Below, in pieces: positions 1 through 64,000 of a stretch of DNA of 64,000 nucleotides. This DNA is from Lingula anatina (lineage: Eukaryota > Animalia > Brachiopoda), in contig CM120642.1 in NCBI GenBank assembly GCA_051362555.1, forward strand, positions 14,818,001-14,882,000, given 5' to 3'. The position numbers were made by a program, and so were the translations under genes. How positions within the stretch are numbered: the first letter of the stretch is position 1; each line of letters begins with the position of its first letter. The notes beneath the pieces are model-generated. The model was not told the DNA's origin, searched no databases, and worked only from the letters and a program-made list of their open reading frames with translations.

Positions 1-1099
1 GGTCTCTTTGAACTCCTAGCTGTCTTCGAACGATCCTACCTAATAGAAAGCCTTCAAAAAATATTATTCCTGAGAAAATGCTTCCGTTGGCCTCATCGCG
101 TGGTTTGTCTTTCTTCTTTTGTTTGTCTCTCTCCTCTTTAAATCGGCCATTTGGTTGGAAAACGAAGGGAGTTGTTCTCTGGGAAGTCTCTGTCTACACA
201 CTGATTCGGTTTAAAGTGACGCTAATTTTGGGACATTTTTTGAAGACATTTATCTATGTTTTGCTTTGTATTCATACATGTAGGCCTACACTCTTCTGCT
301 TGTGGTCAAGAACGTCAGACATCCTTAAGGTTCTTTTTTATTCTGTGCCATCTATTTCAAATTTATTAATTTTTTTTAAACTGTAAGTAGAATATTACAA
401 GCCGAGCAATCCTTTTTTCACGTAGAACTCAATTCATTGCATATGGCGAGCACTTGGGTCTATCATGTATGTCAACCACAACTCGAGTAAAAAAGAAAAA
501 AAATTTAAAATGTTTTCTCTTGATCGTTGATGCACTCTTGTAAATATGCACATAAGTGTCAAAATGAATTAAAAAAATACATCTGGAAGCCTTTCGCACG
601 TCCAACGTTGGTAAAACTTTGATGTAAAGACGATATTTGTTTAAATTTTAACGAGTCTCTGTTTACATGTTTTTATGCACCAATATATTCCACAAAGCGA
701 CTTCGGTTGAATTTTAAGCTCATGATGTTGATGTACGGACATGAACATGGAGTAAATTTTCTTGAACATTATAGCATGACACTATTAAAAACTGAATAAA
801 TGCGCAACTTTTGTCATTTCACGAACATCCGTCGGGAGCTCTAATTTTAATAAAAATATATATTCGTATCCGCCTTTATTTTACAAATCAACGTCACTGA
901 TGGCCTTAAAACTGTAGGCCTATACTACATGTAACTATGATGTTTCACTTTAAATGACAACGAACTTAAAGGTTTTGCACTAGGAAAATAAACATAAACA
1001 TTTAATTGCATGACAGTTCTGTTTACATTCGTACATTTTAAGTCCCAATTATTTGCTCAAATGTTTTGGACGTATTATTAATTTTCAATCCTTCTCGGA

Positions 1100-4000
1100 T
1101 TATTTTTTTGACACGGGTGTGCCAAACATGGCCTCTCCCAGGTCCTCGCTTATCTCGGCCAGCATTTTGGGGTCTTTGTAATAGGTCACAGCTTTGGCCA
1201 TGGCCCAGGCACGCTTGACTGGCTCCACACTTTTGAAAATCCCTGATCCCACGAAGACGCCGTCCACACCAAGTTGCATCAGTAGAGATACGTCGGCTGG
1301 AGTAGCTGTGTAAAATGAAATGAATATAAAATCATAACATAACTTGAAAGGAGGAGAAACAATGTCCTTTTTATTCTTCCGCCATTATAGTGTATTAATG
1401 CTATATACACTCTATACTTACAATTCTGAGGAACTGTCATTCTTTGGACTCGACCGAGTAATAAACAGCCCTATTTCTTTTCGTTTTAAAAAAAATTCAA
1501 GTACACTTCTCCATATCAGTGAATAAAATAACATAAAGCACTTATTATACTAAAAAAGTAAATCTAAAGAAAACAACAGTTTTTCTCACCGAGTCCTCCC
1601 GCTGCAAACTGGACTACTGGTAGACGACCGAGTTCTGCAGTTTGTTTCAGCAAGTCATAAGGAACACTCAACTCCTTGGCGTAACTGAACAGCTCTGGCG
1701 GGTCCAACGTCTGGACTTTACGGATCTGCTGCCGTATTATCCTTGCATGACGAACTGCTTGGCTAACATCACCTGAAACACAGACGTACCCATGCACTAA
1801 TCAACTACAAAGTGATATCCGATTATTTGAACAGTCTCAGATGGGAATTTAGGGGCTAAAGACTTTCTCATGAACGGTTGTTTTAATGCCTAGAAAAATT
1901 AATTAAGATCGGACTTTTTCCTAGTTTAGTGTACCTGTTCCTGCTTCGCCTTTAGTTCGTATCATCGCAGCTCCCTCTGCTATGCGTCTCAGCGCCTCCC
2001 CGAGGTCCCGTGCACCGCATACGAAGGGCACAGTGAACTGGTGCTTGTCCACGTGATGGTCGTCGTCCGCATTGGTTAAGACTGCATCAAAAGATAAAGA
2101 ATGAATTTTTTAAAAGAACCAGTACTAATATTTATTGTTGCAGTTATTACTTGTAAGTAACTAAAACACATTATGACAAGGTAAATGGTAACTAAAGGGT
2201 ATGCGTTAAACTGCACTTCAATAAATATTGATTCTTCTTTGGGACATAACGGCATATAAGTTATTATCATATTTTCCTTAAACTGATTTAACTTTAAAGA
2301 CTACTACATGTATTGCAACAATAAAAGCACCAAGACACCCATTTGTTAAAACTACAAACATGGACGATATGCGCTGGCAGATCCAGTAAAATATCATTGG
2401 AGGGGGGGGCGGATTGTGGCAGTTTGCATTATCAAGTATTTTAAAGCACGCTTTATTAGCCAGTCTTCATGTTGTGACATTTTCGCCATCTGGGTGGTGC
2501 AGGGGGGGGGGGGAGTGGGTCTGCCATTTTGATCTGTAAAAGGGGACAGTGGGTACGGGCTTCTTGTTTCCCCTGGATCTGCCTATTACATCATCAAGAG
2601 TGTAATACATTTTTGATATAATCTGTAGAGAATACCTACCCTCTGATTCATCAATCATATCCACTCCTAGAGCCTGGAGGATTTGAGCTTCAGCGAAATG
2701 TCCAATGCGACATTTGGCCATAACAGGTATCGTCACAGCGTCCAAGATCCCTTTTATCATCTAGAAAAGGTGAAATTTTACACAGATAAAAGGTATAAAG
2801 AGATTTTAAATTCGGTGTCCTTTGAACGTGCTGTCATCATAAAAGAAAGCATTAAGTCTTCTTACTTTAAAAACACCATACTTCAAATCTGCTCCACATT
2901 AACCGGTTAAAGTAATACCTCCATAAGTATACTTCTCTTTCTTGGTGATCAATCGATATGACACGCTCCGATTTATGTCCCTATTAAAATTAAGAATCAG
3001 ACCATAAACAGAGCAGTTCTTCTGTCATACTTTACCTTGGGATCAGACATTCTAGCCACGCCCCCCTGACTGCGGATATCTGCCGGTACCCTCTCCAGTG
3101 CCATCACTGCGCATGCCTGAAACACATAACGGTAAATATTTTACTTCTCTTTGGGATTTCTTTGTCTCTGTTGCAAGCCCTAAAATAGCATTTTAATAGG
3201 GCACATAAGGTCAATTGTTTTAGCACGTAACCAAAAATATTTGCAGCCCAATTATTATTATTATTCAGCTATAGGTCAACAGAGAAAAAGCGCTATGTTA
3301 GTGTACATGTATCAAAACAAACACATATGTTATAATATTGCGTCTTGGAAAGAAAGTGAGACTTAAAATCGTACCCCTGCTTCTTCTGCAACCCTGGCCT
3401 CCTCTGGAGTGGTGACGTCCATAATAATTCCTCCTTTAGCCATCTGTGCCAGGCCCGCTTTTACTTTGAATGTCCCCGTCTTGGGGACAGTCGGCCCCGT
3501 TAGGGACAGATTGCACACGCCTTCCGCAACGCCGTTCATTGCACCTAGAGAGAAAAGTTTAATCATGTGTGCTGATTCTTCAATCGTTCAGTTTATACAG
3601 GTATAACGTGTTTTAATCACCATCATCATAAGTTACGACGGAGAGCAAATGAAACAAACTCGGTTGATCCTTTTTGTTCTCTTTTGCGACAACAAAACCC
3701 AAATATGAAGGTGCGCTGTATCAGACCTGAAATAACTGCGGCAAACTTGCACAGATAACACAGAGGAATCACACAAAAAAAAAATCCATATTATACTGGT
3801 AGGATGGATAAAGGTATACTATACGAATTTGAAAACGTCCCAGATCTAGAGTCATACATGTATTTCAATCCAAAAAAGTTTTTTTCCCCCGAGTAGGATA
3901 CACTCATAAATTTGAAATAATATTTTTTGCAGAGAATAAGTATAATACAAGCATACTCCTACATAACATGTATGCACAGTGCCTGGTATGTTTAATCCCC

Positions 4001-4668
4001 CTATAATAATGTAAGCGCCTTAATACCTTAAAGCTGTAGATATGCAAATGAACAAGATATTGCCGTGTTGGATAACCACCTTCCATGTTTTTTTATGACA
4101 TATTCTCGACAGTCAGTAGCTGTGGGCCTGCTTCAACACCTGTTGATGCAGGTAGACAAAAGACATTTCCAACGGAAGAGAGTTTAACAACATAGGCGTG
4201 TTATTCTCTCTGTGTTGAATGTATGTATGCAAGTTGTTGTTAACATGTATGCATGTTTTATAACGCTAACAATCTGCCTGCTTATTCGTCTAAATGCCTT
4301 TGATAAATTGAAGCCATTTTCACGTATGTTGGGTTTTCACGTACTGCTGGCATAATGATGACTCATATGTTTTTGTCGATTGCATAGTGTATACTAAGTG
4401 TGCACTATCACAGTAATTTGTGTAAATGATATTTACGGTTTTTAAATGATAGGTAAGAATTTCCCATGACACTCGGGTTAAACGTGTGATCGTCACGCTC
4501 ATCAAGCACATAAATGCGCCCTATGTACAGGGTCTTTATAGGTATGCAATGAAAGACTTTACAGTCTGCACGTGCCATATTATTTGATCTCTTGACGATC
4601 ACCGCATACGTCTACATGATCAGATGCAGCAGACAGGTGAAGGAAACACACTTACCATTCATGTTCAT
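1100..4668 (-). CDS. PDX1: Pyridoxal 5'-phosphate synthase, synthase subunit (PDX1/SNZ/PdxS), ~306 aa, 7 coding exons
   Basis: Exons (minus): 4668-4656, 3544-3375, 3116-3036, 2760-2640, 2081-1935, 1772-1590, 1305-1100. All junctions are GT-AG and frame-consistent (921 nt). Translation contains family motifs [99 protein letters not shown] and [11 protein letters not shown]. Residues equivalent to catalytic Asp24, Lys81 and Lys149 (B. subtilis numbering) are present. The 13-nt first coding exon (MNMNG) is less certain than the in-frame ATG at 3539. Confidence 0.96.
2376..2583. mobile_element. Short non-autonomous element (MITE-like) in PDX1 intron
   Basis: Perfect 11-bp inverted termini GGCAGATCCAG (2376-2386) and CTGGATCTGCC (2573-2583) enclose G-tract-rich sequence. 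A related terminus CAGGGGCGGATCCAGG occurs at 35209-35224. Confidence 0.6.
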
Positions 4669-5825
4669 TGTGTCGGGAATGGAGCGTCTGTTGGCTGATG
4701 TAAGCGCCGTTCTTGAAAATATCGCAGTGCCTTCTTTGGGGAGACTTTCTTCTATCTTAGCTGTGTACTAAATGGCCACCGACGTAAGAAGTTATGAAAC
4801 CACAAAACAAACAGCGTGAAATGAAAAGCTGGGTCGACGGTGCAATTAAGTGCTGTTATTTCGTAAGCCTGTCTGTGAGGATGTTATTAATGCAGAGTTG
4901 CTATTCAATTTAGAATTACTCAAGTAGAAAGGCCTTAAATTTCGACAGACTTCATAACATTGTAATCGACGCAAATTTTCTGTACACAAGAGAAAGGTAG
5001 GTGAAAGTGGATAAAAATTATCACATAAAGAGTTGTTTAATTGAGCGGGTACAAAGGTATGACCCTTGGACGGCAACAATGAACCCCTGTGTGTGGTAAG
5101 CCATTTGTAAGCCCCAACTTCCCCTATTACCTTAAATTTATGATGAAATACACGTGTTTACTTTGGGAAACCAATCACGTTTTGGCCATATAGCTCAGTG
5201 TACTAATTATGAACTGCATAGCTATTACGATGAAATGAAATACGCTCACAATCAGTGTCACAAAACAATCAACAGCAAAGAGGGGCTCCCTGAATTAAGT
5301 TGTGGTTATATCCGCATTTAAGAGTAAGGAGTGAAGTCCCTGCTAAGGTAGGCCAAGGTTACTTTTATCTTTTAAACCACGGGACTCTAGATTTCTCCTC
5401 TAAAGTTTGTTTATTATAATATACGTTATGCAATGATGGAATGGAGCTTTGGGGTATATCACGATGTATCGGTGATGTATGCTGTCTCGTATAACAATCA
5501 CATACATACACTACTAAAAGTGTATTGATGGTTGGCAATTTCACCTATCCGTCGGAAGCGTGATATGGATATTTAGGCCTAACATGCCACAAATGTGACC
5601 GGTTGAAGTGTCCGAACTGTCACCTGTTGACCTACAAGGCTTAAAATTAGGGACTCAAGACTTTCCCAAATAGACCTATTGTATTTCAGCAGAAAAACCT
5701 TATGGGTCCTTTTAAACAAATAAAGATGTACTAGTATATTTGTATATATTTTAAGCACTATTAGCACCGTAGTGTTATTCTAATTGTTATTATCTTTAAT
5801 CATGATAGGAACCTTACTGGCAGCT
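4669..5825. promoter_or_regulatory. Shared bidirectional promoter and 5'UTR region of PDX1 and PDX2
   Basis: Lies between the divergent start codons (4668 minus, 5826 plus). Contains CCAAT at 5171-5175 and a likely non-coding PDX2 5' exon ending at AAG|GTAGG (5347/5348). Confidence 0.6.
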
Positions 5826-6939
5826 ATGCCAAATTCAGGGGAACTAAGGATCGGCATTTTAGGAATTCAAGGCGCTTTTCATGAACACAAAGTCGCCCTC
5901 CTGAAAGCCCATGAAGCCGCCAAGTCCGACCACCTCTCAGACTGGACACTGGACATCGTGGACGTACGATCACGGGAAGATGTCACTGACGATTTAGATG
6001 GACTAATACTGCCAGGAGGTGAAAGCACCACCATGAGTCTATTCCTGAAGAGAGAAGGCTTAGATACTGTTCTCCGAGAATGGATGGCGAAAAAGAGGCG
6101 AGTGACGTGGGGCACGTGCGCAGGTATGATTCTACTGGCGGAGAACATTGAGCATCAGAAAGAAGGAGGGCAATCTCAGGTATGGGAATTGTGTTAGGTG
6201 GGGAAAACAAAACCATGTACCCTCTTGAAATACGTTTATGCTACTTAATTTATCTAACGGGTATTGACTCTGGCAAGTTGTTAATTCACTTTGGGTAGCG
6301 CCCAGCAGTCATTATAAAGTTAGGTTGGTCGGAGTAACATATTTTTGAACTTAATAAATATTCAAATACTTAAAACATTATTCTAGCTTCTCCAAGATTG
6401 CAAGTTAAGGACCTAAGCAGGTCAATGATGTATGAGCGTTGTTCTTCTGAAATAAATTCTTTTATTTGACTTATAATGATCTTCATTTGGCAGATATATG
6501 TCACAATTATTTTGGTAGATCTTTATATTGAACAAAATTTGTTAGTTTAGCCAAACATTTATTTTTAAACTGATGTGATTTTTTCCAGCTGGGAGGCCTA
6601 CACGTGACAGTTTCACGGAACTATTTCGGTCGCCAGGTGGACAGTTTCGAGGCTGACGTCACTGTTTTGTCAAACACTTTAGCCGGTTCTTGTGAAGACG
6701 ACAAAACATGCAGGGGCGTCTTCATCCGGGCACCTGCCGTTATATCAGTGGATGACCCAAGGGTCAAGGTTATCGGTAGTTTGACCTTCACCGACAGAGA
6801 GCAGTCTGTCAGGTCTGTGATTGTCGCTGTGCAAGAGGAGAATACCCTTGCCACAGCATTTCACCCAGAACTTACAGACGACACCAGATGGCATAGACAT
6901 TTCTTAGAAATGGTCAAACGAAATAAAACTTCCATTTAA
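5826..6939 (+). CDS. PDX2: Pyridoxal 5'-phosphate synthase, glutaminase subunit (PDX2/SNO/PdxT), ~234 aa, 2 coding exons
   Basis: Exons 5826-6179 and 6589-6939, joined by CAG|GTATGG ... TTTTCCAG|CTG (phase 0). Motifs: IGILGIQGAFHEH, LILPGGESTT, WGTCAGMILL (nucleophile Cys), RNYFGRQVDSFE, GVFIRAP, ATAFHPELT (His-x-Glu of the class I glutamine amidotransferase triad). Confidence 0.96.
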
Positions 6940-7394
6940 CGCAATGTAGTTTAAACCGTTTTTTTTTTTTTTTTTTTTGAAAAATTAGACAAGTATATTG
7001 GAAGTTGTAATCCAAGGAATCAGCAGATGAAATGTAATTTAGCTGAGCTATAGATAAAAAGCGTTTGTTTTGGCTCCATCGTTACAACAATAGTCGTGTG
7101 TTTAATTATGACTTAAAGGTTAATAAACAAGAATGGCATTTGACATGGTGTAAATCTCAATGGTTATGCTATGATTGAACAAGAGCAGTATACTTAAGAC
7201 AATTTCAACAGCAGGTGTGTTTTTCAAGTTATTAAATCTTACATTTCGATGATATGTCTATACCGTATCCCAGTCGAATCCAGTTGAGTCAAACTAAATG
7301 TAAAAACAAATATTTACGTGTGTATCATTTGTTTGTTTAACTATCAAAATGTTCTTAGCTATCAACCCCCGATAAGTTTTTTATTCTCGGTATA

Positions 7395-7572
7395 CTTGAT
7401 TAAGACTCTATCGATTATTTAAACATTAAACATTCCCATGGAAAAAGATACAGAACTCACAAGAAAAAAACATGAAAAAAACGCTTGATTTAGACTCTAT
7501 TGATTTTTTAAACATTAAACATTCCCATGGAAAAAGATACAGAACTCACAAGAAAAAAACATGAAAAAAAAA
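7395..7572. repeat. Tandem direct duplication, ~89-bp unit x2
   Basis: AGACTCTAT...AAACATTAAACATTCCCATGGAAAAAGATACAGAACTCACAAGAAAAAAACATGAAAAAAA occurs at 7403 and again at 7492 with few mismatches. Confidence 0.9.
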
Positions 7573-8713
7573 CACTTTTTGTTTGAAGTTACCGGGGCCG
7601 TAGATTGCAGGAAGGGCATCCCCTCCACTAAAAAAAAATTTAAAAAGAGATCTTAATAAAATGTTAGCTATTGCCTTTCTCCCAGCCCATCACAAGCTTC
7701 TTACTTTTCCTACGGTCAGCGTTGAGAAGACTTGCACAGACGGTGCAAATGACCTGTTACCTACAGTTTGTATATATGGATTGTAGGCTGTCAACAGTTA
7801 CCATCTACCAACGTTTTTTTCAGCCTAAACCCTCTGCACCCCAGGTTGTAACTATTCAACACCGTAAAATAGAGCCTGTAGGGTATTGTACTAATGGCAA
7901 TATACTCATTTTTCGGTACTAAACGTGGCTATAAACATTATAATTGCTAATTGTAATGAACTTAAGATAATATTTGTGGCAAACTGGTCTTGTCTATTGT
8001 GAAACAAGCTGGTGGTTTAGTCATTTAAAGCCCCCAAAATGATATTGTCACTTATGTGGGTAATATATGTACTTAACCCTTTACCAATGGCACAGATATA
8101 ATTTTTATCTAGATATTCACGCATGTTTCTGTGGCTATTCACAAGCTGTCCACATTTTTTATCAGTCTGGACGGGTGAGAGTTGTTGCACAATGACTGCG
8201 TCATTTCTCAGTCGGTTTCTGGTAGATTGAACATGTAGGCCTACATGGAATACATGTGCATGAAAACAAACGTCGATAAATGGATGAAAATCTCTTAGGG
8301 ATCGATCTAGGCATGGGAACCCAGTCTAAATGTATCATTTAATTCAATACCAGAGTTATAAGAATCTGCTTTAGAGAAAAACAAAATCAAAAACATTGAA
8401 TCTACTTGATTACACATCATACAAAAAACATGTACTGCGTTATGATAAGGAATTGATGTTACTAATCATTTACTGTTTTTCAAGTTACGAACTTGCGTAT
8501 ATAAATATATACAAGGGAATAGACCAACAAATCACTCGCGTAATGTTTCTACCGCAAAGGGCAACGTTAGGCCTGTTTTACAACGGCTACGCGAGATCAC
8601 AGCACTTATATACATGTAAATATATGGCTGTGTAAATCAACAAATTAAATTAACTGAATTGGCAAATTAGAAGTCCGGATTTTTTCTCAATCTTTTCGGT
8701 TTGCTTGTCAAAA

Positions 8714-10354
8714 TTACAGACCAGTTTCTTTCCTCTCGCCCGTTTCCTCCTTATCGTCATTCTTTATTTGTTCTTGTTCCGGTGTTTGGTCACTCGTTGC
8801 GTTTGGTTGAACGCTGCGACGTCGTTTTCGTAGGTACAGGTACGCTACCAGGCCACCTAAACCGGCGAGAAGCACGAGGAAGGAAGCGCCGACACTTGTA
8901 CCGATTATAATGCCTTTGTTTGAAGGTGATAACTTGAGGATGTTGCCTCGGCTGACGTCCGTCTCATTGGTTTCTCCGTTGGCATTCTCCGTTGTAGGAC
9001 TTGGTGTTATTGGTGCATTTTTGGATGGAATTGCGACAGTATGACTTGTTGTGGTCTCAGATGCGACTGAAACTGCGGACCCGGAAAATATCCCTATCTG
9101 TGTAGTAGTAGTTGGATCTGGACAAGCGGTTTTGTACTTCACGTACCAAGAGTTTGATGTGTTCAATGCATTGATTAGTGGGTCGGCTTGAACCTGACAT
9201 ATAATTTAAAAGAACATTTACACAATTCTTGATAATTTCGAAGTAATATAAATGTCTCTATCTCTAATTTAGAAAAACTCAAGTTTATTTGTTTCAGACA
9301 ATTTTATATTTCTCTGTAGTCGGGTTAGATTATATTACAAAAACGTACATTTTGCTCCGGGCATATTGCTATTACCCTCTATACCTTTTTGCATGTTACA
9401 TAGTGATATAATCGAGTAAAAGGTAGGCCTATTGTAAAGAAAATCCTGCTTACCTGCGCATAGGGCCTCAGACAAGTTCCCCGTCAAGTGGTACAGACCA
9501 GAAAAATTGTCAACAATGAAAGCATGGTTGGACACCGGCTCGCTGACTATTGCTTGCATGTCAATGAGCTGTGTCTTATTGCCCACACCTACGGCGTATA
9601 TTTCGATGCCCTGACTTTTTACTGGGAATGCTCTTTGAACAGTTAAGCAAAATCTGTCCATTATATCCGTCGTAATGATAACAGCTATTTTCCTGGTATT
9701 ATTACGACCCCCTCGTGAATCAGCAGGATTGAGAAAAACCGTTCTTGCAAGGTAAAGGGCTTTGTAAGTTTGACTCCCAAATAAAGAATTTTCGTGAATA
9801 GTCAGAGGCTTACTTAATGCGCTCATGACATCTGCTTCAGACCGTTTTGGATCTAGTGTTATAATTGCATTTACTGTTGGTATAAAAGATATAACTGCAA
9901 CACTATCTTTGCCCGGACGTACCTCGAAGGTATCATTGACCAAACTTTTCAGGAGATACTGAATCTTCGGGCCATCGTCAGGTTTTCCAGTAACATCCAA
10001 CAGGAATGCTATATCAGCGTTAGCGAGCTCTGAAATCACATGAAAGATACCTAAAACTACTTAACTACGTCATTTAGAAGAAATCCACAAGAATTGTAAG
10101 TGTATGCCTACTCATTACAGTATAACTGTCCAATTGTCCAATACGCTGTGTATGCAAGTTTTGTTTTTAATTTACTTTCATTTGATACACTATACATGTT
10201 ACAATATAATTAATTTTTTTCCACAGTGTGTTCGAGTAATGTTTATAATGTAAGTCAAGGCCTACTTACTGCATCCGATAGCCGTTCGGAGTAAAACGGG
10301 GAAAACTGCCACACCAATAATGAAATAAATCGCTCGAAGTTTCGTCTCTTCCAT
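8714..10354 (-). CDS. Single von Willebrand factor A (VWA) domain type I membrane protein, ~377 aa
   Basis: Exon 1, 10354-10270: signal peptide MEETKLRAIYFIIGVAVFPVLLRTAIG. Exon 2, 10029-9454: VWA (ADIAFLLD, VAVISF, TYKAL, KIAVIITTD, GIEIYAVGVG, IVSEP...HAF.VDNF). Exon 3, 9186-8714: Thr/Ser/Pro-rich stalk, TM segment IIIGTSVGASFLVLLAGLGGLVAYLYL, RKRRR stop-transfer, short acidic tail. The exon 3 acceptor is ambiguous (see findings). Confidence 0.82.
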
Positions 10355-12351
10355 GTTCGTGCGATCAGATGCACAAACGCGAAGCACAGTGTAGTGACCA
10401 ACTTGATAACCGGTAGTACTTTTTAACTCAACAAGTGCCATGAAAACAAGTGTCAATAAAATGTTATCTAATCACACAAGATTCAGGATGGTGAATTGAT
10501 TGCCTCCTTTCGATAAATAAGTTTTGATATTACTTACTGGCACACTGTTGATATCAAAATTTTCGAAATATGAAATAAAATGATTGAAGTATTGATTGAA
10601 GCGACACAGTCATAATCAAATGGCACACAATGTTTGGATCATTAATTTGGCCCTTCACTTTGTTATTACAGGTGGATTATCTGCGTGTCGATAACGCCTC
10701 ACTGGCAGAAAATAGTCGCATAGGACACTGACAGTCCCGTTGATGAATTCATAATTCCACTCAATTGAAAATTTTCATTACTGACGCCGTTTTTAATCTA
10801 GAAAATAACTTAGATTAAGATATGTCACTATGGTAGAAAAATCCTTCTTCAACGAAAAGTTAATGAAAAGGATAAAAGAAGAACATAATTATAGTTATCC
10901 CCATAATCCAGGAACATCAAATTGAAAAAATAAAACTGTTCTCATGATAAATTGGTTTATCTATTTCGATTTGTAACAATGGGTTCGAGCGTCCTTAGCA
11001 GATAACAATAATCCTAGTTAATACTCTGTTTAATTATTTTGTTCAATACGCGAAGTTTAATGAGTTTAATTATTGTGTCGCATACCAGTTTACGAGATTG
11101 AAGTCCAAAGTGTATTTATTCAACAAGTTGCTGTTGTCAGGAAGCATTATCAAAACGTGTATGTTTGAAATGAGTTTCTTTATAGCAACGTATCAATGGA
11201 TTAATTTCGCTAACAATTATTATGAATTAAGACAAATAAAATTAACTTCAGCCACCAACGGCGATAGAAACATGCAATTAGGACTACAGGTGTGTGAAAC
11301 AATGGGCGCTACTTTGTTGCCATTTCCACAACATGGAAACAAGATCGGTTGTTTGTAGACATTGTGAAGAAAGAAATCTACGATGTCAGTGTTCTCGGTA
11401 CAGCTGAAGTATATTATAGTGAGGCATGACATAAATGCGTAGATATATGTGTACCAGTGTCTTAGACCACAAGACACGAGCATACCAGGTTTTTCTACAT
11501 TCACGTTTTGTGTTGCCAAACGTTTGAGATATGCGCCCCCATTTTATCGCATTATGTTTGTCATTACGGTGGCTTTGCATCCTTGAACAAACGTAACTCG
11601 TAGTAGAAGCGGAACTTCATAGACTGGGATTTATGTATAATTCCCCCCCCCCCCCCCCCAAAGAAAAGAGAAAAATAACGAACAGATAATTCGATAATTG
11701 AGGAGACGTTCAATTGAGTCGGTGAACACAAGCGTGCATTGGTAAAAAAACGTCCGTTCTTTCACGCGATCTTTTTGCGAACATTCAACAAATTAAATTA
11801 TAAGTGGATGGAAAAAAACTATGCATATAACCACCAATATAAGTTATTAGAATGTATCGAATATTATCGACTAAACCTTTTTTTAATTTACATGTTATTG
11901 ACCCCTGGCAATTAAAACTCTTAGTTCCATAGCTTTCCAAACATCCATGTTGACTTAATTACAAATCTGATATCCCAAAAACTCAAGCTCATGCACCCCA
12001 AGGACGCCCTTCGACCCATCTACCACAGCCTCCACCAAAAAGATAAATACACTTTTAATCAGCGCTGGGCTACACTTCAACTTCAGAGGTCATACAAGGA
12101 CATTTTGAACATGCTCAATGTGCACGTGATTCAAGAAAGATGAAAGACCGAATTAAGTCATTAACACGTAATAGTTACTGTAACAGAAAACCTTAGGCAC
12201 CTATGGCCTGCCCAGTCGAGAAAATGTGCTATTTCACTGGGTGCTAATAAAAAAGTCATATTTTTGGGGGTTTGGGAGACATGTACGTTATTGACGGGGG
12301 TCAGAACAATCTCTACAACAAAAGAGAGTCAAATCTTCAAAGATATTGCAG

Positions 12352-12385
12352 GTGAAACCAAGGAGTTATAACTCCTTGGTGAAAC
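12352..12385. mobile_element. 20-bp perfect palindrome flanked by a 7-bp target-site-like duplication (P/Galileo-type footprint or mini-element)
   Basis: GTGAAAC (12352-12358) + CAAGGAGTTATAACTCCTTG (12359-12378) + GTGAAAC (12379-12385). Confidence 0.6.
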
Positions 12386-14111
12386 TAGGAAAAGACTTAA
12401 TCAGACCACTTTATATGGAGGTTCTTTTTTTTGAAAAAGTGGAACCTTCATATACCTAGATAAAATTTAACCCAGAGGGGACCTTTTCCCGACAAAAAGG
12501 GGGTTCTTACGCACCCCCTAACCCACCTGGCTACGGGCCTGCGTGAGATTGATATTTAATGGCCAATTGTTATCCACTACCTACGTAGGTCAGTTTAAAA
12601 AAAAACTCAGATACATTTTATTTCACTTTTAATATCTAAAAAGGAGCAAATTAAACATAAAGGCTTGTTATAACATGCAGAGTTTTTAAAAATTCTTTAA
12701 ATCATGGCGCATTTGCTCAATCGGTACATGTATGACGAGCTTCTGTCTTTAACAGCTACAGACGTAGATATGCACAATCAAATACACAAGGCATCTTTTC
12801 TTTATGGATCTGTGTGCAGATAACTTTTAAATCTTTAACTCTTCGTTGCTCGTGAGCTAATGGCATGACAGAAGTTTGTTCTTGGACTTGTCTCCTTGCC
12901 AAAAGGGATACGTTTATTTATTTATTTATTTATTTATTGCTACTTAGTCAAGCCTCAATTCTAAGTACAGTATTCTGTCGCGTTTGCTTCTTTGTTTTTG
13001 TCTTTGTTTTTTTTCCTTTTTGCCTGTTTTGTTTTTTTCTTTCGTATGTTTATTTCTTTTGCTTTTGTTTATCCGACTGATTACAGGCTGCAGTTTTTGA
13101 TCTATCTCTTTGAAATTTAACAGAGAAGTTAAATAATTAAAGTATTATCTTGGCACCAGAGTCTTTTGACATATATAGCTTTTTTTCAATAACGACTGGA
13201 AAATGAAAATATCTAAATAATCTCCATTTCTCATTATTGGCCAATATGGCAGACTCCCTATACTCTCTGTCCATTTGTTTTTTGTTTTTTTTTTTCTCAT
13301 AATTACAGCAATATGGCGTCTATTCCCATGCACAGTTTTCGAGACAAAGAAGTGACATTTTGCAGATTTATTAAGGTAAATACGGTCTATATAAAAATAA
13401 GTCATATACACCATTCATTTTGCAAAGGGCAGAACTTCAGGAGTTTTTTTTTCACTACAGAAACCACAGCTCCGAGAGTACCCGTTGAACAAAACAAACG
13501 GGGACATTTTGAAACCCTGTTCGAAAATCGGATCAGAGAGGTTGACGAGTGACCCACATATTTCATGTCCCCGATGACGTCTGCCTGTATCCGCTTTGCG
13601 TAAATAGGATGTACCAGTAGGTTGATTTAGATTTTGCCATATCCGCTCTCAGTCTCTCAGAGAGAGCTCTTATGTATTTATTTATTTATTTATTTATGTC
13701 TTTTGTGAAAGCGGGGCAACTGCTATTTAGAATAATGTGTGACCACTAAAATTTGGAACAACTTTCTTTATCCTATATAGAAAAATACACATGTAACTGT
13801 GAGTTTTTTGAAAGACAGTTATCACGAAAATCAAAACAGACTCGTATATGCAGTGCTATAGTGTATTTTAAGAGAGAATTTCCAGATCACAAGTAATGAC
13901 AATGTCAATTTCAAATCAAAGAAGAATCAATTTGAAGAAATAGATGTACAGTCAAAGAGGCACTGAAATATCAGCGCTCAGATTGCATTATTGCTACTAG
14001 GATTTTGTTTCTTAGATTACATTAAGGATGCCTACTGGACAGCCATCCATCAAAGTGTCCATCTATTGACCACCCCTTGGTCTTCCAGTTGGCCTTGGTC
14101 CTCTTCTCCCT

Positions 14112-15760
14112 TTACGCTTGTGGGTCCTGGTCCTCGTCATCCCCCTTCAAGCATTTCAATGCCAGCATTTTCAATTTTTTTACCTTTCCCATGATACTGC
14201 GCCCGTCTATGCCGTCCTCTGGCACACCGGTAGGCTTTGGTAGGTTTTCCAAACATCCCCTTACTCTTTCTTTGAGCTCATCTGGAATTTTGGCAACCAA
14301 GCATCGGAGCAGCCTCGCTTTTCCGTCATTGTTTGCTGGCTCACCGGTGGGCTCTGGTCCGTCAAAACATTCGCGAACTTTTGCCACAAGCTTTTTCAGC
14401 TTCATGAGCCTAATAAACAATAATAATAAAAAAATATTTATAATAGAATAATAGCATGTCTATAATATTGTACAACCCATTGTACAAAATAAAAATGTAT
14501 GACATGTAGTAACTATATTAGAGAAAATTCAGATGTTTGACATTACCATAATTAATTTACTTCACAGTATATATACAAAACGCACTATTTCATTCAAATG
14601 ACATTTTTTAATTACAAGTTCAATATAATATTCTACCTGTAGCTTCACGTTTACAGGGTATGCAGAAATTGTAGGTCCTGAATTTTGCAGCAACAACAAA
14701 AAATCGTACAATGGTTATATATTACCTAACCAATGGTCCTGGTCCTTCTCCCTCTCCACGCTTCGCTGGTGTATCCATCGCTTCTGGTTGTTGCGGGTCC
14801 TGTGCATCGTCATCTCCCTTCAAGCACTTCAAAACCATCATCTTGATTTTTCTGCCCTTTTCCATGATATCGCGCTTGTCTGTGCCGTCCTCTGGGTCAC
14901 CGGTAGGCCTTGGTAGGTTTTCCAAACATCCCCTTACTCTCTCTTTGAGCTCATCTGGAATACTGCCAGCCAAGCATCGGAGCAGCCTCGCTTTTCTGTC
15001 ATTGTTTGCTGGCTCACCGGTGGGCTCTGGTCGGTCCAAACAATCGCGAACTTTTGCCACAAGCTTTTTCAGCTTCATGAGCCTAATAAAAAATTAATAA
15101 TTAAAATAATAATAAAACAATAGTATGCCTATTATAATGTACATCCCATAGTACAAAATAGAAATGTGTGACATGTAGTAATTATATTAGAGAAAATTCA
15201 AATGTTTGACATTACTATAATTGATTTACTTCACAGAATAAAAAAAACGCACTATTTTATTCAAATGCAATTTTTCGTAATTTACAAGTTCAATATAATA
15301 CTAGACATGTAGCTTCACGTGTACAGGGTATGCAGAAATTGTGGGTCCTGAATTTTGCAGCAACAACAAAAAATCGTACAACGGTTATATATTACCTAAC
15401 CAATGGCCCTGGTCCTTCTCCCTCTCCACGCTTCGCTGGTGTATCCATCGCTTCTGGTTGTTGCGGGTCCTGTGCATCGTCACCTCCCTTCAAGCACTTG
15501 ATAAGCATTATCTTGATTATTCTGCCCTTTTCCCTGATGCCGCGCTTGTCTGGCAGACCGGTAGGCTTTGGTAGGTTTTCCAAACATTCTCCCACTTTCG
15601 CTTTGAGCTCGTCTGGAATTTTGCCAGCCAAGCATCCGAGCAGCCTCGCTTTTCCGTCAATGTTTGCTGGCTCACCGGTAGGCTCTGGTCGGTCCAAACA
15701 TTCGCCAACTTTTTCAAGCACTTTCAGCTTCAAGAGCCTAAAAAAATTAATAAAATGATA
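14112..15760. repeat. Tandem exon+intron duplication array, ~670-bp unit
   Basis: Introns 14410-14725 and 15083-15395 are near-identical, e.g. GACATGTAGTAA.TATATTAGAGAAAATTCA and CAGGGTATGCAGAAATTGT.GGTCCTGAATTTTGCAGCAACAACAAAAAATCGTACA. The three exons are highly similar at DNA level. Confidence 0.93.
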
Positions 15761-18679
15761 AAAAAAATAATAATAATAGAACGACAGTCTGTCTGTACGC
15801 GGCAAATATAGAACCTGGACTTAGAATTAAAACTATACAACGGTTACTACAAATTTTTATGACCACAGTGTTGTCACCTTCGTTAAAAAACGGGGAAGGA
15901 CATTTTGGAATATGAAAAACACCGTATAATACATGTACGTATAAATGGCATTCATGGAATAATGTGAATGAAACATGACTGATATTGTGACTCGTGACAG
16001 AAAATCAAAGAATTTTTTAACTTGTAAATTGAAAAATGATCGATTTCCGAGGAAACTCTGTAACTAATGTAGTAAGATTTTATCAAGAAAATTGGCATTA
16101 TTCACGACAAAAGCGAGAACCACAATTCGGTGCCAGCGTCTTGTGTAGGAGATACGAGACCCTTATTACGATGTTTCATTAAAAATGCATTTTTTTTTGC
16201 CTCTTTTCTGATAAAAACAGAGGTGAACTCTTCAAACAATTCCCGGTCACCAGATAGTGGTGCTTATTTTTGTGATTGAATATACATTAAATGGGACTGA
16301 AAAGTGTTCAGGTGAGGGTGATCTGTTTAAAAGCGATATTAGGGAACCATTCCCACAGATATTTGGATCGATCTAACTCCCTGGGGAGTCTCACTAAATT
16401 GCTATCAACTTTACCGGCTTAAATGTCTGTCACGCCTAGTAAAGCTGCCAGGGGGTAATTATCTTTACCCCTAGCCGATTCGGATAGCAAATTAAGTGAG
16501 ACTCCCCAGGAAGTTAGACAGATCGATCTAGGCATGGGAATCTAGTTTCCACCCTAAAAACGCTGCTGCTTCGTCAAAACGTTGAGTTAGCAAATGTATT
16601 TTTGATGCGCCATCACTATTTCATAACATGACTTTTGTTTGGCATTATTTTAGCAGATGAAGAAACAATTCTAACGTATCGATCTTCCTCAAGACATGCT
16701 TAATATAGATATACCCTATTACTAGTCAATCAGTGCTGTGTGGTTTTTACAAACCAGCAGCGTGATTATACAGACTTGACATTTAATATGGAATATTTCG
16801 GTTTCGAAGGTATGCCTAGGTGAAAATGCATTCTTTTTTTCACAAACTCCGATCTCATATAAGATATGTGATTGGAGAAGTGTGTAGTCAGGTGTCTCGC
16901 TACCAATTAACTGAATACCAGGTTTGTTGCGCTGCTGCATTATGTAATATGCAGTGATTTAATTGGGTAGTGCTCCTTTGGGCTGGTCAAAGCTTGGGTT
17001 TGGCAAAGCATGGTTCTTTCAAAAAAGTATCCATATGTCGGCAACTACTGCATAGAATAATTTAAAATTTTGCATGCAAGTGGTCTGGTTTGCTGTGTGT
17101 AAAATGAGCTATGCAGTGCTTTACAAATTTGTTTATATGTGGCAGAATGGCGCGAAAAAGACAGGCATTGCCAGACAGATAATTGTGCCAAACGAAACGG
17201 TCCGCACAGTTTTATAAAGTAATGCCCAGACTGATGTACCTACACAGAGGCCACACCCAATGTGTTGAAATCTTACCACCAGGGCACAGGACCCACTGTC
17301 TTTCGGGATATGCAGTTGCAACTAAACAAAAGCCACCCAGTCCGTTCAGAATGAGGGGTAAATTGCCACCAAAATGCACTTTTCAAGGCCCTTAGCGAAC
17401 ACCAAACTGGTTTTTGCAGGTAAGAATACCAGACGACCTCCAAGGAACCCACTGTAAACAGCAAAACATCGTTGTATGTTTCTTTAATGAATTGGGGACC
17501 TTGACTGTTTCTGGGTTGAACACTGAAATCTCGTGGCTTTCTGTATTGAGGTCAGATTCCACCTGTACCGCTCAACAGTCAAAACAGAGTTTACAGACAT
17601 CCAGAAGAGGCCAACGACGAAGCGTGTGCCGCATCTAAAGTGACTTAGGTCATTAACAGCGTCAGTATTTGGAGTGGAAAGCACATTGGTGCCAAAACAC
17701 CAATGGTAGTCATCGACGAAAACCTGAACCAGATCAAATAAAGAAATAATCTGGGAACCATTTGGCTATCATTTGATAGGGGGCAACTTAGGAACAATTT
17801 TAGGTTGCACGGTGAGATTGCCGGTTCTTACAGAGCACTTTTAAAAGCAGATTACTTACAGAACCAAGGGAATGAGCAGCTACCTTGGTCATCAAAATCA
17901 CCATATTTGAACCACATAGACAATATGTGGGTAGGCCATTACTCACCAAATCAATGGCCTACATGACCTACAACAAAACTGGACCAAATTGGACAGATTT
18001 TGACCGATGCCTGGAATGTTATTCCAGATTGAACTTTAAAAACCTATCCCAAGGAATCCGTTGCCACTTGAGAGCGCTGGTAGCAGCCAGAAGAGGTCAT
18101 GCGTAACAGCGGCCGTTACTGTGACTAGACACTGACATGAGGGTCCTTTCTGGCGCGTGTAACTCCTTTACAGACAATAATTTGGAAAATATGGAGGTCC
18201 AAAATATCTCTTTTAATGGTTGTCGTCTGACATAGAATAGGCAATGTGTTTTTGTTTGCTTCTCTGTCGAATTCCATTAATGAACTGATGTCACAATGAC
18301 ATCAAAGAGGTAATTTAAAGTTGTTAAAACACGATTTTAATCCTTATTTTAATTTATCAGTCAGCTAAATAGGAAAAAACTGATGAAAAATGATTTGGAA
18401 AAAAATATTCCATATTAAATGTCAAGTCTGTATATACCTGTCTTAGAATTTAAAATAATCAATATATCCCTTATCATTTTAAGAATAGGTCGTCAAAATT
18501 GCGTTTATGCCATCACTTGTCCGTCATGCATCAATGACACATCGTAATACTGAAGCGTGAAAGATATGTACGTACATGTAAGCAAAGATAAATATTAAGA
18601 AAAAAAGCACTTACATGGGCCCGCGGGCTGAGGCCAAACAGACGACAGCGGCCAAAACAACGAGTGTTGCGAACTTCAT
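14112..18679 (-). CDS. Secreted protein of unknown family with three tandem 4-Cys helical modules, ~353 aa, 4 coding exons
   Basis: Exon 1, 18679-18615: MKFATLVVLAAVVCLASARGP (classic signal peptide, AT|GTAAGT, phase 2). Phase-2 exons 15737-15396, 15082-14726 and 14409-14112 each encode one module (KV.ECL..PEPTGEP...KARLL.CL...IPDELK..V..CLENLP.PTG.P...K..K....KCLKG). Total 1062 nt, in frame. Confidence 0.88.
16350..16540. mobile_element. MITE/foldback element in intron 1 of the repeat-protein gene
   Basis: Inverted arms TCTAACTCCCTGGGGAGTCTCACTAAATTGCTATC (16372-16406) and GATAGCAAATTAAGTGAGACTCCCCAGGAAGTTAGA (16483-16518). The outer terminus GATCGATCTAGGCATGGGAA (16521-16540) recurs at 8300-8319. 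Confidence 0.75.
17222..18106 (+). mobile_element. Decayed Tc1/mariner transposase pseudogene (intronic, antisense to host gene)
   Basis: Fragments in shifting frames: MPRL at 17222; IEVRFHLYRS (~17545-17575; compare FSDESRF..Y..DG); DYLQNQGNEQLPWSSKSPYLNHIDNMW (~17850-17930; compare WPS.SPDLNPIEN.W); LRALVAARRGHA (compare C-terminal RAVI.ARGGHT). Multiple stops and frameshifts. TIRs not identified. Confidence 0.8.
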
Positions 18680-18740
18680 CCTTGGTCAGTTGAACTGTGT
18701 CTCTACCCAGAGGAGTGATTTTATCAGATTTTTCGGGATC

Positions 18741-18747
18741 TTTTATA
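18741..18747 (-). promoter_or_regulatory. TATA box of the secreted repeat-protein gene
   Basis: TATAAAA on the minus strand about 60 nt upstream of the ATG at 18679, consistent with a TSS near 18715 and a short 5'UTR. Confidence 0.6.
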
Positions 18748-20593
18748 GGATATTATTGATTGTTCACCTGTTATGTTTGGGGAGAAGGGTGTTCCTTTCC
18801 GTCAAATCACTACATTGGATTAATAAAATAAAAAAGGCCTGATCCAACATACATATAATTGTGACTCACCGTGATGTATTTATTCATATGGTTTAATTTG
18901 ATATACAGTATATACTATGAGTACACAATCCATCAAATTATGGTCGTTCTAATGGTACAATGGTCTTGATTTATAAAGTATTTTTTAAAACCACTTATAA
19001 TATTTGAAAAGCTGTGATTACTTCCTTTTTATCCTGTTTGTTGAAAGAAAATACACAAGGACAACTGTGCTAATGACGCATATCAATTTCAACTGATCAA
19101 ACGAAGTTATTTGTTCAGGTAGTAGCCTTTTAAAGATATACCGAACCCTGTCGGTCGGGTAATTACGTCGGAAATTACCAGTTGAAGTAATAAATAAGTA
19201 TTTGCGGTAGTCAACCAGCTCAGTTAAGTCAGAATCAGTTCTTAGTTAATGCTTATTTGTGACTTCTATAAAGATCCACGCTAGTTTACTTGTTTCTGCA
19301 TTTTTCAATTTAGATAGGGAATTTATCAACAAAATTAGAACACTAGTAAAAAGCTCGCCGCTTTCTTTTGACGATGGCACTAGTGTTAACTTATGATTCG
19401 TTGTGCATTTCTGTGTCAGTAAGATCTATCTCGTTGGTGTAGGAATTTTTTAAAGCTTTCATTATTCAAAACTGCTTTTTTTTTTTAAACGGTAGCCACT
19501 AACGTGTGAAACAATGGACGGGCGCGGGTATCGCTCCTCTTACTAACTAACCAACGAAGTAACAAACGAACTGAATGTGGACAGACAGGCATCTATAACG
19601 ACTTAGGTTTTATGCAGTAAATTAAGGTTGTCATTTATCATGGGTTGCACAAATGAGGAAAACGTTTAAAGTCATACAATTAATGAGTGTTAGTCTTTCA
19701 TCTTTCATATGCCAAAAAAGTTTTTCCTGAAATTTTCAGAATTTTTCTCCATAATCGCCGAGGTTAATCATATCCAAAACTATTGACAAAATTATCTAAA
19801 TACTAAATTGATTAACTAAAATTAAATTAAATTAAATTTAAAAAGAAAATTCTAGGAGGGGACCCTGCAACTATAGACCCAAGACTATAGACCTGCTGAC
19901 ACTCTATGAACGGATTTTACACCTTCACTATTTTATCATTGCACTTATAACGATCAAATTGGTACATCGCAGAAGCTAAACCTACAATGTAGCCCAGTTC
20001 AAAAAGAGGGATGCCTTGACACGTATTTATGTCTAAAACCTCATGATAACGCATACATAATACTTTTTAGTAAAAGTCCGAGAGTTTCTTTTATGGGGTT
20101 TTCTTTTCCTTCGTCCTGTTTTCTTCTTTTCTTTTCTTTTCACTTCTTTTCTTTTCTTTTTTTTTTCACCTTTTTTCCTTTTTTTAATTATTTTGTGTGT
20201 GTGTGGGGGGGGGGGGGGGAGAGAGGGGGGGGGAGGGGGAACTGCCAGTTTCGGTTTCAGGTATTTTTTTTCGTTTCCATTTTGGATCTTTACAATTATG
20301 TTGGCATTGTGTTGCTGGTAAATGTATAATTCGACAAAGGGTCTGCACGGTAAATACCAGCACAAGTACAAAGGCCTACCGGTAATTTACCGTCACCGTA
20401 GGACTAATCTATAATGCAACAACTTTTATTCTCTTTTGGGAATAAAACATTGAATTGTTGATTTGGTTAAAGTACTTTTTATGAAACAAATTGGGTGATT
20501 TCCCAATTCAGATTAAGATAAACATGTGAACTTAAAGTAAAAAAAAACTTTTTTTACAACTATTGGCAAGAGCACGGTCGCAGATGTAGCCCC

Positions 20594-23500
20594 ATGAAAA
20601 CGAGGCCACTGTGCGGAAGAGAACTGAAACCGAGGCTGCAGTTTAACGGGATGGATGCAGACTTCACCCAGCTCCGAAGTACGCCCAGTAAAATTAAGAC
20701 CGAAAAGGAGCATATTGAAAATGGCCAGAGCGTCAAGACTGGTTGCAACATAATTAACATTAGATCAGTAATTAGAGAGTCAGTATTAGGTTGGTATATA
20801 CGCGCACAGCGCTCTTAATTCCCACTGGTTTCTTTCGCCGGCCAAAAATGGGGGGCCTTTCAAGTTCCAAAAGAAGTTCTTATTAGAAACACACAAGTGC
20901 CCACACTAACTGTTATGAGTATGAGCTGCTCTAAATTACACTTATAAAAAGCAGATACCTTTGTAGAATGAAGCAAGCCCATTTATGCAGTTAATAACAA
21001 GTCCTACAAGTTACTAAAAGTATCTTATGCATATATATTTGTTACATGCAAAGAGTAAAGATCAAAATTTTCTTTTCCATGTTGTTTTTAATTTGTTCCC
21101 CCTCCAAAACTGAGCAAAAACATGACTAAACCACAGGTTAGATTGCACTTCTTTTTCCATAGTACAAACATTCATTAGTTAACCAAGTGTTCTTGTAATA
21201 TATGGTCCCTGGCATGTGCTAGCCCTTATGAAAAAGTCCTACAGGAACCTATGGGACTTTTTCGTTAGGGCTGTTGTGCTATAACATCAAAATAGTGTAA
21301 GCACATCATATCAAAGACTTTATACAGGAGTGCAACAAATAAATTTTAATGTTATCTAGTCTAATGACTTAATGGTTTGGTAAACTAAGAATTATTCACA
21401 GGTCAGAGACTGTTTGTTCTGATATATTTTGTTTCATGGGTAAGTATCAAGATCTGTCAGAGCAGGGAAAATGGTCTCTACCAGTTACCAGTATGTTGCT
21501 TAAATAGAATTTATCGTGAAATCTTGATCCTCAAATGTTGAATTGTTGAACCTTCAGCTGGAACAGTGGTCTTGCTTACATACTTTAAAAAATTTCTTTT
21601 TTGCCAGTTTTGATTTAGATATTGGAACTTAAATACCTTTGGACTGCCCAAATAATTATATCAATCCTGCTTTATTACAGAGAGTCCCTTGATCTAAAAT
21701 TATGCCTAATAGTAATCCAAGTTGCATATGAAGGACTCCTGAATCATCCTAGCTCGTCTCTTGATTATTCTTATAAATGCAGTGTCTTTATTCATTTTAG
21801 GATATGTGTTCTGGAGCCTGTTCCAAGGATTGGGACCTATGATATGGTTTTATCCCCTGAATGAACTAGAAATCTCAGGATATGAAGTATTCTGCCTGTT
21901 GTGGCTAAGTCCAATTGTAACCTGTATTTCTCCAGTATTTCATCTCATTCAACACCCATGGGTGCTGGGCGGCCTACGTTTATTTATGGTCGGTTGCATT
22001 GCATCTTTCCAAGCACCAACAACATTACAGCGCCTGATACTTCTGGCCTTGGGAAATGGGGCAGCCATGTTGGTTTTGGTGGCCACAGTGTGGAAAGATT
22101 CTACATATCAGAGGTATTATTTTGGTGTTATTTCAGTTAATTCTCCTCGTTTATGTTTGTAAAATCCAAACACTCTCATTCAGTTTTTTTTTTCTTTTGA
22201 AAAATGAGGATTATATTTTGTATGTGTTTGTGAAATGTAAGCCTTTTTAGTAGGAAATTTGATTATAGCTGTGTATGTAGAAAGTTAATTTTTGGAAATG
22301 CAACTTAAAGCGTTATGAATTGATGATTTGATTTCTGGGTTGACTTTAAAAGACTATCCGTGTATACCCCAGGTGACTGTTTCTGCTCGTGAGATAACTA
22401 AATTTTAATATTATTATTATAATATTCCAAGCCTGGATATTACATTTCAGATACCTGACATTTTGGGGTCTTATGGTGGGCTTCTTTGCAGTTTTGGCAG
22501 GGAGGATATGGTTCACCTCTTTTATCCCAACATGGTGGGACAATCCAACCAATTCAGCAGTCCTTGCAGTAGGACTCATAGCTACAGTAGACAAAATAAT
22601 GTCTGGTATGTGAAGAAAAGGGAGATATTGCAGGGTGTTTGTGTAGAATCATCATGATACCAAAGTTATGAAATTGTAACTTCCAAAAATAAATTAATTG
22701 ACAAGTACTGTTTTTAGTTCAGTCCTTCACAATCAGTTTCCATGTATTTATATGGTGCTTAAAAGAAGAACAGTTGGAATCAAAAACTACTTGTCGATGA
22801 GATTGTAAATAGAAGTTTATATAAAATAATTATAAAACACAAGCTGAAATGTTTTCATACTGTTAGTTATGGCCAAGTTAGTTGCATAGGGTCCTTGTCC
22901 CTACACCACCTACTGGTCATGGAGTAACAATATCTCTAGATTCACATTAGTCTGATGAAGACCTATGGACAGGTTTGCTGTAAGGTAATTGTATGAAAAC
23001 ATTTCAGCTTGTGATTTATCATAATTATATAATTATGATATTATCCAACTACCAAGCTAATGGACATTTTTTGTTAAATAAAACTTATTTATAAAAATCC
23101 GGCACAGGCATAATTTATCCTGATATGCCAGTGATAATATTATTTGAGTCCTCTCAATAGTTATGATCAACAGTTTTTCCTCTGGTTTTCTATTTTCTTT
23201 AATTTCTTTTCACAACCAAGGTGATGACAGTCTGCCAGTCCAGAAAATCTCTTCCCCAAGGCCTTATTGGCTGTCCACTGGCGTAGGCTTTGGTAGCCTT
23301 CTCTATCTTACTCACTGGATATTTGGAGAAGTTTCCATAGCAACAAGATGGGTGGTGACTGGATACCCTGACCATGGCCCTCAGCCTAATCCCTGGGGGT
23401 AAGAGAGAGATGAGAGCTCCTCTTTTAGATTTTAAATGAATTTATGAATGAATAAAAATAATATACAGTACTAGCATTTGTAACTAGCAAAGTGCTATTA

Positions 23501-26500
23501 GGTTATATATAAATAGTAAAGACCTAGTTTTGTATGTAGTTCTTTTCTTCTCTTGAAGCAAATCTGAAAAGTTTTATGTGGCATATTTGATAGACAATAA
23601 ACTATTTTGTATTGATCTGTTAATATAGGAACAGTGTCTTTGTAACAATAAACCATGACCTTACAGATGGGATGTTTGTCCTAGATAATTTTAATCTTTG
23701 TGCTTTTTGTTATAAATATAAATAAATTAAGTGCTATAATTATTCTTGTTTACATCCTCAGAAGTGAAAATATCTCAATTTCAGGGCTACCATTCTTATT
23801 TCCCTAGCTTTTGGCATACTGGTATGCTGCAGGTTTTCTGCATCTAAAATTTGGTGGATTGATGGAGCTCTAAGCCTGGTGGGCCTGTACTATTTGCCCA
23901 CATGGCAAGGATTTGCATGTAAGTTGTGGCAGTCTGGGGCACATATGTACAGTATGCTGATAAATGGGTTCTTGCTCACACATTTTTGTTTTATCAACAT
24001 TACATTTTTAATAAAAAAAATTATTTAATTTGCAAAAAAAAAAAAAAAAAAAAGAACAGCATGTACTTCATGAAAAATAGAAAACAGAAATAACCAAAAA
24101 ATATGTGCTTGCACAAGATAAAGCAGTTTGTGTGTACTGTGCTAGATGGGAATGATGTATACAGTATGTGCTAGTGGAGGCAGTGTGTGTGCGTGCGTGT
24201 GATTCTCCAGCTAGTATACTTCCATTCTATTATTGTTCACAATATTGTTGCATTTATATTGATATCTGTGTAGATTCTATATTTTTACAGACTTAATGCA
24301 AAATGTACTTAATTCTTCAAATCTTGTAGGTGCTAACCTCCTGGCTATTTACACCATGTCCATCTGGCCAGAGATGATTGACCGACTAAGCAGGTGTCCA
24401 GCGGGACCTACACTGACCCTATCTGTAGTCACTTATCTGGTAGAGATCTTCTTTTCGGTGTGGACTGTGGCATACAACTTTGTCCCCGGAGGAGAGTTCA
24501 CTAGAGAACACACTGACTATCTTATTGGCTTCATGGTGGTATGCTTAGGCTTGGGACTCTTTACAAGTAAGTTGCAACCAATGACTGAATATTTAACTGG
24601 CAAAACATATAGGATGATGTACATATTCTTGTGATATACAAACGTGCTAATTCTGTGAATAAGCAATACTCCGAAGATGCTTAGTGAACTTGCTTTGACA
24701 ATGAGGTTTGTTTGCTTTGATTGAAGGAAATATCTCAGTTTTGTGTAAATATATGATTGATTTTCTGAGGATGTTATCAGGGAAAATGGGCCTAATATGT
24801 TTCTTTTTCCTGCAAAGGCTCAAGTGTAAAAGTCCCTGGCCACACAGCCTTCAGTTTGAAGAAGCCCAATGGCACAGTGAAGGGAGCTCTATTGTGTATG
24901 GTGTTACTGGGTCTGGGAGGATTTCTGTCAAGGCAGGACCCTAACAGATATAATCATCCAGTGAAGGTATCAATAACATGCTATAGAAATGGTCCACTGT
25001 GTTAAAAAGTCTCATTCACTTATAACTTTCTTTTTTTTTTTAAGTACGAGAAATTGTCAAAAAATGTACATGTTTTTGTATTGAGTTTTAAGCTTTTAAA
25101 AATGGATAATTTGTTTAGTCATATTTCCCTAATTTCACTGAATTTTGGTTCATATTCCCAGTATTCACCCAAGACATTCCGTGCCGCTATATGGACGTAC
25201 CACTTCGGATATGATAACAAAGGATGGCCAAGTTTGGAGAGGTCCTTTCAACTATTAAATGATACAGGTAAGGGGAAAAACTAAGTCAAGGATATGTGCA
25301 AAATGACAAGTAAGACCACTAAATGTAGATCCCGGACTGCACTGACTAACTTGGAGAGGTTCTTATGGTGGAGAGGTTCTTCTTATGGTAATATAATAAA
25401 GGTGATGAGGGAGTTGAATATTCATTTGGAGAATTTCCTCTGTTGTTGATGTTTTATGGTGAATTATAAGAGTTGTTAGATTTTATGTTCAGAAATGAGG
25501 AAAATGTAGGGTAATGAAAATTAACTAACATTTATTTAATCATGAATCTTCATTCTTCAACCCTGGAGCAGATGGGGAGAGGGGATCAAGTAACTGTGGT
25601 GCATTTATGAATGACTAACAATATTCAAAATCTCAGGTGCTGACTTCATTACTCTCCTGGAGAGTGATGCATCCAAGCCATTCCTGGGTAATAACGACCT
25701 TGGGATGTGGTTAGGGGAGAGGCTGGGCATGTATGTGGACTTTGGACCCGCTACAAAAGACCACACTTGGGGGTAAGAATTGGGTCATGTTTAAGTTAGA
25801 CCAGTGTTACAGTGTAGATTAAAAAATGTGGTGTGTAGGTCATTAGTTCAAGTAGCTGTATAAAATGGTGAGTGTTTGCTGTGTGAAGGGGACACTTTAC
25901 TTTTCCAGACTCATACATGATAAATTGTACAAGGGCTGAAATGCTGATGAAATTAGTTTTTGTAGTAACAGTATTACCCTTTTCTTATGAATAAAAACGA
26001 ACCGATGAATTTTTTTTACCTTCTTTCAACCCGGTTCAGAAACTTGAAAATAGTATTAAAACAGTTCTTACACTTCTATATAGGTCCTACTGTAGTTTTT
26101 CTCTTACTTGTGAATACATTTCCTGTGTTTGTGAATGTTTTGTCTGCCACTTTCTTTCATCCTGATATCATTTTTGTTTTACAGAAATCTTATCCTCTCC
26201 AAGTATCCCATTGTCAAGTCTAAACATCATCTGCTTCCTTCTCCACATGGTTAGTATTTGTATATGAATATGATGCTTTCATGTCAATAGTGTGTGCTGT
26301 TTATCATTGTAGTATACAGGTACTGTATTTCTAAACCTACATTGTGTATGTGTTTAAATTCATAATAAAAATATTCCATATAATCAGCATTTTTCTTTCT
26401 TCTTACAGGTGAGCTCGCTCCTGGCATTACAGCTACAGTGAACTATAGCGGTAGTCTAGTGGACTTTGTGGTCACACACATGGGCAATGACCGGGATGTA

Positions 26501-29020
26501 CTGGACAGGGAACTGCAGGCAAAGTTTTTAGCCAATGAACTGAAAAATAGGTCAGTTCAAATTTTCAAACGAATTCTTTGTAGCTGATGCAGTGATAACA
26601 GATATGACAGTATATTAAAATTTTTTAAAAAATCACATTTAGAATAAGAATATGGCTTAAGGCATTTGTATTATTTGTAAAGTTCACTATTCAGTTTTGA
26701 ACCCATAGGTATGGTACACTGTGATGCCAAGTAGATATTTTCTGAAGAGACACTCAAAGAGAATATTTATTTTTTCACCTGAAGAAGTAAATTAGTTTGT
26801 AAAGAATTATCACCCTACCAGTCTGTGCCAGCTACATTTAGCCCACCACTGACCTGCTTCACAAAAAGAGACTTTGACACAAAATAAAGCGACAATAGTT
26901 AAAGTATATGAAATAAATTCCATTTATTTTATTATAGGAAAGACACATCTCAGACCACTACTTTATTTATTAAATAAACTACTCTGGATTTATCTTATGG
27001 TTTTGGACAATGAATCCGTAAAATAACAGTTCCCTCCAGACAAATAGTTTGATATATGACATGGCCAAACCTTCAGAATTAATACAATACCTTGTCACAC
27101 AAGGGCAACTTTGTTTTACTGTAGTTAATAATTAAAATCAAAATCACAATTATATCTTTTGTCAATTTTTGCTTTCAGGATAACTTTCAAAATGCCCAAT
27201 CATATATCTAATCACGTAGTTTACCTAAGCGTTTATTATAGAATTATGTAGAATTTTTGGAACATCTTTCAGCAAGAACCCAGCTGTCTTCCTCGGTTAT
27301 GTCACCTCCTCCCCTGGGAGCAGAGACTATTACCAGTTCATCAACCAAGGTCAGGTCAAGGACATTGATGCCACAGACAGGGAGAGATGGTGTGAATACA
27401 TTATGTATAAAAAACTTATCAGGTAAGTGACAGGTTTAAAGATTAAAAATCGGTGAAAGAATATATTTAGATATAATGATAAACATTGTCTTTTAATGTA
27501 TTTTAATGTGCAACATTAATCACGTATCAAGTAAACTAAAATAAAATGAGGCCTGAGAATTGTATATTTGTTCTGATACTGCATGGACATCATTTTTGCT
27601 TTGGGCCTGATTATTTCTAAACTATAGTGTCCCAAAAGGCAAGAAGACGAAAAGTGTTTGGCACATTCACAAGTGAACAAGGAATAGGCTATTAACATAT
27701 ATTTTTTTAATTAATATTTTTTTTCTTGAAAAATTGGCAGTGGAAAGAACTTATATTTATATACACACATTTATGCAGTAAGAATTCAAATATTTGTCAC
27801 ACTGGAAATACAATAACTATAAATGAAGCCTGGTGATTTTCTCATCAGACTGGGCTATGCCAGGGTATCCCACGGAGGTCTCAGTGACACAGAGCTCCAG
27901 ATGGCCACCTTTCAGATCCCTGAGGACACTGACCACTACAAGGACAATGACAAATATGTGACTGACCCAAACAAGGTGGATGAAAAGCACAGGTTTAATG
28001 AAAGGTATGGTGAAGTTTTTTTTGGAAAGTAAATTATCTGGGTTGATTATTCAAATTGAGCTTCATTTAATCAAAGGCTGTTACATGGCTAACATGCAGG
28101 GTAAATAATTTTGTACACTATGTAGACTAAATTAAACTAAGTGCTGTAAAATATAGATTAAGGGGCCAATCCTGTGGATTTTTTTCCTGCACACTTTTCT
28201 GCACATTTGAAAAACCCCACAGTCATATTTGTTTCCTAGAAAATTTCTTATATTTCTTAATTCAGTCTCTAAAGACAATGAAATTCTTAAGATAAAAGCT
28301 TATCTGAAGCATACCTTGTGTTGCTACAAAAAACACTGCCATTTTTTGTGTGAAAATGAATCGGTTGTTTTTGCTGGCTAGTCATTCAAAAGTAATTTAG
28401 AAGTATGATTTTAAAATTGGAATAAAAAAACCCAAATGTGGGGATGGATCAAGCAAAAACTCCTGAGAAGGAGAAAATTGCTCTTTACCCCTGGAAAATT
28501 CAGTTAGGGAATTCTATGTAGTTGCCCTTTCAATATGTGAATAAAAGTATACTAGTAAGTAGTATATATTCTGTTATGTATGTACATTTTTTTCATATAC
28601 ACTATTTTCAGACCAGAGTAATTATTGTTTTTCTATGTATATATATATATTTTTTAAACCTTTTGCACAATTAATGGAGATGTTTTTGAAAGGACCAGTG
28701 TAGATTATAACGTACAAGGCTGGAATAATCTAAGATGTGATGAAAATTAAAGAATTATGAAAAAAATGCCGGTTTTTATATCATTAGAAGCTATTGAAAA
28801 GTTAGTTGCATGCTAAATGATGTGTCTGTTTGAAAAATGAGTCAGAATTTCTCTGAATGTTAAATATAGTCTAGTTTTTAGAACAGTGGCATGTTTATAA
28901 TTATTATTTATCATTATTTATTCTAGGTTTGGCCGCTACAGTGTGGGCCATAACTGGATAGAGGAGCATCGGTTCCACATGAGCACACCAAAATATTTCA
29001 TACATCGTGAGGGAAGTTGA
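20594..29020 (+). CDS. CWH43: PGAP2-interacting protein / CWH43 C-terminal-type GPI lipid remodelling protein, ~736 aa, 14 exons
   Basis: Exons 20594-20789, 21801-22113, 22451-22605, 23221-23398, 23785-23918, 24330-24566, 24818-24966, 25162-25267, 25637-25772, 26185-26249, 26409-26550, 27273-27422, 27849-28004, 28927-29020 (2211 nt, in frame). Motifs: [129 protein letters not shown]. There is no N-terminal PGAP2/Frag1 domain, which matches the animal-type architecture. Confidence 0.93.
21221..21272. repeat. Short hairpin (mini-foldback) in CWH43 intron 1
   Basis: AGCCCTTATGAAAAAGTCC(T)A and TGGGACTTTTTCGTTAGGGCT are ~21-bp imperfect inverted arms around a ~10-nt loop. Confidence 0.6.
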
Positions 29021-32005
29021 GCCAATACTTGGCATTTGAAGCAATATGAAAAGTATTTTCACAAAGATTATGGAGCACAAAGTTTATACTGCATTTATAC
29101 TGTTATAACAGTGTTTCTTTTGATATCAAAAGGTTTTACAAGTGTTCATAGTGCCATTACCTGAAAATGTTTCATAAAGTTAATATTGCATTTCTACTCT
29201 TATTGCAATATTTCTTTTGATATCAAAAGTTTTGCTAAGTGCATGTAGTGCCATAAGGTAATATTGTTTCAAGAATTTTGTTGGTTGCATCCATTTCTGA
29301 AATTTACGAACTCCCGCGATTATTTTAACAAAGATAAGGTTTAATTATGGTTTCTGCTTTTACAGCATCTCTTGTATAAAAATAACCTGCTAACCATAAC
29401 TAAATTATTTATTCAGAAACTGGAAAAAGTAACCATTGTTTATTATGTTATTTTATTGTACCACCAGCGTGGCAGCATTTTGCCTCTGGTTCACCAGTAT
29501 TTTATGATGTAAATCTGGTGTTTTTTTACCCTTTTTTCCACAAGATATTGCATTTTAGTTTTAATGTGCATATATTGTCATTTAAGAGTAGGTACTAAGA
29601 TAGTATGTTATGGTTGTGAAGAAATGACCAGAAAGTGTCTGTTAATTTTTTAACAAGTGAAATGTGTTAACTCGTTGGTGTTTGGTGTTTTATGTATGCA
29701 GTGCCATACTCTTTAATTAAGCAAATATTAGATTATTTACTGTAACATTTTGCTTTTGTCTTCCATGTTATTTTAACTTGTTTGTTTGTCTGAGTATTTA
29801 TATAGTTGCAAGCAACTTTGGAAACTTAATGAGAGTATGTACCAAAATTAATAAAATTTTAACGATTTCTATTTTTTTTAACATGTATAAAATGTTTCAT
29901 TTACCAGTTGCAATACGTAGAGCACATTCCAAAATAACAATAATAATAAATAAATAAGTGCATGTGTCTAGTTAACAGAGGAACATCAGCATCTTAAAGA
30001 AATGAAAGTTCAAAGGTTATAGGTACAATAGATCCAGTAGAAGACGGCTCTTTCATCGTTCCAGCGTATTGACAGATGTTGGATTGGTATTGCTATACGT
30101 GTAAAAACACTCATTTTGAAATGAATAAAGTTATTCTTAATGCTGCCGATATGTTTTGGCCATTAATGTGATTAGGGTGCACTAGCGTCACGTCTCCCGT
30201 TTGTGTCGCACCACTTACGTCATAAAACGTCATAGACAAAACTTCGGACGTCAGACATCACTACCCAGCTGCCAGTCGTTATTCCAAACAACAGGTAATA
30301 GTTATGCTCTCTTTTTCCGCTAAAACTTGATTGTGTAATTTCATTATTTTAAAAATCACTATATCTATCCATTGATCAAGAAGGATACTGTGAAAATTGG
30401 TCGGTAAATTTTGCCCTTTTCAGTTTTTCTCCCTACCAAGTCAAAAAGTCTTCTACTCCATCGCCCGTGTCCTGGTATTCCATTTTTAATTCAGTAATTT
30501 TGATTATAGTTATCTAGTTGTTTGGACCACCATGTCTTCCTGAACATTTCAGAAAAAAAATCGACATCAGACAAAAGGGTTTAATCGTTTTTAAGGTTTG
30601 AGTTGGAGAGGATGCACCAAGTAAGAATTTAAGAAATGCAGACATAAAGTATGGCTTTGAGCCCTTTAAACAACCACATTTTGAACTATTTCTAATTTGA
30701 ACTATTTCTAAGTGTTTCTGCTTTTATTTTCATTCGTCTTTGCGAATGTGAAGCAGGGTTATGCTTAGACAAAGGGGGAAAAGCTGTAATGAATAAAAAG
30801 ACATCTTTTAATGTGGGAACAAAGAACGCAGAATAACGCATTTAATATTACCCATAAGAATGTTCATGCTTCCAAGGGTTTCTATTCACTAGCGTTTTAA
30901 TGATAATTATCATTTACTTTAGAATATGGAAACAGCATTATTTATTAAACTGCTACGCTTCGCTCTTGTCACAAGAGCACCATCAGGCTGAATGTCCACT
31001 GATCGTTAGGTGTTGGTAGACTTGTGAACGATTCTCACGAGGGGTGCATGTAGTAATTGGAGGAATGACCAGGACCGAGCATTTAAGACGTGAAATGTTT
31101 TTGAAATTAGAAAAAAAATCAATTTTATCAATTCTACTAAAGACTATAAACATATTGGTTGTTCACAGTAAATGCCTTCTATTTTTTCTTTCCCTTTCCC
31201 TCTTTTTTTCTGTTTTCCCATTCTACTTCAACCTGAAATTTAAATAAGAAGTTCGTCATTCGTATCTGCACACAGATTAGTAACCGTCCAGCAAACTTTC
31301 AAAAATATCAAAATTATTTTTTAAACACGAGGACAGTTTCCATACTTCAACATTACTATATAGAAAAAGAAAAAGAAAGACCCCCCCCCCCCCCCCCCCA
31401 TGATATATATATACTCAAAGCAAATGTATACAACATCAGCACAGACAGTACATTTTTCCTGTAAAAACGCTGGCTGGCATAAAAACGTGAAAATGTCTTC
31501 TTTAAAAAGATGAATGGGCACAATTTCCGTATTTAGGTTTGTTTTTCTTCGGCTTGCCAATAAAGTGTATACAATTCACAGTAAATGTTAAGATCCGATA
31601 TACACGTTCGATACCGTAGATATCATTGCCAGTTTTTCTTGCCCGTTCAAAACTTAAAGAACCCACTTCCAGCAATTTCCGGCAATGTCCGGCTTCCTTT
31701 CGTACAATTACGGGCCATAAATACACAAACAATATCGACCCAAACATTAAGCTACCTTAATAACATCAATAAGTTTACCTTTCCATTGTCATGAATGGAG
31801 CATTGATTTAAGAGGTCGAATCGATAAAACCAAATAATCTATTGACGCTGTGTGGACGGGCTTTGTGATGTGTATACCGGTCCTGGCAACTCGACGCCGC
31901 TTGCTTAACTACCAAACATAAACACGAACTTTGTTCCTGTGTATTGAGTCGCACCAATCAGAATAAACTGAACTGATTGAAATAGCAGCACACTAGTAGT
32001 TTAAC

Positions 32006-35000
32006 ATGGCGGCAACGGAGGTATACACTATACTACCTGGGTCTAGCCGGGGCTCTAGAGCTGCACTCAGAACCCCTAGTTTAGGCAGTGTCAAGGGATC
32101 TGGTGATGTCCGAGTAAGTGTTCATGACAGTGTGTGTTATAACTTGTCTGACAATTTTAATTCTTTATAATCATGTATAATGGTGGTAGTTACATCCAAA
32201 TATAATAACACGTGAGAGTACGCCTATGCGACCGCTCTCTGTTTGAGATGGGTGACAAATTACCAAATGTAAACGTTTTTCGACCACATCACAGTGTCGG
32301 CTGAACTGATTTGAAAATTCCCCAAACGCTGTTTTAGTCACTGTAGGTCTAGTAGGCCTACACGCCAGATACGCCCGACAAGCCGACACGTACTGTCGAG
32401 ATGGGTTCCCTTCTCACGTTGTCATCATACACTGAACATAGACATCTGATCATGTCTGAAATGAGAGATTGAATGAACGGAAATTCTGCGTTGAACAAAA
32501 CATGAAACCTATGAATAGAAAATTTCTTTGGTAAAACGATATTGGGTTAAAGACCCTACAACAGCCGCTACAACTCCTTTAATTTATATTCACATCAGGT
32601 TACAAATATCTTGTTTGACGTATTTCTTTGCAGTTGGAGTCGACAGTGCATAAAACATAATTATAAGGCTTTTATTCATTGTCACGAACATCATTTCAAA
32701 ACTGGTGTCAGCGTCAGCTTTTCAATGATCAACACTTTGTATACTGTATCAAAATGAATAACAAAATTACAGTCGAATGACTCGAATCTAATTATTTTGA
32801 AACCTATTTTGTCTTTAACTAAAATGGAAGTAAAAATGACATGTACAGAAAGTAGAAAGAAAACAATTATTGGAATTATAATTTCAAGTTAAACTTCACT
32901 ATGTTCGAGATCCCAGCCAAATCTTGTTATTGAGGTTTCTTTAATATCCTAGCAAAACAGTGTATGAGACCTGTCTATCTCTAAGCTGTTACCGTAAATA
33001 TTAATATTTTACGGTAACAGCTATTTAATTAATATGTATTTTGACAAAATACATCTACATGTTATCTTTATGCAAGCAATTTAGTTCGGTTGCCACATGG
33101 TAGACAGGCCATTAACATCAAAATCAGTATTAATGGAATTTTCAACGACCGTTACGTCCCATTTACATTACAATCGGTAACATCCATGTTACTGAATTAA
33201 TGTACGTTAATCGCGATATCCCTGCTAGAAAAAGCGAAATGCCGATGTTGATATCATATAAATGTATTGACAATCACTAGGAGTGCCGCTGGATATGATA
33301 GAAACATTATTAATTATGTAAATCTATCATGCCGAAGGAAGCGATTACATGTTGAAATTTGAAACAAAAAATTTATGTTGTCTGTACAGAGGCCTAACAG
33401 TTCCTCGCGTACTTTAAAATAAGTAAGAGATCTTAATATAATTCAGTGGCACGTTTTTTTCGGTTTTTTTTATTTTAATCAATAGTTCAATTCTCTTTCT
33501 TTTTTTAGCTTGGTGAGGATGTTTTAGCTCCGAAATTTTCCGAACATCTTCAAAGTTACATCACCCACAGCAATACAGGACCTCAGGACCAGAGGAAAGC
33601 TTTGGATTTACTCACATCTCTACAGTTAGCAGAGGAAGCAAAAGAAGCTGAAAATCCATTGAGGCCGAGAACGGCTATGCCAGCACTAGGTAAGATTTGC
33701 GTTATAGATAGATATAAGTCGACATGCCTTTTAACTCCCCAGCTTAACCTTTTTTCTACTCTCTCTCCCTCTCTCTGCGCCCGCGCATGTGTGCTTGTTC
33801 TGAAATCTAATTTTTATACATGCACATACACATGTGTAGTTAACATATGCATACAAGTACATATAATGTGACAAGATTCATAATTAATACTTAGTCTGTT
33901 AGGAAAAGAACGAAAGTCGTTTCAGATATGAGACTGAAGATTAAAAGGTATAACATTTAGAGCTGGCCAGCTCTTCTGAGTGTATTGTTGGGTTGTAATT
34001 CTATGGATAAGATTTTTTTGACGATGAGTAATGTCGTTAGTAATGTAGGAAATTCTACAGGTGCAATTGCACAGAACTTTACTTTTATGATTATATCCAG
34101 CAAAGCCTTGCATTTTGTACCTCCAATTTTTCGAAATGGTTCACAAGTCAAGAATGAATATAAGTGCAATGAATGACATTGAACCTTGTGGTTTTTATGA
34201 ATGAGGTTTATGGCTGTATTGAGTAAGTTAAAATGATATCAGTAGATTAAGTAGGCCGTCGATCTCTTCGGGGGCACAGTGAGTGTTTGTAGAGGTGTAA
34301 TACTCAAGTGCCTTGACAACGTAAATTAATTCGGGGCGTGGCCAGGGTTAGTAAACACTCCCACATACTGTATATACGTAGCAGTAAGATAAGTTTTATA
34401 TGGGAACTAACAACCACTATGAAATCAACTGTAAAAAATTAAAACATCCTGCCATGTGTGATAGTCAAGACATATCATCTAATTTTCCTATTTTCAACGT
34501 TTTTCAGGACGTCCAAAATTAGAAAAGATACTTAACCCTTATTTCACAACATATGAAAGAGAATATTATATGAAAATGGCACCAGACACAGACGCTGAAA
34601 GGTATGTTTTATCATTAAACTAGTACTATTTCTTACCTCTATTTATAAGTTTAACCATTACTTTTTGTCGAAAGCTAAAATTTCAACGCACCCCCCCCCA
34701 ACGTTTTGATAGTGTCATTTCCATCTATGATTTTCTACGTCAATGCAAGTGGGCTTTATGACCTTTTAATTGTATAGGGCCATTTATTTATATCTTTTAT
34801 TTTTTAAAATATATAACTGATGATTTACGAGTATTCAATATGTTGGTTTGTATCTGATGTTTATATTCCATCGTTTTGCCAGGCCAATGACGTCTAGAGC
34901 GTTTGCTTCCACATACGAACTTGGTGGCCCTATAGGTGCTACAACATACGATGAAGAGTTTTATAAGAAACCAAATAAAAGAACAGAACCTGTACGATCA

Positions 35001-38000
35001 GGGACTGCTAGTGGGGCCAGAAGGAATAACCCACATCCACCAGAGGTGAGTGATGCTACCAGGATCCAGTGATGTTGGCCTTTTGTGTTAATTTCTTAAT
35101 TGTTAGTTTCCCGCCCATTTATCTATTTATTTATTTATTGTCTGCTGCGAAAATAGCTTAATAAGCTATTATTAATAAACGTAAAAATTAGCATGATAGG
35201 ACGTTAATCAGGGGCGGATCCAGGATTATTTGAAGGGGGGTGTCCGCAGATGCGAAGCCGACCCCTCCCTCCCCCCAGTTGAATTGGTTTCTGAACTTTT
35301 GTAGTTATACTGTCATGACTGAACAGAGTCTTTTAGTAAGTTTTCTGAGTTTGTTAAAGGAGAGATAGGTCTTGAATTTTGTCCATGGATAGGCCGAGTG
35401 TGAACCCGTGGGGCGCACCTAATGATCGTGGCCTATGTTTAACAGCACAACTGTCGCAATCTGAATTATGTACATCCCATAGTTTTCGTTGAGTCTCTGA
35501 TTACGCTATGTTTTGAAAGATGTGATTATTATATCATCAATGTTCCCTGTCGAATGAATTTAAATCCATTTCCTGGTTATAAATCTGATGCCGTCTTTAT
35601 AGTCATCATTAACGCACAATGCTCTCACGTAGCTGCGATGGCCGAGTGGTTAAGGCGTTGGACTTGAAATCCAATGGGATTTTCCCTCGCAGGTTCGAAT
35701 CCTGCTCGCAGCGTAACATTTTTCTTTTCTTTTTTTTTTTTTGCTTTGACTCCGTAATTTAAGTAAAGTTTTCGAAGAATTTTAGGTATTCCATAAAATT
35801 TAATAAAAAGAAATAGAAATAAAAAATAATTTTAATTCATACTTGCTGTAAGTACAATAGGAGGCAATCCACACAGCGTGTCCTATGGCGACGAAAGGCA
35901 AATATTCAAATAGTCACCAACATGCAAGGGGTGCAAGGGTTCCATAAGTTAAATTTGATAATGTGTTAATAGTTTAATTGAATTTTATTAAATTCTTAAT
36001 GTTGATTCATCTATTATTTATTTCAAAAGACCACTTAATAAGCTTTACAATGTTTGATTTCAAAATATTTCTTTTCATGCTCAATTGGCTATATTGTATA
36101 CATTTTAAGTTAATGCTAAATTAAACATGGAGAAAAGAAAAGAAAGAAACGTCAGGCATCGATCAAAGAGATTTTATGTTAACAAGTAGAAGTGAAAAGT
36201 AAGCACTTGACACTGTTTAAAATACTCTTAATAAAAAAGGTAACTTTCACTGACGGCGACAATATGGCATGCTGCACAACAATAGCTCAGGCATTTGAAT
36301 AGGTATTCAGCATAGAGCAAATAAAAGAAAAATCGAAACCTCACACTGTTGCATTATTGATAAATATTTCATGTGTACCTCGGTGGTCTTTGTTTCAGTC
36401 TTTTATGGTGTGGAAGTTTCCTAAGAGATCCATAACGGAGGGGGACTACAGTGAGTGGGCCACGCCACTCAGCGACACCATCATGGAGCAGGTCATGAGG
36501 AATAAATTCAGGTCCACGTACCAGGAGGATTTTCTCGGGATTCCACAAGGTAAAAAAGACATTTTTTTATTGAAATGATAATGCACTTTTTACTATTATC
36601 TGGAATGGCCTATGCAGCCGCGCAGTTACAGTGCATTTGCGTATCATTTGCGTTGCTAGGCACTTGCAGCCCAGGGACTAGTTTCAAAGCGTATAGTCCA
36701 TACTAAACAATACGAGCAAAACAATTTACAGCAACTTAATAATAAAAAGAAACCTAATGGATTATTATTTATTATTATTTATTTATTTTTTTTTTTACTT
36801 ATTTGTCCTTTTCTTTGGCAATAGGCTTCCAAATGAAGAACGCGTTTGACGTGTCTAAGGACTGGAAATCTCAAGTTCCCTTCACCTTGGACTCCAGCAC
36901 TCGGTATTCCTACCAGCAGCCCAACCAGCAGCCGGAGTTACAGGGGAACACCAGCAGATATGGTTGCAATAGGAACAAGCTTGTGCCAGCCAGCGGAGCC
37001 GGTGAGTTATACAGCGGGATAATACACATAGGTTTTACTTTAAATTGCAAGCATGACTGCATAATGTGCAACCATTTCCCCAATTTGCTATATGAATATA
37101 CAAAGAAAGAATGATAAAAAATAAAAAATAAAAGCGGATTTCATAAGGAATGTTAAAACTGATTTAGTCTACTCCTTCAGATTATTGTAACATTTTTTTC
37201 ATCTCTTAGTTGTACAACCCACCACGATAATATTTTATTTTGTTTTTTGATTTGTAGTTCCAACATGCTCAGAGCGCATGATGCACCTGAAAACGAGAAC
37301 CACGTACGATCGTGAATACAATGAAAAAGCTCAGCCTCGTCCTCTGCGAGATCTCAACAAATCTCTTGGTGCTAACGCCATTCAGGGCTACATGGCAACT
37401 CACAGGCTTGGCAGCAAAGGTAAAAACACAAGTCGTTTGTTTCTAAATTAATGCAGCATGCACAGTGTCTAACTAAGTATAATCTGCATTTGTATTCATA
37501 CTAACATTAGTATTGCCGTAAGCTTCGTTAAGCAAAACTTGTTGCCTTTTAATGTTTTCTCCAACTAACATCGTACCTTATCTGCTTTGTAAAGCTTCCA
37601 AAGGAAAATCAAAATAAACGGAATGCAAACAATGCATACTATGGTAAGACTGCAAAACAGTTGCCCGTGCTCAGAATGTCTGGAGATTCAATTGCCGTGT
37701 ATTTTCTTTCTCTCTTATTTTTTTTTTATCTCATCGTGATAGTATTTGGTTCTATTTTTATTCATTGCACTGGGCGAGCAACCAAGTGATTGTGCTGAGT
37801 AACAGGCCCATTTGTTCTGCTGTTTTGTTTATTTTTTCCCTGTTGTTTGTGTTTGCCTTTTTAATCTTTCACCACGAAAAGTAAAAAAAAAAATGCAAAC
37901 AATTAATTATTTCAGGACGCAAAAAGTTGACAAAACATAAATATATAGTCAATATTGTTATAATGCTTTTTACCTTCTTTATCTCCTTCATTTTTTGAAG

Positions 38001-38264
38001 ATGTGAATGTGGCGATGTGCTTACACTACTAAATTGTCTTATTTTTAATAAAAGTTAAGGCCTAGGCGTAGAATACGTAATGATTTTTACTTTTTTTTCT
38101 CTCTTACAGAAAGGGAAATTCTCTCCGGTATGGTAGCAGACCTTCAGAATCTGCCACGCCCTCCTTCCAATGCGTCGTCAAGGAAATCACGTGTTCCCAT
38201 GGATACCATGGACATGTATGCCACAGGGCCAACCTGGGTGTCAACATGGGTGGGGCCCACGTAG
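32006..38264 (+). CDS. TEX26: Testis-expressed protein 26-like (ciliary/flagellar microtubule-associated), ~396 aa, 8 exons
   Basis: Exons 32006-32113, 33509-33689, 34508-34601, 34883-35045, 36399-36549, 36825-37001, 37258-37419, 38110-38264 (1191 nt, in frame). Repeated T-T-Y-x-x-E/D-Y/F motifs (TTYEREY, TTYDEEF, STYQEDF, TTYDREY). Segments TYELGGPIGATTYDEEF, NNPHP..SFMVW and PELQGNTSRYGC resemble vertebrate TEX26 as recalled. Confidence 0.8.
32968..33110. mobile_element. Small MITE-like element with internal palindrome in TEX26 intron 1
   Basis: Imperfect inverted termini GACCTGTCTATC (32968) and GGTAGACAGGCC (ending 33110) enclose a 39-bp near-perfect palindrome AGCTGTTACCGTAAATATTAATATTTTACGGTAACAGCT (32984-33022). 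Confidence 0.55.
35632..35713 (+). tRNA. tRNA-Ser (anticodon UGA), 82 nt, within TEX26 intron 4
   Basis: Acceptor stem GCTGCGA/TCGCAGC plus discriminator G; A-box TGGCCGAGTGG; anticodon arm TTGGA-CTTGAAA-TCCAA; long variable arm GGGATTTTCCC; B-box GGTTCGAATCC; followed by a Pol III T-run terminator at ~35719. Confidence 0.96.
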
Positions 38265-39340
38265 GGATCAGAGATAGCTTTAGACTTATAAAATATATAT
38301 GAAAATATCCACTGTCACTGCAGTTGACAGGTTGTGCTACTTCAACGATTATAATATGATCAACGCTAGATCTCATGTTTTAAAACAATTGATATGTATA
38401 TCATTGTTGGGTCATGTGTTCAATGAAAGTAACTGGGGAATGCTTTACAGGAGGTTTTGTCTCTCAACTTAAAGAATCTGTTTTTACTACTGAATAGACT
38501 GTGATCGAAACGTGTGTTATGCAGACTGCAAGTTCAAGAAACTCGATGACAAAAATCAAAACTAGTCTACTCGACGCTAAGCTTCGAATTTGCTCAATTA
38601 TTGAATGATATATTCTTGTTCGTGAACTGTCAGTCATATCTAGTGTGTGCAAAATCTGCGTGAAAGGCTTTTGTTATTATTATTATCAATATTATCTCTA
38701 CTTGTTTGCATTGTCTCTAAGATGTGGCACGTATTTGTCACGACTCAGTATTTGGTTGCTCAATAAATTTATGAAACAATGTTGTTTTTCGTGAGGAATG
38801 CGACAGGTGCGACATAGTGTGCTCTGCGCTAGCTGAAGCATTTCAGTTGTCGTCAGAAAAATAAGATCATTTCAAAAGCGATGTTGATGAATGATGGCCT
38901 TACCTTTCAAATTCTAGTGAAAAAATAGCCTTTTTCATTTTCATTTGATTTGCTTTATCTTTTAGAAGAAGAACTGCGCGATTTTGAAACAATATTACTA
39001 TGGAAACTTCTGTGCTAAAGTAACCCAACCGTATTCTCCAAAAACAAAACTTGACTCGAAATAAAACTGTTCATAGTTAGAAAACACGTTTCCTGTGGGA
39101 ATTAATATTCTGAATGTTTTACAACTGCAATGGTGTCCAAAGAGGAAAAAATCGTTAAAAATCGGCTAATTATATCTTTACGGGGCGCAATCGTATGAGT
39201 CTCTGTCCCACTTACTGTATCTTTTTCAAATTCATTCATATGTGAAGGTGAGGTTGAGAAAGGCTGAGCACGAATTAAACGTATCTTCTCCAGCACAACG
39301 TACTCAACGCAAAGCTGGTTGCCCGCCGCAACGAGAGAAC

Positions 39341-40754
39341 TGACGTCACGTCCGTAACCCGATCCAAAGAGCTAGTAGTAAAGGGGGATATCAAGGCGTA
39401 GATTATTTGGGACTGAGGAAGGAAAAGTACGAAACTGATCTCAAAAGGTGAAAAAAAAACACATTCGTACTTTTAGATTGAGCGAGACAGAAAAGTTATT
39501 GTATGCGACTAATAGAGACTGCCATGGCAAGAAAACGTTGACGTAATGCAAAAGTAACGCGTGCTTGACCGAGCCTCCTCCCGGTGTTCATAATCTATAA
39601 ACTGACACGAGAGCCGAGCCGTGTCATTTTATCCCAGTTATACCGGGGCAATCAAGGAAAACGCGCCTTATTATCCATAGGACGCCTGTGACGTTCCGGA
39701 TCAGAAATTACATTAATAAATCAAACAAAATAATAATTTTCGAACATTTCAACTTACTCGGTATAACAATAATTAAACCAACTGATATCAAAATTTACTT
39801 CAAACAATTCCAGCGACTGCAAAAACATTAAAATTCGGCGCCGTTGTCCGTTGTTTATTCTTCCGTAGACTGAAGTCGGAAGCTGGAATTGAGTAAAGCT
39901 CTCCCCGGCAAGTAATGACAGACATGCTGCACATCTGGAGGTGGCAGGACGCACTCGCCCTCCTCAGCCTTATATGTAGGCTGCTATGACGTGGGAAGCC
40001 CGAAACGCACTCCTAGGGATGTCTTAGTGTCGGGGTTACAAAACATGTAAACAATTCTATTGGGTATCCTGAGACACGGTCGAAGAGTTCAATTAATTGC
40101 TTGGCTAAAACGAGTCTTTTACTTGGAATTTCTAGGAATTCCGGAATGGCTCAGGACGCAGTGCGATAGCGTGGAAGTACCTCTGCAGCATATTAAACGA
40201 AGGGATGCAAGTATATATTATCAGAAATCTACTAGGCACAGCGCACCGCTGAGATTGGAAACCACAAATCCGGGATCTACAGGCGACTGATTTTTCATTC
40301 CTATATGCATTATCAACACTGACACCACGAGTCATAGGGCAATTGGAAAATATTGGTAAGGAACGCCTGGTTCGATAATAAACGCTCTGGTTCTTAGGGC
40401 ATTCAGCGGCAGGTTATACCAAGTCTGAGGAATAGCACGCACTGTGCAGAAAACCCGGGCAGAAGAATCATTTGGGTCTTTGAATTTCCTTGAAAATCGA
40501 GGGTAGGGCGGCAATATTTCCTAGAAACTGATATTGGCTCTGGACATAGCTTTTCCCGATGACAAGCTCGAATCGGGTCTGGAAACGCTTCCTTGCACAA
40601 ATTCCTGGGAAGCCTTTACTGTTCCGTTTGTAGCTGACGAATTATGCGAACGCCAGAGGGACCGCCAAGGAATGCAGTATCACTGGTATAGACTCTTCGT
40701 GCTAGAGCTAAATGGGATTTGAGAAGAAAATACCATCGGTGGAAGAGAGTAAGT
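39341..40754 (+). promoter_or_regulatory. Candidate distal promoter and first exon, possibly of the ARHGAP6-like gene
   Basis: GC/CpG-richer island with a perfect CRE TGACGTCA (39341-39348), further TGACGT half-sites (39539, 39688, 39987), TATAAA near 39596, and a strong donor GA|GTAAGT at 40748/40749. Confidence 0.35.
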
Positions 40755-43700
40755 GAGTTTTACTATCAAGTTCATTGTAGTCTTATAATAATTATTATTG
40801 GCCGAATATTGGCCGTGATAAGAGCGTAGGTTTCTGTGTTGTGTACAATGCATGCTGTATGGGGCTGTCTGTATCAGCTTTCAAAACAAGAACCGGTTTT
40901 TAAGCAGTGCTCGTATGAAATGGTTATAGTTGAAGATTGACTTTATTACGTAATCTCAGAAATAGTTTCATCAAGATAGTAATTAATAACAACATACTCA
41001 ATGATCATTCATTATAACCTAAAATCACCCTTTCAATAGTTTATCTAATAATCATATGAAGCGGTTGGCCCATTGGCGCATGTACTAGTACTAGTAAGTA
41101 AATGTGGCTATATTGGTGTAGCAGTCATGTAGTTAAGTGCAAGACAGCTCAATACTTAATGACACGGCATAACCTGACGACAGCAGACAGTGACAGGCAT
41201 AAGATAAAACATGCTCCAACGTACGACACAACCACAGAGAAAGAACCACATTGCTGTGTTGAAGACCCGGTCATATTCATAATCATGCTGCAGCCAGGAA
41301 TAATGATGTAGCCAGAAATGTGCATTCCACGATAAGAGAGGAAAACGAACATCAGAAGATGCTCGAGCAAAGGTGATTACTGCTATTCTGGTATCAAAGG
41401 ATTGCATAGTATCACATCATGAACATCTTATCAACCTGGGCAGAGCAAGCATGAGAGAGCGTTCTGGGAATTGGTGCGACGATGAGGTATGCAGGCAGCA
41501 AGAGGAGGTCACCCCGTTAATTTGTTTGAACGAATTAGCAATAGAATAAGGCGAAATTTCGCTCAAAATAATAAGGACGAGTAAAAGGAAAGAAACCATG
41601 AGGTTTACATCAAGTGGGAGGTCAGACGTCCATTTCTGCAGCAGGAGATTAGCTGCAGAATCAGTCAAACATGCCGGCGAAGATGTTGAGAATTCTGGCT
41701 CATTAACCACAACCATACATGTACATGAAACCCATTATTTTGTGAGCCATGCAAACATTTTAAAGATATAAAGACTTAATTAAATGCTTGGTTTTAAAGC
41801 CTTGCAGTAGGCTGGTGTATGACATAGGCCTACCAACTGCAGGAGGCTGACTGGAAGGGTGGGTGGGTGTGGCGGAGTGAGGGGGGATGACATACAACAC
41901 TTCTGTATGCTGAGACTGTTTTTATCTTTTATTATAAATTCTTTTTGTGGCCCATTTCATTAACAATCTCATAGCGCCTTATAGAAGATATTTAATTATT
42001 TAGAATAATAACGATAAATGAAAAAATGACTCTGACAACAACATAAAAAAACACACACACACAAACAAGAATCATTTCTAGTTTTTTTTCAATTTCTTAA
42101 ATTTGTAAATATCTGACTAAATATCTGTTTTCAGTAAGTTCTCAAAGGAATCAGCGCATATTAACTCAGCTCCAAGTTTGAGATAAATATGTAAAAATCA
42201 CAGAATCAAAATTTAACAGCCACACTGGCACGCTCGACCTAGACCTTGACAGCGCAGTCAGCTGTACATATTGCCGAGTATCATACTAATATAATAAATT
42301 TATTTTAAGTCTAAAATCCATTTAAACTCGAACTACTGAGTCTTATCCTTAGATTCAGGTGTAAAAACGATAGACATGCGATCAACGTAATTTGACGTAT
42401 ACATTGTTGACAACCCTAATTACATACCATGCGTATCAAATTGAGAAAATGCATGAAATACCACTGTGGCTTATTTCATCACTTTCTGAGAAATCCCGTC
42501 ACGGTTTATTCTTTGATTGAACTGCCTGACACATAGGCATAAATGGCACATCTTGCGCGCATTAATGTTGAATGAACAACAAATGTATTAATTGCTTCTG
42601 TTGCTTTTTTTAAGTCTTATTTCTGGAAAATGACATCAAGCTACCGTCACACGGTTTTGAATTGATTACCCAGTTAAACTGATCAACACCTAAACAACAC
42701 GAAAAGACGCTGCTTGCACGCACTTTTTTCGAGCGTATGCCAGCAGCTACTGATTTACAGTGATTATACCCTTGTTTTACCAGTGGTGATTAAACAGCAA
42801 ACGCGAATTCCTAGAATAATTTTCAGAAACTTTCCTGGAAGTGAAGATATCCCCGATTATCCCAGTCCGTCTTATCACTGGAACAATGCTCTAACGGCTC
42901 GACACCTTGGCAGCTATAATACATCAAACCTGTGCTGCAGAGTCTTGTTTAAAGGGGCTCAGGAGGCATCTCTTATTAGAAACGCGTTCCAGGTTATGAT
43001 GCCCGCAGGCTGGCTAGGGATACCTGTAAAGTAGGCCTAGATCTTATTCAATCACATCATTATGTATGATAAAGTCTTCTGACGGATGACTTTAAAAATT
43101 GATTAAATTCATTTGTGGTTGTACATTTTAAAAGCCGCCCTCCTCCCCTCCCCCTCCCCCTCCCCCCCCCAAAAAAAAAAAAATAAATAAATAAAAAATA
43201 ACATTTCTGCTCATATCCCACAAATTGCCAATATCCCAGGTAATTGAGATCCACCGTCAACATTTTGTTTACTAGGAAATATGATAGCAATTTTTCTGCA
43301 AATGTTTGGGCATTTCTCTTCTTCAAAGGTAGGATCTTATTGTGGCTTTACTGTTCTACCTGCACCCTGAATTTCACATACCCATTCACCCAATGCACCC
43401 TTTCCGTCACAAGCCAATACTGGTCATAAAGGGGGAGTATTTTCAAAAAACTTTTAACTTCAAGGCAGCTAATAAATGCATCCAAGGCCTCTGAAGGAGA
43501 AATACATCTTTGATATTTGAATTATTAATCTACATCTATCACAGTCTGCGGCCGCCATTAAAGAAGCTCAGTCTTGAAATGATTTCATAGTTCGGTTGGG
43601 ACGTTTTTGATCTCTGACGCCTCACACGTCCAAGCTGCTTTGAGATCCACAAGTTATTTTCTAGCTGTCAGGATCACTTAAATGGCAAGCGGCCTCACTC

Positions 43701-44912
43701 CTAATTTAATATTCCCATTTTCTTACTATTTCTTCATCTTGTCGAGATCGACATACACACGACTATGGAGGCATAAAACGTCGTTCGTGCCCAGTGGAAT
43801 AATTCCTTCATTCTGGTTCTCAAAACTGATGAATGAATGAATGAAAAAAGTCAGTTTGCAGGGAAAAAAATCGATATACAACAAATGTAAATTGAGAAAA
43901 AGTCTCAAAATAACTATCAGAAGCACATAATCTGCGTGGCTCAGACAAGATATCAAGACTACGTATGGCCTTCTGACTCCTAGAATGAATACCGTTCATT
44001 CTACAAGGCACGCGTGCCTCCTGTGCTATGTGCTATATCAAGAAATAGATTATCTCACAAGTGAGAGAAATTTACTGACAGCTCTAACCTATTTTTTCGG
44101 AGATCCGTGGTAATTAAAATAGACTCGGGTGTTATATATATATATGCAACCACGCGTGGGAATTACTAAAAATCAACCAATGAGCAAAAATAGTCGCGCG
44201 TTTCACATTCTTAGTAGAACACGTAGGTCTACTAGCTTTGTACACACCCACCAAAATGTCCCTGCCCATCAAGTATGATAAATATGACCTTGAACCTTTT
44301 CATCTCTTATAGACAGGAGTCTACCACTTACCTTCCTATGTATGCTACTGTAAATATATCAAAATTATTGAATATTTAATGCACTACAGACAGTGATAAA
44401 TAATAAATGAATTTCGCGCGCCAATTTATCATCGTCCGCCAGTATTGAGACAGCTGCATTCGATGCCCCTTTTAACAACAATCAGACATATGATAGTTTT
44501 CAGGCCAATCTGAATGATCACGATAAATGCTTTCAAGATGCGGTTTTTCATAAAAACAGAGTGTCTGCATCCTTAAATGTATTATTACAATAATTTTGGA
44601 ATGACAGTCCAGAAAAAAAAGTCGGACAATAAACAAAATGACAATTGTTGGGGGAAGTGTGGACTATGTAGGAATTTTTAAAAATAAAAGACGATTCGAA
44701 TTTCTCTTGTCAGCCCGTGAAAAGGTCGGCCCAGTTGTAGCATTGAAGTCAATGTAGTACAGGGCGTGATGAACACGTCGTCTGTATATGAAATATAGTA
44801 GGACAGGTGTCACACTGCTATATTTCGACGGCGAGGAAACCGAAATATGTATGTAAGGGAAACTATCTTTATCTTTGATAGAATCCATGTATTACGTTAT
44901 TATCATTCCTTA

Positions 44913-45135
44913 TACCCCCTTTACACTGGACGGCGTCCTTTCTGCGTCCTTTCTGCGACCATGAAATTTGGCATCCCTGTGGTCTTAGTAAGGAGGCACG
45001 AGCATTAATTTTGTATCAGAATTTATGCTCAATGATCGGCCAGTTTTTGGCACGTTAAGTATTATAATTTTTTAACTCTCAAATGGGGCCGTACTGCTGG
45101 ACGCAGAAAGGACGCCGTCCAGTGTAAAGGGGCCC
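44913..45135. mobile_element. PIF/Harbinger (Tourist-like) MITE
   Basis: 34-bp perfect inverted repeats CCCCTTTACACTGGACGGCGTCCTTTCTGCGTCC (44916-44949) and GGACGCAGAAAGGACGCCGTCCAGTGTAAAGGGG (45099-45132). The right end is GGGGCCC, and TTA flanks both sides (44910-44912, 45136-45138), a 3-bp TWA TSD. Confidence 0.82.
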
Positions 45136-47613
45136 TTACTGAAAACTTGCCTGAAAGTCAGGTTAACCAAAGAATGACAAGTAGGAAACTATCGTCTGAC
45201 TTGTAGGAACCAAAGAAATGATATCGCTTAAGCTTTAAGTGAATTAAGGCACACATTATTCAATAGGCATCATCTGAGATTACCCAAAGTTTCGCGACTT
45301 TACGTAAAATTAAGCAAGATTTCGTGGAATTTAGAGGCAATGGGGGTCAGAAGTAATGGCAGACTAGCAATTGCGGTGCAGCAACGAATAAAAAGTGACA
45401 GAATTTTTCCACGGATATTTTTCTTGTCGCTCTGTTAAAAGTTTTGTCGAATAACAGTCTATTGCAAAATAATATGCACTCAGCATATTTTGTCACTTAA
45501 GTGTTATTTTTCTTATTGCTTTCTAAAACTACATCCCCCCGCGCACGAAGTTTCACCAAAGTTTCACCATTACAGACAAAAAGTTAACCCATCTTCTACG
45601 CGGATTTTTACGTTTTCTGGCCTTGACGTCATCTCAGATAATTCCCATTCATATTACCGAATTTTCATTCAATGACAACTTAACTTGCAGTTATTTGTTA
45701 ATGGTTTTAAAAGAACTCTGAATCGTGCGTTTTCCACCTGTTGTCCAGCTCCCGTTCGCTCGCCCCAATTTTCCCACATATTCCTTCCAGCTACGAAAAC
45801 AATCCCAGGCTAGCATGTGGTATAGAAAACATCGAACCAGGAACGCGGCACGAATTACGTGGACAGGCAAATATAAGCAACGCAGCAAAACAACGCAGAG
45901 ATCACCCCATTCCACCTGTTGCAGGGCTGATGCCGTGAATAGATGCTAATTTGATTCACCCAACTGAAAAACAAAAAGTCAGAGAAGGGTTATACTTGGC
46001 CGCACCACTAACATATATGCTGTATTAAAACAAATCAAGTCAAATCAAGAAAGTTATTTTCTGACCCAGTGGATGGCTTGACCAAGTGGCGTTCAACAAG
46101 CACAATATCAAAATCTCAGCCTGAGCTGATACAGAGAATAACGCTATAAAATCAGGCTGTCCACGCGCTAAGTACTGCGTTAGGCTCAATATTTCGTATG
46201 AAAATCAAAACAGACAAAAATGATTAAAAACAAATTCGGTGTAGATGTTAATCTTAACTATGCATTACATACGAAAATTAACACAAAAATAATGAAAAAT
46301 AACAATAATAAAAATACAAAGAGGCTAACTCTCTCTCTCTCTCTCTCTCATATGATTGACCTTGATTCACTTATGGATGTTGTTAACCAATGGGCCTGTA
46401 AAAAAAAGGGGGGGGGGTAAGGGGGTGGAGTAAAAAAAACTCCCCACAGTAATCCATTGTTAAGAACCTATCTGGACCCAGTAAACTCTGTGGCCGCAAA
46501 AGCAGGTCTCTCCTATTCTTTTCGGTACGCTTTATATATGTGATAGGAAATGAAAAGTATCTTATGTAAAAAGCCACTATAACGAAATCTAACACTCAAA
46601 GTTAAAGTATCTGTTAATCCCGGAAGCCCCCCGTGTGCTGCCGTAGGCGAATGGACATTTTAATTTATTTTGTTGTGAACAAATTCTAAATTCTGACCCA
46701 AGATGAAATATAAGTGATTTCTACTGGATTATAGGTGTGTACTCTGAAAATGGCAGCGATGAAAACCCAGCTGTGTAAAGCTATGGAGAGGAAGATATAA
46801 ATGTCCAGCTATTGTTACACGAGTTTTGAGGGGTTTAGAAATTCATCATCCATTGGATAGACTGGAAAACGTATTTGCTTAAATCGTTTGTTCACCATGA
46901 ACCTCTCCGACCGCCGTGTTTGTCTGGACACAAAAGCCATGCCGTTTAAAGAATAGAATTATGCTGATGAAAAATAGAATAACAATACAAACACATACAC
47001 GGGGTACCGATTACAGCTTATATGGACGGGCAATTAATATCAATACGGCGATATTAGTAAACTCGAGCATACGGCCTTAACTCCTTTGATCCAGAACTGT
47101 ATGAAGAGATCGATCTAACTTCGATTTTCACCGTACTGAAAGACCTGCATAATTGAATGCTGAAAGATTTTATCATACGAAACCCGCTTTATAAAATTTT
47201 GAAGTCAGATGGAAAATGCGGTGAATAGTCACGTGAAAGGTTCCATTTCCTGAGTCCCGATACAATCAAAGAAACGACATGGCACTGCCTCGGATAATAC
47301 ACGCTACACAATTAACAGCCGAAACTAAAAGGACTACTTAAAATACCTGGGATACCTGCGGCACATTATTATTCATAAAGTGAGGAATGTATATTATAAG
47401 CAAATAATCAGAGACTGAAGTCGATCTGTAACGGCTGTCGGTTGGAGTTTTTAGTTTATGACAAGCATGAAAGTTTATATGTATTTCCCTACCCGCACGA
47501 ACGCTAGACCCGCACCGTCGCACATAGTTCTCTGCATTCTATTCAATTAATCGCATGTGATATCTGATGCCTAGTAATAACACGGGAGAGCTGGGGAAGA
47601 TGGTGATCGTGCG

Positions 47614-50600
47614 ATGTGTCCCCAGCCAGTACAGGCCATGAGCGCGGAGTTTTACCTGGGGTCCAACAGCGACTCCGACACGCACAGTGACCACACAGGT
47701 AGATTAGCTGGGGACGCAAGTGGTGACCAACAAGACGACGGACAATTATTACAACATGGGAGTGGTCAAATTGGTCTGAAGGCTGTCATAAGCACATTAA
47801 ACGCTGGAGGGAACGGCAGTCGAGGATCTATATGGTATGAGGAGAGGCGCGGACGCACCGTCGGGAAAGGAAGAAGTCTCAGTAGCGACACGTTGCTTAG
47901 CCAAAAGGCCAACTACGTCAATGTTGACATGAGAGAGTCGGTGCTTATAGCAAACGCGCAGCGTCACTTCTATCGGACTACCTCAACACAAGAGGGACAA
48001 CAACGCTCGTACGCTGGTTACAATGACAGGTTACTCATACCACAGAACGGTCTCACAGTGGAAGACAGTAATGTTCTCATGCTAGTAGATCACACAGGTG
48101 TTAGAAAAAGTGCAGAGATAAAAACCACAGAGACACCAGGGTCTCAGCGCCCATTTGAAACCCATATGGGGGCCCAGAGTCAACACCGTGACCGGCCGTT
48201 AAGCGACAACATGAGTAAATGGGGAAATGGACACCGGTATAGCGGGGCAGTTAATAGCCATTGGTCAGGGCACTCTGATCCCAGTGACCGGGGTAGCAGC
48301 AGTGGAGAAAGGAATGGCATCAGTTATACACTCGGGAAAGGAGCAAATCTACCAAGAAACTGGACTAGTCCAGAGTTCAGCTCACTGGACAGTCCTGGGA
48401 CTGATTACAGCCAGTCTGGTGTTAATGTACTGTCAGCGAACATGAGTGAGATCGGGTCTCCCTGGTCATCGAGGGGGAGACCACGCAATGACCCACAAAT
48501 GACACTTGACGTCCACACTGAAAGGCACTCCTTCCCCAGACAATGGACAAGTCCATCTTTAAGATACGAAGACGGGTTCACAAGTCACTCGAAGATACAA
48601 AATAACAGAAAGCGCAACAAAGAATTTGATTATCTCACAGATGCTCGGGTGGCCGTTGTGAAAAACTCGGAGACACGCACTGGTGAGGGTGAAGGACATG
48701 GTGCATTCATGCGGCAGCACTCGTATGACAGCACTTTTCAAAATGTAACGTCTAACGTGGACAGAGAAAGACTCAAGGATGGGGTGCACAGGGCCACGAG
48801 GCCCACTTTAAAGCATAGTATAAGTTCAGAACCGAACTTCATGCGACCAAGGACTTACTTCACCTCCACAGGGGGCCATCCCCGAAGTCGGTCGGAGGGA
48901 TCCCGGGAAGAGGAAGAGGAGGAAGATGCAGACGATGGGGGGTTTCTCTCTTGGAGCCCCCGGGGCCGCAAAATACCACGGAACAGGCCATCGTTGCAGA
49001 GGAAAACTGGTCTCACAAAAATCACAGAAAATTTAGGACTGGTGCTATCTAATCGTAAAAAGACTTCCCATTACAGTTCAGAGTCGGATTTACAGGGATA
49101 TTACGGATATTTTACAGATGAGGATAATAAAGATGACGACGACGTTGACAATGATGATTACGGGTTTCTTAGCTCTAGCACGGGTTCGTTTACAAACCTC
49201 ACTTCTTATTCTTCTTTAGCTATGCAGAAGGAACGATCCCCAAGCACCAGTAGAAGAATTCTACCGAAGAAATGGAGAAAACAAAAACCACCATCCACTG
49301 CCAGCACCACGCAGATGTGGACGGCCGAGGTGAGTACTGTCGACCTTGAATCTGAGTAAATATTCTGATTCTAAATCAATTCTTATCGCCACCCTCCTCC
49401 CCATCCCTTCCTGTCTCGAAAAAAATCTTTTCAAATTGGTGATCATGTTCATCTTGAGTAGGCTATACATATATATTATCAATACTTTTTTTGTTATAAT
49501 GAAAGAAGTGGCCGTAGTTACAAGCTAAGTATGATAGCAGAGGTCAAAAAGATCATTAAAATCCCACGTTTGAGTATTAGAAATACAGGTAGCCTAACAA
49601 TCCATTGAGCTGTATAAATATCACCCCTTGCCAAAACTTACTGGTAATTTGTTAATTTGAGACTGAAATCATTTCAGTAAGGAATAAGGTGTCGTATTCT
49701 ACAGGTATTATACTGGCATAGCTGGGTTTATAAACAATGACAGTCTGTCAAAAAAAGCTTTTGCGTTTTCTCATTTATTTTCTAATACCTGACTCATTTA
49801 TGAATTATTTCATATGTTCTTTATTCAAAATCCGAGTCAAAAACGTACATCACTGCACAGCTGCTCTGTTTCTTCCCCATGTGCCTGTGTGCACATCTTC
49901 AGGAAGGCTCATGTTCAGTTTTATTGTGAAACCACAGACGGGATCGGAATGCTAGCGTGGTTGTGGAGAAGGCCCTCCATTGCGTCGCATATAATGAGCC
50001 AGAAAAAAGTAAACACGGAATCTGAGCCCACCGGCTTTGCTCCCTACCATGACCGTTGCGAGCAGATTAGCTGTCGTAACACCCGGCTATATAATCTTGT
50101 AGCTCCTACACAAAACAGATTTAACCCAGAATTCATGCAGGTAGTAAAGGTAAGGAATTCACGTGTGAAAGTAAACCTTTTAAACATAAAAGAAGAAAAG
50201 ATAACAAAACATCACCGCACGTGCAAACAGCCCCCAAAAAGTTAACCCTTTGTTTGCCGGGTATTAGAGCAACAGCTGAGTTCCCTTTCTTTGATTGAAT
50301 GAATGCACTAGGCTCAAATGAGGTTTGATAGTTTAAGAAACAAAACACTGTGAGCTGACAGTTTCAGGTAACACGCTTTCTGCCTAGACGCCGTATCAGT
50401 TTCTAAGGTCAGGTGTCTTTCTCTAGAGCTGTTATTCGAAACAAAACTCTGTTGAATCGAAGTGCTAGGAAAAATTACATCATGCCCTCAATGTTGGCTA
50501 TATTTACTTATCGGATCACTTTTGTTCGATATTATAACAAGCTTTCATATTGCTGCTGCATACCATACACTATTTGCATGTGGTATTATTGAAAGAATCT

Positions 50601-53600
50601 GTTTCTTTTAGAATTTAATTACTAAAATTTACCTTAGTCTGTTTGTTGGGGCCAAATTCGCAGATTAGGAAAAGCTTACAAACAAATACAAATTACATCG
50701 GCATTTGCTGTGCATGAAGAAGTGAGGAATTTTAATAGCGTTTGTTTAATGATTTTAGTCCCAAGCTAATATATCTTGGTTTCGAGATGTCAAAGCACAC
50801 TGTGGGCGGACTACCACTAAACACGGTGTCCTTAACTTCTTCTTGAGATAGGGAATCGTTTACACAGTTAAACCACTAATGGCTGACCGACACGCACGGG
50901 GGAAGGCCCCTCGTCTCCTCCATATTGCAAAAACACCTCGACAATGACTTTATAATTAATGGTTTCAGGGAAATCTCAGAGGGAATATTTTTGAAAATTG
51001 CTGCAATTACTTTAATAGCATAGGTACTAAAATACCTCAGGGTCATGGACTTATGATTTTGGAATGTTTTAACACTCCTTAAAGTTTTGATATTGGACAA
51101 TATTTACACAGCTATTGATATAATGCCATGTTGGCATATTCATAGTTTTGTCTGATGTCTAAATTTTATCTGTGGTCATCGGAAAATGATTCATTTTCTT
51201 ACACATGAGATTGGGGAGGGGGCATAATTTTAGAGAGTTGTATCGATTTTCTCTGTTCGATAAAGTCGTAAACAGCATATGTGAAATAAACTGAATAAAG
51301 AGGACATTGTATTATAAATAGGGTGGGTGGGGGTAAGGGGTGGGTGGGGAAGGGGGTGGCCCAGGAGGTGGGTACTGCCTAAATTTAAAAGATGCGTGGA
51401 CTGATATTTTCGCTGCTCGTCCTTGTAGTGCTCGTGCTCGTCAAAGGTGAAAAGTGAAACATGGGGATTTGTGAATATAGTGGACTTTTGGTCTGCCAAT
51501 ACTTATCAGAGAGTCACTGGAGGTTCATTGCACTCAAAGTACGCCAACCCATGAACCTGCCCCACTCCTAACTGAACCAGAAATGCTGTTATATTAACCC
51601 CCCAAAAACCCTTTAGTCAAGGGTAGTACTTTGAAGTTATTTCGAATATCTTTTTTTGGTATTTTATTTTCTGTCATAAACTGCTCGTTCTACTTTTTTA
51701 AAAAAATAAGTATCTGAACTGGATAATTTAATGTAAAAAGGCTATGGATTGCAAAAGGATTAAAAAGAGAGGCTATAATGACAGTGGGCTAGGGACACTA
51801 GAGTTAGGATACCATTACGACATGATGTGGAGCCCAGAATTTACCTCAATTTGATGTTACATGATGGTTAAATGCTGATGGTTTCAAACGTCGGTCAGTT
51901 GGTCAGGTAAACAATGAAACGGTCTTATGTCACAACCCTCTTTTTTACGAGTCCCAACCTAGTGTTATGTCCTAAGTTAATGTGCGTATGTTAAAAGTCT
52001 TAGGAGGCAAGACTGCAATAGAAGGCGAGTTACGTCCTATAAAGACGAAATTTGAGAAAAGATGTTGTACTCCAAAAGATGACAAACGCCGCTGCGTGTG
52101 GAAACAAAAGCGATTTTAAGGCCGCGGGTGCCGTGAAAGTGTTTGTCCCTATTTCTTGAGCTCGTTATCGATTTTGGTAAATATCTCGATCTGCATAGGC
52201 CACAGTTCGATTCTTTGAATCAATATTGATTGGGGCTGTAACCCTATACTGTCGTGTCCGGCCCCCCTGGGTCCATACTGTGCATTTGATAGCCGAGATG
52301 GCCATACACGATAAGGACTATACATTTACTGGCGTCAATAATAAAGGGTGGGTGTGGTCTGTCCGGGGAAAATGGCTCTCTGGCATGAAAGGTGTAATCA
52401 TTGTTAGGAACTGATTACATAGTCGCCTTTTCGATACAAAATTCACGATATATCTTAACTTTCTTGGTACAAGTTTAAAGAATCATAGAAAAGGCCAGTG
52501 TAAAAGCTAATTAAACAAAACAGCTGAGCAAGCGACACATTGAATATAGTCATTAGAATATAAAACTCTAGCATAGTCTCAGTTTTATTAGGGACAATTA
52601 CAACAAACACAAATAGGTGTTTTTATTCTTGATGACATTTCAAACCAAAGCATTTACCGTTTTATAGTCAAACCAGCAGGCACGGCGCATCACGTGTTGT
52701 TAAGCAGTGAAATACTAGTAGTTAAACATGTAAGGATGAATCAGCGATCCATACCTGTATCATTAAGTTCAAATTGAGGTCACCATTCTCTAATTTAACG
52801 ATTACCGTTTCCTGTGAGTTTAACAAATTCTATTAATTACAGTACGGGTGTGCAGATGCATCTTCTCTTACTCCGCACCCTCTAGCCAATACAAGAAACA
52901 CCAAATACAGTTAGACACTCAGAAAACAGGTTGGGGCCTTAAACGCGACGTAAGACGACAAAATCAATTTGCCAATTATTTGATTGCCCGAAAAAGCAGT
53001 ACAGTTCGATAATAGTTCCGATTTTACCTTGAGAGGGAGTGGGCAAAAAATACGTGAATCAGCTGATAACGTAATGATTAGATTACACAGATAAGTTCAA
53101 ATCGGTACCATGACACGTAGAAAAACTTGCCGCAGCTTGCATCGCGTCAAAACTATTTTATTCACACAACTTTGAACGTAAAAAAAAAACCCTTTTGTGT
53201 TTTACGAGGTCTTAACTATTATTTTTTCCATGCTGGCATATTATAATCACAAAGAACTTGACCATCAACTGTCCCAATGTAGGAGTTGACTATATAAACC
53301 CATCTCAACTCCTTTTATGTCCTGAAACTCTCCTTTAAAGTCGGATACACGTCTTTTTTCTTTCTTTTTTTTTACTGGAGTAAGAACCAAACTGATGATA
53401 CGCCGACCCTGCGGTTAAACACATTCCAAAATAATGATACTTGCTCTCTGCGGCTATCCATCCCGACGCTGTGTACACAATGTACTTGATGAAGTGTTAT
53501 CATAATATTTGCAGCAAGGCTGAATTCGTGACTTTCATAGCTTTTTGCTGTCGATATGAAAAATAGAATACATATTAATAACAAAACGAAAAAAACATTT

Positions 53601-56600
53601 TAAGAAGATTGCATTTGTATCATGTCAAATTTATGGCAGTTTCCCAGTTTCTTTTTCTTGAAATATTGGATCTCAACAAACAACAAATGTGAGAAAAAAG
53701 TCTATATACCAACATTGTAGTTTATTTTATAACTTTATCATTGTTTGGCTATAATTCCAATAAATGAACATACGGTAGTTGAGCGATATTACTACTGCAA
53801 CGAACACTGGCAATATTGTAAATACCACCGTGCAGCAAATACGGCATCATGTTTATATACACCAATTAATCAGTACACCCAAGCCTAATAGTTCTAACTC
53901 TATGAAAAGTGACATGAAAATAGAGTTCACAAGAGTTCACTTCCAGCATGCAATTCTTCATTTGGTGGGTCCCAGCGTCTGTTGTAATTATTCTGTCACC
54001 GCTATTAAGTGTTGTGATCCCAGCCTGTTGGGTATATCTTATTATACCCATTACATGACGGAATAGATCCTGTTCCAATTTATAGTAATTGTACTTACAT
54101 AGTGTATAACAGCTGTCAGCTGACAACACTTGTCTGTGAACCCACAAGTTAAAATTCTATTCAAGTCTTATGAAAATATGAAGTATGAAATTTCAAAATA
54201 TTTGTATAAAATTCTTAGACAAATGTGCTTAAGGACGTAACTCCTTCCTGCGACGAATAGCACGCTTTATTCATCCAAGCTCCTTCAGGCTACTTGGTAA
54301 TAAAATTAAATTTTTCATGTTCATTTTTGAAGGGCTTGACAAACCTTGATTTCAAAGTGACACTCTGGAAATAAATGGTATACAATCAGAAATAGGTCTT
54401 TATAAACCGACGCATACCACACTGTTGACTTGGGAGGGCTGCACAGTTGGGTAATTTCTAAGCAAACCGCATGGTTCAAGTCTAATTCAATGATAATGTC
54501 AGCGGGGTCTTATTTCAGCAATAAAACATGCAATTGTACGTTTTGACAGATATGTGTGTATCACATGCACATACAGCGAATTTAAGAGTTCTTAAGTATG
54601 GATAACAGTACGTAAATCATACATCGGCTTACCATTATTGCCCACCTTGTTTCTGCATATGCCAAGTGCACTGGCGAAGTTTCTGAGGGGATTGGCAAGT
54701 TTTCAAATGGTCCTATAGCCTCTGTTCTTCTTTTCACCCTGGCTGATTCTCTGAACTTTCAAGTCTCCTTGGGTATAATTTGCTTTGGATCTCTTTAGTT
54801 GGTGCCTGGTCGCTCGACTGAACCTTCCAGGGGTTTGTGTGTTTATGGAGTCAGAAGGGTATGAACAATTTTCTGTACTGTTCCACCAGTTATCCTTCAA
54901 TTAGCTCTTCACGGAAAGGTACTTAATTTAATCATGTTGACTGCCACCTGGTCAGTAGTGAAATGTTTGGTTGGCCATATAACCACATGCGGTAAGGTAA
55001 AAACCAATTTGCTGTCTACCCCAAACTTTGGTGTACACATATATACACGTGTTGTCTACCAGTATTATCAGTTGGCATGCCATCACAGTATCATACGTCT
55101 CTGGTGAGTTCTATGCATTTTGATGAAATTATATTTCTTCGCATAACAGAACAGAATCTGTTCATTTCATTTGGCAGCCTTGAAAATAATTTACAAAACA
55201 AAAGCACACATTTTACATAATTTTCTGTACAGAATTTTGAACATCTTAAATCTCAGGAAGTCAGAGTACATCCACCCCTGCAAAAGGTCTGCAGCTGGAA
55301 TCTCAGTGGTAATTACTCACTACAGTCAAACAAAATTGGTATATCGATCGTGTTTCCCAAAACCATATTTTTTAGAACTCCTTGAAAAAGATGATAACAA
55401 ATTTTTGAAAAGCAAGCTGTGTTTAAGTCAGAAATTATGTTTTTGTGAGTAGTTATTAAAAACAGTCATCTATATTGGACAAAGTATGGTGTTTGAAATT
55501 TGGGAGCAATTACCTTATTTCTATTTATTATTATTTTTTTTTTTTTTGGGGGGGGGGGGGGGGGGAGAGGGGTATAGGTGCAAAGGAACTCCCAGCATCA
55601 CAACCATAGGACAACAACCCTTCGCTTGTCAAAAGAAATATGAACCCATAATTACTATCTGTCCAACTCGTTGTAGTTAAAATTAGGTCATTCAAAAAAA
55701 AAATTTTTTTTGATATCATACCCTTAGTGTTGACATATGAGTGAAGTGGGATAAAACCCTGGGAGGGGTGCAATTAAGTAAAAATAAAGATGTTAAAAGG
55801 GTAGTTTTAGATCAGCTGCATAGATAAGTAATGGTGGATGCTCTATTTTTTTTTTTTTTACAAATGATGTGTAGAGGGTAGGATTTGTTAATATAAAATG
55901 CTTCCATAACAAACCTTTCAAAATGCACACAGGTTTTTTGATACTTCTGTTTACAACTTTTCAATAACTCAAAAAAAAAAAAAAAAGAAGTAAATTGATA
56001 TAGAATGTGCAAACCCAGTGCAACACTCAATCTTCAAGGCACTTACAGCTTGTGGTGAAGTCTGTCTCTAAACATTTACACAAGGCAAACTCCTAAATGC
56101 TTGCAGTGTACAAAGGTGTTCCTCAAACACTTCAAAGTAAAACAGAAGATTGAATTTTTAACAGATTAATCAAAATAGATATAAACAATGACAATACGCT
56201 TTTATGGGAATGTTTGCAAAGTAAAGCTATAATACTTCAGTGAATAACATTTTGTTCTATTTTCTAGGGTACAAAAGTAACTCTGACAGCTGAGTGTTTC
56301 TTATCTTGCCTCGTAATTGAATTGCTTAAGAAATGTTATTTGGTGTGCCATGTCTTTGTGGGAGTAACATGTACTTTTACGAGCTTGCTGGTCTCTGTTG
56401 AACAAAGTGTTATGGAGCACTTTGCAAAAATACACGATATATGAAAGACACCATACTGCACAAGTCATTTTTTATGCACATATTTTATGTTCATATTGCC
56501 GTCGCCTGTGTTCCAACTAATACTTTACTAAAACATTCTGATTGGTTTTAAAAATTGAAAGGTGGAAATACTTTGTTCACTCTGGGTCACTCCCAAAGAA

Positions 56601-59600
56601 ATTTTGAAAATTTTAGTTTTAGATGCACAGTTTTTTTATTCCTGAGATGGAGTTTTCTCCATTTTTGGAAGGCCAAGGGATCTTATTTTTGAAGATGAAA
56701 GAAAGAAAAGTGGAATTGCAGCTCTCAATGAGAGTAAAAATAATAATTGCGTAGCATGCCATTGGATTTGAGGGCCTTCAAAAATTCTCACATAAAGTAT
56801 CAATTTTGCATCATACAAGGAACCATAAAGTATATTACAGTTGTAATCCCCGCTGTGATTTGCGCACTTTGAAATTCCCCAATGACATTCCCATCAAACA
56901 TGCTAGTATTGATGGATTTGAACAAGGAAGTCTTCTGTGCCTGGTGGCCAGAGGGGGCGATTTTTGCAAATTTCAAGGTAACTTCCTTGAACCTAACTGA
57001 AAGGTTATAGCTACGGTTAATTAAGATAAGTGAGTTTGGAGGATATCAGTGATCATATCACTTTAGTTCTCTCTAAGTACACTAAGTTGTTGACCTCCCC
57101 TGTATTTGAAGAATGTGTAAGGAATGAAATGGCTGAAACAAATACCTGAGCATACATTGTTTTAACTTATTAAAGATACAAATTGTGAAAATAAAGGTAT
57201 TTATTGATTTTTTTGTTTAGGTATTAAACACATATATCCCAATTTCTGTATGTGTGAATATATGATAGGTCCTGGTTGATGCAAAACTAATAAACTAACA
57301 CTAAAAAGTAAAAAGGTAGTGTGTAAATTGGAATCTTATGTTAAAGAAGCTAAGGAAAAGAAAAAGAAATTAAGAGCAAGACATTAAGACAGCCTTAACA
57401 TGTTTAACTTCAACTTTATTAAGACCAGTGCATTCTGCGCTGACACTTGTAGCAGGCAGTGCGCTTCTAAGTGCAGAAAAGACAATACGTTTATGCACTG
57501 TGTGACTTCACACCACTGCTATTTAAACTAGTAGGCATCTGTTGACAAAGTCAGTCTGGCCTTTGCCAATAAACTTCCTGAAATTCAGCCTTTTTCTGTG
57601 ACTGCAGGGACTGCACTTAACCTGCCTCAATTTTCTACAATTAAAATCACTTGGTAAGAAATTAACTAAATTGGACACATGCCAGTAGAAGTCACCCTCA
57701 GTGATACAAGTGAAATCCGTAAAAATAAGCCAAATACATAGCTGGATTAATAAGGCTGCATGTCAAAGGCTAAAATTTATATTCAAAATGTTTACATTTT
57801 AATTCTGATATCATTCTCCTGTGCAAAGTTGCACAATTTTTCAACTCACTTTAGCAGTCAACAAATGTAACACAGCCCAACTTTTATCTTATTATTATAT
57901 GAGGATCGCAGGCACCAAAACCAGCATAACAATTTAAAAAATGCACATTCTCACTCTTGCCAAACCAAAATGGCTCATTTTCATTAAACTAAGAAAATAA
58001 GGGTGATCATTTACTTTGGTAATGATGATCTCTTTGATGCCAATACAAGGGGGTCAAGTTCAGAAAGCACCCAGAAATCGGGGGAAATAACTCCAGCTGG
58101 TTCCTTGATGTGAATTCTTCGACTAATTCCATTACCCTTGCCGTGGGTTGATTGTAATTGACAGTGTCTTGGGAAGTTTTTAAAACAAGGCACTTACTGA
58201 CCCATGAGTAGATTAGAGGTAAATTTACAAGGTAAATGAGAGGTCCCCAGTGCACACAGTCACTCAGTGCCGCTGATGTCAGAGCAGCACCTTCTGCTGT
58301 GCTATCACTTTCATGCTGCGGCAGGTATAAAACTGGTGGCAGGCCTCAGCCTTCAGGCACAATTAGCTGGAGTTGAGAGCAAGAAGGAAAGAGAGTGAGA
58401 AACAAAGATAGAGAGATATTCACAATGATGGATTGCTGAAGCAAGTTATACTTGACTTGTGAATTCTCAGAATACGTAAGGTTCCAGAAACAGTGATGCA
58501 GAACTTCTAGGAATTGTTATTGCCTGGATTGTTCTCTTGGCATTTTGTGATTAGGAAAAGAGCCACAGATAATCTCAAACTCTGCAACATTGCAGGTTTT
58601 CATTAAGATTGCAATAACTGGAAGCAGATGATCAATGTATTTGAAACCATTTTTTAAAAATGATATTGACATGTGGGCAATTTGCTGACAGCCATTCCAT
58701 GACTTCTCAATTTTCTTAAGTTGTGTAAGATTCTTTCTGAAGCCTTTGGTCTGGCTCACATAAGGTTAGGACACAGAGTTAAGCTTGGTGTTACCTTGTT
58801 CCTTCCACACGAGAAGTTTTCCTGATCTGCAGTCTCCAATCATCTGGAACATATTCTACACAGAGCAATAGCTTCAGGTGCTATACCAGGAGTACCTCCT
58901 GTGAAAGAAGAAAAAAAGAACTGAAAACGTTGTAGTTTCACAAGCTGTATCAAAGAACCAAGAGGCTTTTAAAGTTGATAAGACACTTAGATTTTCTAGT
59001 CAAACCTGTAAACATAACTAAAAAATAGAAGAAAATGTTGATATTTTCAAGGAAAAAGTCATCATGCAATGGCAGAAACTGGAAGGCAATGGTAAGAGAA
59101 AGAAGTCTAGATACCTGATCTGATAAAAACTTTGATGAGTGCTGCTTTTCAAATTACTCATAACATTTGAGAACATCTCCATAACTTTGCTGTCAGGGTG
59201 TTGTTGGGTGATATGTTTACCTTGGGTACAAATTTAGAGGAAGTGCGATCATGCCCTTCAAATTTCTGTCTGCTTAAAAACACCTACTTTCTTGTAAATG
59301 TAAAACTTGATTTTCATCAATCTCCTTTGCACCATGTTTTGGAAATTTCCTAAATCCAAACACTTCACTAAATTTTCATTTAACGTCATGAGTTGATGAA
59401 GGCAGGTATAAAAACTGCCATCTATCTTTCCACTTCATATTGTGGCTGAATCTCCAGGTAAGTTGTATCGGGGAAACCTTTGGGCTGAGTGATTGTTGAG
59501 AGTTGAACTCATAAAAAAATGTAGTTTAACCAAAAGACAGATACTTTCCTGTATAAACTGATAGACGTGTATATTCTATGGATGATATTATGAGGTCATT

Positions 59601-62600
59601 TTTTAATAGGATGAGTACATGTAATTGAAAGGTGCTGAAAATAACACTTTCTATATATTGCAAAAAATGCTCAGGTGAGATAATTCAAAATTAACCTAAA
59701 ATTAACTTAATAACGATATTTACTAAGTCATTTTCATGGGATATCCATGCAGTGTGTCATATGATTTCCATAACCCTGTGACCCGAGAAATGAGCTATTA
59801 GTTAAATATGTATATGGCTAATTTAACCTTCAATCTTGCATGCCTTGGTGCTGATGTATGTGAAATAACTGTGATACTGCTCACTAATTACCTGTCTCAG
59901 TCACATTGGTGAGGATGGGGTGCAATTTCTTACTTAAGAGGTGGACAGAGTGTATTTAGTGCAGTCCCCCCAGTGAACGTTAGTGACCACGTGCACTGAT
60001 GAGGGCGTAATCTCTTATGAGTCTTTTTGTCTCAATTGCTGCAAGGGGTCGCTGGTCTTTTCCAGATATACAAGGATGTTCTTAGTATGCTCACTTTATG
60101 AAACAGTTTTTTTTACAAAAACGAGTGCAGGTCTGGATATATTGTGAACACACATCACGTGATTAGGACCACATTCTCAGCATTTCAGTATTCTGGCTGA
60201 TGGACTAAAAGCATATGACATACCAGTACTTGAGTTGGGGCTAAGTCAGCTTCCAGTTTAAGGCAGTTTTAATTACTTGATAAACACCATTAGCTGCATG
60301 GGTAGCTTTTTAAAATTCTAGACCTGTAGCTGAAGTAAGAAATAATTATCTGACATTAAGTTCCAACCTTATACAGGCATTTGACAAAAGTTAACTGTCT
60401 ACATGGTCATCACAACAGTATTTGGTAGTCAAATTATGGTGGTACAAACTTTTAAAACAGACATTTAAAAGACAGATATCCAGTGCTTAAATCAAACAAA
60501 TAAAAAAAAAAATCATTCATTTGTCTCTGCTGATAAAAAATTACTGTACTGTATATTTGATATGTCTACCATACAAATTAAATATCTTCATTCGTTTTAT
60601 CACAGGGCAACTGTACATGGTGCAGTATGAGTGGAAGAAAAGTGGTGCTGACCCCCACCAACCTTCTGTCCCTATCGGATAAAGAATGGTCAGCTCTACA
60701 GAAGATAGCGCTAGCCAAGTTACAAGGGATGAATCTAGGCTGTCCTATAGCTATACCAAAAGGTAAGTCTAGAAGTGTGGAAATCTTTTGTCTTAACCAG
60801 AAAGTAATTAGATTATAATTTAGGTGGTTCAAAGTTTTTCCAAAGATCATAACTGAAGGAAAAATTAACAGATAGGGGAAAAAAAGAAAATCTTGACCAG
60901 TGTGAAATATATGTATACATTGTATTATAGTTTACATATATTTACTTCTCTCAGCACTAGTTGATGCTAGGTTAAAAGTGAGGAATTGATAAATATAGGC
61001 CAAAATTTGACATTTATCTCGCTGCATGATCCTAAAGGAATGGCACTTGAAATCCATAGTGAAGTACATGTTTCCTGCTATGGCGTTAGTACCTTCAGGA
61101 AAGAAACAACTTTAGAAATATGTTTCTTCTGGTGACTTCATACTTGTGTAGTATCTATATATAGGGAAGAAATCACTTAAAAATATGTTCCCTTGAGGTA
61201 AATCAGTATCATTAGGAAAAGAAACGACTTCAGAAACTTTGTGGTCCTCCTGTATCCACCCACCCACTCATTCTCAGATGCTGAGTCAAGGATTAGAATG
61301 ATGGATTAAAATTGGGCTCAGGATGGAGGATGGCATACATAAAGGAGTGTGTGGGATTGTGTGGGATTACAAATGCAAATATATCAGATATTTTGAGGAT
61401 TTTAGGCTTATTTGATCATATAGCTTTAATTAGGTGACATTAAACTTGCTTTGAATCTAAATTATTCACATACTGAATTTATTTTTGCAATTAATATGTT
61501 GGGCAAAACACCAACCATTCTTAAGTATTGGATTCATCACTGCAAATAGACATGGACACAAATTTTCTACCATTGCTCAATCTGACAGTACTTCATTCGA
61601 AAGAAATGAAAAATTCAGTGGTGTTGATTTACATCAAATATTACTTTCCTTCATAGTCTGTCATACTGAAATCATATAGCTATAAAAACTTTAATCTCAA
61701 ATGATCTAATGAATTTTGTCTTTAAATGTGCCAATATATGCCAAAATGCATATGGGACATACATGCTTTTTATATAAAAATTTGTTACTCATTATGTATG
61801 TCATATGTCATAAAGCCTTTGTAATAAATACACTTGAACATTATTTCATCTTTAAAAAAATCAACAAGGCAAAAAAGAAAGATTAAGCAGTTTTGCCCTT
61901 CAGACCACCAAAAGAGTAAAGGTTAAATCAATTCCCAGCCTTTCTGTCTGTAAGAGATAAAAACTCCACTTCATTTATCACTCAAAAAAGACCTGGTCAC
62001 TTCTCAGTCCTATGTTATTATTGGCACAGAATGCCTTTGCTATATATATATATATATATTCATGTTTTGGGCCCTTGTCAGTCTTATGGCAGGTCTGGGT
62101 TTAAATGTAGAAGGTCACAGATTTTTTTCCCTTGCTTGGCTTTCCTCATCCTAAAAAGTCCTCTTGATCCTCACAGTCCTCACAGTCCTCAGTGTTATTG
62201 CATATCTTTGCTGGGTGGAAGTAAAGTTACTGGCATGCATGTACCCACTATGAACCTCAAGGTGGCAAGTCTACATGTCTACATACTGGTACAACTGGAA
62301 AAAAAAAAAAGAATAATAGTGGTAATATTAATGAATAATAATGAAAGAAAATTGATATTCCATAGATAGGACATCCGCCTTTGCCCCCCTGCCTTGCTTT
62401 TGCATGTATCTTTCTTCACCTGTAATTTGCACACAGCTGTGGAATAAAAAGAAAGGTGTTTATGTTTACATTGAGGTTTTCGTTCTCACCTGTTCAATAC
62501 AAGGTTATGGACAGATAAAATCAGGTTTAGATCAGCATACACAATCATTGCTTTCTTACTTATCACTCTGGTAGAAGGAAGTATTCTGGAGTCGACAGAT

Positions 62601-63006
62601 CCAGATGTTTATGTTTCCTCACAAATGCTGCAGTTTCTTAAGCCTTTTCTAAAATTCACACAAAAGCTGTCCTAGCTTGCACTACAAAACCAATTAATGA
62701 ATCTGAAAGTGTTAAATGTTCATGTTGGCAATTTCTAGTTTTGGATATTTTCAGATTGCTATGCATTTATTAACAAGTTTAAAAACAAAATTAAATATTT
62801 GAAGATATCTAATTCATTAATGAATAATAAGTTAGAATATTCAATTCAGTTTAAATGTCTTATTTTTACAGATGGTTCAGGATCACAGAAGCAGAAGAAG
62901 AAGTATTTTGCTCTCAAGAAAAAGTCCCACACAACCCATCTGGGTGACCTTATTGATAATATTAAGGACAATTTTCGAGATAAAAGTAAAGAAAAAGAAA
63001 ATAAAG
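47614..63006 (+). CDS. ARHGAP6: Rho GTPase-activating protein 6-like, 5' partial (continues beyond window)
   Basis: Long low-complexity first coding exon 47614-49329 ending QMWTAE|GTGAGT (phase 0). Exon 60606-60762: GNCTWCSMSGRKVVLTPTNLLSLSDKEWSALQKIALAKLQGMNLGCPIAIPK. Exon 62872-63006: DGSGSQKQKKKYFALKKK...KEKENK. These match the recalled ARHGAP6/36 N-terminal block (WKSE|GDFTWNSMSGRSVRL...LSELE...LQ.VA...IPKDG.KRKKSL). The GAP domain lies outside the window. Confidence 0.8.
50135..50149 (+). CDS. Candidate alternative first coding exon of the ARHGAP6-like gene (MQVVK)
   Basis: TATATAA at 50088-50094, ATG at 50135, strong phase-0 donor AAG|GTAAGG compatible with the acceptor at 60606. Confidence 0.4.
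59035..59091 (+). CDS. Candidate alternative first coding exon of the ARHGAP6-like gene (MLIFSRKKSSCNGRNWKAM)
   Basis: Phase-0 donor ATG|GTAAGA at 59091/59092, in frame with exon 60606. The W-K-x-x end parallels WTAE of the long first exon. TATAAAA lies upstream at 58326. Confidence 0.5.
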
Positions 63007-64000
63007 GTAAGTGGATGAAAGCACTGACTTTGCAGTCAAACATTTTCTGACCTTCAGTTCATTCACTGTTGATTGGGAATGCTTGTATTTAGAAGAGACG
63101 TACATTTAGCATGGACCAACTTTTATTTCAGAAGGCTGGTACAGTATGTTGTATGTGCCATGAAATAAGCTTTGTAAATAATGTAGAGATGGTTACTGCA
63201 TGCCATATACTAAAGGACCACTTTCAGCTTAAAATAGTCACATTAAAGCATGGACAATAATTTTTTTAAAAGTGCACTGTCATGAATTACTGTTGTTGTT
63301 ATAGAACTATTTTGCCTGTAGTATTAACATGATGTTTACTGTTGCTGTCTGTTGCAGGTTCTTTGAGATCTTTCCACTTCTGTCCCCATATACATTACTG
63401 TGGCACAACGTTGCATTAAGACCTGTTTATCTATAACTATATCAGTCTTCCCTTTTCTCCAGCTCTTTTGCTCACAGCTTTGTCTATAGTACTAATAGAT
63501 ATTCAGAAGTGAAATGAAATAATCTTACATCTCATTCCAAATTCTAGCAGATATTGATGATAAGTAGGGCACTTCAAAAAATTCTCTACCCCCCTTCCCC
63601 CATACGCACATATACAAGCTGACTCACAGTATTATGATGCTGATAATAAACACAGGCACTTAAAGCACCATCTCACTGTGGTTAAATTTAGGTGCAGACC
63701 ACACACTTTTAGACAGGAATCATCTAAATATGTCTCCTCCAGGTGTAGTTTATTAAACCTATGATCCGATTATGTTCTATAACCTTTTAATTTAGGAGCC
63801 CTTTAGCACTGGCTGCAGTTAACTTAAGGATAATATAAGGTGCATACATGATGCTTACCTGATTTGAGAGATAGGGATGATGAGTTTGGTGGATGGTGTC
63901 TTAATTGGGTCCAAATTAACAGAGAAACAAATGTGGGTACATTTTGTCCTTACCAAAAATAACAAACAAATATGCATACCCATTTATACTTACTGGCTTA

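Follow-up and report, generated by a model that had tools for sequence, protein, structure and literature searches.

A brachiopod of the genus Lingula carries an intact, spliced, and transcribed head-to-head gene pair, PDX1 and PDX2, that we consider probable to have descended vertically from the animal common ancestor and to encode a working PLP synthase. This animal therefore likely makes its own vitamin B6, as predicted from its sequence, and it would be independent of a dietary supply. The pair lies near one end of the window, by which we mean the whole 64,000-nucleotide stretch of Lingula anatina DNA analyzed (contig CM120642.1, positions 14,818,001 to 14,882,000).

Structure and expression of the gene pair

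PDX1 occupies the minus strand and has seven exons encoding 306 amino acids with no internal stops; its six GT-AG introns measure 1111, 258, 275, 558, 162, and 284 nt in the order from exon 1 to exon 7 (Table 1). PDX2 occupies the plus strand, with two coding exons for 234 amino acids and a single 409-nt GT-AG intron. Both frames and their catalytic residues are intact in this head-to-head arrangement, and these gene models and splice sites bear out an earlier note on this DNA, which had read two intact subunits with catalytic residues and six plus one canonical introns from the letters alone. RNA reads from four runs in three studies joined all seven coding introns, supplying the spliced transcripts that the note had proposed as a check. 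The joint across PDX1 intron 1 was present in one RNA run only, with identical length and a register shifted by 3. In the stranded RNA run X14, PDX1 and PDX2 transcripts came from opposite strands.

Table 1. Features of the PDX1-PDX2 locus, numbered from the first nucleotide of the window
Feature	Position	Strand	Remarks
PDX1 3' UTR	871..1099	-	RNA read depth, loose ends at 871; AATAAA/ATTAAA hexamers at 880 and 851
PDX1 coding exon 7	1100..1305	-	Residues 239-306; ends in 14 protein letters not shown here; without conserved C-terminal Arg
PDX1 coding exon 6	1590..1772	-	Residues 178-238
PDX1 coding exon 5	1935..2081	-	Contains K172 and start of GTG loop
PDX1 coding exon 4	2640..2760	-	Contains K104
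PDX1 coding exon 3	3036..3116	-	Frame, PF01680 match, RNA joints
PDX1 coding exon 2	3375..3544	-	N-terminal VCNLSL motif of type A; D47
PDX1 coding part of exon 1	4656..4668	-	First ATG at 4668; exon continues upstream as 5' UTR to ~4800
Head-to-head upstream region	4669..5825		1158 nt between the two ATGs, common to both genes
PDX2 exon with start codon at 5826	5809..6179	+	Coding 5826-6179; residues 1-118; PGGEST, C98
PDX2 last coding exon	6589..6939	+	Residues 119-234; H210, E212

RNA joints and splice sites placed alternative PDX2 5' exons within the upstream region; their donors lie at 4997 and 5348. A three-read loose end suggests that a further donor probably lies at 4700, overlapping PDX1 exon 1 on the opposite strand. 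The upstream region likely functions as a bidirectional promoter, and with this divergent layout a single region would likely drive both genes.

Variation in PDX1 was of a purifying type. Among the differences taken from the 40 best supported of 137 variant rows, 17 of 21 coding changes were synonymous when each was considered by itself, where 24% would be expected (p 6e-8); one more was synonymous on its carrier allele. An apparent stop-creating variant at PDX1 codon 272 was rejected; runs X17 and X18 pair it with a second change in the same codon, yielding Arg.

The earlier note had described the pair as contiguous with animal-type genes. CWH43/PGAP2IP exons at 21743-28029 (+) agree with this description, but the names TEX26 and ARHGAP6-like found no Pfam match among 248 ORFs (143 + 105) picked by length and GC from ~810 of at least 35 amino acids beyond position 7000. 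The MITE family said to be common to the pair and its neighbors did not emerge from a blastn comparison of positions 1-7400 with the remaining window, which returned a poly-T match only; the nearest copy of a high-copy element lies at 8299-8327, outside PDX1 and PDX2. No listed read or contig reached from the gene pair to CWH43.

Catalytic residues and the PDX1 C terminus

Each of PDX1 exons 2 to 6 singly exceeded the PF01680 (SOR_SNZ) cut-off (39.8 to 90.9 bits against 27), and together these exons tile positions 2-207 of the 207-position profile. The window PDX1 was scanned against TIGR00343 and NF003215 as single exons only, and the pieces scored below cut-off, as expected for fragments; three whole animal PDX1 relatives passed both cut-offs. 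A protein atlas search returned the PdxS family only. D47, which we take to be the active-site Asp, K104, K172, and a GTG at 176-178 are all in place. Of the 143 columns in which 80 prokaryotic PdxS proteins show at least 95% conservation, PDX1 keeps 131. The roles of the two catalytic lysines (K98 and K166 in Arabidopsis) and of the GTG P1 loop are those given in excerpts of PMC8313854.

The PF01174 (SNO) cut-off was exceeded by each PDX2 exon. The Cys-His-Glu triad of PDX2 is formed by C98, H210, and E212, the His being the one changed to Asn in structure 4WXY; PGGEST is at 63, and PDX2 keeps 35 of the 38 columns that reach the same conservation threshold in 63 PdxT proteins. A Lingula anatina RefSeq protein with 94% identity to PDX2 scored 161 bits with TIGR03800 against a cut-off of 105.55. 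By sequence, the pair has the same folds as the PLP synthases of B. subtilis (2NV2), T. maritima (2ISS), Arabidopsis (5LNR), Plasmodium (4ADS), and yeast (3O05), which likewise have catalytic lysines 68 residues apart and the Cys-His-Glu triad. Unlike these enzymes, the window PDX1 has an N-terminal extension and a shortened C terminus lacking the conserved Arg.

The intact catalytic residues and family matches agree with the note's proposal that the pair likely makes PLP. From what is known of the family, PDX2 would hydrolyze glutamine via C98-H210-E212 and hand the ammonia to PDX1, in which K104 would bind ribose 5-phosphate and K172 would take the intermediate onward to PLP, using glyceraldehyde 3-phosphate. 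The two proteins would assemble into a ring-shaped complex of up to 12 + 12 subunits.

PDX1 ends at a point corresponding to about residue 283 of the 294 in B. subtilis PdxS, so that its C terminus falls ~11 residues short, and it is missing a C-terminal Arg found in 95% or more of the 80 prokaryotic PdxS proteins, a mark of prokaryote-wide conservation and not a formal criterion of the Pdx1 family. In a 35-row alignment, cnidarian PDX1 rows have the same short tail, molluscs have a different tail, and the shortest tail among the aligned rows is the window's. The shortening had been missed by the earlier note. Excerpts of PMC8313854 state that the Pdx1 C terminus contributes to oligomer contacts and that its sequence is not conserved. 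The absence of the Arg from the PDX1 type to which the predicted protein belongs is one of two points that are new here.

Phylogeny, intron positions, and origin of the pair

All named animal rows fell on one branch, separate from prokaryotes, in the PDX1 trees of 93 rows (32/32; SH-aLRT 99) and 35 rows (22/22; 100/99) and in the PDX2 tree of 91 rows (15/15; SH-aLRT 98), and the animal branch of the 34-row PDX2 tree had support of 100/100. Ylistrum PDX2 and near-duplicate isoforms were left out of the trees, as were 55 of 80 GTDB PdxS proteins from the 93-row PDX1 tree and 36 of 63 PdxT proteins from the 91-row PDX2 tree. Named fungi, plants, and unicellular holozoans were absent from the PDX1 outgroup, and nematode sequences from the trees of both proteins. 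In clusters from oyster, Acropora, and others, fragments predicted by a gene caller begin or end at the window intron positions 88, 128, 177, and 238, suggesting that these four positions recur in other animals. The phylogenies and intron comparison that the earlier note had recommended thus favor vertical retention, one of the two origins it had offered. Its wording of an ancestral opisthokont pathway found no support in these trees, the 34-row PDX2 tree placing fungi outside the animal branch and one amoebozoan inside it and the PDX1 trees having no named fungus or unicellular holozoan to compare.

The other origin offered, an old, intronized transfer specific to the lineage, fared poorly. 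Cyst nematodes of the genus Heterodera are likewise animals whose genomes carry genes for making B6 de novo, reported as bacterial in origin in excerpts of PMC11817004, and they provide a precedent for a bacterial or fungal transfer into the brachiopod lineage with later gain of introns. For Lingula we find such a transfer very improbable and largely refuted, in that the pair groups with animals in four of four trees, its closest relatives are other animals, its intron positions are found again in oysters and cnidarians, and PDX1-PDX2 linkage is common across phyla. An older transfer into the stem of animals or of holozoans, with a Chloroflexota-like bacterium or some other eukaryote as a possible donor, would concern only the deep origin and be compatible with vertical descent thereafter. 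We regard it as unlikely. In its favor, fungi do not join animals in the PDX2 tree, prokaryotic proteins come close (Caldilineaceae, 71% for PDX1 and 49% for PDX2), and pdxT lies within 1.5 kb of pdxS at 64 of 80 prokaryotic loci. Against it, high identity is general in the family, the prokaryotic PDX2 rows cluster separately (88/80) and are divided from animals by the fungi, and neither the 35-row PDX1 tree nor the 34-row PDX2 tree gives animals a prokaryotic sister with support. A contaminant or chimeric contig, which the note had already argued against, is hardly credible. The unspanned interval to CWH43 speaks for it, but DNA depth over the pair equals flank depth in three runs, the stretch is present in whole or part in ten DNA runs from four studies under one species label, the pair is spliced in RNA that carries this label too, and the 94%-identical Lingula RefSeq protein is encoded on a 688-kb contig. 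Furthermore, run X8 has one contig that reaches from PDX1 exon 1 across the entire PDX2.

Animal PDX1 falls into two types that run against the species tree (AU p ~0.03-0.04), type A in the brachiopod, molluscs, and cnidarians and type B in annelids, tunicates, and copepods. This split is the other new point, and its conflict with the species tree speaks against the vertical reading. The type-A protein raises the question of whether a conserved and expressed pair might include a PDX1 that is weak, altered, or unable to complete PLP alone, with a regulatory or partial role like that of plant PDX1.2. Its shortened tail without the Arg, the equally short cnidarian tails and differing mollusc tail, and a C-terminal truncation in B. 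subtilis that reportedly impairs catalysis (a result attributed to Raschle in 2009) would fit this reading. We nevertheless judge it improbable, given that the protein has its two lysines, its aspartate, and an unbroken GTG loop, variation is mostly synonymous, PDX2 is retained beside PDX1 in every species checked, and the Nematostella and oyster type-A proteins pass PdxS equivalog cut-offs. Returning to vertical retention of a working synthase, we tentatively propose a fuller history, to which we give somewhat less than an even chance: a linked pair and de novo B6 synthesis would be ancestral and widespread in animals, with two PDX1 versions present before the cnidarian/bilaterian split (or one move between cnidarians and the mollusc-brachiopod line). 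Type A, a PLP synthase working with remodeled N and C termini and no conserved C-terminal Arg, would have persisted in brachiopods, molluscs, and cnidarians, and type B in annelids, tunicates, and copepods.

Distribution in animals and significance

Named orthologs of both genes occur in molluscs, cnidarians, annelids, and copepods, of PDX1 in tunicates, and of PDX2 in a sponge; SNZ and SNO have reportedly been found in the sponge Suberites domuncula, in work ascribed to Seack et al. in 2001. Both genes share a contig, as judged by its identical length, in nine of nine species with both named, and their identifiers are consecutive in Desmophyllum, Patella, and Nematostella. The animal PDX1 proteins, annotated as SNZERR-like or PdxS-like, belong to the same clade as the window's with 76-83% identity, and the animal PdxT-like PDX2 proteins likewise form a clade with the window's and have 48-56% identity; the genes of these animals are linked, and intron positions recur among them. 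Among the matches listed, no PDX1 was named from an echinoderm, hemichordate, amphioxus, placozoan, or sponge, and animal sampling is incomplete because several phyla lack a named PDX1 there. Lingula anatina pdx2 is already represented by XP_013421105-XP_013421111, an automatic annotation ("probable PLP synthase subunit pdx2") whose 234-amino-acid isoform has 14 differences from the window's, none catalytic, and whose alternative N termini fit the alternative PDX2 5' exons; no Lingula PDX1 record was found among the matches listed. The earlier note had thus overrated the rarity of the pair. Since many invertebrate phyla already have annotations of both genes and the Lingula anatina PDX2 is in RefSeq, much of the prior knowledge that it said would remove the novelty is in place.

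Excerpts of a review hold that animals are unable to make vitamin B6 or that some sponges are the sole exceptions (PMC7954711), excerpts of others limit the inability to "most animals" (PMC6253932 and PMC6071262), and an excerpt of PMC4772032 describes synthesis as "lost on several separate occasions." Among the papers listed by our literature search, none surveyed or assayed PDX1/PDX2 in bilaterian invertebrates, but a wide-ranging survey may well have been published. Database records indicate that many marine invertebrate phyla have kept the pair, and the Lingula locus is one further member, not the discovery of animal B6 synthesis genes. What it adds is direct evidence of splicing from a brachiopod, the division of PDX1 into two types, and a PDX1 shortened by nature, which offers a test of what the C-terminal tail does. 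If these enzymes are active, B6 auxotrophy would be a derived state of some lineages, with bearing on bivalve and cephalopod feed design, on marine vitamin cycling, and on claims of obligatory symbiont B6 supply to corals and molluscs.

Gene structure, transcription and genomic setting

The claim in the earlier note of an intact PDX1 and PDX2 pair held up, with open frames, GT-AG introns and the SOR_SNZ and SNO domains all present. PDX1 has six GT-AG introns and no internal stop, and the two genes lie head to head with 1158 nt between their ATG codons. Each of PDX1 exons 2 to 6 exceeded the Pfam SOR_SNZ cut-off, together tiling profile positions 2-207 of 207, and both PDX2 exons exceeded the SNO cut-off; these domain matches are far above chance.

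Features located in the window (window positions)
Feature	Positions	Strand	Description
PDX1	4668-4656, 3544-3375, 3116-3036, 2760-2640, 2081-1935, 1772-1590, 1305-1100	-	Seven exons, 306 aa
PDX2	5826-6179, 6589-6939	+	234 aa, single 409-nt GT-AG intron
ORF	8717-9205	-	Thr/Ser-rich stalk and hydrophobic stretch, then basic residues
VWA-domain ORF	9338-10060	-	Domain match
CWH43/PGAP2IP gene exons	21743-28029	+	Pfam profile match

Four RNA runs from three studies, with the same species label as the DNA runs containing the stretch, were mapped onto window positions 600-7600. RNA reads joined each of the seven coding introns, six in PDX1 and one in PDX2, providing the splice support that the earlier note had proposed as a check. 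We observed the 1305-1590 joint of PDX1 in all four runs and the 6176-6586 joint of PDX2 in three of four. The joint across PDX1 intron 1 was found in one of the four (X14, 24 reads), equal in length and shifted in register by 3, and runs X17 and X18 contained another first-exon join for PDX1. PDX1 and PDX2 reads lay on opposite strands in the stranded run X14. In the RNA reads, the acceptor at 5808 is also joined to PDX2 5' exons whose donors lie at 4997 and 5348, and the loose end of three RNA reads matches 4683-4699, followed by a donor at 4700. We infer a bidirectional promoter common to both genes. In the region 4683-4800, a likely PDX2 5' exon using the donor at 4700 would share sequence with PDX1 exon 1, read from the other strand. 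Within PDX1 intron 1, a 34-nt piece (3809-3842) was matched by RNA reads running on into unrelated sequence and is likely a short repeat transcribed elsewhere.

A contaminant origin of the PDX1/PDX2 stretch is rejected. Ten DNA runs from four studies contained the stretch wholly or partly, six of them with at least half its words (the best may be the source). Depth over 1-7337 was similar to that of non-repeat flanks (42-146 in DNA run X2, 7-13 in X3 and 46-105 in X8), and a 3261-nt contig of X8 covering 3700-4309 and 4367-6947 joins PDX1 exon 1 to the complete PDX2. We did not detect a read or contig listed from the DNA runs that extends from the pair to CWH43. The best PDX2 match was Lingula anatina RefSeq pdx2 (94% over 234 aa), which places the window in Lingula or in a species very near to it. 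Codon 272 of PDX1 (1205-1207) is Trp in the window and changed to Arg in all RNA reads and in X2, X3 and X8; the Trp could represent a rare allele, or else an error in the assembly.

The animal gene context described in the earlier note was borne out for CWH43, whose exons we located, and not for a MITE common to the pair and its neighbors, since blastn found none common to 1-7400 and the rest of the window. Among the window ORFs scanned, no Pfam match was observed for TEX26 or ARHGAP6-like, for a 592-aa ORF at 47581-49356 (+), or for an exon-like ORF run at 33509-38261 (+). Together, 8717-10060 (-) looks like a membrane-anchored VWA protein, and RNA depth was absent there in X14. Elsewhere, an element at 16346-18436, with a short copy at 8299-8327, reached about a thousand-fold flank depth in three DNA runs and contains an inverted repeat (16349-16541), and 14118-15748 consists of three diverged tandem units of ~670 nt each.

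Origin and distribution in animals

All named animal PDX1 proteins fell on a single branch (32/32, SH-aLRT 99, 93 rows; 22/22, 100/99, 35 rows), with an outgroup without named fungi, plants or unicellular holozoans. The 15 named animal PDX2 proteins likewise shared one branch (15/15, SH-aLRT 98, 91 rows). In a careful PDX2 tree, Dermamoeba and eight unnamed rows joined the animals on a branch with 100/100 support, and both fungi (89/89) and prokaryotes (88/80) lay beyond it. The placement of the PDX2 of this amoebozoan (Dermamoeba algensis, row P0502) may reflect true kinship, contamination or artefact.

Exon edges were read from gene fragments called on genomic contigs of other animals. A start at window residue 238/239 occurred in 5/6 short members of the oyster cluster and 3/7 members of the Acropora cluster, and one fragment from a member of the cluster grouping with Rhopilema covers residues 89-128. 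Nine of 17 short PDX1 matches started at 178, and 11 ended at 238. These recurring edges point, indirectly, to PDX1 introns that predate the cnidarian-bilaterian split. Because the animal proteins form one branch and the introns appear older than that split, transfer into the brachiopod lineage is rejected. Of the two origins offered in the earlier note, retention gained support and brachiopod-level transfer did not; its wording of an ancestral opisthokont pathway was not borne out for PDX2, for which opisthokont descent was not recovered in the careful tree, fungi lying outside.

The 14 named proteins among the first 24 PDX2 matches all came from animals, namely a brachiopod, molluscs and cnidarians. 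Fungi first appeared at rank 25 and Amphimedon at rank 36, and PDX2 was also named in Owenia and Tigriopus. Named PDX1 matches came from a chiton, gastropods, bivalves, cephalopods, three annelids, two tunicates, two copepods and many cnidarians. Among the matches listed (best 120), the named PDX1 proteins included none from echinoderms, hemichordates, amphioxus, placozoans or sponges. Both subunits lay on equally long contigs in all nine species with both named (Desmophyllum, Patella, Nematostella, Lottia, Littorina, Gigantopelta, Montipora capricornis, Owenia and Tigriopus), three with consecutive identifiers. The matches listed included no record of Lingula PDX1, though PDX2 has seven RefSeq isoform accessions, and PDX1 may be missing or mis-modelled in the RefSeq annotation.

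Two types of animal PDX1

Type A PDX1 (99/94) comprised the window, nine molluscs and five cnidarians, and type B (95/89) comprised three annelids, two tunicates and two copepods. AU tests narrowly rejected holding Lophotrochozoa or Bilateria together (p 0.039 and 0.033; chosen after viewing the tree), a narrowly supported conflict with the species tree. Discrete characters follow the same split. An Asp after the GTG loop with a proline- or otherwise altered tail was present in 32/40 PDX1 rows, and the other eight (8/40) carried Asn with G(I/L)NC, as do plants and bacteria. At the N terminus, 27/32 Asp rows (two loose matches) and 0/8 Asn rows carried a V-x-N-L-like motif. The PDX2 tree hints at a parallel split, grouping Owenia, Tigriopus and Amphimedon (82/91) and leaving other rows without resolution. 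Introns at 177 and 238 are common to fragments of both types. We prefer ancient PDX1 duplication with reciprocal loss as the reading of this split. It may instead stem from transfer between animals, or from convergence in a protein that is short and conserved.

Predicted function of the pair

Window PDX1 retains the GTG loop and D47, which we take to be the active-site Asp, and PDX2 carries C98, H210 and E212. Aligned via an annelid orthologue, K104 and K172 of PDX1 equal K98 and K166 of Arabidopsis PDX1.3, the two imine-forming lysines according to PMC8313854. Of 143 alignment columns that at least 95% of 80 prokaryotic PdxS proteins share, window PDX1 matches 131; for PDX2 the count is 35 of 38 such columns (63 prokaryotic PdxT).

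An impaired or repurposed role for the shortened PDX1 is improbable. This reading draws on the protein's tail, which stops close to position 283 of the 294-residue B. subtilis protein and is without the C-terminal Arg shared by at least 95% of the 80 PdxS proteins, on this alignment the one loss of weight in the protein. Truncation of the B. subtilis C terminus reportedly harms catalysis. The retained K104, K172, D47 and GTG loop speak against impairment, as do mostly synonymous coding differences. Among the 40 rows with the best support out of 137, 21 differences between RNA reads and the window are listed for the PDX1 coding sequence. Taken one by one, 17 of these 21 leave the amino acid unchanged, against an expectation of 24% (p 6e-8), and an additional one is synonymous within its own allele. 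This pattern suggests purifying selection on PDX1. According to PMC8313854, the PDX1 C terminus contributes to oligomer contacts and is not conserved in sequence.

The brachiopod pair probably works as a family PLP synthase. It is established for this family that PDX2 frees ammonia from glutamine and PDX1 assembles PLP from pentose phosphate and triose phosphate (PMC6253932, PMC6071262); the complex is described as a dodecameric ring with up to 12 PDX2. Brachiopod PDX2 would supply glutamine-derived ammonia, and PDX1 would make PLP from pentose and triose phosphates within such a ring.

Our literature search, covering few subscription journals and no supplements, listed no paper surveying or assaying PDX1/PDX2 in bilaterian invertebrates. 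One half of the pair, PDX2, is already annotated in Lingula RefSeq. The pair is real, transcribed and of animal type, with a predicted catalytic role as PLP synthase. These findings present B6 synthesis genes in animals as under-appreciated more than surprising, with the two PDX1 types and the shortened tail as a testable side finding.

What the first reader, a model, noticed from the sequence alone, without database searches (positions are those of the whole stretch)
4656..5826. Head-to-head arrangement of PDX1/PDX2 mirrors the fungal SNZ-SNO divergent cluster
Seen: the start codons are 1157 nt apart on opposite strands, and the probable first exons (PDX1 ending 4656; PDX2 5'UTR exon ending 5347) bracket roughly 0.5 kb of shared promoter. 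Established: yeast SNZ/SNO pairs are divergently transcribed and bacterial pdxS-pdxT form an operon, and the enzyme needs both subunits. Inference: this is a two-gene metabolic cluster in an animal, either very old conserved microsynteny or co-transfer as a unit.
Basis: partly seen in the sequence, partly recalled or inferred. Interest (0 to 1): 0.72.

Follow-up and report, generated by a model that had tools for sequence, protein, structure and literature searches.

The report
Ancient back-to-back vitamin B6 gene pair
In this brachiopod the two genes predicted to make vitamin B6 sit back to back and are both expressed; they are also neighbours in corals, a worm and most molluscs checked, so the pairing is likely inherited from early animals, and it was already on record for fungi, a slime mould and a sea squirt.

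Summary
PDX1 (minus strand, 7 coding exons, 306 aa) and PDX2 (plus, 2 coding exons, 234 aa) are intact, spliced, expressed and 1157 nt apart ATG to ATG. The window is Lingula-like (PDX2 95% identical to L. anatina). The pair is old, not recently transferred. It is adjacent or near by accession in 15 of 25 animal species and head-to-head in 9 of 9 cnidarian-like contigs (several near-duplicates). Five of 5 core PDX1 introns and the PDX2 intron are shared with a cnidarian-like locus, and both proteins nest among animal orthologues. Linkage is broken in 5 coleoid cephalopods and one freshwater mussel, so it is dispensable. The tidy 0.5-kb promoter is only partly right. RNA confirms the 5347 leader, but PDX2 also splices from 4996 and from 4699, inside PDX1 exon 1, and an annotated Lingula isoform uses 4541, in PDX1 intron 1. 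The 5' ends therefore overlap. The divergent pair is already published for fungi, Dictyostelium and Ciona (2010 supplement) and, from recall, a sponge (2001). It is a new member of a known kind; the breadth and the cephalopod break were not found in print. Interest 0.35.

The parts
1100..1305 (-). PDX1 coding exon 7, with stop codon at 1100-1102; 3' UTR reads run to about 870
1590..1772 (-). PDX1 coding exon 6
   Evidence: RNA joints; SOR_SNZ
1935..2081 (-). PDX1 coding exon 5 (holds K172, second catalytic lysine by homology)
2640..2760 (-). PDX1 coding exon 4 (holds K104, first catalytic lysine by homology)
3036..3116 (-). PDX1 coding exon 3
3375..3544 (-). PDX1 coding exon 2 (holds D47)
4656..4820 (-). 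PDX1 exon 1: ATG at 4668, 13 coding nt, 5' UTR; most reads end by about 4770-4820, a few reach about 5000 (read ends, not mapped start sites)
4514..4541 (+). Candidate PDX2 alternative first coding exon inside PDX1 intron 1, donor 4541; joined to 5809 it gives the N-terminus of Lingula anatina RefSeq PDX2 isoform X2 (P0286). No RNA joint seen here; plus-strand depth about 1 in X4 and X6
4683..4699 (+). 3' end of a PDX2 leader exon lying antisense inside PDX1 exon 1; donor 4699 spliced to 5809 (start of exon unknown)
   Evidence: 17-nt loose end in 3 X4 reads, carrying the X4 allele at 4693 and ending at a GTAAG donor
4916..4996 (+). PDX2 leader exon with donor 4996 (start approximate)
   Evidence: joint in X6 (3 reads) and X5 (1 read)
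5270..5347 (+).
   Evidence: joint in X4 (4 reads) and X2 (2 reads)
4820..5270 (.). Gap between the main PDX1 5' end and the 5347 leader; likely shared regulatory region, crossed by other PDX2 leaders; no CpG or GC peak
   Evidence: function inferred
5809..6179 (+). PDX2 common exon: acceptor 5809, ATG 5826, catalytic C98
6589..6939 (+). PDX2 last coding exon (H210, E212; stop 6937-6939)

Best explanation
This is an intact, expressed, head-to-head PDX1/PDX2 pair predicted to make vitamin B6 (PLP), likely inherited as a linked pair from at least the cnidarian-bilaterian ancestor and likely held together by a shared upstream region. Shown: gene structure, splicing, opposite orientation, several PDX2 leaders of which at least one overlaps PDX1 exon 1, adjacency in many other animals, shared introns. 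[quoted passage not shown]
For: Open frames and family matches; catalytic motifs present and close matches of the homologues P0121 and P0286 to solved PdxS/PdxT structures. RNA joints. Accession or locus-tag adjacency in 15 of 25 species: 11 consecutive or nearly so, 3 within five numbers, 1 on a shared 84-kb contig. Head-to-head in 9 of 9 cnidarian-like metagenome contigs, with a predicted ATG gap of 369-455 nt in the five measured. Introns: 5 of 5 core PDX1 introns same place and phase in L002; PDX2 intron same in L002, L003, L010, L012 and bivalve-like L006, L011, L013. Trees: window PDX2 sister to Lingula (100) within a clade holding all named animals (SH-aLRT 93); PDX1 within an anthozoan-plus-mollusc group (92). 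Depth of the two genes ranks alike over 6 runs (rho 0.89; weak). Conserved animal pairs are typically 5'-5' and co-expressed (PMC3514665, passages).
Against: 6 of 25 species have the genes on different contigs and 4 more are unresolved (same chromosome, distant or unknown numbers). Accession order shows neither orientation nor distance, so orientation is read only in this window and in cnidarian-like contigs; no mollusc or annelid orientation was read. The co-expression figure rests on 6 runs from 3 studies, 6-25% of each run, low counts and no control gene; the PDX1:PDX2 ratio ranges from about 5.6 (X4) to about 1 (X7), and X1 and X2 each show only one gene in the bins used. Several PDX2 leaders point to more than one start site rather than one promoter. 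No start-site mapping, reporter or enzyme assay exists. Both trees are quick trees with thin outgroups (no named sponge, choanoflagellate, ascomycete or amoebozoan).
Confidence: 0.72

Rival explanations
1. The pair is inherited but kept by inertia and physical entanglement (short gap, overlapping first exons, slowly rearranging genomes), not by selection for co-regulation.
For: Linkage is lost in 5 of 5 coleoid cephalopods examined and in Potamilus while both genes survive. Subunit RNA ratio varies several-fold between runs. Overlap of PDX2 leaders with PDX1 exon 1 would by itself make a clean break unlikely.
Against: The same divergent pair recurs in fungi, Dictyostelium and Ciona. The coral intergenic stretch is conserved at 69-83% between non-duplicate contigs, although how far apart those corals are is not known. 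Rank correlation of expression is positive.
Confidence: 0.2
2. The animal pair only mirrors the fungal one: the head-to-head layout arose separately in animals, fungi and amoebozoans, or after an old pre-animal gene transfer (compatible with the best explanation for animals alone).
For: The nearest non-animal PDX2 hits were Chloroflexi-like bacteria and a chytrid, outside the animal clade. The 2010 table lists the pair for two ascomycete groups only, not for basidiomycetes, chytrids or Taphrinomycotina.
Against: Identical orientation in three lineages is simpler as one origin; bacterial pdxS-pdxT is co-directional (recalled), so a unit transfer would not give a divergent pair.
Confidence: 0.3
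3. Recent horizontal co-transfer of both genes into the brachiopod lineage, or contamination.
For: Bacterial pdxS-pdxT are linked, and transfer into a plant-parasitic nematode is reported (recalled, not read).
Against: Seven spliced coding introns, six of them at positions shared with cnidarian-like loci; animal placement in both trees; animal neighbours (VWA, PGAP2IP); expression in polyA and oligo-dT libraries.
Confidence: 0.02

Closest known systems
Divergent SNZ1-SNO1 pair of Davila Lopez et al. 2010 (PMC2871058, Table 1 and supplementary file 4): 14 pairs in 12 species, ascomycetes plus 'Cioint' and 'Dicdis' (read as Ciona intestinalis and Dictyostelium discoideum)
   Same: Same two families, divergent orientation, neighbouring genes; already includes an animal.
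   Different: No cnidarian, lophotrochozoan or brachiopod among the listed species; the text names only fungi; no transcript structure.
Sponge Suberites domuncula SNZ/SNO (Seack et al. 2001, PMID 11470156; title seen in reference lists only; head-to-head layout and bidirectional promoter are recalled)
   Same: An animal SNZ/SNO pair; databases name animal PDX1 'SNZERR' after it.
   Different: Different phylum; the promoter was assayed there and not here; overlapping leaders not known to me from that work.
Saccharomyces SNZ1-3/SNO1-3 pairs and the Pdx1/Pdx2 (PdxS/PdxT) PLP synthase, Pfam PF01680 and PF01174
   Same: Family membership, catalytic residues, pairing of each SNZ with an SNO (PMC6385983).
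   Different: Single pair in this window, intron-rich, animal-specific sequence motifs.
Hspd1-Hspe1 and other conserved 5'-5' animal microsyntenic pairs (Irimia et al. 2012, PMC3514665)
   Same: Two subunits of one complex kept head to head over very long times.
   Different: PDX1/PDX2 are absent from humans and most model animals; the main text of that survey does not mention the pair (supplements not searched).

Membership tests
Pdx1/SNZ/PdxS synthase subunit | SOR_SNZ (PF01680) domain across the protein | tested here: met
   5 exon pieces cover profile positions 2-207 of 207, each above the cut-off
Pdx1/SNZ/PdxS synthase subunit | Catalytic Asp and two Lys (S. aureus K82, K150 seen in PMC11237949; B. 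subtilis D24/K81/K149 recalled) | tested here: met
   D47, K104 and K172 in conserved motifs; the mapping is by motif and through homologue P0121
Pdx2/SNO/PdxT glutaminase subunit | SNO (PF01174) domain and Cys-His-Glu triad (B. subtilis H170 seen in PMC11237949; C79, E172 recalled) | tested here: met
   Both exons match SNO; C98, H210 and E212 present
PLP synthase complex | Forms a Pdx1-Pdx2 complex and makes PLP | not testable with these tools
   Activity needs an assay; no complex prediction was run
SNZ-SNO divergent gene pair | Adjacent, opposite strands, 5' ends facing, no gene between | tested here: met
SNZ-SNO divergent gene pair | Common descent of the linkage with the fungal pair | tested here: inconclusive
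   Animal-wide descent supported; no named ascomycete, amoebozoan or unicellular holozoan sequence or locus was available to test the deeper link
Bidirectional promoter | Start sites on opposite strands under 1 kb apart | tested here: met
   About 0.45-0.5 kb for the 5347 leader, overlapping for others; from RNA-seq read ends, not CAGE
Bidirectional promoter | Co-expression of the two genes | tested here: inconclusive
   rho 0.89 over 6 runs, confounded by study, no control gene
Bidirectional promoter | One element drives both directions in a reporter | not testable with these tools
   bench test
Horizontally co-transferred cluster | Nests among donor (non-animal) sequences, patchy in relatives, intron-poor or with lineage-specific introns | tested here: not met

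The most novel reading that the evidence does not exclude
PDX1-PDX2 is one unbroken head-to-head linkage from the common ancestor of animals, fungi and amoebozoans, among the oldest gene pairs known, still used by most marine invertebrates to make their own vitamin B6; and in Lingula the PDX2 leaders that start inside PDX1 act as an antisense or interference switch that sets how much glutaminase accompanies the synthase, for instance according to available ammonia.
Probability: 0.15. Interest if true: 0.62.

Novelty: new member of a known kind. Interest (0 to 1): 0.35.

Why it matters
Reviews still state that animals cannot make vitamin B6, or only some sponges can (PMC7954711), or that most lack the genes (PMC6071262). 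The hits here show both subunits in anthozoans, a jellyfish, a brachiopod, an annelid and chitons, gastropods, bivalves and cephalopods, mostly as a linked pair. That bears on host-symbiont vitamin budgets and on feed requirements. Lineages with the pair linked and unlinked (coleoids, a unionid mussel) give a natural test of whether head-to-head linkage is kept for co-regulation. The arrangement itself is not new.

Tried and rejected
No whole genome is held for this window, so copy number and other B6 genes elsewhere in the genome are unchecked. No indexed RNA holder was listed; raw-read runs of the same species label were laid instead: 6 of the 9 listed. The X7 leader joined to 5809 (5 reads) has no match in the window within 8 mismatches and stays unexplained; X7 reads are often only 90-95% alike. 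A PDX1-like hit downstream of PDX2 in L003 matches only the N-terminal extension of one Nematostella isoform and was rejected. A short PDX1-like match upstream of PDX2 in bivalve-like L013 lacks splice sites and was rejected; L001, L006, L011 and L013 (4 of 13 loci) are uninformative on orientation. Plus-strand reads at 3809-3842 are a short repeat match, not an exon. No DNA similarity was found between four coral intergenic regions and the window's. No GC or CpG peak over the gap. The careful PDX2 tree did not finish; quick trees are reported. No structure or complex prediction was run, since solved homologues exist. Earlier scan findings: none by words or place; sequence look-alikes were prokaryotic and unrelated to this question. 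Literature: 9 searches showed no paper surveying the pair across cnidarians and lophotrochozoans; the library lacks most subscription papers, and I recall but could not read Tanaka 2005, Craig 2008 and Helliwell 2013, which may already cover animal distribution.

Full report
Observation. PDX1 starts at 4668 on the minus strand, PDX2 at 5826 on the plus strand, 1157 nt apart. The PDX1 model (4668-4656, 3544-3375, 3116-3036, 2760-2640, 2081-1935, 1772-1590, 1305-1100) has six GT-AG introns and reads open for 306 aa; PDX2 (5826-6179, 6589-6939) reads open for 234 aa. Five of six PDX1 exon pieces scanned match SOR_SNZ and both PDX2 exons match SNO. The catalytic motifs are intact: D47, K104, K172 and C98, H210, E212 (reference numbering partly from PMC11237949 passages, partly recalled). 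PDX2 exon 1 is 93% identical to Lingula anatina PDX2 and the whole protein 95% over 228 columns, so the window is from a Lingula-like brachiopod.

Transcripts. Raw reads from 6 of 9 listed runs were laid (6-25% of each run). All six PDX1 introns and the PDX2 coding intron are joined. PDX1 exon 1 depth in X4 falls from 30 at 4693 to 21 at 4739, 10 at 4761 and 1 at 4823. It also receives a donor at 4996 (3 reads in X6, 1 in X5) and one at 4699: three X4 reads carry a 17-nt loose end that matches 4683-4699, bears the X4 allele at 4693 and stops at a GTAAG. That exon lies antisense inside PDX1 exon 1. The RefSeq Lingula isoform X2 (P0286) begins with a stretch that the window encodes at 4514-4541, in PDX1 intron 1, in frame when spliced to 5809; I saw no joint for it, only plus-strand depth of about 1. 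Up to about 6% of reads in PDX1 exons fall on the wrong strand, so unspliced plus-strand depth over exon 1 is weak evidence, but the spliced reads are not leakage. Counts are small, two joints are flagged 'between: not known', and read ends are not start sites. Normalised depths of the two genes rank alike over six runs (rho 0.89), but runs come from three studies, there is no control gene, and the ratio varies several-fold.

Conservation of the linkage. Twenty-five animal species had both subunits named; species with one subunit listed were not counted. Consecutive or nearly consecutive identifiers (11): Desmophyllum, Nematostella, Sanderia, Owenia, Lottia, Patella, Gigantopelta, Haliotis rufescens, Nucella, Mytilus coruscus, M. 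galloprovincialis. Within five numbers on a contig of the same length (3): Pomacea, Littorina, M. californianus. Same 83,982-bp contig (1): Saccostrea cucullata. Same chromosome but unresolved (4): Babylonia, Liolophura, Pinctada, M. trossulus. Different contigs (6): Octopus bimaculoides, O. vulgaris, O. sinensis, Argonauta, Acanthosepion, Potamilus. 'Same contig' is inferred from equal contig length, unlisted paralogues could change single rows, and accession order gives no orientation.

Orientation elsewhere. An animal-biased PDX2 motif found 13 metagenome loci. Nine are cnidarian-like by best hit. In five, PDX1 exons lie upstream on the opposite strand; in the other four the short PDX1 first exon is found in the same position. 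Predicted ATG gaps are 369-455 nt in the five measured. These loci are not independent (L004 and L007 are 99% alike). The remaining four loci say nothing on orientation.

Origin. All five core PDX1 introns have the same position and phase in L002, and the PDX2 intron is shared with four cnidarian-like and three bivalve-like loci. In quick trees, window PDX2 is sister to Lingula inside a clade with all named animals (SH-aLRT 93; molluscs 99), and PDX1 falls with anthozoans and molluscs (92) apart from the named bacteria and a dinoflagellate (rows were chosen from the hit lists, and no named sponge, choanoflagellate, ascomycete or amoebozoan was available). Recent transfer is rejected. Descent from at least the cnidarian-bilaterian ancestor is well supported. 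Continuity with the fungal pair is untested.

Mechanism. By family, PDX2 is the glutaminase and PDX1 the synthase ring that makes PLP from ribose-5-phosphate, glyceraldehyde-3-phosphate and ammonia (PMC6385983 and PMC11237949, passages). The most likely reason for the lasting linkage is a shared upstream region firing both ways, as for other conserved 5'-5' pairs (PMC3514665, passages), reinforced here by overlapping first exons. This step is inferred. The split in coleoids and Potamilus shows that it can be replaced.

What is known. Davila Lopez et al. 2010 (PMC2871058; passages, first part of section 8 and rows of supplementary file 4) rank SNZ1-SNO1 fifth among conserved eukaryotic gene pairs, divergent in 12 species including 'Cioint' and 'Dicdis'. 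Seack et al. 2001 described SNZ and SNO with their promoter in a sponge; I saw only the title, and the head-to-head detail is recalled. PMC7954711 and PMC6071262 (passages) treat animals as unable or mostly unable to make B6. PMC6040629 and PMC3514665 do not mention the genes in their main text; their supplements were not searched and may bear on novelty. Nine searches showed no survey of the pair in cnidarians or lophotrochozoans.

Verdict. Real, correctly described, a new member of a known kind. The additions are the breadth of conservation, the break in coleoid cephalopods and the overlapping PDX2 leaders. Interest 0.35.

Noticed in passing
window 14112-15820, minus strand: Three related tandem frames of about 115-140 aa with a Cys-containing helical-looking unit and a Pro/Gly-rich tail; no Pfam match. 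Possibly repeated exons of a brachiopod-specific secreted or shell protein.
   Followed up: partly
window 8714-10400, minus strand: VWA-domain gene with a Thr/Pro-rich stalk and a predicted membrane segment, convergent with PDX2.
   Followed up: partly
window 21743-24634, plus strand: Exons matching PGAP2IP transmembrane domains.
   Followed up: partly
window 47581-49359, plus strand: 592-aa Ser/Arg-rich open frame with no convincing Pfam match.
   Followed up: partly
window 5809 (run X7): Five reads carry an upstream leader that is not in the window within 8 mismatches; X7 reads are often only 90-95% alike, suggesting a distant population or cryptic species with another first exon.
   Followed up: partly
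window, whole pair: RNA runs under one species label differ from the window at several per cent of sites.
   Followed up: no
L001:2134-2813: A divergent animal-motif PDX2 whose frame shifts between the two conserved motifs and which has an in-frame extra stretch where others have the intron; no PDX1 found in 1.6 kb upstream.
   Followed up: partly
proteins P0243, P0244, P0365, P0366: Mytilus coruscus has two PDX1-PDX2 accession pairs on one contig: a duplicated pair or an assembly duplicate.
   Followed up: no
proteins P0134, P0373: Gastropod PDX1 entries of 980 and 1446 aa (Batillaria, Littorina); probably gene models merged with a neighbour.
   Followed up: no
L003, L004, L005, L008, L010 intergenic regions: The coral PDX1-PDX2 intergenic stretch aligns end to end at 69-83% between contigs, a handle for finding promoter elements.
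   Followed up: partly
window 7395-7570 and 29079-29254: Two-copy tandem repeats of 89 and 97 bp.
   Followed up: no

What the first reader, a model, noticed from the sequence alone, without database searches (positions are those of the whole stretch)
14112..18679. Novel secreted polyprotein of tandem 4-cysteine helical modules with dibasic linkers
Seen: TATA box, signal-peptide exon, then three phase-2 exons each encoding a ~100-119-aa module. Each module is itself two similar halves (V-x-x-C-L...P-x-P-T-G-x-P...C-L), suggesting two amphipathic helical hairpins each closed by a disulfide. Modules are joined by acidic/Pro linkers containing KR (DTPAKRGEGEGPGP), with extra DKR sites inside modules 1-2. 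I recognise no family. Inference: a prohormone-convertase-processed precursor that releases small Lys/Arg-rich helical proteins. The architecture is reminiscent of nematode polyprotein lipid-binding arrays or saposin-like precursors, with no homology claimed. Candidate roles are antimicrobial, lipid/pheromone-binding, mucus/adhesive or biomineral matrix.
Basis: partly seen in the sequence, partly recalled or inferred. Interest (0 to 1): 0.7.

Follow-up and report, generated by a model that had tools for sequence, protein, structure and literature searches.

The report
Brachiopod orphan repeat-module secreted precursor
A lamp-shell (Lingula) gene with no relatives found outside its own species is spliced into a message for a likely secreted protein of three or four near-identical four-cysteine modules, which is probably sugar-decorated and probably cut into small units that may bind fatty surfaces.

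Summary
The gene is real: four exons on the minus strand, a 353-aa frame, splice joints, a 5' end 25 nt below the TATA box and a poly(A) site seen in run X1. It is the uncharacterised Lingula anatina gene LOC106181260, which has four modules in RefSeq against three here. The two-half structure, four invariant cysteines and linker KR are confirmed. No homologue turned up in protein, family, Atlas or fold searches.

- The DKR sites inside modules are allele-specific, so unlikely cut sites.
- There is no furin/NPA motif.
- Cutting at KR would give near-neutral units (net -3 to +3) with a basic core and acidic tail, not cationic ones.
- It is absent from two published shell proteomes.

New: every module has two invariant P-x-P-T-G-x-P loops that match GalNAc-transferase preferences. 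A seventh copy lies in the 3' UTR within an out-of-frame relic of the KR linker.

Best reading: a tissue-restricted secreted glycoprotein precursor grown by exon duplication, probably cut at KR (about 55%), with a surface- or lipid-binding role (inferred). It resembles nematode polyproteins in design but fails membership.

The parts
18741..18747 (-). TATA box (TATAAAA)
   Evidence: 25 nt above the 5' end seen in X1
18680..18716 (-). 5' UTR, 37 nt; likely transcription start at 18716
   Evidence: an X1 contig leaves the genome at 18716 into 19 adaptor-like letters (the adaptor label is recalled)
18615..18679 (-). Exon 1 CDS: predicted signal peptide (about residues 1-18) plus 3 residues, phase 2 end
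   Evidence: joint to 15736 in X1; 21 of 22 residues equal to RefSeq
15738..18614 (-). Intron 1, 2877 nt, mostly dispersed repeats; no further module copy
   Evidence: (tblastn)
15396..15737 (-). Exon 2: module 1 (Cys gaps 21, 15, 29), acidic tail and KR linker (KR codons 15433-15428; allele-specific internal KR 15547-15542)
15083..15395 (-). Intron 2, 313 nt, part of the duplicated unit
   Evidence: 279 of 309 aligned bases equal to intron 3
14726..15082 (-). Exon 3: module 2 (Cys gaps 21, 15, 33), acidic tail and KR linker (KR codons 14763-14758; internal KR 14877-14872)
   Evidence: joint 14725 to 14408 in X1
14410..14725 (-). Intron 3, 316 nt
14112..14409 (-). Exon 4 CDS: module 3 with a shortened acidic tail and TAA stop
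   Evidence: 98% equal to the last RefSeq module
14063..14119 (-). Out-of-frame relic of the KR linker across the stop codon, with a seventh P-x-P-T-G-x-P motif at 14098-14078
   Evidence: 25 of 38 nt ungapped identity with the end of exon 3 (19 of 32 after the anchor, shuffle p 0.0006); frame lost through a 29-nt gap
13849..14111 (-). 3' UTR, 263 nt; variant poly(A) signal AATACA at 13867-13862; poly(A) site 13849
   Evidence: X1 contig with poly(T) loose end; the genome beyond it has no A run
14220..15688 (-). Six coding P-x-P-T-G-x-P loops (15688-15668, 15571-15551, 15030-15010, 14913-14893, 14357-14337, 14240-14220), predicted O-GalNAc sites
   Evidence: acceptor preference from PMC4245494

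Best explanation
This is a spliced, polyadenylated Lingula gene built by tandem duplication of one module exon, encoding a likely secreted precursor whose predicted four-helix, four-cysteine modules are probably O-glycosylated, probably cut apart at the linker KR, and would most likely act as small lipid- or surface-binding units in a tissue-restricted secretion. Steps: (1) shown: transcript, exon-per-module design, 3 versus 4 modules between two sequences, invariant Cys and Pro. (2) Predicted: signal peptide; four helices per module with floppy linkers; two disulfides per module, most simply C1-C2 and C3-C4; GalNAc on the two loop threonines. (3) Inferred, about 55%: a PC1/PC2-type convertase cuts after KR and a carboxypeptidase trims it, giving 11-13 kDa units with a basic helical core (+4 to +8) and an acidic tail (-4 to -7). 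(4) Inferred, about 35%: the aliphatic, almost aromatic-free bundle binds hydrophobic ligands or anionic lipid surfaces, with tail and glycans keeping it soluble. Repetition would raise the yield of units per message.
For: Transcript joints, 5' end and poly(A) in X1; low-level spliced reads in X9 and X10. AlphaFold gives four helices per module, with pLDDT under 50 across the KR linkers and no confident packing between modules (pTM 0.25). Across 7 modules, 4 of 4 Cys and 7 of 7 Pro columns are invariant while 25 of 54 other polar columns vary; of 24 hydrophobic columns 11 vary but only 2 admit a polar residue. K and R of the KR are the only basic residues of the 30-residue linker, kept in 5 of 5 internal linkers and in the 3' UTR relic. 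Thr with Pro at -3, -1 and +3 is favoured by a snail ppGalNAc transferase (PMC4245494 passages). Local disulfides with gaps of 20-22 close helical hairpins in Sol g 2.1 (PMC10573061 passages), a precedent only for the 21-residue gap here.
Against: No peptide, tissue or binding data. KR is no commoner than chance overall (4 against 4.3 expected), and all linker copies descend from one, so this is a single observation (chance of two basics being adjacent 0.067). No [KR]-x-[KR]-R motif. A Thr three residues before the KR could be glycosylated and hinder cutting (inference). Helix amphipathicity is not clearly above shuffles (p 0.049-0.52 in 8 helices). The module model is weak (pLDDT 61.9, pTM 0.47) and gave no coordinates to check a cavity or Cys pairing. 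dN/dS between module cores is 0.72-1.22 on few changes, so constraint outside Cys, Pro and the core pattern is weak. The tissue restriction rests on one small library against seven runs, three of them laid at a threshold that may miss diverged alleles.
Confidence: 0.38

Rival explanations
1. An uncleaved beads-on-a-string secreted glycoprotein (mucus, cuticle or cement component) whose basic cores and acidic tails let chains associate by charge; KR is incidental and module number tunes length or valency.
For: KR at chance frequency; no furin motif; the last module keeps an acidic tail although nothing follows it; predicted O-glycan loops; copy number 3 versus 4.
Against: The only two basics of the linker are adjacent and in KR order within a predicted disordered stretch. 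No Tyr, His or Ser-Gly and very little Ser/Thr, unlike typical mucins or adhesives (comparison recalled).
Confidence: 0.27
2. A membrane-active antimicrobial or deterrent precursor working like saposin-like or nemapore proteins, with the acidic tail masking the basic core until release.
For: Core net charge +4 to +8, helix 4 net +6/+7 with the highest moment in module 2; multi-domain nemapore precursors exist (PMC10506718 passages); fast divergence.
Against: Four, not six, cysteines; no saposin Pfam hit; whole units near neutral with no dibasic site to shed the tail; single-copy gene with no paralogue found.
Confidence: 0.15
3. A reproductive secretion (egg coat, sperm or spawning cue) that evolves fast within the genus.
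For: Orphan status, dN/dS near 1, reads with 5-13 differences in runs X9 and X10, patchy expression.
Against: No tissue information; paralogue dN/dS near 1 fits relaxed constraint and gene conversion equally well.
Confidence: 0.12
4. A shell matrix (biomineral) protein.
For: Luo et al. found many novel Lingula shell proteins to be basic and lineage-specific; a nearby gene encodes a VWA domain, a common shell-protein domain.
Against: None of the 14 novel shell proteins matches length and acidic content (353/472 aa, 17-18% acidic). The accession and six peptide motifs have 0 hits in the 2026 shell proteome supplement while a control accession has 10.
Confidence: 0.06

Closest known systems
RefSeq XP_013421042.1 / LOC106181260 (Lingula anatina, uncharacterized, 472 aa)
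   Same: Same gene: signal exon 21 of 22 residues equal; modules 93%, 92-94% and 98% equal.
   Different: Four modules instead of three; internal DKR in 1 of 3 matching modules; no function assigned; accession found in 0 papers.
Nematode polyprotein allergens (ABA-1; PMC3079579)
   Same: Secreted tandem helical units of similar size, each from an internal duplication, disulfide-stabilised, with basic sites between units.
   Different: No [KR]-x-[KR]-R motif, no Trp, four Cys rather than two, four predicted helices rather than seven, one intron per unit, acidic tail and PTG loops; no sequence hit.
Saposin-like proteins, prosaposin and multi-domain nemapores
   Same: Small cysteine-stapled helical modules in a multi-module secreted precursor.
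   Different: Four Cys with gaps 21/15/29-33 rather than six; no SapB hit; long Pro-rich loops.
Insect odorant-binding protein fold (Sol i 2, bee pheromone-binding protein)
   Same: Top Foldseek rows and a VIA Z of 5.3; helical hairpins closed by disulfides with gaps near 20.
   Different: Scores at noise level (E 1.5-1.6, TM 0.29-0.30; rmsd 4.5 over 78 residues); three disulfides and five or six helices there; no sequence match.

Membership tests
Nematode polyprotein allergen (NPA) | Tandem units in one secreted precursor, each unit internally duplicated | tested here: met
   definition from PMC3079579 passages
Nematode polyprotein allergen (NPA) | K/R-x-K/R-R cleavage motif between units | tested here: not met
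   0 such motifs in the window protein and in RefSeq
Nematode polyprotein allergen (NPA) | Invariant Trp15 and two Cys per unit | tested here: not met
   no Trp in any module; four Cys
Nematode polyprotein allergen (NPA) | Seven-helix fold with two cavities | tested here: inconclusive
   four helices in a weak model; fold searches without a clear match
Nematode polyprotein allergen (NPA) | Fatty acid and retinol binding | not testable with these tools
   needs a binding assay
Saposin-like (SAPLIP, nemapore) | Six cysteines, three disulfides per domain | tested here: not met
   four Cys in 7 of 7 modules; definition from PMC10506718 passages; no SapB row in Pfam scans
Saposin-like (SAPLIP, nemapore) | Saposin fold | tested here: inconclusive
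   low-confidence model
Insect OBP/PBP and Sol i 2 | Six cysteines, three disulfides, five or six helices | tested here: not met
   four Cys; definition from PMC10573061 passages
Insect OBP/PBP and Sol i 2 | Shared fold around a hydrophobic cavity | tested here: inconclusive
   Foldseek E 1.5-1.6, TM about 0.3; VIA Z 5.3, rmsd 4.5, 78 aligned
Lingula shell matrix proteins | Peptides detected in shell extracts | tested here: not met
   no match in Luo 2015 Tables S25-26 as read or in the 2026 supplement, with a positive control; absence from a proteome is weak evidence
Convertase-processed precursor (PC1/PC2 type) | Signal peptide and KR pair in an exposed linker | tested here: met
   the convertase rule is recalled
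Convertase-processed precursor (PC1/PC2 type) | Actual cleavage at the KR | not testable with these tools
   needs proteomics

The most novel reading that the evidence does not exclude
Lingula has independently invented a polyprotein of lipid-binding units: a new disulfide-stapled, O-glycosylated four-helix carrier family, multiplied by ongoing exon duplication with copy number still varying, cut at KR, and convergent on the nematode polyprotein strategy.
Probability: 0.2. Interest if true: 0.65.

Novelty: new variant of a known kind. Interest (0 to 1): 0.4.

Why it matters
Tandemly repetitive polyproteins of folded units are rare. PMC3079579 describes the lipid-binding kind as found only in nematodes and the repeat regions as nearly intron-free. 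A brachiopod case built one exon per unit would be an independent origin caught in progress: 3 versus 4 modules, homogenised linkers and a readable relic in the 3' UTR. It would also add a small new secreted domain from a phylum with few characterised secreted proteins. If it is uncleaved it is still an undescribed lineage-specific glycoprotein, of interest mainly to brachiopod specialists.

Tried and rejected
No whole genome is held, so paralogues were sought only through protein collections that hold the RefSeq protein and by tblastn in the window.

Homologue searches: longer lengths, 1 hit of 172 candidates; near lengths with P0005, only itself among 7998 scored; module profile, 0 of 577; phmmer over 1.84 billion proteins, 3 hits. 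Of those three, P0006 (cysteine-poor Pro/Val repeat) and P0007 (short repeat, hhalign probability 26%) were rejected as repeat-inflated. Metagenome scan: 599 pattern matches, 0 confirmed.

Families: Pfam 0 for three single modules. Whole P0005 gave Rtt106_N 26.2 bits against a cut-off of 26.3 (best stretch 19 residues), PDC10_C 19.7 against 27.3 and DUF5623 12.5 against 35. NCBIfam gave two rows far under cut-off. PDB sequences gave PDCD10 at E 1.2 and 0.02 over one helix pair and nothing for half-modules. All rejected: short amphipathic matches summed over repeats, to non-secreted proteins without the Cys pattern.

Atlas: no usable feature hit and no structure row over its bar. Fold searches: best Z 6.7 to dynamin stalks, within the tool's noise range for helical bundles; no saposin or NPA row among those shown, which excludes nothing. 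Rfam: 0 in 12000-21000. The run index listed no RNA holder. Origin of introns 2-3 from the 3' UTR or intron 1: only an AT-rich 47-54 nt match at the acceptor end. No complex prediction was obtained. Earlier findings: none.
Full report
GENE MODEL. The finding's coordinates bound a minus-strand CDS of four exons (18679-18615, 15737-15396, 15082-14726, 14409-14112) with three GT-AG phase 2 introns. It reads 353 codons without an internal stop. TATAAAA lies at 18747-18741. Residues 3-15 are strongly hydrophobic (mean 2.94) and end in an A-x-A motif, and no later 19-residue window exceeds 0.43. A cleaved signal peptide is therefore predicted from the sequence; SignalP was not available.

TRANSCRIPT. 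Ten runs were listed and 8 of 10 were laid. Contigs of X1 cover the four exons (bin depth 13-167) and none of the bins wholly inside introns. They join 18614 to 15736 and 14725 to 14408 with CT..AC ends, leave the genome at 18716 into 19 adaptor-like letters (label recalled) and end in poly(A) at 13849, 19 nt below AATACA. The exon 2-3 joint was not among the joints shown. X1 also holds a module end reading as in RefSeq module 2 rather than the window (3 contigs).

EXPRESSION. Of seven RNA runs, X2, X5 and X8 (laid at 90% likeness) gave at most 1.2 depth in bins within module exons. X3 and X6 (80%) gave under 0.5 over exons 3-4. X9 and X10 gave low depth, with 5-13 differences per read and module-to-module joints in 3 and 2 reads of X10. 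The neighbouring SNO gene had depth of about 0.2-5 in those four runs. This suggests restricted expression, but tissues are unknown, contig depth is a poor measure and the 90% threshold may miss diverged alleles.

IDENTITY. The one real homologue is XP_013421042.1 (LOC106181260, Lingula anatina, uncharacterized, 472 aa). It has four modules; the window's three are 93%, 92-94% and 98% identical to their counterparts. Whether 3 versus 4 is polymorphism or assembly error is open, though X10 joints also point to another arrangement. Three word-indexed searches, phmmer over 1.84 billion representatives, a metagenome scan, Pfam, NCBIfam, PDB sequences and the Atlas gave nothing credible. The closest miss was Rtt106_N at 26.2 bits against a cut-off of 26.3, with a best stretch of 19 residues in a four-fold repeat. 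Other brachiopod and phoronid genomes could not be searched directly.

MODULE ANATOMY. Each module has four Cys with gaps 21, 15 and 29-33. The two halves align with p 0.0002-0.0008 in 4 of 4 modules tested and share V-x-x-C, P-x-P-T-G-x-P and C-L. Over seven modules all 4 Cys and 7 Pro columns are invariant, and only 2 of 24 hydrophobic columns admit a polar residue. AlphaFold predicts helices at 2-16, 29-40, 43-54 and 69-88 (pLDDT 61.9, pTM 0.47). In the whole RefSeq chain the same four helices recur, with pLDDT under 50 over the linkers and pTM 0.25. Helical moments were not clearly above shuffles (p 0.049-0.52). Fold searches were inconclusive: Foldseek best E 1.5; VIA best Z 6.7 to dynamin stalks and 5.3 to Sol i 2. 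Cys pairing could not be read from the model. C1-C2/C3-C4 follows from the half-repeat and has a precedent in the 20-22 residue disulfide gaps of Sol g 2.1 (PMC10573061, passages).

GLYCOSYLATION. There is no N-glycan sequon, Trp, Tyr or His. Two Thr are invariant, both in P-x-P-T-G-x-P, with Pro at -3, -1 and +3. A snail ppGalNAc transferase favours Pro at -3, -1, +1 and +3 (PMC4245494, passages); the same paper notes no strict requirement and that charged neighbours generally lower activity. O-glycosylation of both loops is a prediction.

PROCESSING. For: the KR pair is the only basic content of a 30-residue acidic, Gly/Pro linker and stands in 5 of 5 internal linkers. Against: KR is at chance frequency overall (4 against 4.3), the copies share one origin (adjacency by chance 0.067), and no [KR]-x-[KR]-R motif exists. 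The internal DKR is EER, DER and DKR in RefSeq modules 1-3, so it is not a conserved site. Cutting at the linker KR would give units of 105-117 aa and 11-13 kDa, net -3 to +3 in 7 of 7, each a basic core (+4 to +8) with an acidic tail (-4 to -7). The last module keeps a tail too, so the tail looks like part of the unit and not a mere spacer (inference).

HISTORY. The repeated unit is exon plus intron, about 670 nt. Introns 2 and 3 match at 279 of 309 bases, and a linker stretch is almost identical between units, as expected from recent duplication or gene conversion (inference). dN/dS of module cores is 0.89, 0.72 and 1.22 on 5.5-13 synonymous changes: too few to claim positive selection. Across the stop codon the DNA is colinear with the linker (25 of 38 nt ungapped; 19 of 32 after the anchor, p 0.0006). 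In the linker's frame it reads KR followed by a short basic stretch with a seventh P-x-P-T-G-x-P; the motif occurs 7 times in all six frames of the window, 6 of them in modules. A 29-nt gap shifts that frame to the present stop. The simplest reading is that the last module once carried the KR linker and a short tail, so the KR is older than the present end. One X10 joint (2 reads) has a one-base different spacing there, which weakens the frame argument slightly.

COMPARISON. NPAs are cut at K/R-x-K/R-R, keep Trp15 and two Cys, fold into seven helices and have few introns in the repeat region (PMC3079579, passages). This gene shares the design but fails the motif, Trp and Cys tests. Saposin B domains have six Cys (PMC10506718, passages); this has four. 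In Luo et al. 2015 (PMC4595640; main-text passages, supplement search and part 9 of 24) none of 14 novel shell proteins fits length and acidic content. In the 2026 shell proteome (PMC13425148; abstract, section 8, supplement searches) the accession and six peptide motifs have 0 hits while a control accession has 10.

LITERATURE. A full-text search for three accessions found 0 papers and a five-term search 0; three further searches were seen as listings only and showed nothing on this gene. Subscription papers, bioRxiv supplements and figure images were not searchable, so a description elsewhere is not excluded.

VERDICT. This is a real, lineage-restricted secreted-type precursor of a so far unassigned helical module. 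Cleavage at the linker KR is a little more likely than not, and a lipid- or surface-binding role is the leading but untested function. Novelty: new variant of a known kind (tandem repetitive polyprotein). Interest 0.4.

Noticed in passing
window 16349-16541: MITE-like element in intron 1 with 52-nt inverted arms (79% complementary); reads from elsewhere pile on it in 3 of 3 RNA runs.
   Followed up: partly
window 16767-18433: A 1.7 kb dispersed repeat in intron 1 with sharp ends, covered by diverged reads in X2, X5 and X8; no ATG ORF over 72 aa.
   Followed up: partly
window 5784-6939 (+): SNO/PDX2-type glutamine amidotransferase gene (PF01174); intron 6177-6585 spliced in X6, X9 and X10.
   Followed up: partly
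window 8714-10060 (-): Exons with a VWA domain (PF00092) followed by a Thr-rich stalk and a likely transmembrane segment; almost no reads in four runs.
   Followed up: partly
window 21743-24634 (+): PGAP2IP/CWH43-type membrane protein exons (PF23022, PF23021).
   Followed up: partly
window 47581-49359 (+): A 592-aa low-complexity open frame without a Pfam hit, probably a long disordered exon.
   Followed up: no
window 7395-7570 and 29079-29254: Short tandem duplications of 89 and 97 nt.
   Followed up: no
window 15392-15397 and 14722-14727 (-): The donors of introns 2 and 3 place an in-frame TAA right after the linker, so intron retention would give shorter one- or two-module proteins; no read evidence for it.
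   Followed up: no
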